Source of the DNA: Ginglymostoma cirratum
Lineage: Eukaryota
Assembly (NCBI GenBank): GCA_024137785.1
Contig: JAHRHZ010000099.1
Span: 2,154,494 to 2,218,493, forward strand
Direction: 5' to 3'
Length of the DNA: 64,000 nt
Below the pieces are notes generated by a model that did no database searches, was not told where the DNA came from, and saw only the letters and a list, made by a program, of their open reading frames with translations. Made by a program: the position numbers and the translations under genes. Positions within the stretch are counted from its first letter, which is position 1, and every line of letters starts with the position of its first letter. Positions 1 to 64,000 of this stretch are shown here, piece after piece.

Positions 1-59
1 TGCGTTTCTCCAACACTCTCTGTAATTGTTTCAAGCTTGCAACATCTGCAGTATTTTGC

Positions 60-535
60 TTTTATTATGTAACTGGTGGAGTGTCACAGGAAACAATATT
101 GGGCTAATAACTATTTATATTCTTTATAAATGACTTGGATAAAGACACCGAGTGCAGTATCAATAATATTTGCTGACGATGCAAAGTTAAGCACGGATTC
201 AAGTTGTGAGGAGGACAAAATAGTCAATAGAGGATAGTGAGCAGGTTAAGTGAGTGGGCAAAGCATTGGCAGATGGATTATAATGTGAGAATATGCGACA
301 TTGTGCTTTTTGTTAGGTAGCAGAGTATTGTTTAAATTGAGACAACGTGCCAGAAGCTGTCATACCGAGGTATCGAGGTGTTGTTGTACACGAAGCACAA
401 AATTCAGCATGAAACTGTAGCAGCTAATCAGGAACATAAATTAAATGTTATTGTTTAATAGAAGGGGGATGAAGTGTAAATTTAAGTAAGTCCTGGTGCA
501 ATTGCGTAGGGCGCTGTTGAGACCACGTTGAGTGA
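60..535 (+). mobile_element. Old CR1-type LINE RT fragment (degenerate)
   Basis: Decayed RT motifs (tttataaatgacttggat = FINDLD, tttgctgacgatgcaaagtta = FADDAKL), homologous to the RT at 12100-12500. Confidence 0.7.
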
Positions 536-539
536 TGCA

Positions 540-775
540 TTGAATTCAATAACCATCTGAAATGAACTGTTGGTTCAATGCTGACCATGAAACATTCGTC
601 ATAAAAAAAACCCATCTGGTTTACTGTAACATACTTTGAGGAAGGAAATATGTCATCCTTCCTGATTTGGACTACAAGTGGCTCCAGACCACAACAACGT
701 GGTTGACTTTTCACAGCCCTTTGGACAACTAAGTGTCGGTAACAAATGGCCAAATTCCTTGAACGTATAAAACAA
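540..775 (+). mobile_element. Deu-domain SINE fragment (SacSINE1-like)
   Basis: gaaggaaatatgtcatcctt...ggactacaagtggctccagaccacaacaacgtggttgact resembles the copy at 47709-48068. Confidence 0.6.
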
Positions 776-1117
776 AATCGCTGGGTTAATTCCTAGAATG
801 AATCGTTGGATCTATACTTATTCATGTTCAAAAGAACGAGAGGAGTTCTATTTTAGGTATTCGCTCATTAGCTCCATGCCTTTACCCTTGTTCTGAGATT
901 TCTTACCTCTTCATTCCTGCCTACTTGTTTATGATGATCCTACTTAAAATTGCAGACTTGACTACCTCCTTACATGACTAGCTGTTAAGTTGTGTTTGAC
1001 AGCCCTCTTTTGAGACTTCTTGTGAAGTACAATACGGCAAAGTCAGCGAGCAAATACAGCATCTCCTTGTGGTTCTATTTGCGTTAATTAAGCAACAACG
1101 ACACCTAAGGTTACCAA

Positions 1118-1676
1118 AGATAAAAGGTACTGCAGATGCTGGAGAATCCGAGATAACAAGCATGGGGCTGGATGAACACAGCAGGTCAAGCAGCATCATA
1201 CCTGCTCCTATGATGCTGCTTGACCTGCTGTGTNNNNNNNNNNNNNNNNNNNNNNNNNNNNNNNNNNNNNNNNNNNNNNNNNNNNNNNNNNNNNNNNNNN
1301 NNNNNNNNNNNNNNNNNNNNNNNNNNNNNNNNNNNNNNNNNNNNNNNNNNNNNNNNNNNNNNNNNNNNNNNNNNNNNNNNNNNNNNNNNNNNNNNNNNNN
1401 NNNNNNNNNNNNNNNNNNNNNNNNNNNNNNNNNNNNNNNNNNNNNNNNNNNNNNNNNNNNNNNNNNNNNNNNNNNNNNNNNNNNNNNNNNNNNNNNNNNN
1501 NNNNNNNNNNNNNNNNNNNNNNNNNNNNNNNNNNNNNNNNNNNNNNNNNNNNNNNNNNNNNNNNNNNNNNNNNNNNNNNNNNNNNNNNNNNNNNNNNNNN
1601 NNNNNNNNNNNNNNNNNNNNNNNNNNNNNNNNNTATGATGCTGCTTGACCTGCTGTGTTCATCCAGCCCCATGCTT
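1118..1676. mobile_element. Fold-back (inverted-repeat) short element, probably Penelope-derived, spanning an assembly gap
   Basis: Arms aagcatggggctggatgaacacagcaggtcaagcagcatcata / tatgatgctgcttgacctgctgtgttcatccagccccatgctt; exact 14-bp direct repeat cctaaggttaccaa at 1104-1117 and 1677-1690 (TSD). Confidence 0.75.
1234..1633. other. Assembly gap (400 N)
   Basis: Run of N; the same 25-mer lies on both sides. Confidence 0.99.
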
Positions 1677-2279
1677 CCTAAGGTTACCAATCTGACTATT
1701 CAAATTGAGCGCTCATTATCTCCTTTTTATTCCTTCTTGAAAGTCAGAAAAACAACTGTAAAAATAAAGCAGACTCGTCTAGTCTACCAGGTCCATCTTA
1801 TCCAGTCATGGGCGACCTGCATTTTAAGATTTTGCCTCCTTCTATTCGACTTTTGTTTTTAAAAAATCATTGTAAACACCCAAATTAGGTCACATTGTAA
1901 TATCCTATATTCATCGAGTATGAGCGTGGGGTTCACCAATCTCACCAGTACGACTACCAATCTATGAAGCTCTTTGTTAAGAGAAGCAAAAAAATAGAAA
2001 AAGGGAAAAAATGAGGTTCGGCAGATTTAGGAGAAGAATCCTCTGACTCATAAATGTACCAAAAGCAAGCTGTGGACGATTGCAGATTTATGGATATCAT
2101 TCGTTAGAGCGAGCTATCCTCGTTTGTATTCTTTCGCAGGAGATGCCCTGTTCGCCATCGTGCACAAAATGCAGGAAATTTAGATCAACAATTTCAGACC
2201 AAAATTATTGCTCCTCTTCATTAGGAGAGCAGCTCCTGCCAAATGTGAGCTGATGTACTTTGAACGAATTAGCAAGATA

Positions 2280-2926
2280 GGGCGCACCCAATAACTGACA
2301 GGACACGAGAAACCTCAGAGAAACGGAGGGATTTCCTGTCCACTGATACCTGAAGGTGGTAGAACAGGTCAACAGGGTAGTTCAGAAAGCATAAGGGACA
2401 CTTGAATTTAGCAGTCGTGGCATAGATTATAAGAGCAGGGAGGTTATGTCGGTTATTGTAGAGCATGGTTAGGCCACATCTGGGGTACTGTGTGCTATTC
2501 CGGTTCCCACACACATTGCAAAGAAGTGATTGCACTGGAGGGATACAGAAGAGATTTACCAGGATTCAGTTTGCATGGAAAATTTCAGCCATGAAGAGAT
2601 GCTGGATAAGCTCAGGTTGATTTCTTTAGAGCAGAGAAGGTTGACGGGTACTTAATAGAGGTATGTGAGATTATGAGGGGCATGGACAGGGTGATAGAAA
2701 GTAAATGCATACCTTAGTCAAAAGGTCAAGAACAATAGGCACACTTTTACACTGAAAGACAGAAGGTTTAGAGGGGATGTGAGCGTAAAATCATCCAAAG
2801 GATGGTGGGGGCCTGGAATGCCCTCCCTGCGAAGTCAGTTAAGGTTGGTAACCCCACAACCCTTAAAAAATGCTTGGGTAAGCACTTGAAGCATCATCAC
2901 ATTCAAGCCTATGAGCCTACTGCAGG
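2280..2926 (+). mobile_element. CR1 LINE 3' fragment
   Basis: Decayed C-terminal ORF2 (…AWNALP…), resumes at ~3451 after the inserted minus-strand copy. Confidence 0.75.
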
Positions 2927-3450
2927 TACATACAACATAGAACAGTACAGCACAGTACAGGCCCTTTGGCCCACGATGTTGTGCCGGCCTATTATCCTAC
3001 AGAGATCAATCTACCCTGCATGCCCTACTTTTTACTATCCTCCATGTGCCCTTCTAAGAGTCGCTTAAAAGTCCCTAAAGTAACTGACTCCACTACCACT
3101 GCCAGCAGTGCATTCCACATGCCCACCACTCTCTGTGTGAAGAACCTACCTCTGACATCTCCCCTACATCTTCCTCCAATCACTTTCAAATTGTGACCCC
3201 TCGTAGTAGTCATTTCAGCCCTGGGAAAAAGTCTCTGACTATCCACTCTATCTATGCCTCTCATCATCTTGTAAACCTCTATCAAGTCACCTCTCATCCT
3301 ACTTCGCTGCAATGATAAAAGCCCTAGCTCTCAACTTTTCCTCATAAGACCTGCCCTTCAGTCCAGGCAGCATCCTAGTAATTCTCCTTTGCACTCTCTC
3401 CAAGGCTTCCACATCTTTCCTGTATTGAGGTGACCAGAACTGAACACAAT
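2927..3450 (-). mobile_element. CR1/HER1-type LINE 3' fragment nested in an older CR1
   Basis: ORF 3025-3312 RGDLIEVYKMMRGIDRVD…RGRFFTQRVVGMWNAL; acaacatagaac tail. Confidence 0.85.
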
Positions 3451-4639
3451 AGGTAAGGGGGGGACATTGTATTTTTACAGTATAAACTTGATAGGCTGAA
3501 GGGTCTCATTTCTACTGTATCATTCTATGAAGAATCTTGCTGCTGCCATTTACTGCTCCCTTGGATTGATTCCTTGTCTTGGTCAACTTACACTTACCCT
3601 ATTGTGCAATCCATTTTGCTTTCAATGCTATCACAGGCATTCCTTATTTGTGCTGCCTCCTTCCTCACAACCTTTTCCCTGTCTCCATGCATACTTAAAA
3701 TCTCTTGCACATCTAACTGTATCCAATTTTAACCAATGCCAATGACATTAGAGAATCATCAAATAATAACAGAACAGATGGGGGACATTTGGGCCATCAT
3801 ATCCATTCTGGTTATCTACAATGAAAACTCAGCTGAGATTGACTGCACCATTCTTGCCCAGTAACCTTGCATGTATATCTCTTCCAATGTTATTCAATTC
3901 CCTATTGAGATCCACGATCAAATTTGCACTGACCACAATATCAAATATTATAGAAGATATCTTAATTAAGTTGTTGGAGTAATGTACATTGTTTCATGCA
4001 TCACCATTACTATTTTTGCACTTACATTGAAAATAATGTCTCTGGTTTAAAATCATGCCGGCAATGTTTCTTCTTAGCTATCCTATCAGTTTCCCTTTGA
4101 TCCTTGTCTTTTTGATTAAAATTCCAGCATCTTAAATTCATTCACATGACAGAAATCACACATCGTGAGAACAATCCCTGTAAAGCTTTTTGTACAAACA
4201 ACAGTGAGTTCAGATTCTTCCAAAGTAGTGGTGCTCAGAATCAGACACAGTACACTTAGCTGTAACAGCTATGGAGCCCAGGATACATTGTTATTAATAT
4301 TATTGTCTTAATAACCGCTTCCCCACATTGCTCTTCCACCTTCAATGAGGTGGCTACATGCTCCACCAGGTACACCTGCTCTTCAATGGGCCTTTTTTTT
4401 TGCTTTTTGCTATTGAAGTATCAACAGTTGACAACTTTCCCTCGATTTCCACCTACCACGCCAGCATCCGTGGGCAAAGGAAGAGGAGTTATGTAGTATC
4501 CGAGTCTGAGGAATGAAGCAAACCTTAAAGGATCATTAATCATAGTATCATAACATTTTGATCAATTAAGAAAAGCAGGAAGGGACAATGGTTAACAATT
4601 GGCAGTGGGCCAATTTTCGTGAGGTGCAAAGGAATCTAA

Positions 4640-5410
4640 CCAGCGTGGAAGATGCATTTTTTAATTCATTCAGAGTACGTGTGTGTTCCTGGCTGGGACA
4701 GCATTTATTGACTATACCTCGTTGCACTTGAGAAGGTGATGGTGAACTACCTTCTTGAACACCTGCAGTCCATGTGTGGTATTCTTTCATATTGTTGTTA
4801 GTGGGGCAGTTCCATGGTTTTGACCCAGTAACAGTGAAAGAAAGGCAAAGTATTCCCAAATCAGGATAGTGAGGGGCTTGGGGGTAAACTTGCACTTGGT
4901 TGTGTTCTCATGAGTCTGCTATCCTTCTGTTTCGAGATGGAAGTGGTTATGGGGTTGGAAGGAACTGTCTAAGGAGACTTTATATCACAATTGAAACTGA
5001 ACTTCAATTGTATAGGGAATGAATATTTGAGCATGTGGTGACAGTTGAGCCGTTGCTTTTCCCTGGATGGTATCAAGCTTCTTGAGTGATGTTGGAACTG
5101 CAATTATGCAGCCAAATGAAGGGCCTTCCACCACGATCTTGACTTGCGCCTGGCAGATGATCAACTAGCGTTGAGAGTTTGGAGGTGAGTCACTAGATGC
5201 GGGATTCCTAGCATCCTTGAAGCCGCAGTGCTACTATCGTTAATCCAGTTCAATTTCTGTTCAATGGAAATCCACTGGATGTCAATAGTGAAGATTTCAG
5301 TGATGGCAATGCCACTGAATTTCAAAGGGCGACATTCGTCTTCCTTCCTTCTGGAAATTGTCATTGCCTAGAATTTGTGTGGCGTGAATGTTACGTGCGA
5401 CTTGTTAACT
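4640..5410 (-). mobile_element. LINE 3' fragment (same family as 20300-22740)
   Basis: Shared 3' tail (cagcatttattg…gagaaggtgatggtgaactaccttcttgaac) and decayed RT C-terminus. Confidence 0.65.
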
Positions 5411-6169
5411 ATTTCATGGAATTAGCTAATTTCTTGAAATCTATCATTTACCCTTCACAATTACAGCACTGGTGCGTTTTGCAGCACCTGTAAATGTTGA
5501 CGTTCTCCTCCTAATGTCAGGTCAATGATAGGGATCAACAAACACAATGATCCGACAGTCGACCTCTGGGCCATCCTTGCATCTGTAATACTAACCAGCC
5601 ACCAATATTCTCGTTTCTTCTCACGTAACCAACTTTGATGTTGCCTTCTCTTCTTTTTCATTCTTGAGCACCACATAACCACTTTATAAACTAGAAAATA
5701 AGAACAAATAAAAGCAAACAATAAAAAGTTAGTTTAACAGGTCTATTAAAGACTTTAAAGAGCCTTGTTTGTCTGCTTAATCAGTCCTAATTTATTCAAG
5801 TAACAGGCAATATCAGTCTACATTAATGTTTCGAAAGCTTTCCACATTGAGGTTAAACGCTCTGACCTGTGGTTACTAGGCTTATCCTCACACCCTTTCT
5901 CGACCAAGCTTTCAATTCTGTCATCCTCTGATATATACTACACCAAATGAGGTACGCAAGTTTATGGCCAGTGACTCCTCATTTCCTAACTTTGCATCTC
6001 CTTGTATCATGGAATTTTAATTTGTCTGAGTCAGAACACATCTCAACTCACTGGACTTTACCTTTGAACGATTAGTCCTTTTCTCTCCGTTGCTCCTTAC
6101 CATTTACCATGGCGAACCTGTGACTTCTGATATTCTGATCAATGTTACTGTAATGTTCCCCTCATTCAC

Positions 6170-7080
6170 AGCGTGTCAGGGAGCAAAAATGTAGAAGGGC
6201 GTTAGTGGTAGAGGATCCGTGAGTGATGGGAGTATACAGGTACCTCTGCAACTATAGACATGACTTCAAGGTAAGGTGTTGCCTTTCAGGTGTCAGAGTC
6301 AGCATATAATTGAAGGACGTCAAAGGAGAATGGTGAACTGTCAGAGACCCAGGTCTATGTTGCGACCAAAGACGTATGAACAAAGAGAAACGAGATACTG
6401 CAAATAGACTTTTGGGGTGTAGATAGAAAATTAAAAAAACAGGACTTCAAAGGTGGTAACCTCTGGATTTTCCCCATTACCGTGTAACAGTGAGTACAGG
6501 AATAGAAGAAAATTGCAGGTGAATGGATGGCTGGGGAGATGGTGCAGGAGGGACAGGATTAGATTTCTGGGACGTTGGGACAATTTCTGAGGTAGTTGGG
6601 ACCAGTACAATTTCTACAGATTACTTCTGAACAGGAACGAGATTGAAGTCATTGTGAGAAGGTTTGCTAATGCTGTTAGGGAGGATTTAATCTATATTGG
6701 TGGCAGGATGAGATCCTGAAAAGGAAGGTAAATAAGCTGAGGTGGTAACCTAGACTCAATATAAAAAGAATTTAACAAAGCTAAATAGAATACTGTTTAA
6801 TGGAAGGAGTTTGGGGAATAAGACAGGGTACAGATAGACACACATAACCAAGACTTGGCTGAACAATGGACAGGATTGGCAGTTCAACATTACTGGTTAC
6901 TCAGTACTCAGACCAGATAGCAAGGGGGATATCATAGGAGGCAGTCACAATTTTGATCAAGGAATCAATTGTACCAAGGGGTAAAGGAGAGTCAGGGAGA
7001 GATTGAGGATCAAATACGTAATCAAATTCTCATAAAGTGTTCGAGTAATGAGGCAGTAGTAGCAGAGAATATAAGCAGTT
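6170..7080 (+). mobile_element. Old CR1 ORF1 (esterase-like)/endonuclease fragment
   Basis: gaatggatggctggggagatggtgcaggagggacaggattagatttctgggacgttggga parallels the ORF1 peptide WLQGWCRREGFRHLDNW at 10706-10981. Confidence 0.6.
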
Positions 7081-8369
7081 CACATTGTCACAGGAATATT
7101 TTTAGTGTGCAAGATAGGAAGTGAGAATTTTAGAATTTTAGTTCGCGATTTCTGCCGTTTGCAGTGATCTTCTGTTGTAATAAGTTTCCCAATTCCTTCA
7201 GCACAATTGCATAAAGAAATCAGATCCGACAGATTGAACAGCCTAAGAGCCTTAATTAGTCTCTGCAGTACATTGCCTGGAATCAATCTTTGGAGCAATG
7301 CTAAATATAAATTAAAACAATAATTGCCGAATATTATATTCATATGTCAGTTTCACATCCCAACTGTAGGTTAGTGTTTAATATGATCAAAAACTAGTTT
7401 ACCAATACATGGCAGCGGGAATATTCTATATTCAGAGAGTCTGTGCAATTAGGTTTAATGCACGTTTTAGTTCAATCCTGGAGTATTTGAAACATCAGGG
7501 AAAGAAAGTTACATGCATTTTCAGATGTATCAAAGTATTTTGTAGGAATTATAGCTAGCTATCAGCCAACATGTTTGATTTAAATTACTACAGCCTGGTT
7601 TAAAAATCAACAATTTTTATTTGTTGTTTCTACAAACAAAACCGCCAAGCGAAGTAAATGTGTAACACTACCATATAATGGTGAAGTAGCATATGACACA
7701 TAAAGATCACGTAGTTAACTTATCAACATTGATACATTTAGGTGTGTTTTCTTGGGTTCTGAACGCAACTGCACCAGTCAGTTCAATTCCAACAATTATT
7801 TGGCATTTCTTACTGAAAGCAATGACGTCTATTGTACAAGAAGCAAATAGGCATTTGAGACTTGGTACTTCGCAATATGTTGCAAAGTTAACCAACTAGT
7901 GTATATTTGTCTTCTAAATGCTTATAATTTGATTAATACAATTGGTTTTAACAACAATAATTTATTCGTTGTAATAGAATCAGGAAAACCCACGATCACT
8001 TTCTACTAGATAAAATTCGAAATAGCACTGCAGCAATCGCCAGCACTTGCGCATGAGGCCAATTCTATTGGTTTTAAATTTAATCCTGTTATGAAGTAAT
8101 CCAGCAAAGATTTCAGGGAAAATATTTTTGCCCAAAGGGAGGCATTAAATCGCCATTAAATCGCCAATATAGATCAAAATGGGCGCGTATAATGCTGGTC
8201 TTTTGATTCTTCAACCAAGAACCATGTCATATACAACAAGCTGAGAGTAGAGGTAAAGAGTGTAGTGGGGCAGGCAAGGAGCGAATATACGAATGGAACG
8301 ACCATTCACATATAATGCAACCTAAGAATCACTTAACAGCATGCAAATAATAACAGACATAAAATCATC

Positions 8370-9820
8370 GAAAATAGGAACAAAATTAAGTCCTTCGAAC
8401 CTGCCCCGCCATTCAATATGATCATGGCTCATTATCTAACTTAGTACCTTGTTCCCACTTCCTCTCCGTGCAGTTTGATTCATCTAGAACTATAAAATTC
8501 TCTAAGAACTATGTCAATCTATTTTTGAAAACATTCAATACGTTGACATCAACTGTTTTCTGTGGCAGAGAATTCAACAGGCTCATCATTCTCTGGATGA
8601 AGTAGTTCATTTGCTTTTCCATTCTAAATGGCTTGACCCATATTCTAAAACTGTGCCCCATGATGTTGGACTCCCCGGACATAAGGAACATCCTTCCTGT
8701 ATTCACTCTATTTAGTCCTGTTAGAATTGTATAGGTTTCCATGGGATTCTCTCTCATTCCTTTAAACTTCAGTCAATATCGTCCTAACCGATCCCAACTT
8801 TCTTCATATATCAATACTGCCATCCCAGGAGCCCATCTGGTAAACATTTATTCACTCCCTCAATAGTCAATACATCCTTCCTCAGATAAAGAGACTAAAA
8901 CTGCATACATTACTCTAGCTATGTCTGACCAAAGCCCTGTTTAATGCAGCATGTCACCCATGCTCCTGTGGTCGAACCCTCTTGCTATGAAGAGAAACAA
9001 GCCATTTGCCTTCTCCACTGCCTGATGAACCTGCATACTTAATTTCAGTGAATGTTTACAAGCGTGCCCAGGTCTTGTGCACATTCCCCCTTTCCCAATC
9101 TATAGCCATTCAGCGGATAATCTGTTTTCCTGTTTCTGCAACCAAAGTGAATAATCTCACATTTATCCACAAGATACTTCATCTGCCATGCATTTACCCA
9201 CTCACTCAACTGTCCAAATTATCCCCTTCACAGTTCACCCTCTCAGCCATGCCTGTGTCATCTGTGAACCTTGGAGACTACCTTTCAATCTCTCATTTAA
9301 ATCATGATTATTTTTTTGGGAATACCTAGTTTCCTGGCACTGATGCCTGCAGTACTCCCCTAATTGTTGCTTGCCACTTAGGAAATAACACATTTATTCC
9401 TCTTTGTTTTTTTGTCTGTTGACCAGTTCTCCATCCACACCAGTACACTAAGCCCAATCCCTTGTACATTCAGTTTCTATGTTCATCTCTTATGGGCTAT
9501 CTTATCAAAATACTTCTGCAAATTGAATATCCACTGCCTCCTTCCACCCCCAACCAACTCTACTAGTTACAGCATCAGAACCTCCCAAAAGATTTGTGAA
9601 GCATTTTTCCTTTTCATAAATTCGCGTTGACTCTGTCTGATTCTCTCAGTTTTCCAAGTCCTCTGCTGTTAAATATTTTGTAAAGCTGTCTAGACATTTC
9701 CTCACTACCAACGTTAGGCTAACCAGTTTATAATTCCCTGTTCCCTTCTACTGCCGTTTTACATGATGGAGTTACATTGTCTATCCTCTATTCCATAGAA
9801 TTTTTTCCTGAGAATCGGGA
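8370..9820 (-). mobile_element. Old CR1 LINE (RT and 3' end), degenerate
   Basis: ORF 8509-8757 ETYTILTGLNRVN…GHSFRI…NYFIQRMMSLLNSLP, a CR1 C-terminal pattern. Confidence 0.75.
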
Positions 9821-9970
9821 AAGGTGACAGGATGGAACCTATTACCGGCAGGAAAAGTGATGTATGTATTTTAATCTAACCTGTTTAGGTGATCGACAGC
9901 TCCTCGTCTCAAAGCATTAAGTAAATGTTTAGCTTGCATTATTCTCAGACTCAAAGTGGATAAGGCATGT

Positions 9971-10960
9971 TAGAACATAGAACATAGAACATAGAACATT
10001 ACAGTGCAGTACAGGCCCTTCGGCCCTCGACGTTGCGCTGACCTGTGAAACCAATCTGAAGCCCACCTAACCTACGCTATTCAATTATCATCCATATGTT
10101 TATCCAAAGACCAGTTAAATGCCCTCAAAGCTGGCGAGTCTACTACTGCTGCAGGCAAGGCATTCCACGCCCTTACTACTCTCTGAGTAAAGAATCTACC
10201 TCTGACATCTGTCCTATATCTGTCACCCCTCAATTTAAAGCTATGTCCCCTCGTGATAGCCGTCACCATCCGAGGAAAAAGGCTCTCACAGTCCACTCTA
10301 TCTAATCCTCTGATCATCTAGCGAGGCGAGGTAGACGAGTCCTCATCAAACGTCCTTTCTGTCACCGTAATACTGTCCTTGAATAACAATGCCACAGCTC
10401 CCTTCTTTTACCACCTTCTCTGATCTTACCGTAACATCTAAACCCCGGAACCTGCAACAACCATTCCTGTCCCTGCTCTATCCATGTTTCCGAAATGGCC
10501 ACAACACCAAAGTCCCAGGTCCCAACCCATGATGCAAGTTCGCCCACCTTATTCCGGATGCTCCTGGCGTTGAAGTAGACACACTTCAAACCACCTTCCT
10601 GCCTGCTGGTACACTCCTACGACCTTGAAACCTTATTCATGACCTCACTACTCTCAACTTCCTGTACACTGGAGCTACAAGTCAGATTCCCATCCCCCTG
10701 CTGAATTAGTTTAAACCCTCCCGAAGAGCATTAGCAAATGTCCCCCCCCCCCCCAGGATATTGGCACCCCTTTCGTTCAGGTGCAGACCATCCCGTTTGT
10801 AGAGGTCCCACCTACCCCAGAATGAGCCCCAATTATCCAGGTGTCTGAATCCCTCCCTCCTGCACCATCCCTGTAGCCACGTGTAAAACTGGTCTCTCTC
10901 CCTCTTCCTCGCCTCGCGAGCACGTGGCACGGGTAACAAACCAATGATAACAACTCTGTT
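9971..10960 (-). mobile_element. CR1/HER1-type LINE with a large internal deletion (ORF1 end + APE endonuclease start fused to the 3' end)
   Basis: ORF 10706-10981 (ORF1-like), ORF 10362-10589 CVYFNARSIRNK…VVAISETW (APE N-terminus), ORF 10081-10317 (ORF2 C-terminus), (agaacat)n tail at 9971-9998. Confidence 0.85.
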
Positions 10961-11276
10961 TGTTCCAGCATGTTTTTCCATTGAACTCTGTCTTCTACAT
11001 TTTTGTACATTTATTTAGTCTACTGACAGGATATCTATCACGGAGTTAGGCAACTCTCAACGGCTCTTAGAGCAGAAATTATGTACGTATGACCCTTCAC
11101 TCCCTTCTTGAAGACACAAAAATACATATAAAACAAAGAAGTGTGAATGCTGAAAATCTGAAACAAACTAAAACAGAAATTGCTGGAGAAACATAGAAAG
11201 TTTGGTAGCGTTTTTGGAGAGAAAACAGGGTTAAATTTTCGAGTCCTATAACACTTTTTCAGAACTAGAATCGAAA

Positions 11277-13067
11277 CAGAATGACTAGAGTAAGATTAGG
11301 GCCAGTCAAGGACAGCAGTGGTAAGTTGTGCGTGGAGTCTGAAGAGACAGGAGAGGCGCTAAATGAGTACTTTTCGTCAGTATTCACACATGTAAAAGAT
11401 AATGTTGTCGAGGAGAATACTGAGATACAGGCTTTTAGACTAGATGGGATTGAGGTTCATAAGGAGGAGGAGTTAGCAATCCTGGAAAGTGGGAGAATAG
11501 ATAAGTCCCCTGGGCTGGATGGGACCCATCCTAGGATTCTCTGGGAAGCTAGGGAGGAGATTGCAGAGCCTTTGGCTTTGATCTTTATGTCATCATTGTC
11601 TACAGGAATAGTGCCAGAAGACTGGAGGATAGCAGATGTTGTCCCCTTGTTCAAAAAGCGGAGTAGAGACAACCCTGGTAATTATAGACCAGTGAGCCTG
11701 ACTTCGGTTGTGGGTAAAGTGTTGGAAAGGATTACAAGAGAGAGGATTTATGATCATCTAGAAAGGAATAATTTGATTAGAGATAGTCAACACGGTTTTG
11801 TGAAAGGTAGGTCGTGCCTCACAAACCTTATTGAGTTCTTTGAGAAGGTGACTAAACAGGTGGATGAGGGTAAAGTGGTTGATGTGGTGGATATGGATTT
11901 CAGTAAAGCGTTTGATAAGGTTCCCCACGGTAGGCTATTGCAGAAAATTCAGAGGCATGGGATTGAGGGTGATTTAGCGGTTTGGATCAGAAATTGGCTA
12001 GCTGTAAGAAGACAGAGGGTGGTGGTTGATGGGAAATGTTCACCCTGGAGTTCAGTTACTAGTGGTGTACCGCAAGGATCTGTTTTGGGGCCACTGCTGT
12101 TTGTCATTTTTATAAATGACCTGGATGAGGGCATAGAAGGATGGATTAGTAAATTTGCGGATGACACTAAAGTCGGTGGAGTTGTGGATAGTGCGGAAGA
12201 ATGTTGCAGGTTACAGAGGGACATAGATAAGCTGCAGAGCTGGGCTGAGAGGTGGCATATGGAGTTTAATGCGGAAAAGTGTGAGGTGATTCACTTTGGA
12301 AGGAGTAACAGGAATACAGAGTACTGGGCTAATGGGCTAATGGTAAGATTCTTGGTAGTATGGATGAGCAGAGAGATCTCGGTGTCCTTGTGCATAGATC
12401 CCTGAAAGTTGCCACCCGGGTTGATAGGGTTGTTAAGAAGGCGTACGGTGTGTTAGGTTTTATTGGTAGAGGGATTGAGTTTCGGAGCCGTGAAGTCATG
12501 TTGCAGCTGTACAAAACTCTAGTGCGGCTGCACTTGGAGTATTGTGCACAGTTCTGGTCACCACGTTATAGGAAGGATGTGGAAGCATTGGAAAGGGAGC
12601 AGAGGAGATTTACCAAGATGTTTCCTGGTATGGAGCGAAGGTCTTATGAAGAAAGGCTGAGGGACTTGAGGCTGTTTTCGTTAGAGAGAAGAAGGTTAAG
12701 AGGTGACTTAATAGAGACATACAAGATGATCAGAGGATCAGATAGGGTGGACTGTGAGAGCCTTTTTCCTCGGATGGTGACGGCGATCACGAGGGGACAT
12801 AGCTTTAAATTGAGGGGCGATAGATATAGGACAGATGTCAGAGGTAGATTCTTTACTCAGAGAGTAGTAAGGGCATGGAATGCCTTGCCTGCAGCAGTTG
12901 TAGACTCGCCAAATTTAAGGGCATTTAAATGGTCTTTGGATAAACATGTGGATGATAATGGAATAGTGTAGATCAGATGGGCTTCAAATTGGTTTCACAG
13001 GTCAGCGAAACATCGAGGGCCGAAGGGCCTGTACTGCATTGTAATGTTCTATGTTCTATGTTCTATG
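11277..13067 (+). mobile_element. 5'-truncated young CR1/HER1-type LINE, RT domain with one frameshift
   Basis: ORF 11281-12405 with KSPGLDG, NYRPVSLTS, QHGF, DFSKAFDKV, GVPQGSVLGP, FADD; continues in ORF 12360-12971; (ttctatg)n tail. Confidence 0.95.
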
Positions 13068-13335
13068 AAAACAGAAATTGCTGAAAAAACTCTGCAGGTA
13101 TGGCAGCATCTGTGAGGAGAAATCAGAGTTAGCAGTTCAGGTCCAGAAGAAGGGTCATTGAGATGCTTACTCTGAATTTTCTCCATAGATGCTGCTAGAG
13201 CTACATTTTGTTGTTGTTTCTGATTTCCAGTATTTGCAGTTCTTTCAGTTTCTTTGTTTTGTGTCAAATTCTGTTTCCTTTCTACAGAAGATGCCAGGCC
13301 TGCTGAGTTTCTCTAGCAATTTTTATTTTTGTTTG
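13068..13335. repeat. Degenerate fold-back/Penelope-tail-like short repeats
   Basis: aaaacagaaattgctg…cagcatctgtgaggagaaatcagagtt…agaagaagggtc; related to 11170-11266 and 38655-38785. Confidence 0.45.
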
Positions 13336-14520
13336 CTACTAACATGTTTATTGGAAAGCTGGGGTGTGTGAAATGGTCACTTCGTTTGTCAATTCCAGGC
13401 AATGAGAACATGAAGCCTTAATCCATTCCTTTTATCAATCCCCCATCCAATTACCAAAACTTCTCCAACAATTAAAGGTGGCCACCTTTTTGTTAACAGC
13501 TCCCTGCTTTGAAATCAACCACAGCAGAAACTGATTTTTCAAGTCCACTGCTTCAGTTTTTCATTATGTTGAAGTCCATTGTTAAAACTATTTAGTCCTT
13601 TATTTTTCAGAATGGAGGTAGTGCAATCTATCTACTTAATTTGACAATTATGACACTTCAATTCTACTAATTACCTTGCAACAATTTTTCACACCTTCAG
13701 TGCTTCAGTATAATTTTTGTTGCATGGTACCATCGCTGAGCACAGCTCTGTAAAAGTCTCACAAAACCCTCACACGTCCCATTAGGTATCAACCAATTTT
13801 TTTTCACACTTGAGAGAGCTGTCGCAACTTGCCTATCTACTTATAGTGTAGATGCTGTATTCTTCAATCAATCTAAAGAAAGAAGATTGTGTACTAAATC
13901 TATACTTCATTGAGTCAGTGATTAGCTTGATGCAGGATTTTAAAAGTTTTTTAAAAAATCTGAGTTGGTTTCATCTAAGCGTCCACGAAATCTGCAGTTT
14001 TGACTGTTTCAATAACTATAAACAGCACCCATTTCAATAGAATCACGATGGAGGATTGAAGTCGTTGAATAAATTTGAAAACATCTTTCTTGCAAATGCC
14101 TTAACTTCACACAAAATTAGATTTGGATTCCAAAACGGAGGAACACGCAGAGACATAGCTTTCAGCTCCTTCCCTGTATATATGAGATAGGTTTAGTTTC
14201 AAAAAGATGCCTTAAGGTCATTTTAAAATAAAACTGTCCATCTTGTGTCGATTCTCTGCATTCGGATTAAGGCACAACAAGGGTATACAACATCATAACA
14301 TACTAAACATAATTTTGTCATCGTTAGTTCATACAATGACATATTTGATTTCAGAGGAACACACTAAAATCTGCAGAATGCTGGACGGAGCCGACAATTT
14401 GAACAACGGTAGGAGTTTGAAATGTTCCATCAAAATTGATCACGTAACAGCTAATTCAGCATTTTAGTTTACAAGATGCTTCTCTAATAAAGTAAGCGAT
14501 AAACGCAAAAGCTTCTTCGA

Positions 14521-14807
14521 TCAGCTGCAACTGGGTCTCGCAATAGCCTTTTGAAATGGGGTTGCCTGAGTTTCGTGTTTAACTCCACAGAAGTAAAGCT
14601 AATGTGAGTTCCAGTCTGAGGCTGATAGGGTTGCCCATCTCCTGCTGGATCGAACTGATCTCAATGCCATCCCCCTGACTCTGCCATCTACCGTCCACTC
14701 AATCTCCACTGAGACAAGGTTAAAACCTCTCAGCAAACACACCAGGGTGGCCGTGTCCTTTTCGTGACTTGAACCGATAAGGGCTGAAGGAGGGGAACTG
14801 TGAGACT
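14521..14807 (-). pseudogene. IGLC: Ig lambda (type II/NS3) light-chain constant exon, cluster A, pseudogene
   Basis: Acceptor ttttcatgtccacag; …DTATLVCLLRGFNLVSVEIEWTVDG…LSASDWNSH*LYFCGVKHETQATPFQKAIARPSCS*; in-frame TAG at 14599-14601; 1-nt and ~26-nt deletions relative to the C exon at 42179-42504. Confidence 0.92.
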
Positions 14808-15704
14808 CTGTGGACATGAAAAGCAGGAAATAATGCAAGACGATTGAATCCTCACTGGCATTAAACTTTTTCTTTAACTCTCTGAAAATTCAGTGTCACC
14901 CTGCAAGACTGTAGAACTTGCTTCAAACGGGACTTTTCAGTGCGCACGAAAAAGGAACTGAGATCTGCAACTCTGGAGAAGATATAAGCAGGAAGATGTT
15001 TCTGCTTTTGCTAACTCCCAGAGAACAAGTGAAAATTATGAAACACGAGGAACGATTTAAAAAAACGTGGGAACAGTAAAAAGTTCATATGTAGTGGTCT
15101 GACGCAAACTGTGACTGCCAATGTCCCAGGAATTGAGGATTAAGACCAACGTAAAATCTGACACATCAGAATTTAGGATAAAACGTAAAGCCAATGCTGA
15201 CAAACAATATTTTGCGATGTTTATCACAAGCATTCCATTCTAATGAATCCCCTCTTAATCATGATTCTTGCTTCTGCTTCTTCTGTTGATGGAAGTGGTC
15301 TCTTACAGACTACTACTTAAGAGTTCGGCATATTAATCATTCCTCGTTCCCGCCCGCCTGTTATCGAGAATGCCCTGGCAAATTGCACAGGGCGCTCCTA
15401 ACGTATTTGAGGTGTGAGAATCAAAAATATCTGTGGTGTCAGAGTGTCAAAAGACACAGTTTCGAAAAGAAAGTATTTTCCAACAAGTAACCTCTGTCAT
15501 ATTAACCGATTAAATCCACTTCGGATATTATTATTCCCGATCTAACTTTAATTTGCGAGTAATAAGTCCAAACATACACTGGTCGACTCTGTCTCTCTAA
15601 AACAAACTGCTCATTATAACAGGGATGTTTATGGATCCTTACTGTGTTCAACTGACCTGTAGCTCTTTCTCCATTTCAGCGGAGTCTGCTCTTCTGAAGT
15701 GCTT

Positions 15705-16060
15705 CTTTTTGTACTCAGTCAGGAATGTGCTGTCGCTGGCTGACCGGCAATTATTGGCCGTCCCTAACTTCCCCTGAGAAAGTGGTGGTGAGTTGTCTCT
15801 TGAACCGCTGCAGTTCTTGTGCTGTAGGTTGACACACACGGAAGGAGATTCCATGACTTTAACACTTTAACCCAATGACAGTGAAGGAAAGGCGGTATAT
15901 TTCCAAGTCAGGATGGTGAGTGACTTGGAGGGGGTCTTGCAGGTGGTGGGATTCCCTTGATGTTCTTGTCCATTTAAAAGGTATTGGTGGAGGGTTTTGA
16001 AGATAATGTCCATGGAGCGTTGGTGAATCTAGATGGTACAGACTCCTGCTGAGCCATTTA
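15705..16060 (-). mobile_element. LINE/SINE 3'-tail fragment in the J-C intron of cluster A
   Basis: Same tail sequence as 4640-4990 and 20300-20650. Confidence 0.6.
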
Positions 16061-16417
16061 TTAATATTGACAGTATTGAGTGTCCTGAGGTCGTGTTACA
16101 GACTACATCAATATCAGCCGCTACTTTATTTTTTCTCCTCATTATACAAATTTATTCTCATGATGCAGCCCGTTGTAAAAGTCACAGCAAGGATGTCGTT
16201 ATTTCCTATATTTTTAAATATACCTTAGCGCCGACTGAGGCCAGCGACAAACACGGAGTGAAATGGTTTATTTAATCTGAGGCAAAGATGAAAATACGTT
16301 TTCTAATCCTTGATCTAGAAGCTGAAACGTTACACTTTGTTCCGGCACTGAGTTTTAATGACAACCATGTCAGCGGTCCTCCCAGCACCAGAATTGCCCA
16401 TCTAAGATGAATAATCT

Positions 16418-16425
16418 ATTTGCAT
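16418..16425 (+). promoter_or_regulatory. Octamer ATTTGCAT in the J-C intron of cluster A (possible intronic enhancer element)
   Basis: Exact octamer; the aligned position in cluster B reads agccgcat. Confidence 0.3.
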
Positions 16426-17961
16426 TCTGAACGATTCACCTTGACATCTGCAACGAAGTAAAATGCAAGTTGAAAATGTGAGTAATCAGACAAGTGTCGC
16501 CAGTTTCCATCGCCACAGCACCCCTACGATTCAGTGTTTAGCTGAATTTGCTGACACTGAAATAGTTGGAGTCCTGCGGGACTATCCAACAAAATTCTAA
16601 CCCATCCGTTGACATTGTTATAATAATGCGAAGTATTTTACAGTACATTCTCTTTCTCTTCAGAACTGTATTAGAGACGCATTTAGAAAAAGAACAAGTA
16701 TGACAAAGGGAGTCTTTTTGTTTTATTTTGCCACGTTAGCCCATACCATCCTGTGCAGACAAATAATGATCATTACACACACTGTTAGAACATCGATATT
16801 TTCTGTGTGCGACTCCGCTCACTGAAACAGACTACGCATTCAGCAACACTTGAGAGAGCGCAGGTACAGGGGCAATGATTTAAAAATCTATTCCGAGACA
16901 TATCCGAGCAACTGGATGGACAGAAATAAATGTTCCATTGACTTGCTAACAAAACAATTTGGCTGTGACTGCGTTTGTGCAGAATTGGATCTGCGTGATC
17001 ATCACTGGCTGAACCCAGCGCAAAAAAAAAATGTTCACTATAGTCATCGGGGATTAATGTGAAAGGCAAGACTGAGAATCTTGGACTGAGCGGTTTTCGC
17101 TGCTTAGAGAAGAGTGAGACCGAGTTGCAGCAAAACGCCACATCGTCCTCCCGCCTTAGAACGGCGCTTATATCGCGGTGCTGCTTTCAGTGGAATGAAA
17201 ACGGCATTGCGCAAACATTTTCAAGTATGTTTTCAGCTTTTAGAGTGGGGCTATGAAGGCCACAGATGATAACATCTGAAAGACTCCATCGGGTTGAAAA
17301 GAATCATAAAATTTGCGGTCACCAAAGAAGGCCGATCGTATCCTTTCAATCACCCGACCCATTATCAGACATTCTTTCCCGCTGTTTTAAAGAAAAATGC
17401 CTGCTTCCTTTCTCAGCACTACCGTAGCTTCGTTGATCGTACTCTTAACAGCTGCGTCAATGGGGACCGAACAATCCCTGAGGTAAAACACTGCCTTCAA
17501 AACGCTGACCGCGTCAGCAATTATGTTGGTTTTCATCTCCCTGCGCGGGAGCGGCTTGGAGATCCGAACATTTTCAGCGCAGTATGATATAAAATTCGAG
17601 TAGAGCTGGATTCATTTAGGTTTTCCTCACAAGGGAAACCTCGCAGCTCTGATATCACCTTAATACATTGTCTATATGTCCTCTACAGGGCTCGGACATG
17701 CTCCGTAACATGGACTGTCATCTAAACATCACCGATTCACAAGGTCTGAATGAATGCAACTGATGGAAATTCTCCTGATCTACTCTGAATCAATTTGTTA
17801 AGTGTCTGTAAATTGTTTCTGACCTGCGTCGCTGCACTGAGGAAATACAACGATTTGAATGAGAAAAATGACGGCTTTATCACGGAGAATGACTCGGTAC
17901 TAGTGATTTTGGATTCAATGATTTTCGACCAAACACAGATAATCACAGATCGAACATCTTT

Positions 17962-18180
17962 TAACCAGGTGTAGAGCTGGATGAACACAGCAGACCAAAC
18001 AGCATCGGAGGAGCAGGAAAGCTGACTTTTCGGTTCTGACCCCATCAGCAATTATGTTGGTTTTCCTGGCCCGAAACGTCAGCTTTCCCGCTCCTCCGAT
18101 GCTGCTTGGCCTGCTGTGTTCATCCAGCTCGACACCTTGTTATCTCAAATTCTTCTGCATCTGCAGTTCCTACTATCTCT
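17962..18180. mobile_element. Fold-back element (same family as 1118-1676) just downstream of J in cluster A
   Basis: Inverted arms agctggatgaacacagcag…gcatcggaggagcaggaaagctgac / gtcagctttcccgctcctccgatgc…ctgctgtgttcatccagct; decayed TSD tcgaacatcttttaa / tcgagcatttgttaa. Confidence 0.75.
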
Positions 18181-18234
18181 CGAGCATTTGTTAATCCCGA
18201 ATTCCAATTTTCGGATGATCAATAATTTACTTAC

Positions 18235-18562
18235 TGAAAGTCCAACTTGGTTCCTCTCCCGAAAGTGTAATCCACATATCAGTAATAATCGGCGTCTTAC
18301 TCTGATTGCATATTGGTAATGGTGAAGTACATCCTATTACTTGACGAGTCCACGCGCCCACTGAATAGATTTGAAGTACCCGGTTGAATTCCGGAGTACT
18401 CACTCCAAACCAACACTGGGGCATTCCCGGCTTTCTGCCAGTACCAGCTGGTTTATTAATAGCCGATGTTGCCCCCGGACATGGTGCAGGTGATCTTCAC
18501 TGTTTCCGCCGGGAATGTTGAGGTGAATCCTGGCTGAGGCAGGACACGGTCCCCGTTTGAAC
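18235..18562 (-). pseudogene. IGLV: Germline-joined Ig lambda VJ exon, cluster A, pseudogene
   Basis: Acceptor atttcaccag; DRVLPQPGFTSTFPAETVKITCTMSGGNIGY**TSWYWQKAGNAPVLVW…QSE*DADYY*YVDYTFGRGTKLDF, then gtaagt donor; four stops including at the second Cys; no RSS between V and J. Confidence 0.93.
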
Positions 18563-18688
18563 CTGGTGAAATAATTGCACTTTGCAATTGCGAAAGTTAT
18601 TCATAATTCAAGGCATTAAACTCTGAAACATTATAAAATACAGATCAATGTAAAAATGCAGTAATAGAGGCTGGCATCTCTATTTTTT

Positions 18689-18731
18689 TGTGGAGACAGC
18701 GCATCAGCTCGGCGAGAACTCCAACCTGTGG
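18689..18731 (-). pseudogene. Leader exon remnant, cluster A
   Basis: ggttggagttctcgccgagctgatgcgctgtctccac aligns to the cluster B leader; ATG deleted and GT donor lost. Confidence 0.85.
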
Positions 18732-20299
18732 GTGAAAGTTCTAGTGCTTGATATAATAATGTATATCCGGGGTCTTTCCAAACCTCCCATTAAGTGCCTG
18801 CAAACCTGGCAAAGTCACTGAATGTTAATAATTTACGTACATCTATAATCACGTGATATCAGACAAAAGGGACCGCAGGAATAAATGGTATCTGCGCACT
18901 GTTCATTCCAACTATTCTGGCAAAATACGACGAAAGAAGTGTTTAAAACATAGATGGCACAACCAGGAATATTGAATGCGGAGAAATATAAAGTGCGGTG
19001 CAACAAGAAATACCAGTTAGATAAAACTATGGTAGGGTTTTTAGATGCCCGAAGTTAGCAATAAATTATAAAGCTAAAGGCGATAACCAGTAAAATAGTT
19101 ACGGGGCCCTCGCGAAGAACAAGTTGGATAAGTAGAAAATGAGTTGCGAATTTATTTCTAGATGCGCAAAAGAGTGAGGAAGGTTGAGTCCTATAGGTCA
19201 TGGTTTGAGAGGATGAATGGACAGACAGTTGCATAGATGAAGGAGGCTTCATAAATATTCCCAATTTTGCAATTTGCCATTTAGTTTGTATTTATCCGAA
19301 ATGGTTTAGCTCTAATTCTCAGATTGTGCCATCTTATTTTATAATTTGCTCAGTCTGTTCAACACAATTCTCTGCACCTTAGAACTTGGTGATTTCTGTT
19401 GACTTCCATACAGAATGGTACGTGCAAATCATTTAAACTGAGACCCCAACACCGACTCCAGGAGAACAGCAGTTGACACACCTTGGCAATCAAAAACAAA
19501 ATCCTTTATCTGTACTCTTAGTCTCTTATTTTATCACGAATAGTCAACCCTTATGTCAACCGTAATTTTATGCGGGTGTACATTACAACAATATTGTCTA
19601 GCGCATTGTACACAAACTTAATGCTATTTTTCTGCCTTTGCATTTTATTCGTTTAGAAGATAACCTGTGCGTGCCATTTTACAGTTTTGTGACAATTTAG
19701 AGCAATTAATACAAGAGTGATTACAAATCATCCCGAAAGAAGTCTCCAGAAGGTGCATTTTCAATGTGCCGCTTGTACCTGACGTGGTCGCAACCCAAGG
19801 ACTTAGCGTATCTAATAGTTGTGATCATTGAGTTAATGCTAACAACGCCTTCTTCTTTGTAAAACACAACGGGCTAAGACATGATTAAAAGAAAACCCTG
19901 CATTGTCTGGAACTGGACGGTTGGAGGGCAGACGTAAATAAAGCGAATACAATCGCAGAGATCACCCTGAATATGCGCAAACGAATAATTTACGGGAACA
20001 CACAACACGTGGGTCAAGTGCGTTCATTCTGTAGCAGTAATAGAACTCATTTGCAGTAAAACAAGAGACTGCACAATAGCAGTGTGAGAAAATTAAGGCA
20101 TTTGTTGACGTATCTGTTTATCTTGTTTCGCAATTTGATTCACAGTAAGTCACTGCTTTGCAATCAGCCCTCTTGTACGCTAATCTAAATCATGTTAAAT
20201 AATTTACACCACAGAAAGGGAAAGATCAATTCTGATTCGTTTCTTACATGTTGGCAAAAGGACTGAAACAGTAGAATTCTTTTTTGCTGTTTTTAACAA

Positions 20300-22740
20300 A
20301 AAAAATTGTGGAATGTGGGCATTGCTGGCTGGCCAACATTTATTGTCCGCCATTCAGGAGGTAGTGGTGAGCTGCCTTCTCGAACCACTGCAGTCCACCT
20401 GCTGTGGGATGGCCCACAATGCCATTAGGGAGAGAATTCCAGGATTTTGAACCAGCAACAGTAAAGGAATGGCGATATACTTCCAAGTGGGGATGGTGAG
20501 TGGCTTGGAGGCAAAGTTGAAAGTGGCGGTGGTCCCAAATATCTGCTGCCCTCGTCCTTCTAGATGGAGGTGTTCATAGGTTTGGAAGGTACTGTCTGAT
20601 GATCTTTGGTGAATTTCTGCAGTGCATCTTGTAGATTGTATACACTGCTGCTACTGAAGCGTCGGTGGTGGAGGGAGTGGATGCTTATGGATGTAGCACC
20701 AATAAAGCAGGGTGCTTTGTCGTGGATGGTGTCAAGCTTCTTGAGTGTTGTTGGGGCTGCACTCATCCAGGCAAGTGAGGAACATTCCGTCACACTCCTG
20801 ACTTGGGCTTTGTAGACGGTGGACAGTCTTTGAGGAGTCAGGAGGTGAGTTACTCGCCGCAGTATTCCTAGTCTCTAACCTGGTCTTGTAGCCACTGTCT
20901 TTATGTAGTGAGCCCAGTTGAGTTTCTGGTCTATGATAGCCCCCAGGATATTTATAACGGGGGTCTAAGTGATGGTAACACCATTTAATGCTAAGGAGCA
21001 GTGGTTAGATTATCTCTCATTGGTGATGGACTTGGCCTGGCATTTGTGTGGTGCGAATGTTACATGCCACTTGTCAGCCCAAGCCTTGATATTGTCCAGG
21101 TCATGTTGCATTTGAACATGGACTGCTTCGGTATCAGAGGAGTGATGTTGGACATTGTGCAATCATCAGTGAACATCTCCACTTCTGACGTTATGGTAGA
21201 GGGAAGATAATTGATGAAGCAGCTGAAGGCGGTTGGGCCTAGGACATTGTATCAGAGATAAAAGGTACTGCAGATGCCGGAGAATCCGAGATAACAAGCA
21301 TGGGGCTGGATGAACACAGCAGGTCAAGCAGAAATGAAGGGTTTAGGCCCAAAACGTCAAGTTTTCCTGCTCCTATGATGCTGCTTGACCTGCTGTGTTC
21401 ATCCAGCCCCATGCTTGTTATCTGGGCCTAGGACATTACCCTGAGGAACACTTAGAGATGTCCTGGAGCTGAGATGATTGATGTCCACCAACCACAACTA
21501 TTTTCCTCTTTGTCAAGTATGACTCCAACCACCAAAGAGTTTGTTCCCTGATACCCATTGATTCAAGTTTTGCCAAGGCTTCCTGATGCTGCACGCAGTC
21601 GATTGCATCCTTCATGTCAATAGCTGTCACTCTCACCTCACCTGTAGAAGTCAGATCTTTTACGCATGTTTAGACCAAGGGTGTAATGACGTCAGGAGGT
21701 GAATGGCCCTGGCAGAACCCAAACAGTGAATCACTGTTATTGTTGAGCAGGTGCTACTTGAAAACAGTGTTGTTGACACTTTCCATCACTTTACTGATGT
21801 TTGAGAGTAGACTGTTGGAGTGGTAATTAGCTGGATTGGATTTGTCTTGCTTTTTATGTACAGGGCATCCCTGGGCAATTTTACACATTGTCGGGTGGAT
21901 ACCAGTGCGGTAACTGTACTGGAACAGCTTGGCCAGGGGAGTGGCAAGTTCTGGAGCACAAGTCTTCAGTACTATTACCGGAATGTTGTCAGGGCTTGTA
22001 GCCTTTTCAGAGTTCATTGTCTCCAACTGTTTCTTGGTATCACTTGGAGTGAATTGAATTGGCTGATGACGGATATCTGTAATGCTGGGGACCTCTGGAT
22101 GAGGCCCAGATGGATCATCAACTCAGCACTTCTGGCTGAACATTGCTGTAAAAGCGTCCGCCTTATCTTTTGCACTGATGTGCCGGGCTCTTCCATCATT
22201 GAGAACAGGCATATTTGCGGAGCCTCTTCCTCCAGTGAGTTGTTTAATTGCCCACGATCACTCACGATTGGATGTGGCAGGACTGCAAAACTGAGATCAG
22301 ATCCATTGGTTGTGGATGATTATCCGTTTGTTAGCTCTGCCTGTCACTTGCTGTTTATGCTGTTTGGCGTGCAAGTAGTCCTGTGTGGTGGCTTCACCAG
22401 TTGACACCTCATCTTCAGGTATGCCTTGTGCTGCTCCTGGCATGCCCTCCTGCACTCTCCATTGAACCAGGGTTGAGGGATATGCCGGGTGATGAGGTTA
22501 CAGATTGTGCTGGAGTGCAATTCTGCTGCTGTTGATCACACACAGCGCCTCATGGATGCCCAGGCTTGAGTTGATAGGTCTGTTGGAAGTCTATCCCATT
22601 TAGTACGGTGATAGTGCCGTACAACACATCCTCAATGTGAAGGCAGGACTTCGTCTCCACGACGACTGCGCGGTGGTCACTCTTACGGATACTGTCATGG
22701 ACAGATGCCTCTGCAGCTGGCAGATTGGTGAGAATGAGGT
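20300..22740 (-). mobile_element. LINE (CR1/L2-like clade, second family), RT plus 3' tail, frameshifted
   Basis: ORFs 21754-22026 (KATSPDNIP…LAKLFQYS…PVHKKQDKSNPANY), 21436-21636 and 20560-20793. Confidence 0.85.
21249..21422. mobile_element. Fold-back element inserted in the LINE
   Basis: Exact 15-bp TSD tgggcctaggacatt at 21234-21248 and 21423-21437; long inverted arms; centre atgaagggtttaggcccaaaacgtc. Confidence 0.85.
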
Positions 22741-23489
22741 CAAGTAGGTCAGGATGAGGTCAAGTAATGGCTTGATTTTATCGCACAGGGCAAGTATTTG
22801 AGTTATACGTGCTTATTTTAGTTTAGTTTATTTACAGATTATTTTAGTCAGTGTCACATTACGCCAGAATTTTTGAGACACACTGTTGTTGAGCTAAGGC
22901 TGCTCGACAGCGCCACCACCTGTCAGAAGAATAGTCTCTTTCATTTGCAATCAAAGTAAAATGAGGAACATGAAAATTACTATGAACAGGAATGGTCCCC
23001 TTAAATCCTCAGGCTTGGTCAGCTATTGAATAAGCTCATCGATATTCCTTACCGCAGTTCCAATTTTGCATTTTACCCCAACTCCCATAAATAATTCAAT
23101 ATGCAAAACTATCCTGCTTCCAACATGTTCAATTACTAATTGTTCATCTAAAGCTGGCATGGCAGAAACCAGATATCCACAATACATTTCATAAAGAAAC
23201 CAATTTCTTTCCTTTGTCTCATTCTTAAATGGCTTATTCTGGTATTATGCCTGCTCCTTCTCAACTAAGCTGTCTGGGAAACAACACGCTATCTAGTATG
23301 TTTCAATGAAACTACTTCTCAGTCTTCTACAAGCTAGGGAACACATACCTAATCTGCCCAGTAGGATAATCTTCACAAGTCGAGCACAAGTATTTTAAAA
23401 CTTCCTTTTTTTCCACTGCAAAGTCATCTTTCAGTCAGTGTTGAGATCAAGTTCTCCAAGTGTGTCTCAACGCAGGGAGATTATTATGT

Positions 23490-24400
23490 CACCATACTGT
23501 GTTACCAGTGGAAGGAAAGGAAGTGAGACCGCTGTAAAACCTAACCTGTACGTTAGCAGTTTACTTTGGAAGAGTGGAAGTGGTAGAGTTGGCGGGTTTG
23601 GAAAGTGGTCTTTAAGGAGCCCTGCTATTTTTTTTTTTGCAGTGCTTCTTCTAGATGGTGGGGATTGCTGCTGCTGAGAGTCGATGGTGAAGAGAGTGAA
23701 TGCTGAATAAGTTAGATGGGTTGCTATTCAAGTGGACTGTTTTGTTCTGGGTGGTATCAAGCTCCCTGCGTATTGTTGGTGACGCAGTCATGCAGCAAGT
23801 GGGGAGTAGTCTATCATACTCCTGCCTTATGCCTAGCAGCGGTAGATGAGCACTGTGAAGTCAAGGTACTCACTGCAAAATTTATATATTTTGTCCTCAT
23901 AGAACATCCAGCTGCCAACATGTTTCAATTGCCACAGTAGTTATACTGTTAGACCAGTACTCTCTCTGATCAATGATAGCCCCAGGTTATTAATATCAGG
24001 AGATGAAGCAATGGAAATATCATTGAATGTCAAGGAGTAATGTTTGGTTTCTTTCTTGATGGAGATAGGCATTGACTGTTAAACATGTCATACAAATGTC
24101 ACTTGCTGTTAATCAAATCAAATTGGAATGTTATCTGGATCTTACTGTATATGTGTGTAGTCTGTTTCAATATCGAATGGAATGGTGCCGCTCATTGTGT
24201 GATCATCATAGGATATCACAGTTTGAGAGTTTATGATGGAGGGTAGATCATTTATCAAGTAGCTGAAAATTAGTAGACCTAGGACACAATCCTGAGGTAC
24301 TCCTGCAGTGATGTCCTATGGCTGAGATGGCTGACCTCCAACAACTGCAACTATCTTCCTTTATGCCAGGAATGATTCCAACCAGTGGAGATGTTTCCTG
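23490..24400 (-). mobile_element. Older copy of the second LINE family
   Basis: Colinear decayed similarity to 20450-21560. Confidence 0.6.
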
Positions 24401-25504
24401 TGAAGGCAGGAATAAAATAAAAGACAAAAACTAGTATTATGGAGAGTGAGGATGAAAAGAGTAAAGAAGAATAGCCGTAGTGTGGAAAATTATTAATAGA
24501 CACTGCATGCCATATACGACATATATCTAAGACGCTATACCAACTCTTAGTTCCTTGACTTCCTTTCTGTCCTGCCAACCCATTTACACTTACTTATGGT
24601 CCCCATTATCAGATTGCCTTTCTCCTTGGCATATGAATATCCACCCCTTTATCTGCCTAGCTGTCTTTCTCTTTCTTTGGGCACCATCTCCTCTCATCCC
24701 GTTACTACCACCACACTCCCCTCCCGCACCCCTAACCAGTCCCAACCATCAGTTCCACACCTGCCTTCAAGCTTGTATACATTGTAGTATTTAGCAACCA
24801 CATTATTCTATTCCTTCTGATTAAACAGAATTATTCTAATAGTGCTGACTATAAATGTAACAATTTCAAAGCAGGATTTTTACGGTTTCTTCTGTTTTTA
24901 AACAACCTTTCGCGCCGATCACGGACAACTGCAAACACTGAGTGAAACGGTGTACATAATCCGAAGATTAAAACAGTCCTTTTTCTAATTGGTGATCTAG
25001 AAACTGAACCGCTACAATTGATTATGACACTAAGTTCCAAAGTCAGCCACAACAGCGCATGTAACCAGCAGCAGAGTTGCCAGTCTCAGATAAACAATCT
25101 AGCCGCATTCTGAGAAATCCTGGCTGTGACTACGTTAACGCAGAAATTGGATTAGCTTTGATCGAACTGGTTGAGCCCAGCGCAAAAAAAAGTGCTCCTG
25201 CTGGCCCTCGGGATTAATGTGAAAGGTAGGACTGAGAATCTTGGACTGAGCGATTTTCATTGCTTAGAGACGCAGTCTCACACTTGGAACGGCGCTTATA
25301 TCGCGGCGCTGTTTTCTCTAGAATGAAAAAGGTATCGTGCGAAAATTGTAATTAGTGTTTTGAATGTTTGAAACGGGGCTTTGAGGGTCGGGATACAATT
25401 CCCAGGCGAGACTCGGAGCTGGTGTTTTGGGATTCGGTGGTTTTCCACGAAAATGTTAAACTCAAAGCGAAACTTGGTGCTCAGGTGACCAAAAATTTAC
25501 TTAC

Positions 25505-25846
25505 TGCCCAGGTTCAGTTTGGTTCCTTTCCCGAATGTCACTATTCCGCTACTTGCTGCAGCGCAGTAGTAATCGGCGGCATCCTCCGACAGTACGTTGG
25601 TGATGGTTAAATGCATCTTGTTACTCGATGAGTCCACAGACCCTGTAAATCGATTTGGAATTTCCGAAGCAGTTTCGTCTTCCTCGTCCCAAACCAACAC
25701 CGGGGCACTGCCGGGTTTCTGCCAGTACCAACTCGCGTAGTAGCTGCCGATGCTACCTCCGGACATGGTACAGGTAATCCTCACAGTTTTCCCCGGGGAT
25801 GTTGAGATGGATCCTGGTTGACTCAGAGAAGGATCCCCGTATGCAC
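25505..25846 (-). CDS. IGLV: Germline-joined Ig lambda (type II/NS3) VJ exon, cluster B, intact
   Basis: Acceptor cttcaccag; (S)AYG-DPSLSQPGSISTSPGKTVRITCTMSGGSIGSYYASWYWQKPGSAPVLVWDEEDETASEIPNRFTGSVDSSSNKMHLTITNVLSEDAADYYCAAASSGIVTFGKGTKLNLG; both Cys, Trp and FGxG intact; phase-1 gtaagt donor; 342 nt in frame. Confidence 0.96.
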
Positions 25847-25995
25847 CTGGTGAAGTGACAACTCAAAGGTCAATCACACGTTGCAATTACGAATATTGTC
25901 TTAGTTTAGCTAATGGCAGTTAAACGCAAGAGTGACAACACGAACAAGGAGCAACATTAAAAGCAGCTACAGGGTATATTAACATGTCTACTTAC

Positions 25996-26044
25996 TGTGG
26001 AGACAGAGCATCAGTGCGGCGAGAACTCCAACCCGTTCATTCAT
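25996..26044 (-). CDS. IGLV: Leader (signal peptide) exon of cluster B
   Basis: cacc-ATG; MNERVGVLAALMLCLH + A|gtaagt; 49 nt, phase matches the VJ exon. Confidence 0.93.
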
Positions 26045-26148
26045 GGTGAAGGTTCTAGTGCCTGGCACAATAACGTGTTTCTGGGATCTTTCCAAACCTC
26101 CTATTAAGTATCTGCAAACCTGGCGATGTCACTGAATTTTAATGATTC

Positions 26149-26211
26149 ATGCAAATCTATAACCACGTGATATCGGCCAACAGCAACCCCAGGCTCAAAT
26201 TGGATTTGCAT
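26149..26211 (-). promoter_or_regulatory. Ig V promoter of cluster B: two inverted octamers with an E-box between them
   Basis: atgcaaat 26149-26156 (ATTTGCAT on the coding strand), cacgtg 26164-26169, atttgcat 26204-26211; 105-165 bp upstream of the ATG. Confidence 0.8.
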
Positions 26212-27209
26212 AAGCGCATTGCAAATATTTTTTTTGTAAAAGAGAAACGTTATGTCAAAGCCACCGACTATTACACCAGGATGATTGAATCCAACGAAAC
26301 AAAAGATGCGGCACAACCAGGAATAGAGATTAGATGGAAAATGTTTGTATTTCAGAAGCCCAAAAAATATAAGGGAGAGCGAAAACAGAGGGTGGTAATC
26401 GACAAATTACCAATGAGGTCCTTGCTAAGAATAACTTACTGAAGTGGGATTTATTTGTTCATATGGAGGAAGGCGAAGTTAGTTCAGGACTGATCATCCT
26501 AAAGGATGGATGGGTGGAAGTCATTCACTTACATTTACATTCATTTCTTCATAATTTCTATCAAAATTACTTCTCACCTCACCTTGTAAAAATTCATTTG
26601 TCTCGGGCAAACCTCGTTTGTCTATGTCCTGTTGAACTATCTGATCATTCGCCTCAAGGTTTGCTACAATTCCGAGTTACTGTCTTCTCTAACTCGTAAA
26701 AAAAATGCCTGCATATCCAAAATGACAGGAGAGCAATTGCCTCATCAGTGATTTTTGGAGTTAGAGAAGTACATACTAACCCAAGTCTGGGAACCACTGC
26801 TGACCAATCTCCTCTGTCATTTAGCTAAATATTTAATAGTGGCGATGTAATAGAATTGACTTCATCTTAGCTAACATGTTTATTATGTGGTACTGTATCA
26901 AATGGTGCGTTTATAACTCCAGTTACAAAGCATCGAATATTCACTGGTCAGAAACTTTCTTTAGTGTTTCACAAAATCGACCTTATTAAACACCATTTCC
27001 TTTTAATACGTCCTGGCTGGATTTCACTTATAAATCCTGATTTCGCCACGTGGCTGCTAATGTTATGCCAAGTCGCTGTCTCCAAACGTTTTCCAACTGC
27101 TAACGTTTGGCTGTTTGGCCTGTAGGTGGCCGGTGTGCTGTTCCTACTGAACAGGAATAAAATGTTTGCATTTCTGCAGTTCTCCGCTTGTACTTTTACA
27201 TCTAATTTA

Positions 27210-29430
27210 CTCCTGGGCGGTGGGGCATCACTGAATAGGCCAACCTATATCACATCCCCAATTTCTCTTGACAAGATGATGGTCAGACATCTCCTTGATA
27301 CAAGGCTCTTTATGTGTTGTGGGGTGCGGACAACGGGCCTGGGGATGTAGGTATACTCACGGCACTATTTGGAAGGGAGTTCAGCATTTTGATACAGCGA
27401 CAGATACTTCCAAGTCCAAATGGCCTGTGACTTAGAGAAAACCTTGCAGGTGGTGGTATTCCCAAATATATGATGGCCTTAACCTTGCAGGTGATCGAGG
27501 TGCCAGTTTTCAAGGTGCTGAGGAAGGGGCCTTGTTGGGTTACTGCAGTGCATTTTGTAGGTGGTGGCCCGGTCAACTGTGGTGATGGGAGTGTACGTTG
27601 GAGATACCGAATGTAGTGCCAATCAAGCAGGCTGCTTTTCCTGGATGGTATGGAGCTTCTTGCTCTCCACGCTAGTGCAGAGCATTCCACAACATGCCTG
27701 CTTCATACTTTGTAGACGGTTGACAGATTTTGGGAGTTAGGAGGTGAGCTATTTTCTGCAAAGATCCGAACTTCTGAATTATTCCTGTAGCCGCAGTTTG
27801 TCCAGTTCAGTTTCTGGGAACACAAGTATATTGATTAAGCAGGAAATGTCATTTCCTGGCACTTCTGCGCTGTGGATATTATTTACCGCTTATACTTGGC
27901 TCGTTGTTGTTTGTGTCTTACTACATATGGACAGCTAACACTTCATATTCGAGAAGCCATGAGTCAGTTGCTGAACATTGTGAAATTATTACTGAACATC
28001 CACACTTTCGACTTCATGATGGAAAAAGTGTGGTCATTAACGAAGAAATTGCATGTGTTTGGGCCTACAACACTACTCTGAGGAACTCCTGCAGAAATGT
28101 CTGGAATTGAGACAATTTACCGCCAAACAACGCAGCCGTCTTTCCTTGTTCTAGATATGACCTAAAATGGCTGAGAGTTTTCTGCATAATTCTAGACTTG
28201 TTGGGTCTACTCGATGCCGTACTGGGTCAAATGTTGCCAGAGATATCAGACATACTTTCACTTTCCCTCTTGCGTTCAGATCTGTTGGCCATGTTTATGA
28301 CTCAGCTCCAATAAGTAAGGATCTAAGTGGCACTGACGAACTGAAACCGATCTTTTTAAAAATCTATTCTAACTAATCACCCCATAGATGTTACTAACCA
28401 TCACTGGAGCAAATGGAACTTGAACCTAGGCCTCCTGGCTCAAAGGTAAAGCTACTACTAACGTGCCTCATGAACTGAAATCAAACGACTGTATGTAGCT
28501 TAATTCTAATCAGGTGTCATTTGATAATACCGTAGACTACTCATTCCATCACTTTTCTGATGACTAAGAGTAGATTGTTTGGGTGGTAATGGGTGGGTTG
28601 GATTCATCCTTTTGTATTTCTGTAGACCAAGCGATTTTCCACATTGTTGGGCAAATGCCAGATCTGCAAATGTTCTGGAATTGCTTGAGTCTGGGTGCAT
28701 CTAGGCCTAGCATACAAGTCTCCTATACTATTGCAGAAAGGCTATCAGGGCCAATAGTCTTTTCAGTATCCTGTGCCATCAATCGTTTCTTAATATCAAG
28801 TGGGGTGAATTGAAGTCGCTGAAGACTGCAATCTGTGATGCTGGAGACCTTTGGAGGGGGCCGAGATGGAATATCAACGTGGCACTTCTGGCTGAAGATT
28901 GTCGCAAGTATCTCAGCCTTGTCTTTTGCACTAATGCACTAGTTTCCCCTATCAATAATGCTGGGAATATTTGAACAGTTGTTTAAGTTGTTTAACAGTC
29001 CACCACCATTCACGATTGATTGTGGCAGGACTGCAGAACTTGGATCTGATCTATTGTGTGCGTGATTCCTTAGTTATGTCCATTGCACGCTCTTTCTGCT
29101 GGTGGATATGCAAATAATTCTGTGTTCTAACTTCGCCAGGCTGTATGCCTGTTGTTGATCTTGTCATCTTCTTGCACTTTCTGCATTGAACCGAAATTGA
29201 TGGTAGTGGTTGAATTAGGGATATGCTGTACCAAAAAGTTAAAGATTATGGTTGAATACAATTTTGCTGCTGACGAAAAAACATAACGTCTCATGACTGC
29301 ATAGCCTTGAGTTGCCGGAAGGATTTAAAAGCCACCCCACTTAGCACGGTGAGAGTGCCACATAACACAGAGGAGGTGTCCTCAGTGCAGAGACAGACAT
29401 TTGTTTCCAGTATCACTGTGCAGTTGTAAA
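27210..29430 (-). mobile_element. Old, fragmented copy of the second LINE family
   Basis: Colinear decayed similarity to 20300-22740. Confidence 0.6.
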
Positions 29431-32400
29431 CTGTGTTCCCGTAAAAAAAGCAGACTGATACCTGCGAATGGTGTTAGTAATATGCGGTAATGTTTCACAT
29501 AACAATCCAAAAGCTGGTTACGATTGAAGTGTATTACTGCGCTCATTGATGTAGCGGTAATAATAAGAGAGCCAACGTAGAGATCATATAATCACGTTGG
29601 ATGTTCGACGTAGAAAATCTAGAACCTCCGATATAAGATAATGATGAATTGTTAAATATACAAGTCTCTTGTATATGTCTCACCTTTACTTATAGATTCA
29701 GTGTGATGCGGTCTAACGCACAGTTTAGATGCAGTTGAGGTTTCACAGACCGAGTCTAAGCAGTGGAGTTGTGGACAATTCATGAAATATCAAAATATTT
29801 AAATAAAGAATTATAGCTAATCTGAATTTAAATGTGTAATTTACGTGGTTTGTATTTTGTAAACATTTTTATATTTTACCGCAGGATTTTCAAAGAAATC
29901 GTTCACGTTCCCCTATGTGACAGACATATGCCATACAATATTACCACCTAATGGTGTCTCAGCAAATGACAGCTAGAGATCATCAGTCCCTTCCAGCTGA
30001 CAGAAGAGGAGGAAGTTAGATGCTGCAGTGTTTGAGCTGTCAATCAGATGTTTAATTAACTGTGAACTTCAGAAAGAATAGGCATTCAAGGCGACATTCA
30101 ATGTGTATCTGATGACAATTTCGTACATTTTATTTACGAATTGTTTATTGGGATGTGGACATCACTAGCAAAGCCAACATTTATTGCCTATCCGTCATCG
30201 TTCACTCAGCCATTTCAGAGAGCTGACGACTGCCAACCGCACTTCCATGGAACAGTTTCACAAGTAGGCCAAACCAGATAATTTCGCCTTCCCTGGTAGA
30301 TATTATTGAACCAGGTATGTGTTAGCAACCGTCAATGCTATTTTCGCGGGCTAGTTTTCAGTTCCAGAGTTTGTTAATTGAACTGGAATTCCACAAGGTG
30401 CCTTGTTGGGATTTGAACCCTGTTGGCTGAAAATTATCTTGAGCATCTCAAAGTGTTATAACTCCGTCACAACTGGCCCACACAATGGGTATTTTGGAAT
30501 CTAGAAAGGACTACTTTTTTGACTATAATGAACAGGCACTGCCAGTCTGACATCTTGGGAATGGGCACAGGAGCTAGAGTAACAGACTTGAATTCCTATC
30601 AAGACAATGGAAAGTAGATCGGGAATTTCACTGGACCCCAACTACGCTTCCATAAATTGTGCAATGGTGGCGTGTAAACCAAAGTGATTATATAAATCCA
30701 TTGTGGACCAGCTTCTTCTGAGCACCCTTAGAAGTTAGAGCTGTGGAGTGGAGGGACTGGAGGACAAAGATTTCCTGGATTAGATAATTGTGTATGCAGA
30801 AGAGTGATCAACAACGTGAATCCAATTAAAGCAGTTTAGGATGCTGGACTGGACAGAAATTAGAGTGTAGCGTGTTGTAAAGACAGTTAAAGATTCTATA
30901 TTTCAGCATCACACTGGAGGAAACCAGATTAAAAGGCAGTGTGTGCCCCAATCAATTGATTGCCCCAAACCTTAAGCAGCCAGGCAGGACAGCAGGAGAT
31001 AGCACTCAGGAACAAAAGAAATACTCAACATTTCAAACTGGGTTCCTTGCTGCCTCTTCAGTGGCACTGAATTAAGGAGGCAGAAAAAAATGGAATGTTT
31101 GGGCGAGCACCATCATCAAAAATACTCATTTATGTCGAATGACGCCGTCAGCAGATGGAAGTAACACTGTCACTGCTTGTTGATTTTGACTTGCACGGGA
31201 CTGCCCACAATTACCAGAAAGTAATCACTGTGCTTACCAGAGGAATCAAGGCAATATTGGGCAACAAAACACTCTGTAATCTTAAAGTGACTCTTGGTCA
31301 ACTTATTTGTCAGCTATCTTTTGCATAACTTTCGGGGAAATTCTAATTTAGGACATTGCACAACGACTATCGCATTTCCCTATTATTTCCATGTGTAGCC
31401 CGTAAATCACTTCTGCGACTTGGAGGAAGACTTGCAGATGATGGTATTCCTTTGTGCCTTCTTCTTTCTTTGTTCTAGGTGGAAGCACTACGGACTTGGG
31501 ATACGCTATTTTTGGAATCTTTGGAAATTTCTTGCAGTGCATCTTGAAATAGAGAGCATTACCATCACGATGCATTGGTGTTTTCAGTAGAATAAAATAG
31601 TAGTAAATAGAATATAACTTTGTCTCTCAAAAGCCTGATGTCAAATGCCAACGATAAAGGGGTTGTGTGTGGGTGGTTGCAAAAATCAAGAGAAGGTATT
31701 AGAACAATTTTCACCATATTGCATGCTGACATGAAAAATAAATGAATGATATTTCATGCATAATTGACTGGCAGAACAGTAAGGGTACAAGGGGAAGCCA
31801 TTCCTTCCATTGTGTCTGGGTATTTTGACTCAGTGCCTGGAATTTTCTTCCAAAAATTTCCCTGCATATTGCTTCTATTTAAATCATCATCCAATGCCCT
31901 CCTGAAAGCTTCAGTCGATACTATCTTGACCACACTTCCAGATGGTGCATTCGAAACACAGTTAGAGGCGGGAGATTCAGAGGAAATGTGAGAACTGTTT
32001 TTATTCTGAGGGTGGTGGGGTTCTGGAATTCGCTGCCTGTAAGGATACTAGATGCCGAAACCTCATAATATTTAAGAAGTATTTAAACGGTACACTTGTG
32101 ATGCCATTGGATATAAGACTATGGGCCATACGCTTGGAAATGGGGTAGGAATAGTTAGATCATTATATCTCACCAACACAGGCTCAATGGGCCGAAGAAC
32201 CTTTTTTCCCGGTGCTGTAGACATTTATGACTCTACGACCACTCGCTGTGTGAATGAGTTTTAGTTTACCGCCTCTGGTTTCTTTCTTTTGCAAACCACT
32301 TTATGATGGTGCCCTCCAGTTTTCGATACTTTTGCAAGGGACGGTGTTTCTTATTATCAGTTCTGTCCAGACCCCTCATGATTTTGAAAACTTTAATCAA

Positions 32401-35400
32401 ATCTCGTCTCAGCGTTCGACATTCCAAGGAAAGCTCGTAATATCTCTAATACGTACGTTATGGGATTGGAATGTCCGCCTGCTGAAATCATTGAGCGCGA
32501 TTTTTGTTCAGACGTTTGTAAAGCAACATGCAAGTGATCAATTGCAGCATTTACGGAATCTACAGTCCTGGAAAATTACAGGCCATACCTCGTTTTAATT
32601 CTGCTCTGATTAGAATTATTTGCCTGTTTTCAGCAATATAACAAATAAAATACATCTAAAAATCCAAATAAAAGCCAGCAATATGCCCAGTTTGATATTA
32701 TAGAGAAATATGACCAGTTTGATATCATAGACATACCTCATAAATGCCGAGGGACATCCTATGATATGAAATCTGAGGGTGGTAATTATCGAAACAGCTG
32801 TGTGATTACTGCGGGTGAATGTTTGTGGCTATCTGTTTGCACACATAGAACAATCAATGCCGCTTCAATAAAGTCTTTACTTTAGCAAAACTGCCCATAA
32901 AGTCACACAAATGAATATATGCTGTGAAGCTGCTGTATCCTTTATATGTAAGGCGTGAGGCTGTTCCGCTTCATTCTGCATTGATTCCCACTCGCCACCA
33001 GTTTAGTTGGATATAGCAACATGTCCGTAGGGAGTGCCATGTTCAGGATGGTGCGAGAAATCTTTGTTCTTCGGCGTCTGACTCTGAAAAGCTGACAGCC
33101 TGATACGGACTCCAGGGAACCAGCGTCTAACACAGGCTGGCCATCAAATAAAAAAAAAAGTCATCCATACTCTGAGTTTGGTATTTCAAGATCAATATTA
33201 ATTGAGTGCATTTTATTCCAAGTATGGTCCAAAACAGCGCCTAAATATGTTTGATATTATTTTTCGACCGTTGCATTATATTCGTCGAGACGTGAATGCG
33301 CCAGCCTTTATTTTACAGTTTTTGAACACTTTCACTAGTTTTGTGAAGTCCAGCAGTTAATATAGCAGTTACTCCATTCGCAAACCAGTCTGAAAGCAAT
33401 ATGGAACAAGGAAGTATCGATATTTTATTGTGTGAAGGTGAATTTCAAATGTATTCTCATATCAGAGATGTTCTGAAATAAAAACATGGCTTAGGGATTG
33501 CTGAGTTGGTATTAATAGCACCTACTTCAATGTAAACATTGATAATTAATATTGAAAGGAGAAATCTACATTGTCTGGAACTGTTCAGTCGCAGGTTAAG
33601 CAGACAAGGACGGCAGTATTCGTTACCTAAGGAACCCAGATGGTCATTATTCGACATATAATTCCAGATTTGAAAAAAAACTCCACCAGCTGCCATGCCA
33701 TCAAACCAGGTTCGCAGAGCAATCCGTGTGTTTCTGGAGCATGGGTCTAGTGGCAATACCAAGGCGCCATCGCCTCGCCTTTCTTTATGTGAATTGTAAC
33801 GCATAAGGAGAACACTTTTTGTTTATGCTTGGTCGCAGTTCAGTGTCAGTTGGCAGTTTCAAACTGCCAGCTGGTCCTATGAAGTAGATATTTGATCAGC
33901 CACTCCCGAACTAATCACTCTGGACCAACCCAAGTGTGCTGAATTAGAAAACAAATTGAAGTTAGAGCTAATACAACATAGAATTCGGAGAATATGCAAG
34001 CAAATGCTAGGGGAGTCCTGACACCCAACATGAGTTGGTTCAGTTGCTACAGAATTAACACTTTACTGCCACAGAGCACAGTAAACATAACGTTAAAGAA
34101 TTACCACTAAATACCCTTTAATGTGTGAATCCTTTGTAGGCTTTACAAAGATTGACATTGAGATTGCGACAAATCTTTAAATTCTGCAAGACCAATTCTT
34201 TCTCAGTTGACAGGATCAGTGGATAGACAATGGAATAACCCATTCCAGATGGATAAATTTAGATTGTAAACCAAGCACTAAAGCAGCGCTACTAGTTTTG
34301 CTTGTATTCTTAATGCAGTGATAGACAAGAATAAGGAAGTGGGTACGAAGGAAGGGAAGCAGCATGAGCATATGCAATATATCAAGGAGTAATAACACAG
34401 AGGGATAATTCCCAAAATATGGTAAAAATGTATATGAAGTTGCGCAGTATGAGGTTGTGGCGTAGCCGGGATAAAATATGCTATTAAACATTAGGCAGAT
34501 GCTGTGGTACACTCCGGTAAACAACACTCTGTTAGTTATATGCCATGCAACAAAATAATTGAAAGCCAAGAGCAGTTAGCTCACAAGCCTATTACATAGC
34601 CCTTCACTGTGCTATACTTCGGTACGGTTCCTGACTGTTGCTCGGATGCTGTGATGACTGGACCTGCCTTCCCTCACTTCGCAAAGAAAGTGTCATAAAG
34701 GCAAAACGCCTCAAGAAGAGCATCTCCCATCCCTCCATGAAGATGAAGTCTGCAGAAAATAATAGCCACGCTCAGAGATTGAAGATTGAGCTGAGAAAAA
34801 CAATGTTAGCAACAAAAGAAAGCGATTTCTTTTTAGATACTGTATTCACCGGAAACTTTCCTTCAATGTACTGTTCCATTTTAAATTTGGTGGCAGGCTT
34901 GTAGACAATCGGAATCTGTCTAGAATATCTCGGGAATATGCACCATGACACTTTAAAAGTAAACTCTTTGCAGGCTTAATATTAGTTACCGTTAAAGTTG
35001 TTACAGATTTTAAAAACATGCAAGGTAATTTCACTCATACGGTCAATTCAGCAAATAACAATGACAGAGCCATTTGAAAAGTATATGAATTAGATTGCAA
35101 ACTCTGACATCGTAATTCTTGTCCCCCGTAAATTGCATACAGACTGAAGAACAAGCAGCATTCCATCAAGTCAGAAAACAATAGTGGATAAATTAACTGC
35201 ACAATCGGACCCTTATGATGCAGTGGCAGCACCTCTGAACCAGAACATGTAGGTTCACATACTATCTGCTTAGAACATGCCCGAACAATTGAATTTAAAA
35301 TGTCTGAAAGGATTAATTGAATTTAATTTGTCTCAGGACACAAAGTGGTACAGAAATTAACACCAAAAGTGGAAAAGTGCAGGATCTAGAGTTAGGTTAG

Positions 35401-36429
35401 CAGTGTATAAAATAGATTTTCTCTGCAATAAATATCTCCAGGACATAATTAAATGCAAAAAGTGGAGAATGCCCACTTGAAACATGCGAACATGGTAAGG
35501 GCATTGTTTAACTGCAATCTGTGACACGGTATGAACAGAAATCAATAGAGCAGATATAAATAATAATCCTTATATCCATTCCATTCCTTATCCAAACGCC
35601 GACCTTCCTCACTATCATCAGAAAACACAACAGCAGTTCTCAGAACTCGGCTTCATAACTTTAACACATCCGTCATTCATCTGATGCTAACATATTCATT
35701 CCTGGCAACAGGGATACCCTCCAATGAAACGTTTGAAAGAACGATGCCTTTATCTCAGCCCTCCACGCACTCCTTTCATGGAAAAAGATTTCATTCTTCA
35801 GTGATCAATGTCTGTGCTTAACCACACTGTCTGCATAATCTTCATCCAATTAGATGCTCATCTAAATTGCAGACTCTGTATTGCTCTGAATTTTCCTGGA
35901 AGGAGTTATGGATTGGCAGTCGCCATTGCGAAAGCAAACTTAAGACCAGAACTAGATCTACCACAGTTTATGGAATAGTGAAACAGGTTTGAACCTTGTA
36001 GGAGATTACAAGGGATCTACAAAATCCCCACCTCCCAAGTACAGGGAGAAACAAAACAATTGAGAATTCAGCGCCAGATGCAGCTAGCATACATCAAGAG
36101 AGTCAGCGTAGCTTTCCAAAGCAACAAAGTTAGAACGCGAGGAAATATGTGCCAATAAGTGAAGTCAGTGCTATCATTATTCATTTTGGGCACTAGACTT
36201 GAGCTGAAGTAATGCCCGATGGTGAATGAAGGTACCCAAGGTTGTTTGTATAAGAGACCTTGAAGACTGTGCCTCATTTAGCCAAAGTTCGGGACTCTAA
36301 CAAAGAAGAGAAACAACAGAGAGAGATAGAGCAAAAGTAATGGCATCAGGAGATGAGCCACGTGAGGTCCAATAGGGAGCTATGTCTTGGTCTGGGAACA
36401 CTTGGAAAAGGACACAGAAATCAATGAAA

Positions 36430-37060
36430 TAGTTAGTCTCCAGAAAGGGAATACCCCAAAGCTGTGTCAAGCAGCAAGTTTCTGAAGATGCCCCCTCCCT
36501 AGCGAGGTAGTCAATGATTTGTGTACCGTATTGGAGGATAAGCTGAGCCCATGTTAAATGGTAGTTAACACATGTCAATGGTACTGAAGGTTCACGTGAC
36601 ACAGAACATCTATGCCTCTGGATATTTTCAATGGTCCACTTGATGTAGTTCTGGATCTTGCCCCTGGGGCACGAGAATGCAACATGCTGATGATAAACAT
36701 CCTGTCCAAGAGAACCAGGAATTATGTATACTTGCACACTAATCTGGACAGTGAAGTTAAATGAGTCGTGGGTTTCATGGTAATCACTGGACTCTTCCAG
36801 GTGCAGAGTATGATCGACTGAACGCATGTGACCAACTCCAATTTACAAGTCTGTGCCTGTCATCATTTTGAGGTGATCGATGTATGTCTAATCTGTGATA
36901 ACAGCAGAATGATCTTTAGATGTGTGCACAGTTTCTGTGAAGTCACCATGGTACATATATAGTCAAGCAATCTTGCAAGACACTTACTCCTGCTTCATGC
37001 ATGTCGTAAGGGATGGATACCCAAAATTAAGTGCAATCCTTAGAGGATATGTATACCAAC
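36430..37060 (+). mobile_element. PIF/Harbinger (HARBI1-like) DDE transposase fossil
   Basis: Translated fragments in family order: KVHVTQNIYASGYFQ (~36587-36631), GFMVITGLFQVQSMID*THV (36771-36830), IDVCLICDNSRMI and CAQFL*SHHGTYIVKQS; these match Harbinger xAxGxFQ, GxIDCTHV, NVQxxCD and PGSxHD motifs. Confidence 0.7.
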
Positions 37061-37334
37061 CCCTGCGAAGATGTCACGCACAGTTGCAGAGAAGTGCTTA
37101 GCCAAGTGAGCTAAGGGAAGGGAAATGAGTGGTAAGGACCTGAAAGCTTGATGACTTGTTATTGGAGGTGACGTTTCCGGAAGTAAGGGAGATTTGATCA
37201 AAAAAATGAGTGTAATTGCTTATCAGACTGGGATGTTTCCAGCTTCATTGCTGGTGGAATAGTGAGCAGATGGTGTAGAGGTAAAGAGAACCTGAAAATG
37301 GTTTTCAGTGGCCCAACATACAAAACAATCTTTG

Positions 37335-37695
37335 ATTCACATCAAAGAGTGCCTATCATGTGTAAGCAGGGCAGTCAGCCCATCAATCCACACTGACCCT
37401 CCCAAAAGTATCCTACCCAGACACACCCTACAAGCCTATCCCGATACCCTAGCACTTCCCACGGCTAATCCACCTTACCTACATATCCCTGCACGCTATG
37501 GGCAATTTAGCATAGTTAATCCACCTAAACTACACACTTTTGGGCATAGAAGGAAACTGGAGCATCCAAAGGAAACCCACGCAGACATGGGGAGAATGTG
37601 CAAACTCCACACAGACAGTCGCCCAAGGGTGGAATCAAACCTGGGTCCATGGCACTGTAAGGCAGCTGTGCTAACCACGGAGCTACTGTGCTGCC
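37335..37695 (-). mobile_element. HE1-type (V-SINE) tRNA-derived SINE
   Basis: Reverse complement gives ggcagcacagtagctccgtggttagcacagctgcc…tgtgtggagtttgcacattctccccatgtctgcgtgggtttcc. Confidence 0.88.
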
Positions 37696-39964
37696 ATCAA
37701 AGGGCAATTTCCAGAATGAGTATCCCTTTTGCATTTCTATGAACAATTTCAAGCAAAGACGTTTACACCACAGGGATTTTATATTAAATCAGACTGCGCT
37801 TTGAGATAGGAGGAATGCCTGTGAGCTGGCACTGAGCCGCCGCAATGTGGATGTCAGTATGCCAGACAACAACTGCACCAATCTTGTCAGGAGGCTTGTT
37901 TATGAAGTCAGGTTGGAGCTAAGAGCACGGAGTGCAGTCAGTTCTGAGGGACATAGGTTTGAATGGGTGACGAGTCAGAGAAATGAAGGCAATCAATGTC
38001 ATGACAACAGTTCTCAATAAGTCGAGTGGAGGAGGAGGACTCATCCAGCGAAATGGACATGGTGATGCAGGTGACTGAAAAAAAACTCAACGTCATGTCG
38101 TGCCTAAAATTCATTGAGGTGGGTGTGCAGATGGAGAACACTAAGTCCCCTGCTGAGTACAGAACGTTCAGAAAGAACGGAAGTTCAGAATGAAGTGTAA
38201 ATAATCCACAACAGATAGGGTTCGGAGATAGGGATAGAGACAGAGGGAAGTGAAGCGGAGGAAGGTTCCAGAAGGGTATCAGGACCTCTGAGTTCTTGTG
38301 GTTTTCTTGTTAAAACATCCAATGAATGGGAGAATGAAGTGGAACTGCGGGGCAGGACAGCTTTGACATCGTGTGAGGCGGTGCTGATGTAGAGAGAGTT
38401 AGAGAGGGTGCATATGGAGGTGCATGGCGCTGAGTGTGAATCTCAGGAAACAGCGAGAACAATGACTTCTGCTCCTGTAATAGTAAAATAAGATATTTTG
38501 CGACTATTGTTGAGTAGTACTGTATAATCATCATTTAGTAATAGCTATTTCATAGAAATAACGAATGGGGAAACATGTAATGGTAACAATTGTCGTGTGA
38601 GAAAATAAATTTCCGCTTTAAATCTCGCAAAGTGTCGGTTAAGGACAAAAAACAGAACTCTTCTGAAGAAGGGTCACTGGACTCAAAAGGTTAACGCTGA
38701 TTTCTTTCCACAGAAGCTGCGAAAGGCGCAAAAGTTTTTCCAGCTGTTTCTGATTTCCAGCATCTGTACTTCTTTTGCCTTTAGATTATGGGCAACTGTT
38801 TTTCATTTTCCCTTCACGGTGATTTGCCTGCTTTCCCGTTTACACTTTAAATTGACTTTAGTGGTGTTATCTTGCTCCAACGCTTCAGTATTTGGGAAAC
38901 AAACGTTAGAATTTGCTTAGTTTTGCTCCACAGCAACGCTGCTGGGCAAAGTGAGACATTTCTTTCACTTAGACTCCCAATGGCAGTGCTTGAAATCAAG
39001 ATTTAGCGCCTAGAAACCTACCAACATTGCAGTTTGTCCCTGGAGCATGCTTCACAATTCATTGAGATCCTCTGTGATGTTCCAATTCAACTCCACTTTC
39101 CTGCCCTAAACCCATATTCCTTCTTTCAACAATGTATCGATGTATATCTGGAATATAATCAACGACACATGCATTACCTTCTCAGGCGTGGCTTTTCAAA
39201 GACTAAGAAATTTATCCTCATGTCAGTCATTTGATGTCGCTTTTTATCGACTATGGAGTTGAAGACAAAGCATAATGCTTTGCCACTGAAACAAAGCCCT
39301 CCCTATTAAACCAGCTCCACTCCACACCGCTGTTGTGTTTGATTTCCCTGGAAATCAACTAGTATTTTGTTTGCACTCTTTCTGACGATAATAGCTCCAA
39401 CACTTGCATGCAGCAGTTTAACTGGTGTAGTCCTATATTAGACTTAACAACAATGGATATGAATAGGAAACATCCCTCACAGAATCACAATGTGTGCAAA
39501 GAAGATTTTTTTAAAAATTGAGACTTTTGTCTAAGCCTTTTCACGTCATAGTCCTTATGGCATCGATCGTTATGAGCTTCTGATTTATGACTGGAAGCAG
39601 CTGATTCGAAATAGGAAAAACTGATCGTTTAATGTCATCAGATAATTTTGAGAGAAAAAAACCTGTAGAATCAGAAACTGCACCAATTATGGACCCTAAT
39701 GGCCAGAGCAGAGACAGTGGCAAGATTTGACCAAAAATTGCAGAAAAAAGGTTGTTCACAAGTCCTGACACAAAGTGTTGTGCATTCCTGGCACAAACAT
39801 GGACAAAGGGTTCAGCGCAACTCCCAGAAGGACAAGATTCTTCATTGAAATATATATCTTGCGTGAGTTAACCATAGTAAATGCAGGGTTATGTAGTCAG
39901 TGTCGGGGGCTGTGTCTGGCTGAAATATTCCTCCGAAGGTAGGTGCAGACCCAATGGGCCAAAT

Positions 39965-41410
39965 ACAGTCATAGAGCCATAGAGACGTAGAAGATAGAAA
40001 CATACCCTTCAGTCCAACTCGTCCACGCCGACCAGATAGCCTAAATTAATTCAGTCCCAATTGCCAGCATTTGGCTCATATCCCTCTAAACCCTTCTTAT
40101 ACATATAACCATCTAGATGCCTTTTAAATGTCGCAATTGTACCGAGCTCTAACACTTGCTTTGGCAGTTCACTCTCTGCATGCACCGTCCCCTGTGTGAA
40201 AAAGTTGCAGTTTAGGTTCCTTTTAAATCTTTCCTCTGTCATTCTAAACCGATACCCTCTAGTTTACGACTCTCCTACCCTGGGGAAAAGAACTTGGCTA
40301 TTCACCCTATCCATGCCCCTCATGATTTTATAACCATGAATAAGGTTACCTGTCAGCCTCCGATGCTTTAGGAAAAATGGCCCCAGTCTATGCAATCTCT
40401 TCCTGTAACTCAAACCCTCCAACGCTGGAAACATTCTTCTAAATCTTTTCTGAACCCTTTCAAGTTGAACATCATTCCTGTAGCAAGGAGACCAGAACTG
40501 AATGCAGTATTCCAAACGTGGCCTAACCAATTCCCTGTACAGACACAACAAGACCTCCCAGCTCCTTTACTAAATGCACTGACCAATAAGACAAACATAC
40601 CAAATACCTTCTTCGCTACCCTGTCTACCTGCAACGCCACTTTCAAGGAACTATGAACCTGCACTCCAAGGTCTTATTCTTTGGCAACATTCCTCGGAAC
40701 CTTACCATTAAGTGTACACGCCCCGCCCTGATTTGCCCTGGATTAAGCTCCATCTGCTATTCTTTGGCCCACCGGCCATTTGATCAGGATCCCATTGTAC
40801 GCTGAAGTAACCTTCTTCACTGTCGGCTAAACTTTGGTCTCTTTTGCAAAATTACTATCCATGCTTCCTATATTCACATCCACATCATTTATATAAATGA
40901 TAAAAGCAGCGGACCCAGCAGAGTTCCTTTCAGCAAACCCCTGGTCACAGGCCTCCAGTCCTGAAAGCAACCCTCCACCATCACACTTTGTCTCCTAATT
41001 TCGACCCAATTATGCATCCAAATAGGCAGTTCATACTACATTTAATATGATCTAACCTTGTTAACCATTCTACCATGCGTAACCTTGTTGCATAACTAAC
41101 TGAAGTCCATACAGCCTATGTCCACCGTTATGCTGTCATTAGTCCTCTTTGTCACTTCTTCAAAAAACTTAATCAAGTTAGTTAGATGAGATTTCCCACG
41201 CACAAAATGTTGAGTATGTCTAATCAGTCCTTGCATTTCCAAATACATGCAAATGCTATTCCTCAGAATCCCCTCCAACAACTTGCCCACCACTGATGTC
41301 AGGCTTACAGGTCTTTGGTTCCCTCACTTTTCCTTACCACCTTTCTTAAATAATGGCACGATGTTAGCCAACCTCCAGTCTTCTGGCACATTACCCGTGG
41401 CTATCAATGG
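39965..41410 (-). mobile_element. CR1 LINE RT and 3' end, frameshifted
   Basis: ORFs 41096-41293 (SHLTNLIKFFEEV…MDFS), 40264-40551 (LVRPRLEYCIQFWSP), 40051-40242. Confidence 0.88.
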
Positions 41411-42178
41411 TCTGTCTGCACTCTAAGGATTCTATCTTTGGGATATTTTATCCATCTAAAGTTGGGGACTCGACCACTATACCATAAGATCACTCACGTC
41501 TGACTTGGAGGCAGTTATTTTTCACCATCTTGTTCAGACAACATATTACCGGCAAAGGCATGTGGGACTTGCATGCAAGCCTGCTGGCTTAAATGAACGG
41601 ACTCTACCACTGCACTACGAAAGCTCCCTTGCGTCGATCTTTGATTTTCTTTTACGTTTCAATTCAAATTTTCACACCCTGCCAGGGTAGAATTCAAATC
41701 TATCTCCCCAGATCATTTGATCAGGATTACTAATCCAGTAACATTACCATTGACTCCCACTGTCCTTAAGTTCAATTTTGAGGAGATATTTTCTAATTAG
41801 CCTGTTCAGAAATGTTATCACACACCTCTAGATCAGATCGGACTTGATGGCAATGATATCAAAAAATGTGCGGAATGCTGAAAAGATGAAACTTCACGAG
41901 TCGCCACAATTAGGTAGTTGTTGTGAATTCTATCAATGACAGAGGATAGAAACTATAACAACGTTTGTGGTAACAAATTGTCATTCTCATTATACTGCGA
42001 GTATTTGCACGTTGATACTTTGAATAACTCAGGGCGAAAGCAGCTGGAAAACATACACAGGGACTCCGCCGACAAACTGCAACCTGTTGTGATTTAAAAT
42101 TGTCGGCTTTGCAGAATTTGTTTGATTTTATACAAAACTTGCTGATAGCATAACAAATCGATGCATAAGCCATTTGAA

Positions 42179-42504
42179 TCAAATACAGCTAGATGTCGCG
42201 ATACTTTTCTTTCGAAGTGGGGTTGTTAGAGCCTCGTGTTTAATCCCACAAGAGTAAAGCTCGTGTAAGTTCCACACTGAGACTGACAGGGTCAGTTAAC
42301 TGCTCACACTGAACGTGTTGTCCTTCTCCTGGTGGATCCGACTGGTCTCCACACCGTCCACCCTCACACTGCCATTTACCGACCACTGAATCTCCACAGC
42401 GCCGGGGTTACAACCGCTCACCAAACACACCAGGGTCACCGTGTTCGTTTCCGCGATTTGAGCATCTGAAGGCGGAAGGAGTGAAACTGAAGGGGCCCGT
42501 GGAT
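42179..42504 (-). pseudogene. IGLC: Ig lambda constant exon, cluster C, one premature stop
   Basis: Acceptor aattatcag; PRAPSVSLLPPSDAQIAETNTVTLVCLVSGCNPGAVEIQWSVNGSVRVDGVETSRIHQEKDNTFSVSS*LTLSVSVWNLHELYSCGIKHEALTTPLRKKSIATSSCI*; TAA at 42296-42298. Confidence 0.95.
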
Positions 42505-44924
42505 CTGATAATTGGAAATAAGTCGAAGAAGATCGAATTATTAATTAGCATGTAAATCGTAATCAACGTTTCACATTTTTCAAATATTTGAAAATTACAC
42601 ATCACTCTTCAAAGCGGAGTCTCATTGTGAGAACAATGCAACACTTGCAGCTGCCAGTGCTAAAAACCATGTGACCTGAGAGGATATTGCCACTTTGGAG
42701 ATGGCAAGGCGCGCATGCATATTCTGAAGAAGGAATTGAATTAAATCGAAATACAAGGTCTGAAATTCCCTGAGTTTTTAGGAGAAAAGATCTCAATCAA
42801 TACATTTGACTTAGAAATAAACTAGTGATGAGAGAAAAAAAGATATAATATTTAAGGCACAATATTTAAGGCCTTGTTAAAGACGAAACAAAAGCTTCCA
42901 CGTTTTTCCCGTTCGTATCGCGCATTTCCTTAAAAATAGGATGTAGATAGTCAGCAGATAGTAAAGCGCGCTCAGATGTCCTCAGATCGTGGTCGGCTGT
43001 ATATCAATGCAAATCCGTTCCCATATTTCCAATCTTAAAAAGAAAGGTACCCATGATAAATCAGCATGAAGTAGGGCAGTGGAATAGGATGCGTTGAGAT
43101 TGAACTGTCAGAGTCTCCGGCCACTGCCTCAAGCTTTACGGCCTTCGTTTGACAAAGTGAATCATTCGCTACATTTGATTCTTTCATATTAGGCAGTGAA
43201 GAAAATATGAAACTGTCATAAATCTTTTCAAGTCTACGATTAGACAGTGGTGTCACTATAAAATTGTTTGTGACCTTGCTGCGCGCTGCTAGGTCTTCCG
43301 GAGCGCCTCCTTAAGTAGTCCCTAATCTTTTGAACAAATCAATGCAGTTCTAAGGAATTCCCTTGGAAACCGACAACTTCTTTTTTGTGATTTTAAATTT
43401 AGACAGCGACTCGCTGTGCAGTCTGACAAGATATCGCAAACGGGTAATAGCATAGCGTTATAATCTCCTTCCAACGGCTGAAGACGTTGTACATTGTGAC
43501 AGTGGAATTTCTGAAACATTCTGGGATAATGGAACAGGTTTTGCCTTCTTTTATATCATTGTCCAAATAAAAGTTACTTTCAGCGAACTAATTGAGAGTG
43601 GAGCTTGGAAAATTTGGCGTTTGTATTATTAGAGAAACTGATGCAGATACGATAGAATATTTTCTGTTTCTTATCTTCAGTTGGTGCATAATGACAATGA
43701 AAAGACAAGTCGAAGTGACAATAGCGAATGCTTATACTCGCTAATGTTACTGCTCTTAACGCTGATCGCAGAAACAGCGTAAAAGTACAACTGAGGGAAT
43801 ATAAAATATGTGCCAGACGCTTTTGTGACTCAGTGGTATAGTCGCTCCATCTTGGCCTGGAGACGCGGGTTCATGTGCACCTGCACACCGTTGGTGAGTC
43901 CAAACAGATTGATGTAAAGAATCATTGATTGCGCGGATCTCACAGCACCATTCAGCGAATGGGTAGATTCATTAATAAAACACTTCATGTCCATCAGTGA
44001 TGTTTGTCCGCTCGGCTGGCTATCATTTTCACGAACTATTTTCTGACATTTTTGATGTTAGTCTGCTGTGATCATTGCGAAATGTGAGACTTAGGTACTT
44101 TCATTGCGTTTGGAGGCGAAGGTGAAGTCCATCAGTTTGCCCCATTGTCCATCGTTATTCAAGATTGGGGATCTAAGCTCCATTGATCGAAGTGGAATGA
44201 AGCATTTAAAAGTATGTTTCAACTATTTGAACAGGGTTATCGGAGGCTGGGGTACGTCAGTCTGAAAAGCCAGATACCAAAGAATTTTAGTACACAGAAG
44301 AAGGAGCCTTTTCCCCTCATTTCTCTTTTAAACACTTCCTTGGTTCTGCTCTGTCCATTCTTAGAGATAAGTCACTGCAGTACGAACCCTCCCTGGGTAA
44401 ATATACATTCCATCCTGCCCTTTCATACTTCTCCCAATGAAATTAAGTTTATCTCCTCGGGCCAGCGGCTGCCTGATCTCTGATAATGGCCGCATTCTAT
44501 AAGAATATGGGATGTGACGGCAACCTTGGCTTTCTCCTAAAGTGCTTTAGGTATTTTTAATCAAATTATTTCTGGATCTTCAAACGGATCTCTGGAGCGA
44601 GGGGGACTTCAGCGCGGAGCCTTCTAGCCGAGCATTAGGGACAGCACTACTGCCCCATAAGAGCCTCGCTTAACCCATCTAAAGCCAGGTAATACTGGTA
44701 TCATCTGGGAAACGATTAGACCTACTTCCTGCTTACAGCCCAGATTTTCCACTTCAAAATTAGCCGCATTTCATCCCTTCCATATCACATGGTGCCGATG
44801 TACCAGCTCACTGTAAATATACATCAGAACAATAGACCAGATGTGATCTCGTTTAGTCTACAAAGTAAATGATTTAAAACTAACTTTGAGACTTCCGCTG
44901 TTATGGTGTATGTCACATATTTAC

Positions 44925-45265
44925 TGCCCTGTTTAATTTGGTTCCTTTCCAGAAGGTGAATTCACCAACATCTGCCAGAGCGCAGTAATAATCGGCGGCG
45001 TTCTCTGATTGAATATTGATGATAGCTAAATGCAACTTGTTACTGGACGAGTCCACGGACCCGGTAAATCGATCTGGAATTCCCGAAGCCGTACTTGTGC
45101 TTTCGTGCCACACAAAGACCGGGGCACTGCCGGGTTTCTGCCAACACCAGATCGCGTCGTAGTTGCCAATTTTGACTCCGGATATGATACAGGTGATGTT
45201 CACAACATTTCCCGGGGATATTGAGGTGGATCCTGGCTGAGGCAAAGCAGGATCCCAGTTTGCAT
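44925..45265 (-). pseudogene. IGLV: Germline-joined Ig lambda VJ exon, cluster C; frame open but splice-defective
   Basis: ORF 44913-45245 QPGSTSISPG…ITCIISG…WCWQKPGSAP…DYYCALADVGEFTFWKGTKLN; acceptor AG changed to AA (ttcaccaa); FGxG reads FWKG; 1-nt deletion before the gtaaat donor shifts the phase. Confidence 0.92.
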
Positions 45266-45423
45266 TTGGTGAAATAGTGAAGATATCGACAAGTCACATT
45301 CACAATTTTGAATACTGCTTGTTGTCTACGTCCACCACCCCGTCCCCCCAACCTCCACCTTAACCAATATACAATGGGAACCATGTAACAACAGCGAAAG
45401 TGCAAGTGAACGCCTATACTCAC

Positions 45424-45469
45424 TGCGGAGACATAACAGAGAGGTGAGTGCTCGAACCCATTCAGTCAT
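45424..45469 (-). pseudogene. Leader exon of cluster C
   Basis: cacc-ATG; MTEWVRALTSLLCLR + A|gtgagt. Confidence 0.88.
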
Positions 45470-45585
45470 GGTGAAGACTTGTGAAAATCAGATAAACAAT
45501 AATTCCTGACACAACGTGTTTTGGACTCTTTTCAATGTCTTCTTAAGAAATATCAGCCCTGACAACCAGTGAGTATTAAAAATGC

Positions 45586-45652
45586 ATGCAAATGTATATT
45601 CACATAAAGTGAATAATTGGATTCTGCAAATTGTGTCGATTTTAATTTGCAT
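45586..45652 (-). promoter_or_regulatory. Ig V promoter of cluster C: two inverted octamers
   Basis: atgcaaat 45586-45593 and atttgcat 45645-45652, same arrangement as cluster B. Confidence 0.78.
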
Positions 45653-45962
45653 AGAGCGCATGTCAGCTATTTTAGAGAGAAACAGGACTACAAAGACATT
45701 GAAATCAGCACGGAAATGGTGGAATAACCCAAAATAAAATAATCGTTGAAATGTCAGGGATTAAGCGAACGAGTTTTGAATATTAGATTGGTGAACATTA
45801 CAAAAGAGAGATAAAGCTGAGGATTGTAAATCGTGGTAAATCTTTTGAATTTCCAGGGAACCCGATTGAACGAGCAGATATAATTTGACATTTGGTTTGC
45901 AGGCAGCGACAGCGAGAGGTAGAAGAGCTTGAGCATTTTCTTTTTGGTGTCAGGGTATGGAC

Positions 45963-45991
45963 AGATATAGATAGATCGATAGATAGATAGA
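45963..45991 (+). repeat. (GATA)n microsatellite, imperfect
   Basis: agatatagatagatcgatagatagataga. Confidence 0.7.
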
Positions 45992-46679
45992 AGACAGAGA
46001 AATTATCAATTTCTGTCTACCATGAAACGTGAGTGAGTTACTAAAATGCTGAAGTCTTGATGAGTTGCATGTGGTGAAGAAAATGACAATGACATCGAGC
46101 CTTTACCATGAAGTTACATAAACGGGACTTCGAGAGATATTTAATGTTACAGGAAACTGTAATATGGAACAATTGAAGACTATGTAAAAAATGATGAATG
46201 AGTCAAATGTAGCAGTTGTTAACAAGGGCGGTGATAGCGACGAAGAACTGCAAATTAAATACAGTGCTGCGTTGAATTGTTGAAGGAATTGTGCGAAAAG
46301 TTGTTCCTTCCTACTGGAACAATAGAAACCTCCTCTGAAACAATAGAATCACCTGGATATTCGCACTAATACTAAATGAATATTATCTTCAGGAAGTGCA
46401 CATGAGAATGAATGGACAGGGGAGGTGCGAGTGGATTGAAAACTAGCGCATGTGATAGACGTGTTCAGGAAATTGTGTAACAGAATTCCTGATATACCCC
46501 GTGGGTAAAGCTTCAGAAAAAAAATCGTGAAGTGGACAGATTTGAGACCAAGGTGAGTAGCATGGATGTGTAAAATTGCATTTCCTGATAAACCAAGGCA
46601 TACGGCTCATTTGAGAACGTTGTTCGTTCAAATCTAAAGACTGCCTTTAACGAATAATCACATAAGTGGCCAGATAACA

Positions 46680-47700
46680 AAATTGACGTTCTTGGCGTAG
46701 GTGGGCTACTGTTACATTGGATAATAAAAATGCTTTATGGACAGAAATCAGCAAGTTTTAGTTTGTTTGGCCTGGAGGACTCTAGAAATATTAATCGCTA
46801 AGTATCAGTGCTGGGATCATTTGATACATGGCCGTGGCTTGTTCTTTAGAATAGAGGATAAAATTTCGAAAGTAGTCGTTAGTACAAAATCGGAGATGTG
46901 TCAATGAGGTTGATACCAATTAACTGTAATCGGACAAACATAAACTACAGAATGGGCAGGCAACTGGTGGATGGAATTCAAAACAGAGTGGTGTGAGGTT
47001 GTGTATTTTTTTGCAGGACAGTTAGGGTGAAGCAACATATAATTAAAGGGAAAATTCTGCGAGAACTAAGGAACCTAGGGATCATGTGAATTTAGCTTCA
47101 AAGGTGGCAGGCCGTATTGACACATTAGGGCTTTTTAAGTTATGGCATGACTTGTGAATGCCAATGGCAAGGTCAGCATACACTGCTCATTTCTACACAA
47201 TCTAGACGAATATTAAGCTTTTGAAATAGAAGGTGTCGAGTTCATGAACAGAAACGTTATGCAGAAGTTCTAGAAAAGTGAGGGTTGTGTCTACAGTTGT
47301 GTTCAGTTCTGCTCACCACACTTCGGAGGGATAAGAAAATCCTTAAGTGGGTGGAAACAAGATTCATCAAAATAATCCCTGGGTTGACGAAATTTATTTA
47401 CAATGTTAGCTTGGAGCTGGTGTTCATGTCCATGGGGGGAAAAAAAGAGATTGACTTGCGATTTGATGGGAATTTACAGGATAATGTCAAATTTGATTAA
47501 CATAGAGAAATAAAGATTGCTGCCATTAGTTGATTGTAGAAGAAGGAAAGCGAGAAACTTCAGTTTTTTGGGGTAAGAGATAAAACAAAGATATAATTAA
47601 AGACATTTTTTCACTGTAAGACATATTGCCCACTGAAGGGGTGGGAATGGAGGTAGTCAATCACTTCAAAGGAAATTACTTTGCCTCCTTATTCCACACA
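46680..47700 (+). mobile_element. Very old CR1 RT fragment
   Basis: Decayed motifs (tcagtgctgggatca; gaatgggcaggcaactggtggatggaattc; tgtgttcagttctgctcacca). Confidence 0.55.
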
Positions 47701-47708
47701 TGGAATCT

Positions 47709-48068
47709 GGGGAGACAATGGCCTAGTGGTATTGTCACTGGACAATAAATCCAAGAACCCTGTTAATGCTCCAGGGACTCAGGTTCAAATTTCACCATAG
47801 TAAATGGTGGACTTTGAATTCAGTAAAAAACCTGTAATTAATGGTCAGACCAAAAAGCTATTACCAGTGTTTTGGGAGGAAAAAAACCCTTCTCACTCTC
47901 TAATGCCCTTTAGGGAAGGAAACTGCAAGCCATACCTGGCCTGGCCTACCTATGACTCCAGACCAACGGCAAAATAATTGATTCTGAACTGCTATCTAGG
48001 CATTAGGGATGGGAAATAAGGGCTGGCTTAGCCAGTGATACATGCAGCCTGTGAGTAAATGAAAAAGA
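47709..48068 (+). mobile_element. tRNA-derived Deu-domain SINE (SacSINE1-like), near full length
   Basis: tRNA-like head tggcctagtggt…ggttcaaattt; core gggaaggaaactgc…cctggcctggcctacctatgactccagacc; LINE-like tail agggatgggaaataag…gccagtgatacatgc. Confidence 0.7.
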
Positions 48069-48448
48069 AACATACGCACCAGAAGGAAAGAAATTTACAG
48101 GGCAACAGAGATAGAGAGTAGAATGTCTCCAGTAGGTAGCTCTTTATAGACTATGAATGGGCTCAACAGACTCTAAATAGACTCTTCTTCACTCATATTG
48201 TTTATATGACTTCATTGTATTTTGTCACATAAACACATATTTCCATGAAAAATTGAAAGAAGTAGCATTTTTATTGTTCAACTGAAAAGCAAGGTGAGCA
48301 AGAACTGTAGGTTCCATTTATCATGACCACAACAGGCATGTCTGCAGTGTTCTGTGGACTGCAAATTTGTGCAGCTCATTATCCCATTGTTCCTGATGCT
48401 TCAATTTTAAAATTCCTAGCAACAAATCTAGTCTTAAACAAGTTAATG

Positions 48449-48797
48449 GGATAGTAGGAACTGCAGATTCTGGAGAATCTGAGATAACAAGGTGTAGAGC
48501 TGGATGAACACAGCAGGCCAAGCAGCATCAAAGGAGCAGAAAAGCTGATGTTTCGGGCCTAGACACTATCTCATTGTTCTGAATGTAGTGGTTGTCGTGT
48601 TTGGGGCCAAATTGGGAAGGCCTAAATGTGGATTGTAGTCCATTGGGGATGATAATCTCAATGTTCTGAATGTGGCAATTGTCAAGGTTACGGCCAAACT
48701 GGGAAGGCCTAAAAGTGGATTGCCCAAAACGTCAGCTTTCCTGCTCCTCTGATGCTGCTTGGCCTGCTGTGTTTATTCAGGTCTACACCTTGTTATC
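48449..48797. mobile_element. Fold-back element carrying a tandem-repeat cargo
   Basis: Inverted arms 48481-48560 / 48722-48797; TSD-like ttaaacaagttaatg (48434-48448) / ttaaacaaattaatg (48798-48812). Confidence 0.8.
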
Positions 48798-50608
48798 TTA
48801 AACAAATTAATGACCAGTTTTCCTTTATCAAACAGTTATTTGAAATTATTTAGTAAAATGTAATAGTTGTTATAAAATGCAGGTACAAAGGTAAAAATAT
48901 GTACAGCTAAGAAGATACTTGTAAATATGAAAGTGAGGCCAATTGTTATGCCACAGATATGTTACTTGCTTGAATATTTCTTTTCTGAGGTGAAAGATTT
49001 GCAAACATGAAGACATCAACTGCAATGGCTTCTCCCATTGGTGCACTGAGCAGACCAATTTCTCCGACAGAGTGAAGGCTCCTTTGTCTATGTCTCCTTT
49101 AAATTGAATGCAATGACAATATCTGGAACTAAAAATCTTATAATGACCATGAAACCATTGTCGATTGTGAGAAAAACCTATCCAGCTCACTAATGTACCT
49201 CAGGGAGGGAAAATTGCCATCCTCACCTGGTCTGGCCTACATGCATCCCACAGCAATGTTGTTGACTCTCAACTGCCCTCTTAAATAGCCCATCAAGCCA
49301 TACAGCTGTATTAAGTGCTGCGAAGCCTCAACAACAACAAAAAAAAATGAAACAGGATAGACCACCTGCATCTACCCAGGCGCCGACAAACACAATGGCA
49401 AAATCACCCTACCTCCTTGCAAACTCCCCCTTAGAAAGGTTTGGGGGATACTACCAAGTTTGGGCCAGCTGTCTCACAGACTAGTCAAGCAACAACCTGA
49501 CATAGGCATTGTTATGCTCACGGAAACATACCTTCCAAGCAATGTCCCAAACACCACCATCAACATCCCTGTACATGTCCTGTTGCACTGGCTACACAAA
49601 ATGAGCAGGGGGCAGTACAGTGACATACAGATGGGAGGGAGTTGCTCTGGAGTCCTCAGATTTAACTCCAGAAGTATCATGGCTTCAGGAAACATCCTAC
49701 TGGTTACTGTGTACCAAGATCCCTCTGCTGATGAAGCGATACTCCTCCATATTGAACAACACTTGAAGGAAGGATTGAGGGTGGCAAGGGAGCAAAATCT
49801 ACTCTGGGTGGGTGATTTCAATATCCACCACCAAGGGTCAGTCAGCAGCAGCACAACTGATTGAGCTGGTTGAGTCTTAAGGGGCAAAGCTTCATTGGGT
49901 CTGCAGCAGGTGGTGAAGGAACCAACAAGATGTAAAAACATTCTAGGCTTCATCCTTACCAATCTACATGTTGCAGATGCATCCATCTATGACAATATCA
50001 GTAAGAGTGATCAACACACAGACCTTGTGGAACTGAACAGCTATCTCCACGTTAAGAATATCTGCCAATGTGTTGTGTGTCAATATCACCATATTAAATA
50101 GGATAGACTTCAAACAGATTGTGCAACTCAAGACTGAGCATCCATGAGGTGCTGTGGAGCATCAACAGCAGCAGAATTGCACTCCAGCACAATCTGCAAC
50201 GTCATGGTCTGGCATATTCCTCATGCACTCATTACCATCAAGCCAGGGGATCAATCCTGGTTCAATAGAGAGTGCATGAGGGCATGCCAGGAGAATCACT
50301 AGGCATACCAAAAACTAAGGTGTCAATCTGGTTAAATTACCAAATAGGACTACTTGCATACCAAACAGCATAAGTAGTAAGTCATAGACAGAGATAAGCG
50401 AGCTCACAACTAACTGATCAGATCTAAGCTCTGCAGTCCTGCCACATCCAGTTGTGTATGGTGATGTGCAATTAAAGAACTCACATGGTGGAGGAAGCCC
50501 ACATATATCCGCACAAAAACCAGGACAAATCCAACCCGGCCAATTACTGTCCAACAGTCTTTTCTTGATCATCATCAAAATGATAGGAACTACCATCAAC
50601 AATGCTAT

Positions 50609-51447
50609 CATAGAACATAGAACATAGAACATAGAACATAGAACATTACAGCGTAGTACAGGCCCTTCGGCCCTCAATGCTGTGCCGACCTGTGAAACCA
50701 ATCTGAAGCCCATCTAACCTACACTGTTGCCTTATCATCCATATGTTTATCCAACAACCATTTAAATGCCCTTAAAGTTGGAGACTCTACTATTGTTGCA
50801 GGCAGGGCATTCCACGCCTTTACTACTCTCTGAGTAAAGAACCTACCTCTGACATCTGTTCTATATCTATCACCCCTCAATTTAAAGCTATGTCCCCTCG
50901 TGCTAGCCATCACCATCCGAGGAAAAAGGCTCTCACTGTCCACCCTATCTAATCCTCTGATCATCTTTTATGTCTCTATCAAGTCACCTCTTAACATTCT
51001 TCTCTCTAATGAAAACAGCCTCAAGTCCCTCAGCCTTTCCTCATAAGACCTTCCCTCCATACCAGGCAACATCCTGGTAAATCTCCTCTGCACCCTTTCC
51101 AATGCTTCCACATCCTTCCTATAATGCAGTGATCAGAACTGCATGCAATACTCCAAGTGCGGCCGCACCAGAGTTTTGTACAGCTGCAACATGACCTCAT
51201 GGCTCCGAAACTCAATCCCTCTACCAATAAAACCTAACACACCGTATGTCTTCTTAACAATCCTATCAACCTGGGTGGCAACTTTCAGGGATTTATGCAC
51301 ATGGACACCGAGATCTCTCTGCTCGTCCACACTACCAAGAATCTTACCATTAGCCCAGTACTCTGTATTCCTGTTACTCCTTCCAAAGTGAATCACCTCA
51401 CATTTTTCTGCATTAAACTCCATTTGCCACCTCTCAGCCCAGATCTG
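50609..51447 (-). mobile_element. Young CR1/HER1-type 3' fragment nested in the LINE
   Basis: ORFs 51133-51423 and 50719-50964 nearly identical to 12260-12971; (atagaac)n tail. Confidence 0.93.
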
Positions 51448-52324
51448 CAGATTCTACTCAGCAATAATGTGTTCAGTGATACCCAGTTTGGGTTCTACCA
51501 GAGGAACTTCTGACTTCATTATAGCCTTGGTTCAAATATGGACAAAAGTGCTGAATTCCAGAGGTGAGGTGAGAATGACTGCCCTTGACATCAAGGGAGG
51601 ATTTGGCTGAGTGCGGCTTCAAAGCAGCCCAGAAAAGCTGGAATCAATGGATATCACGGAAAAAACAAATGTTGCTAGTTGGATTCATGCCTGGAACATA
51701 GGAAGTTGTTTGTGGTTGTTGTTGGTCAGCCATCACAGCCCCAGGACATCTTTGCGGGAGTTTGTCAGAGTATTGTCCTAGGCCCAACCATCTCCAGCAG
51801 CTTCTTCAACAACCTTCCCTCTATCATGAGGTCAAAAGTTGGAATGTTTGCTGATGATTGCATAATGTTCAACATTATTCACAAGTCCTCAGGCATTGAA
51901 ACAGTCCTTGTTCAATACGGGAAGATCTGGACAATATTGAGGCTGTGAAGTGGCAAGTAACATTCACGCCACACAAATTCCACCCAATGACCATCACCGA
52001 TAAGAGACGATCTAATCACTTCCCCTTGACATTCAATCATTCAATCACTGAATCCCCACTATCAGAACCGTGAGATTGCTATTGAACAGAAATTCAACTG
52101 GACTCACAACAAAAACACATTGGCTGCATGAGCAGGTCAGAAGCGAGAAATGCTGCAGTGGATAACTCATCTCCTGGCTCCCCAAAGTTTTATTGTATTC
52201 CACAAGATGCAAGTCAGGAGTGTGATGTCTGGATGGGGTAACTCCAACGACACTAAAGAAGCTTGGCACCATCCAGAACAAAGCTGTCTGCTTGATTGGC
52301 GCATCCACAAGTATCCACTGCCTC

Positions 52325-52981
52325 TGATGGTCATGTTAAGGGCCAGACCAAATCCCCCCAAACTGTTTATAAGATAGTCAAGACCCTAACATTCTCTTAC
52401 TTTAAAGGAGACTGTAAGGTGTTGTGATCCAGATGCAATTTGATTTGTCAAACTATCAGAATTCAAGCAAATCACACTCCATGCACCCACTATAGTTAAA
52501 ATACAACAAAAGAAGAAAGTAATTGGAATAACTTAACTCTGTTGGAAAACTTAACAGAACAATAGGTACAGTAAGTATTTCTAGCTAGTTGTTCAAATAT
52601 CGCAACTTCCCATAAATACACCCTTCACAAAACGCAAACTCAGAAAACAGATTGTCTCACATGCAATTCTCTAATCCAGGAGGAAAGAACATCAAGAGAC
52701 ATTTCCGAGAAGGAGACAACTTTAGTTTTCAGCTGTAGCAAAGAGAAATGTGGCAGCTTTATCACAACCCCAGCAGCTTCTGCTGCTGAAAGATAAAACT
52801 TAAAACCCTGGCACTGTGGGAGCTCAACCACACTTATTCAGACTACTTCTGTTGTTCCAACTCACAAACAAACAAGACCTTACAAGCTATTTACTCTAAT
52901 AGTTTTGGTATACTGCTTGGTACCTCTGCCTTAAAACCTATCTTCAAAACAAAGACAAAATAAGCTTTTAAAATTACAACA
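52325..52981. mobile_element. Probable solo LTR inserted in the LINE
   Basis: ~650-bp block that interrupts the LINE consensus (cactgcctc | ccactaagcttagtagc), begins TG and ends CA. Confidence 0.4.
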
Positions 52982-54989
52982 CCACTAAGCTTAGTAGCAA
53001 CAGTGTGTACTATCTACAAGATTCACTACAGAAATTGACAAAAGATCCTTAGTCAGCATCTTGTAAACCCATGGCCTCTTCTATCTAGAAGAACAAGGGC
53101 AGCAGATCCCTGGAAACACCACAACTGCAAGTACCCCTCCAAGTGACTCACCTTTCTAACTTGGAAATATATCACTGTTCCTTCACTCTCGCTGGGTCAA
53201 AAATCCTAGAATTCCTTCCCTAAAGGCGTTGTGGGTCAACCTACATGACGTGGAATGCAGGTTCATCAAGGCAGCTCACCACCACCTTCTTGAGGGCAAC
53301 TAGAATCAAGCAATACATGCTGACCAGCCAGCAATGCTCACAAATCACAAATGAATAAAATGGACCTAGTGCCATGATCCCCACAGAGGGAACGGGGGAT
53401 ACCCTCTGGATTTCTACCATAACTTATGGAATGTAGACAAAGCTGATACTACTTGCTTCCCCCCAGTTGTCCTTCAGAAGGTGTTGATGATCTACCTTCT
53501 TGACCTGCTAAAGTCACAGTGCTATTTGGAAGGAAGTTCCAAGATATTGTCCCAGTGATATTGAAGGAACAATGATACAGTTACTACTTCACATGGTTTT
53601 TTGATTATAATTTAAAATTCAGCTGTTGGCGTTCCATACATCTGTTACCTTTGTTCTTCTGGGTACAACTTTGGAAGATGCCATGGTGAATTTCTGCTGT
53701 CCAGGTTGTAGATGGTGTGATGTGACTGAAGACTGAAGGCGATGGATGGAGTAAGATTCAATTAGGTTGTTCTGACCTCCTTGGGGGCATTTAAAAAGGT
53801 CTTACCAATATGGTGACAGTGAAACTATTTGATGGTTATTGAAAAAGAAAACAACTTCTTTAATGTTCTTTACAGCAGGAAATCTGACAACCTCACCTTG
53901 TGAATATGTAACTCCAGACTTAACTTCCTTCTGAAATGACATATTAGCCATTCATTTGAATGAAACTGCCAGAAACCTGATCAAGAAGAATATTCCCAGG
54001 CCTGGCATCAGAGAAAACAAAGTTGCACAGTTGTGTCAACTCTAAACAACATTCTCCACTAATCTGAATCACCTGAAGGAGAACTATCAATGGAAAAGAC
54101 AAACAACAGCCTAGCCCGGTAATAGGCACAGTATCAAACATGTCAGGCACTGGTGGCATCAGTTTGTCCGACTGACTGTACAGATCCACCAGAGGAGTCA
54201 TCCCATTGTATATTCAGGGAAAAGGGACCATGGGAACTTTGATATAGGCCCTATCAATTAAGTAGCTGATTACAACCCATTGTCCTCCTCTAGGATTAGT
54301 GATCCTCCATTCCTTGAAAGAAGCTCTGGAGGCAGCAAGGTCTCAGAATGTAATCTGGTAGTGGGACAATACTGGTCTGACGTGGCTTGGAAGCAACACT
54401 ACAAATTGGGAATATGAGTTTTCAAGTGCATAACTCCCAGGTAGGACTCTTGCTAACTGCTGAGAGAATCAACACAAGGAAAACAAAATTGCCCTCATCC
54501 TAGTATCTATATCACAGGTACATTTGTCCATGGCTGTATAAACAGGTGCATCAACTCACTGTGTTTATGAAGATGGAGTCCTATCCCACAACATAGACTC
54601 CTTTCATCATGTTGTTTGACAATAGCATCCTTCTAAATGATTCATAACAAATCTAGCGCTCAAATCTCAACATTCTTGGAGAGTTGTGGGCCATCAGCCA
54701 CAGAAGAATTATACTTTGACATAACCGGCTTTTGCCATAAAAGCCTAACTTTACACTAGCCCAATTCGTGGTGTAGGATAGTGAGTCGGGAACAAAATCA
54801 AGCATAACAAAAATCAGGTGTCAATTTGATGCACCAGAAACAAATTTTGAGTTCCCCTGACCATTAAAACAATGAGCTATCTCATTTGTGAATAAAAGGC
54901 GGATATTAAAGATGGCAACCCAGTTCATTCTGCACATATGAGACAGTTCTGGCATTGTTTGGATCAATCACCACGTCATTGCTAAGCTT

Positions 54990-55710
54990 CTGAGAGTGGC
55001 AGAGGATCTCAGTGTTTGGGAGTACGTTGGAGGATCTCAGAGTGTCTGGAATGGAAGAAAGGTTTCAGTTTCTAGGGTAGTGATGGGGGATTTGAATATC
55101 TAAGGATATGGTGGAGGTCTTGGTGTTTGTGCGAGTGGTGGAGGATCTTGGATCGTGTGGAAGAGTTGGAAACTCTCAAGATCTCAGGAGTGATAAAGCC
55201 TCTCATGGTCTCAGGGTGGCACGGTGGCTCAGATGTTAGCACTGCAGCCTCACAGCACCAGGGACCCGGGTTTGATTCCAGCCTCAGGTGACCGTCTGTG
55301 TGGAGTTTGCACATTCTCCCCGTGTCTGCATGGGTTCCCTAAGGGTGCTCCGGTTTCCTCCCACAGTCCAAAGATGTGCAGGCTAGGTGGATTGGCCATG
55401 CTAAATTGCCCATAGTGTTCAGGGGTGTGTGGGTTTTAGGGCAGTGGGGTGCTCCAAGGGTCGGTGTGGACTTGTTGGGCTGAAGGGCCTGTTTCCAGAC
55501 TGTAGGGATTCTAAGTGAAGCCGACTCTCAAGATCTCAGGAGGTGATGGATGGTCACGGTATCTGCCAGAGTGATGGAAGATTTGAAGTCTCAGAGAGTG
55601 TTGGGTGGTGTCAGTGTCTTAAAGAAGGATATAGGATCCCACTGTCCCTGAAAGTGTTGGAGGGAATCAGTGTCTCAGAGAGAGAAGGCAGGTCTCATTG
55701 TTTCAAGGAA
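54990..55710 (+). repeat. Degenerate G-rich minisatellite, ~28-30-bp unit, split by a HE1 SINE
   Basis: Recurring GAGAGTGTTGGAGGATCTCAGTGT(C/T)T-like units on both sides of the SINE. Confidence 0.6.
55214..55512 (+). mobile_element. HE1-type SINE
   Basis: gggtggcacggtggctcagatgttagcactgcagcctcacagcaccagggacccgggtttgattcc… with CR1-like tail gaagggcctgtttcc. Confidence 0.92.
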
Positions 55711-55764
55711 TGAATCCTGTAAAGAGTCTGCTTCTCTTGGACCGCATTCTCGCGGAGTAAATGT

Positions 55765-58700
55765 GGAATATTCTACTGGGAGAAGGGAATAAGCTGGGAG
55801 CTGTGACATACATCGCTACCAATGTCATATCGAGACTAGATGTTTAAGTCCGACGGTCAGGTATTCAGGAGCTATGATTGTAAACCGTAGGACTTTGGAG
55901 AAGGCAGTCTCTGCGTTACATCCTGTGTCATAAGTCAGTTAGAGTTGAAATTGGAAGATAGAAAGGATCAATGTGTTATTTGAGGCAGAGTGCAGAATTG
56001 CTGGCTTCACTTTGTTAGTCCACTTCTGGGGAAGGAGCATACTCAGAAGCGTCAGTTGCACCTCAACCAGCCTGGGACCAATTTGTTCACCACAATTTTA
56101 TGAGACTGGTGAGGAGGTATTTAAAACAAGTTGGATAAGAGTGGTGAGGTCGAGTGTTGTGTGGAGAAGTTAACCAATACATATAAATAGAATTGAAGTT
56201 CGCATAAATATGCAAGTGGTCGACGAAGAAGCAACTTAAGGAATCCAAAAACAGCCATGCGTTAAACGAATGTGTACACACCAAAGAGTGATGATGAAAG
56301 TTGATTGGACACAAGCGCAATACAATGATGGGAAAGTGCATAAGGCTCGTTCAGTTGATCTAAATTCTACAAATATCAGCTAATTCAGGGATGTGATGTA
56401 CTCTTCTGGACACAATATTTGGTTGAAGCAATAGCTCAAAGACTAAGCTCAGAGTGTGCAGATGTTTGCATTATTAACCTGTGTGCTTTCTGTGCAATAT
56501 GCTCATCTGCAATGCCAATCTGGGGCAACTTCTGTCATGTGTAAGGCTGTCGCGTTAGCTTCTGAATGTTGGTATAAAATGTAAACAAGGGTGAGCCATT
56601 TTCTACTAAAATGAAACCAAGTCAGACGTTACATCAAACTCTTAACTACATTTCAGCTTGTGCAGGACTCTTATGGTGTTGCGTCCTTATCTCTGGAGAG
56701 AATGTTAGAGATCATGTCCCACCTGCGGTGGATTTGTTGAGGCATTTTGGAGCAGTGAACACTATTGTAATGTGGATCTTTCCAAAATAATGATGAAAAG
56801 GCAGTGACCTGAAAAGTTACATTGGCTGCGTTCACCATAGCCACTGCCTGAGGTTTTTTTTTGAATTGTTTAAATTAGCACCCAGAGTAAGCAATGGACT
56901 GCATTTAGAGATCGCTTAAGACGAACATGAATCCATGGCATTCCAAGTATTTAGACACTATTAGATTATTTAGGCCTCTGAGCAGGGTCAACCAGAAAGA
57001 GCAAAATTTAACCAAGAAAACATGAGAATGTGTCGGCCAGCGCATGTCACACCCCCTTGTGGAAGATATAACTATATTCACTCCAACTAGGAGAACAAGT
57101 TACGTCTGGAAAATATGTTTGCCACGCTCTCTATGTATGGTCTTTATTTCGTTTATACAGTGAAGAAGGTATTTGGCAAGCTTGCTTTTATTGGCCAGTG
57201 TATTGAGTATAGGAGCTTGGAGGTCATGCTGAGTCTATACTGGACATTGATTAGGCCATTTTTGGAATACTGCGTTCAATTCTGATCTTCCCGCTGTAGG
57301 AAAGATGTTGTGAAACCTGAATGGTCTCAGAAAAGATTCCGGGCGGTACGGTGGCTCAGTGGTTAGCACTACCGCCTTACAGCGCCAGCGACCAGAGTTC
57401 AATTCCACCCTCTGGTAACTGTCTGTCTGGAGTTTACACATTCTTCCCATGTCTGCGTGCGTGTGCTCCGGTTTCCTCCCACAGTCCAATGATGTGTAGG
57501 CTAGGTGGATTGGCCATGCTAAATTGTCCATAGCGTCCAGGGATGTTGGGGCTGAACTGGGGGAAAGGCAGGTGTAGGGGAATGAGCCAGGGTGGGATGC
57601 TCATCGGAGGGGCGACGTGGACTTGTTGGGCCGAATGGAGTGTTTCCACACTGCACGCGTTCTATAGTGATTTACAGGGATGTTGGAGGGTTTGATCTGG
57701 AGTAATAGGGTGAGGCTAGTTTTGCTGCTGCATCGGAGATTGAAGTAAATTAAATCATGAGGGGCATGGATAGGGTGAATAGTCAAGCTATTGTCTTCAT
57801 GGTAAGGGAGACCAAAACTAGAAGGCATAAGTTTAAGGTGAGGGCGGGAATATTTAAAAGGGACTAAAGGGGCAACGTTTTCACGCAGCAGGTGGTGTGT
57901 GCATGGAAGAGCTGCCAGAGGAAGTGGTGGAGGTTGGTACAAATTACAACATTTTATGGGAATGTTGATGGGTATATGAATAAGAAGTTGTTGGAGGGAT
58001 ATGGGCTGAATTCTGGCAAATAGGGCGAGATTATTTTAGGATATTTGATCGGCGTGGACGAGTCAAGCCGAAGGATCTGTTTCCGTCCGGTACATTTCTC
58101 TGACTGTATCACTATGGCTGTATGTACGCGTATTTAGCTAGTCAACTCAATTTTCAATTTCCAGCTCATTCATGCTACAAGATTCTCTTGTGAAATGGGG
58201 CAAAGCAATTAGAAGAGAGGCCGTCTTATTATAAGCAATTATTATTGTCCCCATAATTCATTGCACTGGTGCAAACAAACAGCGACTGTCCTTCCCCTCA
58301 GTTGGTAAAGCTGGAGTATAAATGTAGTTAAATCAAATTTATTTCTAGAATTTTCGACTGAAGACTTCCAGAAGTGTTCTATAATCACAATGTCTGCCTT
58401 CAGCTAACTTTAATGCAGTTGAAAACTGAAGTGGATATGAAATTTACAGCAAGAAAGCTATAAGGAAAAATTTAAACCAGTCTCATCGGTGTGCTGGAAA
58501 CTGTGGAAGAGGAAATGAATAGAGCACTGTTCTGCAATAATCAACTAGTTTATGGGAATTGTGAAATCAAATTATATTCTAATTAGGCAGGGTCTGGAAA
58601 TGTAATTTTACGGTAAATCGTTTGCAGTGATTTCTGTTATCACCCAGGCCATGCAGCTTATAAATTCACAATTCTTCGCATTCCCTGATCAAGTGCAACA
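55765..58700 (+). repeat. Segmental duplication, copy 1
   Basis: Colinear with 60090-62625 (ggaatattctactgggagaagg, gctcatctgcaatgc, gacctgaaaagttacattgg, aaattatattcta); has a CR1+HE1 insertion at ~57160-58110. Confidence 0.85.
57160..58110 (+). mobile_element. CR1 3' fragment with a nested HE1 SINE (57341-57665)
   Basis: CR1 C-terminal motifs interrupted by ggcggtacggtggctcagtggttagcact…. Confidence 0.85.
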
Positions 58701-60089
58701 CCAACTAATCCTGCCACTGTGATACCTACAACCTAATGATCTCAATGTGAACTTTACCAGTTTCAAAATCTCCTCACCCCTTGTCACGTCCCATGACCAA
58801 CCCTCACTCTCTTCCCTGCCTCCTTGACTTGACACAACCTGACACAATCTGCCCATCTTCTCTCCCACCTATCCACTCCTCCCACCTCACTGACCAATCC
58901 CAACCACTGGGGATCTGATCAAATTGTTTAGAGATGCCATGATATACCTCTGCAGCTGGTGGAAGTTCAACCCAGTCCTCCTCACTCAGAGATAGCGACA
59001 CCACCACTGTGCCACAATAACCTATGGCCACCTTTAAAAAGAACCCATTTGAATTAAATTGTCTACAGTTACATTGTAATTGTCTATCAGATGTTTACAC
59101 ATTGATAAAACCTATTGAACCTTTAAGGATACGATGTTTATCCTGAGGTCTAAACTGCTATTTTTCCAGTGCATAAATTGTATGTGAATAATTTTTGCAT
59201 CTACTATTCAGATAGCTTTCATTAATTAATAAACATATGTCAATTAAGACACTGTACATTTTTATTTCCGTTTCCTTTTACCAACTGAAAATAGCAAGAG
59301 CTGGAACAACTGTCTGACATTGGGAAATGGTTGACATCGCCGTGTTATCTCTTGACCACTAAACCATCTAAAGTGAATTAGCAAATTGAGTTAATGGTTA
59401 GGTCAATGGAAATGTAATGGCTGACCTTTCAAGCATTTTTTTTTCAGAATGCACAGAACTGGTACATAACAATAAGCAAAATTTTAAGCGACAAACTCAA
59501 CATCCAAAGTTAATTTGAAAGGTTAAAGGTAGTATCAAACTTTAAAAAAAAGTGCTAAAACAGTTCGTAGTTCAGAAGACTGATACTATATTTCTAAAAA
59601 ATAAAAGAATGACTGGAAAGTTAATAAAGTGGGAAAAAATAGAGTTTGAGAGAAAGTTTGTCAGAAGTATAAAAAAACCAAAAGCTTTGATACATATTTA
59701 AACAAAAACAGTTAACCAACTGTGTTTTGGTCCTATAGAAAATGGCAGTGAGAGTTAAGAATGTGCACATAATCACAGATGAATGGAAAACTAAAATAGC
59801 ATCAGTCTTCACTGTGGAGTATACGAGTAACATCCCAGAAATGGTTCTAACTCAAGAACGGGAAGGCAAAATGAGACTGAGGAAAATCACAATCACCAGA
59901 GAAATGGTACTAAGCAAACGGTTAGAGCTGCAGACTGATAAATTCTTGGGTTCTGGTGGACGTTTTCTTGGGGCCATACGAGAAATGACTTGTGAGATAG
60001 TTGGTGCATAGCTTTTAATTTGCCAAACTTCCCCACCAAGCCTATCACCACCCTTTTGGTTCTCTCGGAACAGATCCTCATAGGGCGGG

Positions 60090-62625
60090 TATGGAATATT
60101 CTACTGGGAGAAGGACCAGGAGCTGTGATGTAAATCACCACCAATGTAGTAAAGAGCCCAGATGTTTCGGTCAGACGGCCAGATATTCAACAGCTATGAA
60201 AATGAAAAGTAGGACTTTGGAGGAGGCAATCTCTAGATTACGCTCTGTCAGAAGTCAGTGAGAATGGAAATTGGCATGATAGAAAGGATCAATGTGCGAT
60301 TTGAGGTAAAGTGCAGAATTTCTGGCTTCACTTTCTTGGGCCACTTCTTAGGAAGTGGCATTTACCCAGAATCATCAGATTCACGTCAACCAGTTTGGAA
60401 CCAGTTTGTGGTCCACAAGTTCATGAGTCTGCTTAGGAAGGATTTAAAAAAAAATTAGGTGAGGGCGGCGACATTGAGGTGTGGGCAAGCATGGTGGAGG
60501 AGTGAAGCAAGCCACATAAAAAGATTCGAAGATTGTATAAATATATAAGAACCTTGCATGACGGTAGAGGACGAAACATATTACATTAGAAAGTGGGTAG
60601 ATGGAGAAGCAACAAGAGAAATCCAGAACAGCCTTGCAATCAATGTATGTAAATGCACCAAAGAGTGACAATGAATATTGGTTGGCTACAAGCACAAATA
60701 AAGGAGGGAAAAGACATAAGTTCATTTCATTGTTCTAAATTCCACAAATATTGGCTAATTCAAGGGTATGATTCGGACAGCATATTTGGTGAAGCAACAG
60801 TTCGAGATTAAGCTCAGGCTGTGAAAATGTTTGCATTATCAACCCGCGTAGTTTCTGTACAATGCGCTCATCTGCAATGCTAACCCAGGGCAATTTCTGT
60901 CATGCGTAGGGCAGTAATATTAGCTTGTTAATAATGTTAAATAATGTAAACAAGATTAGGCACTTCCTACCATCATGAAACAGGTCAGAAGTTACCTTAA
61001 TCACTTAATTATTTTTCAGCTTGTGCTGCACTGTTGTGGCGCAGGAGTAGTGTCCTTATCTCTGGAGGGAAGGTTAGGGTTCAAGTCCCATCTGCAGTCG
61101 TTTACATCGTGGCAGGTTGATTGAAATTAGCTGAACAAAATGATATATTTCTCTAGTGCGTATTTTACATAATGCATCTAGCAAACCATTTGTTTGGACA
61201 TCTTCTGGAAGTCAGATATAGACACCATTTGCGCCGTTATCTTTGTCTCCACAGCCTGTTAAGTTTCAATATCTCGCATGCGCGAACACTGTATCTGATG
61301 AAAACGTGGAAGAGAGATAGTTTCTTGGTAGCATTATTGAGACATGCATTGATGTATTCGACTGACCCGACAGTGATGGAGTCAAAAGTTTAAGAGTGTA
61401 AGAAGTTAATGTGCTGAATGTCACATTATTACCGCTGTGTAGAGGTGGAATTTGGAAATTCCATTATGCAGAAACTCAAGATGTGTTGGATGACTTTAGA
61501 GCTGGGTCTTTGGAGATTTTGCTGTATTTTTGAACTGTAATGATCCCACGTTTCTCATCATTGAAGACGATTGAAGTGTCCGAGCAGTGAACACTGTCTT
61601 AATGTGGATCATTCCAAAATAATGATGAAAGGGCATCGACCTGAAAAGTTACATTGGTTTCGATCAGCATAGTCATTTCCTGAGCTGTGTATTTCTATGA
61701 TTTGCAGAGGTTTTATTGTGGACGATTTAAATTAGTACCCAGAGCGAGGAATGAATTGTGCTTAGAGATCACTTCAGACGAACTTTAGTTCACACTATTC
61801 CAAGTATTTCAAATGCTGTTGGATTATTTAGGCTTTTGAGCACAGAGGCAACCAGAAACAGCAACACTTAATCTAGAAAGGATGAGAACTCACCTTGCAG
61901 TGTGTACAATGGAATGGATGGGTCCGCCGGCACATATTCTGTATATAACTATATCCATTATGACTAAGAGAGCAAGGTACTTCTGGAATATATGTTCGCC
62001 ATGTTCTATCTGCATGATCATAATTTCGTTTATATGTGTGTATGTAGCGAGTTAATTCAGTTTTCAACCTGTGGCTCGTTCCTGATACAAGATCCTCTTG
62101 TAAAATATGACGAAGCAATTACAAGAGAGAACAGCTTAATATAAGCGGTTATGATAACAATTCCCATAATTCATAGCACTGGTGGCAGCTCGCAGTGACA
62201 GTCCATCCTCTCTATTGGCAAAGCTGGAATTGTAAAGATAGTATACCAAATTTACTTTGACAGTTTTCGGCTGAAGGCTTCTATATGCGTTATATTTCTA
62301 ATGTTGAACAATATCTGCCTTCAGTTAACTTTAAGCCACATTAAACAGGAGTGGATATGAAATGTACAGAACGAAAGCTATGGGGAACCACTTCAAGTAG
62401 TCTCACTGATTTGCAAATGTGAAACTGGAGAGGAGAAATGGGTGGAGCTAAATTCTGCAATTACCGGCAGGTTTACGTGAATTATGAAATTAAATTATAT
62501 TCTAGTTAGGTGGGGTCTGGAAATGGACTTTGATGTAAATCGTTTACAGAGATTTCTGTGACCACATGGGCCGTGCGGCTTATACAATTCATTGGTCCTC
62601 ACGTACCCCGATTAGCTGGTGCAAC
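60090..62625 (+). repeat. Segmental duplication, copy 2
   Basis: Colinear with 55765-58700; extra block at ~61110-61580. Confidence 0.85.
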
Positions 62626-62914
62626 GACTCATTCAGCCACTCTCATACCAGTTGTATTTTGCCGCGAAGCCGTAAAGAGAAAGTGTTGTTAAATACAGCA
62701 ATACATTCATGAGATTTCACAAAGAATTGGAGGCTGGAAATGGGACGGTCGCCCACCAGAATAGTTTGTTTTTGTCCTGAGAGGAATAGATTTAAAGGAA
62801 AGAGGGACAACTTCTGAGGAGAATTGTTTGGCATGTCAGCTCACCTTGACGGCAATGCAGAGAGCAGAGTCGTTGAGTGGGAACATAATCGAGAGAACTG
62901 AAGGGAGGTCTCTT

Positions 62915-63206
62915 GGAGCAGATGAGCTCAAAGACAGCGTGAGGGGAGATAAAAGAAACTTGTGTCACAGCAGTAAAGCTCGCCTGATGTCCACTGCGTG
63001 TCTGACAGATTCAGAAACTGCTCACACTGAAGATGTTGGCAGTCTCTTTTTGAATCCGACTGGTGACAGTGTCATTTCCTGCAGTATCCTAAACTGTAGT
63101 CAGTTCAATCTGCAGAGCGCCCCAGATGAAACCAATTCACCAAAACTGACCAGAATCACCGTAATTTAGTTGGAAGAAGACAGAAAGACAGGTGGAACTG
63201 GTGAAT
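62915..63206 (-). pseudogene. IGLC: Heavily degraded Ig lambda constant exon (cluster D; any VJ would lie beyond the window)
   Basis: Acceptor cgctttcag|AT; frame fragments SPVPPVFL, TSRIQKETANIFSVSS, LNLSDTQWTSGELYCC; nucleotide match to 42179-42504 (actgctcacactgaa, atccgactggt, gtaaagctcg); several stops and frameshifts. Confidence 0.8.
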
Positions 63207-64000
63207 CTGAAAGCGAATGCACAAAATTATAAAGGCCCTTCATTCTCAGCTGGGAATGCAGAAATAAAACCGTTTCAATGACTTTTGTAAAGAAAGGACG
63301 ACTTGAATTCGTTATAACAAGACTTTTAACATAATATTCCAACATAGTAAGTGCAAATTAAGTCGGAAAATCACAATTAAATGTCAATAGAACAGCTTAA
63401 GCCAGTCCCTTGGACCCTTCGATTTTGGAAGTGAAATTGATATTGAGAAGTCGATATACCGTTAAACGCGGAGACTAATTGAAAATTACGCTTTGAATTG
63501 AAGGCATTGGCTAAATTATTTCCATGACCATCAATGAAGACCAGTGATAGCCTCGTGGCTTCACTAGGCTTCACTGCCGACTATGAGGAACAGCCAGTAC
63601 AGTTCACTCATGTACTTTAGGAAAGGCAATCTGCAATTCTTACATTCACCTTCATGTGACTTGAGATTCAATCAGGACTCTTAACTGCTTTCTAAAAGGG
63701 TCTAGCAAGTTATTCTGTACTCGTCATTCACGTGTTGTTCTCATGGTACCTTACGTACCATGTCCCAGACACCCATCACGATTCTTGTTGTCAGTGCTTC
63801 AGGGAGTCAATCCGTAAAGATTGTTACTTCTGTGGGAACAGATTCTCATAGAGAGGGTGTGGAATTTTCTATTGGCAGGAGGTAATGAGGCGGGTACTGT
63901 AACATATATCAGTATTCAATGACATTAAGAGACCAGATATTAATGTCCAACAGTCAGACTTGCAGATTTTGAATTTGAAGAGGAGAACTTTAGAAAAGGT

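What the first reader, a model, noticed from the sequence alone, without database searches (positions are those of the whole stretch)
25497..26211. Intact, promoter-equipped germline-joined lambda VJ with no constant exon of its own: candidate V-only or truncated (surrogate-like) light chain
Seen in sequence: the leader, VJ exon, splice sites and both octamers are intact, while every other Ig exon in the window is damaged. The other clusters have C 2.4-3.4 kb below J. Here the J-C intron homology with cluster A stops near 24790 and I find no C exon between 24.8k and 18.9k. The only downstream C is the cluster A pseudo-exon 10.7 kb away. The phase-1 donor would join it in frame (A|AG TCT = K-SHSSPPS…TATLVC…EWTVDG…DWNSH*), giving V plus ~69 aa of C with no second or interchain Cys; the stop is in the last exon, so NMD would not be expected. 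Reading through the donor gives L-VJ-SK*, a free V domain. Established knowledge: cartilaginous-fish lambda/type II genes are germline-joined VJ-C clusters. Inference: retention of this VJ could reflect a fixed-specificity V-only/VpreB-like product or cross-cluster splicing. Recent loss of C is the simpler explanation.
Basis: partly seen in the sequence, partly recalled or inferred. Interest (0 to 1): 0.75.

Follow-up and report, generated by a model that had tools for sequence, protein, structure and literature searches.

The report
Orphaned shark lambda VJ gene
A shark antibody light-chain gene piece (leader plus pre-joined V-J exon with its promoter) is fully intact but has lost the constant exon it needs, so it is most likely a recently stranded gene remnant, not a new kind of V-only light chain.

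Summary
On the minus strand there are two octamers (26211-26204, 26156-26149), a leader exon (26044-25996) and a germline-joined lambda VJ exon (25846-25505). All are open and have canonical splice sites. The VJ breaks 0 of 42 columns that are invariant in 16 functional lambda chains. No constant exon lies between it and the next cluster's promoter. This was tested by tblastn with sandbar-shark lambda chains and by a profile of 110 lambda C domains against all 2906 six-frame pieces. The neighbouring clusters are pseudogenes.

The V-only or surrogate-like reading is not supported:
- The domain keeps its J strand and has no unique tail.
- No AATAAA or ATTAAA follows within 2 kb.
- Splicing to the cluster A pseudo-C would give mostly out-of-frame junk.
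- The only RNA-like run shows relatives joined to a normal C, and none of its contigs carries this gene's diagnostic bases.
- Its closest relatives, two bamboo-shark genes at 86-87% identity, have their own C.

Best reading: the C was lost by deletion or rearrangement fairly recently, leaving a stranded VJ in a decaying tandem lambda array. Expression and assembly correctness remain untested.

The parts
26204..26211 (-). Distal octamer ATGCAAAT of the promoter
   Evidence: Exact motif.
26149..26156 (-). Proximal octamer ATTTGCAT, about 105 bp upstream of the ATG, followed by TTAAAA at 26142-26137
   Evidence: Exact motif.
25996..26044 (-). Leader exon: MNERVGVLAALMLCLH plus 1 base, phase 1, donor ACA|GTAAGT
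   Evidence: Sequence. tblastn match to the sandbar-shark leader.
25847..25995 (-). Leader intron, GT...CACCAG
   Evidence: Sequence. Contigs of run X1 skip or replace this interval, seen as a loose end at 25843 and a joint 25826-25989.
25505..25846 (-). Germline-joined lambda V-J exon, intact, with Cys, WYWQKPG, DYYC and FGKGTKLNLG. Phase-1 donor GGCA|GTAAGT.
   Evidence: It breaks 0 of 42 invariant columns and 1 of 62 columns conserved at 90% or more.
25497..25504 (-). Read-through of the donor: with base 25505 it reads S-K-stop
   Evidence: ORF 25497..25784.
24793..25496 (-). Retained proximal part of the J-C intron, colinear with the cluster A intron 16116-18210
   Evidence: blastn blocks at 68-78% identity. 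Positive-control z = 74.
23595..24400 (.). Partial copy of an interspersed repeat of the same family as 20579-21550. It may be an old resident of the J-C intron, because cluster A keeps an adjoining part of the same family at 15722-16028.
   Evidence: The link to the ancestral intron is inference.
22750..23594 (.). Unique 845-bp piece at the junction, of unknown origin. The constant exon and its flanks should lie in or near here but do not.
   Evidence: No match in the window. No similarity to the A intron, the A 3' flank or the B intron (z 0.2, -0.5, 1.0). No read depth in three runs over 22901-23500.
18896..22677 (-). Upstream region of cluster A, colinear with the focal gene's own upstream region 26210-29427. 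It holds old repeat copies and a fold-back insertion at 21286-21426.
   Evidence: Colinear blocks at 60-67% identity. Inverted repeat.
18237..18596 (-). Cluster A VJ pseudo-exon, with 4 stops and a 4-codon gap
14524..14816 (-). Cluster A C pseudo-exon, the only C downstream of the focal donor, 10.7 kb away. Its acceptor CACAG|AG is intact, but its start and middle are read in other frames and a stop precedes the second Cys.
44931..45254 (-). Cluster B VJ exon. It is open, but FW replaces FG, WCW replaces WYW, and the acceptor AG is changed to AA.
42182..42523 (-). Cluster B C exon with one stop
62967..63133 (-). Badly degraded C fragment of a further cluster

Best explanation
This is the stranded front half of a germline-joined lambda (type II / NS3-type) light-chain cluster. 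It lies in a tandem, same-strand array of lambda clusters that is decaying. The ancestral cluster had its own C exon 2.4-3.4 kb below J. A deletion or rearrangement removed the distal J-C intron, the C exon and the 3' flank. That brought the next cluster's upstream region to within about 2.8 kb of the J donor and shortened the VJ-to-VJ spacing to 7.3 kb, against 19.5 kb for the neighbouring pair. The loss is recent on the slow clock of this gene family, so the promoter, leader, VJ reading frame and splice sites have not yet decayed. The gene cannot make a light chain. Any transcript would either read through to L-VJ-SK-stop or splice to the dead cluster A C exon.

Shown: the anatomy, the absence of C, the conservation of the VJ, the pseudogene state of the neighbours, and that the nearest relatives have a C.
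Inferred: that a deletion happened, when it happened, and that the product has no function.
For: Anatomy:
- Intact exons and promoter motifs.
- No C in 18.9-25.5 kb by tblastn or by a 110-sequence C profile against 2906 pieces. All 7 profile hits below E 0.05 fall in the three known C places.
- The focal intron is colinear with the A intron only down to 24793.
- 18896-22677 is colinear with the focal gene's own upstream region. So the region below the focal J quickly becomes the next cluster's upstream region.

An ancestral C is implied:
- The closest proteins are bamboo-shark chiPu_0007091 (87.4% over 111 aa) and chiPu_0007090 (86.5%), both with a normal C.
- They form a clade with the focal VJ and cluster B, support 96/90.

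The loss is recent:
- The focal VJ breaks 0/42 invariant and 1/62 columns conserved at 90% or more. Cluster B breaks 6/41 and 12/61; cluster A breaks 9/42 and 17/62.
- Terminal branch lengths are 0.14 for the focal VJ, 0.72 for B and 0.80 for A.

No sign of a dedicated C-less product:
- No AATAAA or ATTAAA from 25505 to 23500.
- The tail is only SK-stop.
- The A pseudo-C is frameshifted.
- X1 contigs at 90% likeness or more cover only the exons. All 26 contigs at 25755 read another base, and all 8 contigs that run past 25506 carry a different last J base and continue into a normal C start, EPRRPTVS.
Against: - The VJ shows no measurable relaxation. Its neighbours are long dead and the paralogues are very old (dS 0.59-0.74). 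A 'recent' loss is therefore required, not demonstrated.
- The deletion cannot be dated, and its breakpoints are not clean. An 845-bp unique piece of unknown origin sits at the junction.
- No reads of this individual were available, so assembly error or a haplotype-specific deletion is not excluded.
- The RNA run may be from another species (share of words 0.04). Absence of focal transcripts there is weak evidence.
- Orthology to the bamboo-shark genes rests on 113 protein columns.
Confidence: 0.68

Rival explanations
1. Assembly error or haplotype-specific deletion. The real locus, or the other haplotype, still has a normal C exon below this VJ, and the gene is an ordinary working lambda cluster.
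For: - The VJ, leader, splice sites and promoter are indistinguishable from those of a working gene.
- The region below J is rich in repeats that occur several times in the window, the kind of place where assemblies collapse.
- VJ-to-VJ spacing is 7.3 kb here against 19.5 kb next door.
- In X1, transcripts of close relatives are joined to a normal C.
Against: - There is no N run or other visible break between 1634 and 64000.
- 22750-23594 is unique sequence, not a collapsed repeat.
- All 26 X1 contigs at 25755 and all 8 at the J-C joint differ from this gene, so no transcript of this VJ with a C was seen.
- In three protein searches no full-length chain was more than 87.4% identical to this VJ.
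Confidence: 0.13
2. The focal VJ never had its own C. A partial tandem duplication copied upstream region, promoter, leader, VJ and proximal intron, making a VJ-VJ-C mini-array in which the focal VJ had to splice across cluster A's VJ to cluster A's C.
For: - Homology with cluster A covers exactly such a unit: upstream 26210-29427 with 18896-22677, and promoter to intron 26364-24793 with 19053-16116.
- The homology then stops on both sides.
Against: - The focal VJ groups with the bamboo-shark genes and cluster B, not with A (support 96/90). A's long branch makes its placement unsure.
- dS between focal and A (0.74) is larger than between focal and B (0.59).
- Both bamboo-shark relatives have their own C.
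- The A C exon looks as decayed as the A VJ. That would leave the long conservation of the focal VJ unexplained.
Confidence: 0.09
3. The VJ is kept by selection and works without its own C. It could be a secreted or chaperone-like V-only lambda domain, a truncated chain using the cluster A pseudo-exon, or a VJ spliced over a long distance to a working C of another cluster.
For: - The VJ is fully conserved (0/42 invariant columns broken) and the promoter is intact, amid dead neighbours.
- The donor is phase 1 and in frame with the A pseudo-exon, whose acceptor and pyrimidine tract are intact.
- Other lambda-like genes are noted on the same chromosome piece (unchecked notes).
Against: - No transcript with this gene's own bases was seen.
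- There is no poly(A) signal within 2 kb.
- The A pseudo-exon gives about 17 out-of-frame residues, about 30 genuine ones, an out-of-frame middle and a stop before the second Cys. That is not a foldable C domain.
- There is no unique tail.
- One private non-conservative change, Gly to Glu at residue 61 in the SGIP turn, stands against Gly in at least 80% of 16 homologues.
- Surrogate light chains are reported as absent from fish (passages of PMC5192425 and PMC9614664).
Confidence: 0.07

Closest known systems
Germline-joined lambda (type II / NS3) light-chain clusters of cartilaginous fish
   Same: - Leader, single fused V-J exon without RSS, octamer promoter and phase-1 donor.
- 79% identical to sandbar-shark lambda and 86-87% to bamboo-shark lambda V regions.
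- Two reviews state that all lambda genes studied are germline-joined (passages of PMC5192425 and PMC4279169).
   Different: The cluster lacks its C exon, so it cannot encode a light chain.
Ig pseudogene clusters and orphaned V genes (partial clusters, orphons)
   Same: A V-region gene piece separated from a usable C, lying among decayed paralogues (clusters A, B and the 63-kb fragment).
   Different: It shows no disabling mutation of its own and is as conserved as working genes. I found no description of a C-less germline-joined lambda VJ in sharks in two full-text searches. Those searches cover only the held library.
VpreB, the surrogate light-chain V component of mammals
   Same: A lambda-like V domain with a leader, encoded without a C domain.
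   Different: - VpreB lacks the J-encoded G strand, which lambda5 supplies, and carries a charged C-terminal unique region (passages of PMC9614664).
- This gene has a full J (FGKGTKLNLG) and only two extra residues before the stop.
- The surrogate genes are reported there as a eutherian invention.
Sandbar-shark AAA86751.1, a 161-aa 'lambda light chain' (P0001)
   Same: A database lambda entry whose V-J is followed by a short non-Ig tail.
   Different: Its tail is a C exon read in another frame. It matches the shifted frame of the C exons of clusters A and B. That gene therefore has a C exon, and the focal gene has none.

Membership tests
Functional germline-joined lambda light-chain cluster | Leader exon with ATG and a phase-1 donor | tested here: met
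   26044-25996, ACA|GTAAGT.
Functional germline-joined lambda light-chain cluster | Single V-J exon without RSS, with the two Cys, the Trp, DxxxYYC and the FGXG J motif | tested here: met
   (0 of 42 invariant columns broken).
Functional germline-joined lambda light-chain cluster | Octamer-containing promoter | tested here: met
   Exact octamers at 26211-26204 and 26156-26149. Activity was not tested.
Functional germline-joined lambda light-chain cluster | Own C exon a few kb below J, with two domain Cys and the C-terminal interchain Cys | tested here: not met
   No C in 18.9-25.5 kb.
Functional germline-joined lambda light-chain cluster | Spliced L-VJ-C transcript in lymphoid tissue | tested here: inconclusive
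   One RNA-like run of uncertain species shows only relatives' transcripts.
VpreB-like surrogate light-chain V component | V domain lacking the J-encoded G strand | tested here: not met
   A full J, FGKGTKLNLG, is present. Definition taken from PMC9614664 passages.
VpreB-like surrogate light-chain V component | C-terminal unique, charged tail | tested here: not met
   Read-through adds only S-K before the stop.
VpreB-like surrogate light-chain V component | Expression in B-cell precursors and pairing with heavy chain | not testable with these tools
   No suitable RNA or protein data.
Ig pseudogene / orphaned V gene | Cannot encode a complete chain at its locus | tested here: met
   C exon absent. 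The only reachable C is a frameshifted pseudo-exon.
Ig pseudogene / orphaned V gene | Relaxed constraint (disabling or radical changes) | tested here: not met
   No stop, frameshift or splice loss. 1 of 62 highly conserved columns is changed, within the range of working genes (0-4).

The most novel reading that the evidence does not exclude
The VJ is maintained by selection as a C-less gene. Its product would be a secreted or ER-resident V-only lambda domain, or a VJ that is spliced across clusters to a distant working C. Either would be the first V-only or surrogate-type light-chain component, or the first cross-cluster Ig splicing, seen in a cartilaginous fish.
Probability: 0.06. Interest if true: 0.8.

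Novelty: new member of a known kind. Interest (0 to 1): 0.3.

Why it matters
If the ordinary reading holds, the locus is a clear snapshot of how shark minicluster Ig genes die. A tandem lambda array shows three stages of decay side by side: a stranded intact VJ, a lightly damaged cluster, and heavily damaged ones. Annotators should also know that an intact, promoter-bearing VJ need not be a light-chain gene.

It would matter much more if the VJ were expressed. Sharks have no known surrogate light chain, and how they test heavy chains is an open question. A conserved C-less lambda V product would be a concrete candidate. One RNA mapping with gene-specific positions would settle this.

Tried and rejected
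- C exon hidden by divergence: rejected. tblastn with three sandbar-shark proteins at E up to 10 and a profile of 110 lambda C domains against 2906 six-frame pieces found C only at 42.2-42.5 kb, 14.5-14.8 kb and 62.9-63.1 kb.
- Junction piece 22750-23594 as a diverged remnant of the C-proximal intron or 3' flank: rejected. Local alignment scores equal those of shuffles (z 0.2, -0.5, 1.0, against 74 for a positive control).
- Naming the interspersed repeat: failed. Pfam gave nothing significant for 4 repeat ORFs in all. My impression that it is LINE-like is recall only.
- Finding an annotated or transcript-derived full-length chain with this V: failed. Three word searches gave nothing above 87.4% identity. 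The 113-aa query could only see proteins of 62-198 aa.
No codon-level branch test was therefore possible.
- dN/dS among the three in-window paralogues (0.37-0.42): uninformative about the recent past.
- Literature: I saw passages only of PMC5192425, PMC2193156, PMC2435157, PMC12227049, PMC9614664 and PMC4279169. Everything else was search listings. None describes a C-less lambda VJ. I opened no supplements. Table S1 of PMC12227049, which lists Ig gene coordinates in shark scaffolds, might bear on the locus.
- The search of protein representatives, structure prediction and fold search were not used. The protein is not open to question.
- The spliced model (leader + VJ, or VJ + any C) was never joined, typed or searched. 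Only the VJ exon was sent to searches, and the leader was seen only as a tblastn hit.

Full report
**What is there**

The finding lies on the minus strand. Reading it gives:
- ATGCAAAT at 26211-26204, ATTTGCAT at 26156-26149 and TTAAAA at 26142-26137.
- An ATG at 26044 and a 49-base leader exon (MNERVGVLAALMLCLH plus one base) ending at 25996 with ACA|GTAAGT.
- A 149-base intron ending CACCAG.
- A 342-base exon, 25846-25505, ending GGCA|GTAAGT.

The exon translation of 113 aa has no stop. It matches Pfam V-set (E 9.4e-17) and carries the framework Cys, WYWQKPG, DYYC and a fused J (FGKGTKLNLG) without any RSS. Reading through the donor gives S-K-stop at 25497.

**What kind of V it is**

A word search with the VJ exon alone found 8 proteins at E 1e-5 or better among 13 candidates. 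The best was sandbar-shark lambda at 79% identity. Two further searches used full-length shark chains as queries and gave 173 hits (120 listed) and 83 hits.

Against all 132 proteins stored at that point, the focal VJ is closest to two adjacent bamboo-shark genes:
- chiPu_0007091, 87.4% over 111 aa.
- chiPu_0007090, 86.5%.

Both have a normal lambda C, beginning EPRRPTVS and EPRKPTVS. The tree places the focal VJ with the bamboo-shark genes and cluster B, with support 96/90. That fits an orectolobiform shark.

Two reviews state that all lambda (type II, NS3) genes of cartilaginous fish studied are germline-joined. The first adds that the nurse shark has only about six such loci (passages of PMC5192425, and PMC4279169).

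**No constant exon**

Two independent tests were run.
- tblastn of three sandbar-shark proteins at E up to 10 found VJ exons at 45254-44931, 25853-25503 and 18596-18237. It found C exons only at 42523-42182, 14814-14527 and 63133-62967. No hit below E 1 lies in 18.9-25.5 kb.
- A profile built from the C domains of 110 lambda chains, run with filters off against all 2906 six-frame pieces of the window, gave 7 hits below E 0.05. All are in those three places. The best hit in the focal interval has E 2.9 and is on the wrong strand.

The only N run is at 1234-1633.

**The neighbours**

All clusters point the same way.
- Cluster A has a VJ with four stops. Its C exon has an intact acceptor (CACAG|AG), but its first ~17 codons and its middle are read in other frames, and a stop precedes the second Cys.
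It would contain only about 30 residues of genuine C sequence.
- Cluster B is lightly damaged. It keeps both octamers, a leader (MTEWVRALTSLLCLRS) and an open VJ. Its V acceptor is AA instead of AG, FW replaces FG, and the C exon has one stop. The statement that every other Ig exon is damaged needs that nuance.

**Structure below J**

- The focal intron is colinear with the cluster A intron in four blocks down to 24793, at 68-78% identity.
- 18896-22677 is colinear with the focal gene's own upstream region 26210-29427, at 60-67%. It is therefore cluster A's upstream region.
- Between these lie 392 unmatched bases, a partial copy of an interspersed repeat (23595-24400) and an 845-bp unique piece (22750-23594).
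- The unique piece shows no similarity to A's C-proximal intron, A's 3' flank or B's intron.
- VJ-to-VJ spacing is 7.3 kb here and 19.5 kb between B and the focal gene.

A loss of roughly 12 kb that took the distal intron, the C exon and the flank fits these facts. The event itself is inferred.

**Is the VJ decaying?**

Against 16 functional-looking homologues from shark, ray and chimaera:

| Copy | Invariant columns broken | Columns conserved at 90%+ broken | Columns conserved at 80%+ broken |
|---|---|---|---|
| Focal VJ | 0 of 42 | 1 of 62 (T8S) | 5 of 79 (T1A, T8S, K22R, G61E, D64N) |
| Working genes | 0 | 0-4 | 1-11 |
| Cluster B | 6 of 41 | 12 of 61 | 16 of 77 |
| Cluster A | 9 of 42 | 17 of 62 | 24 of 77 |

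- The working genes helped define the consensus, so the comparison flatters them slightly.
- Terminal branches are 0.14 (focal), 0.056 and 0 (bamboo shark), 0.72 (B) and 0.80 (A).
- If B's branch is taken as a lower bound on the neutral rate, the focal gene can have been unconstrained for at most about one eighth of the time since its split from the bamboo-shark genes. This is a crude inference from 113 columns and unresolved orthology.
- The three in-window paralogues are very old (dS 0.59-0.74, dN/dS 0.37-0.42).

The VJ was therefore under selection until recently, or still is. Sequence alone cannot tell which.

**Expression**

The single run search found no run on record as RNA:
- X1, organism A, holds 0.04 of the sampled words.
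- X2 and X3, organism B, hold next to none.

All three are contigs, and the RNA label is a guess. Laid on 20301-26300 at 90% likeness or more:
- X1 covers only 25501-26100, which is the exons, at very high depth. It has nothing in 24701-25500 or 26101-26300.
- X2 and X3 cover only the repeats.
- All 26 X1 contigs at 25755 read G where the window has A.
- All 8 contigs that run past 25506 have a different last J base, then 25 letters that I translate by hand as EPRRPTVS. That is the start of a normal lambda C, as in chiPu_0007091.

These are spliced transcripts of close relatives (paralogues, or another species), not of this gene. They show what a working member does. They give no evidence that the focal gene is expressed, and contigs cannot prove absence.

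**Against a dedicated C-less product**

- There is no AATAAA or ATTAAA on the minus strand from 25505 to 23500.
- The tail is two residues long.
- VpreB is defined by the lack of the J-encoded strand and by a charged unique tail. Surrogate genes are described as a eutherian invention and as absent from fish (passages of PMC9614664, and PMC5192425). Both sequence features fail here.

**Verdict**

The best explanation (confidence 0.68) is a recently stranded VJ of a lambda cluster that lost its C, lying in a decaying tandem array.

The rivals are:
- Assembly error or a haplotype-specific deletion (0.13).
- A primary VJ-only duplication (0.09).
- A functional C-less or cross-cluster product (0.07).

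It is a new example of a known kind, a partial or orphaned Ig gene. Its intactness is notable, and the question can be settled cheaply with gene-specific RNA mapping and long reads.

Noticed in passing
window 14524-14816 and 42182-42523; protein P0001: The 161-aa sandbar-shark 'lambda light chain' AAA86751.1 ends in a tail that matches the C exons of clusters A and B read in a shifted frame. That database entry is therefore a C exon translated out of frame, not a truncated chain.
   Followed up: partly
window 44931-45652: Cluster B is a nearly intact pseudogene. It keeps both octamers (45652, 45593), a leader (MTEWVRALTSLLCLRS) and an open VJ. Its V acceptor is AG>AA, FW replaces FG, and there is one stop in C.
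   Followed up: partly
window 14.5-63.1 kb: At least four lambda clusters or cluster remnants lie in tandem on one strand, only 7-20 kb apart. A review gives 120 to over 200 kb between nurse-shark IgM clusters and 82 to over 200 kb between IgW clusters (PMC5192425 passage).
   Followed up: no
window 21286-21426 and 17976-18180: A fold-back element with 46-nt arms that are 98% complementary is inserted into a repeat copy. Related copies sit in the cluster A J-C intron. The sequence has very high depth in all three runs.
   Followed up: partly
window 20306-22737, 23595-24400, 27367-29427, 49938-53350, 4728-5405: An interspersed repeat family has at least five copies in the window, in both orientations. 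Pfam gave no significant hit for 4 of its ORFs (1, 3).
   Followed up: partly
protein P0059 (bamboo shark chiPu_0007091): The gene model runs from the middle of its C domain into a further V region. The bamboo shark therefore also has tandem lambda clusters, and the model is chimeric.
   Followed up: no
window 451-792, minus strand: There is a marginal match to the lambda C profile (E 0.92, score 6.9) on the far side of the N run at 1234-1633. It is probably noise.
   Followed up: no
window 62967-63133: A badly degraded C-exon fragment of a further cluster. Its VJ would lie beyond the window's end.
   Followed up: partly
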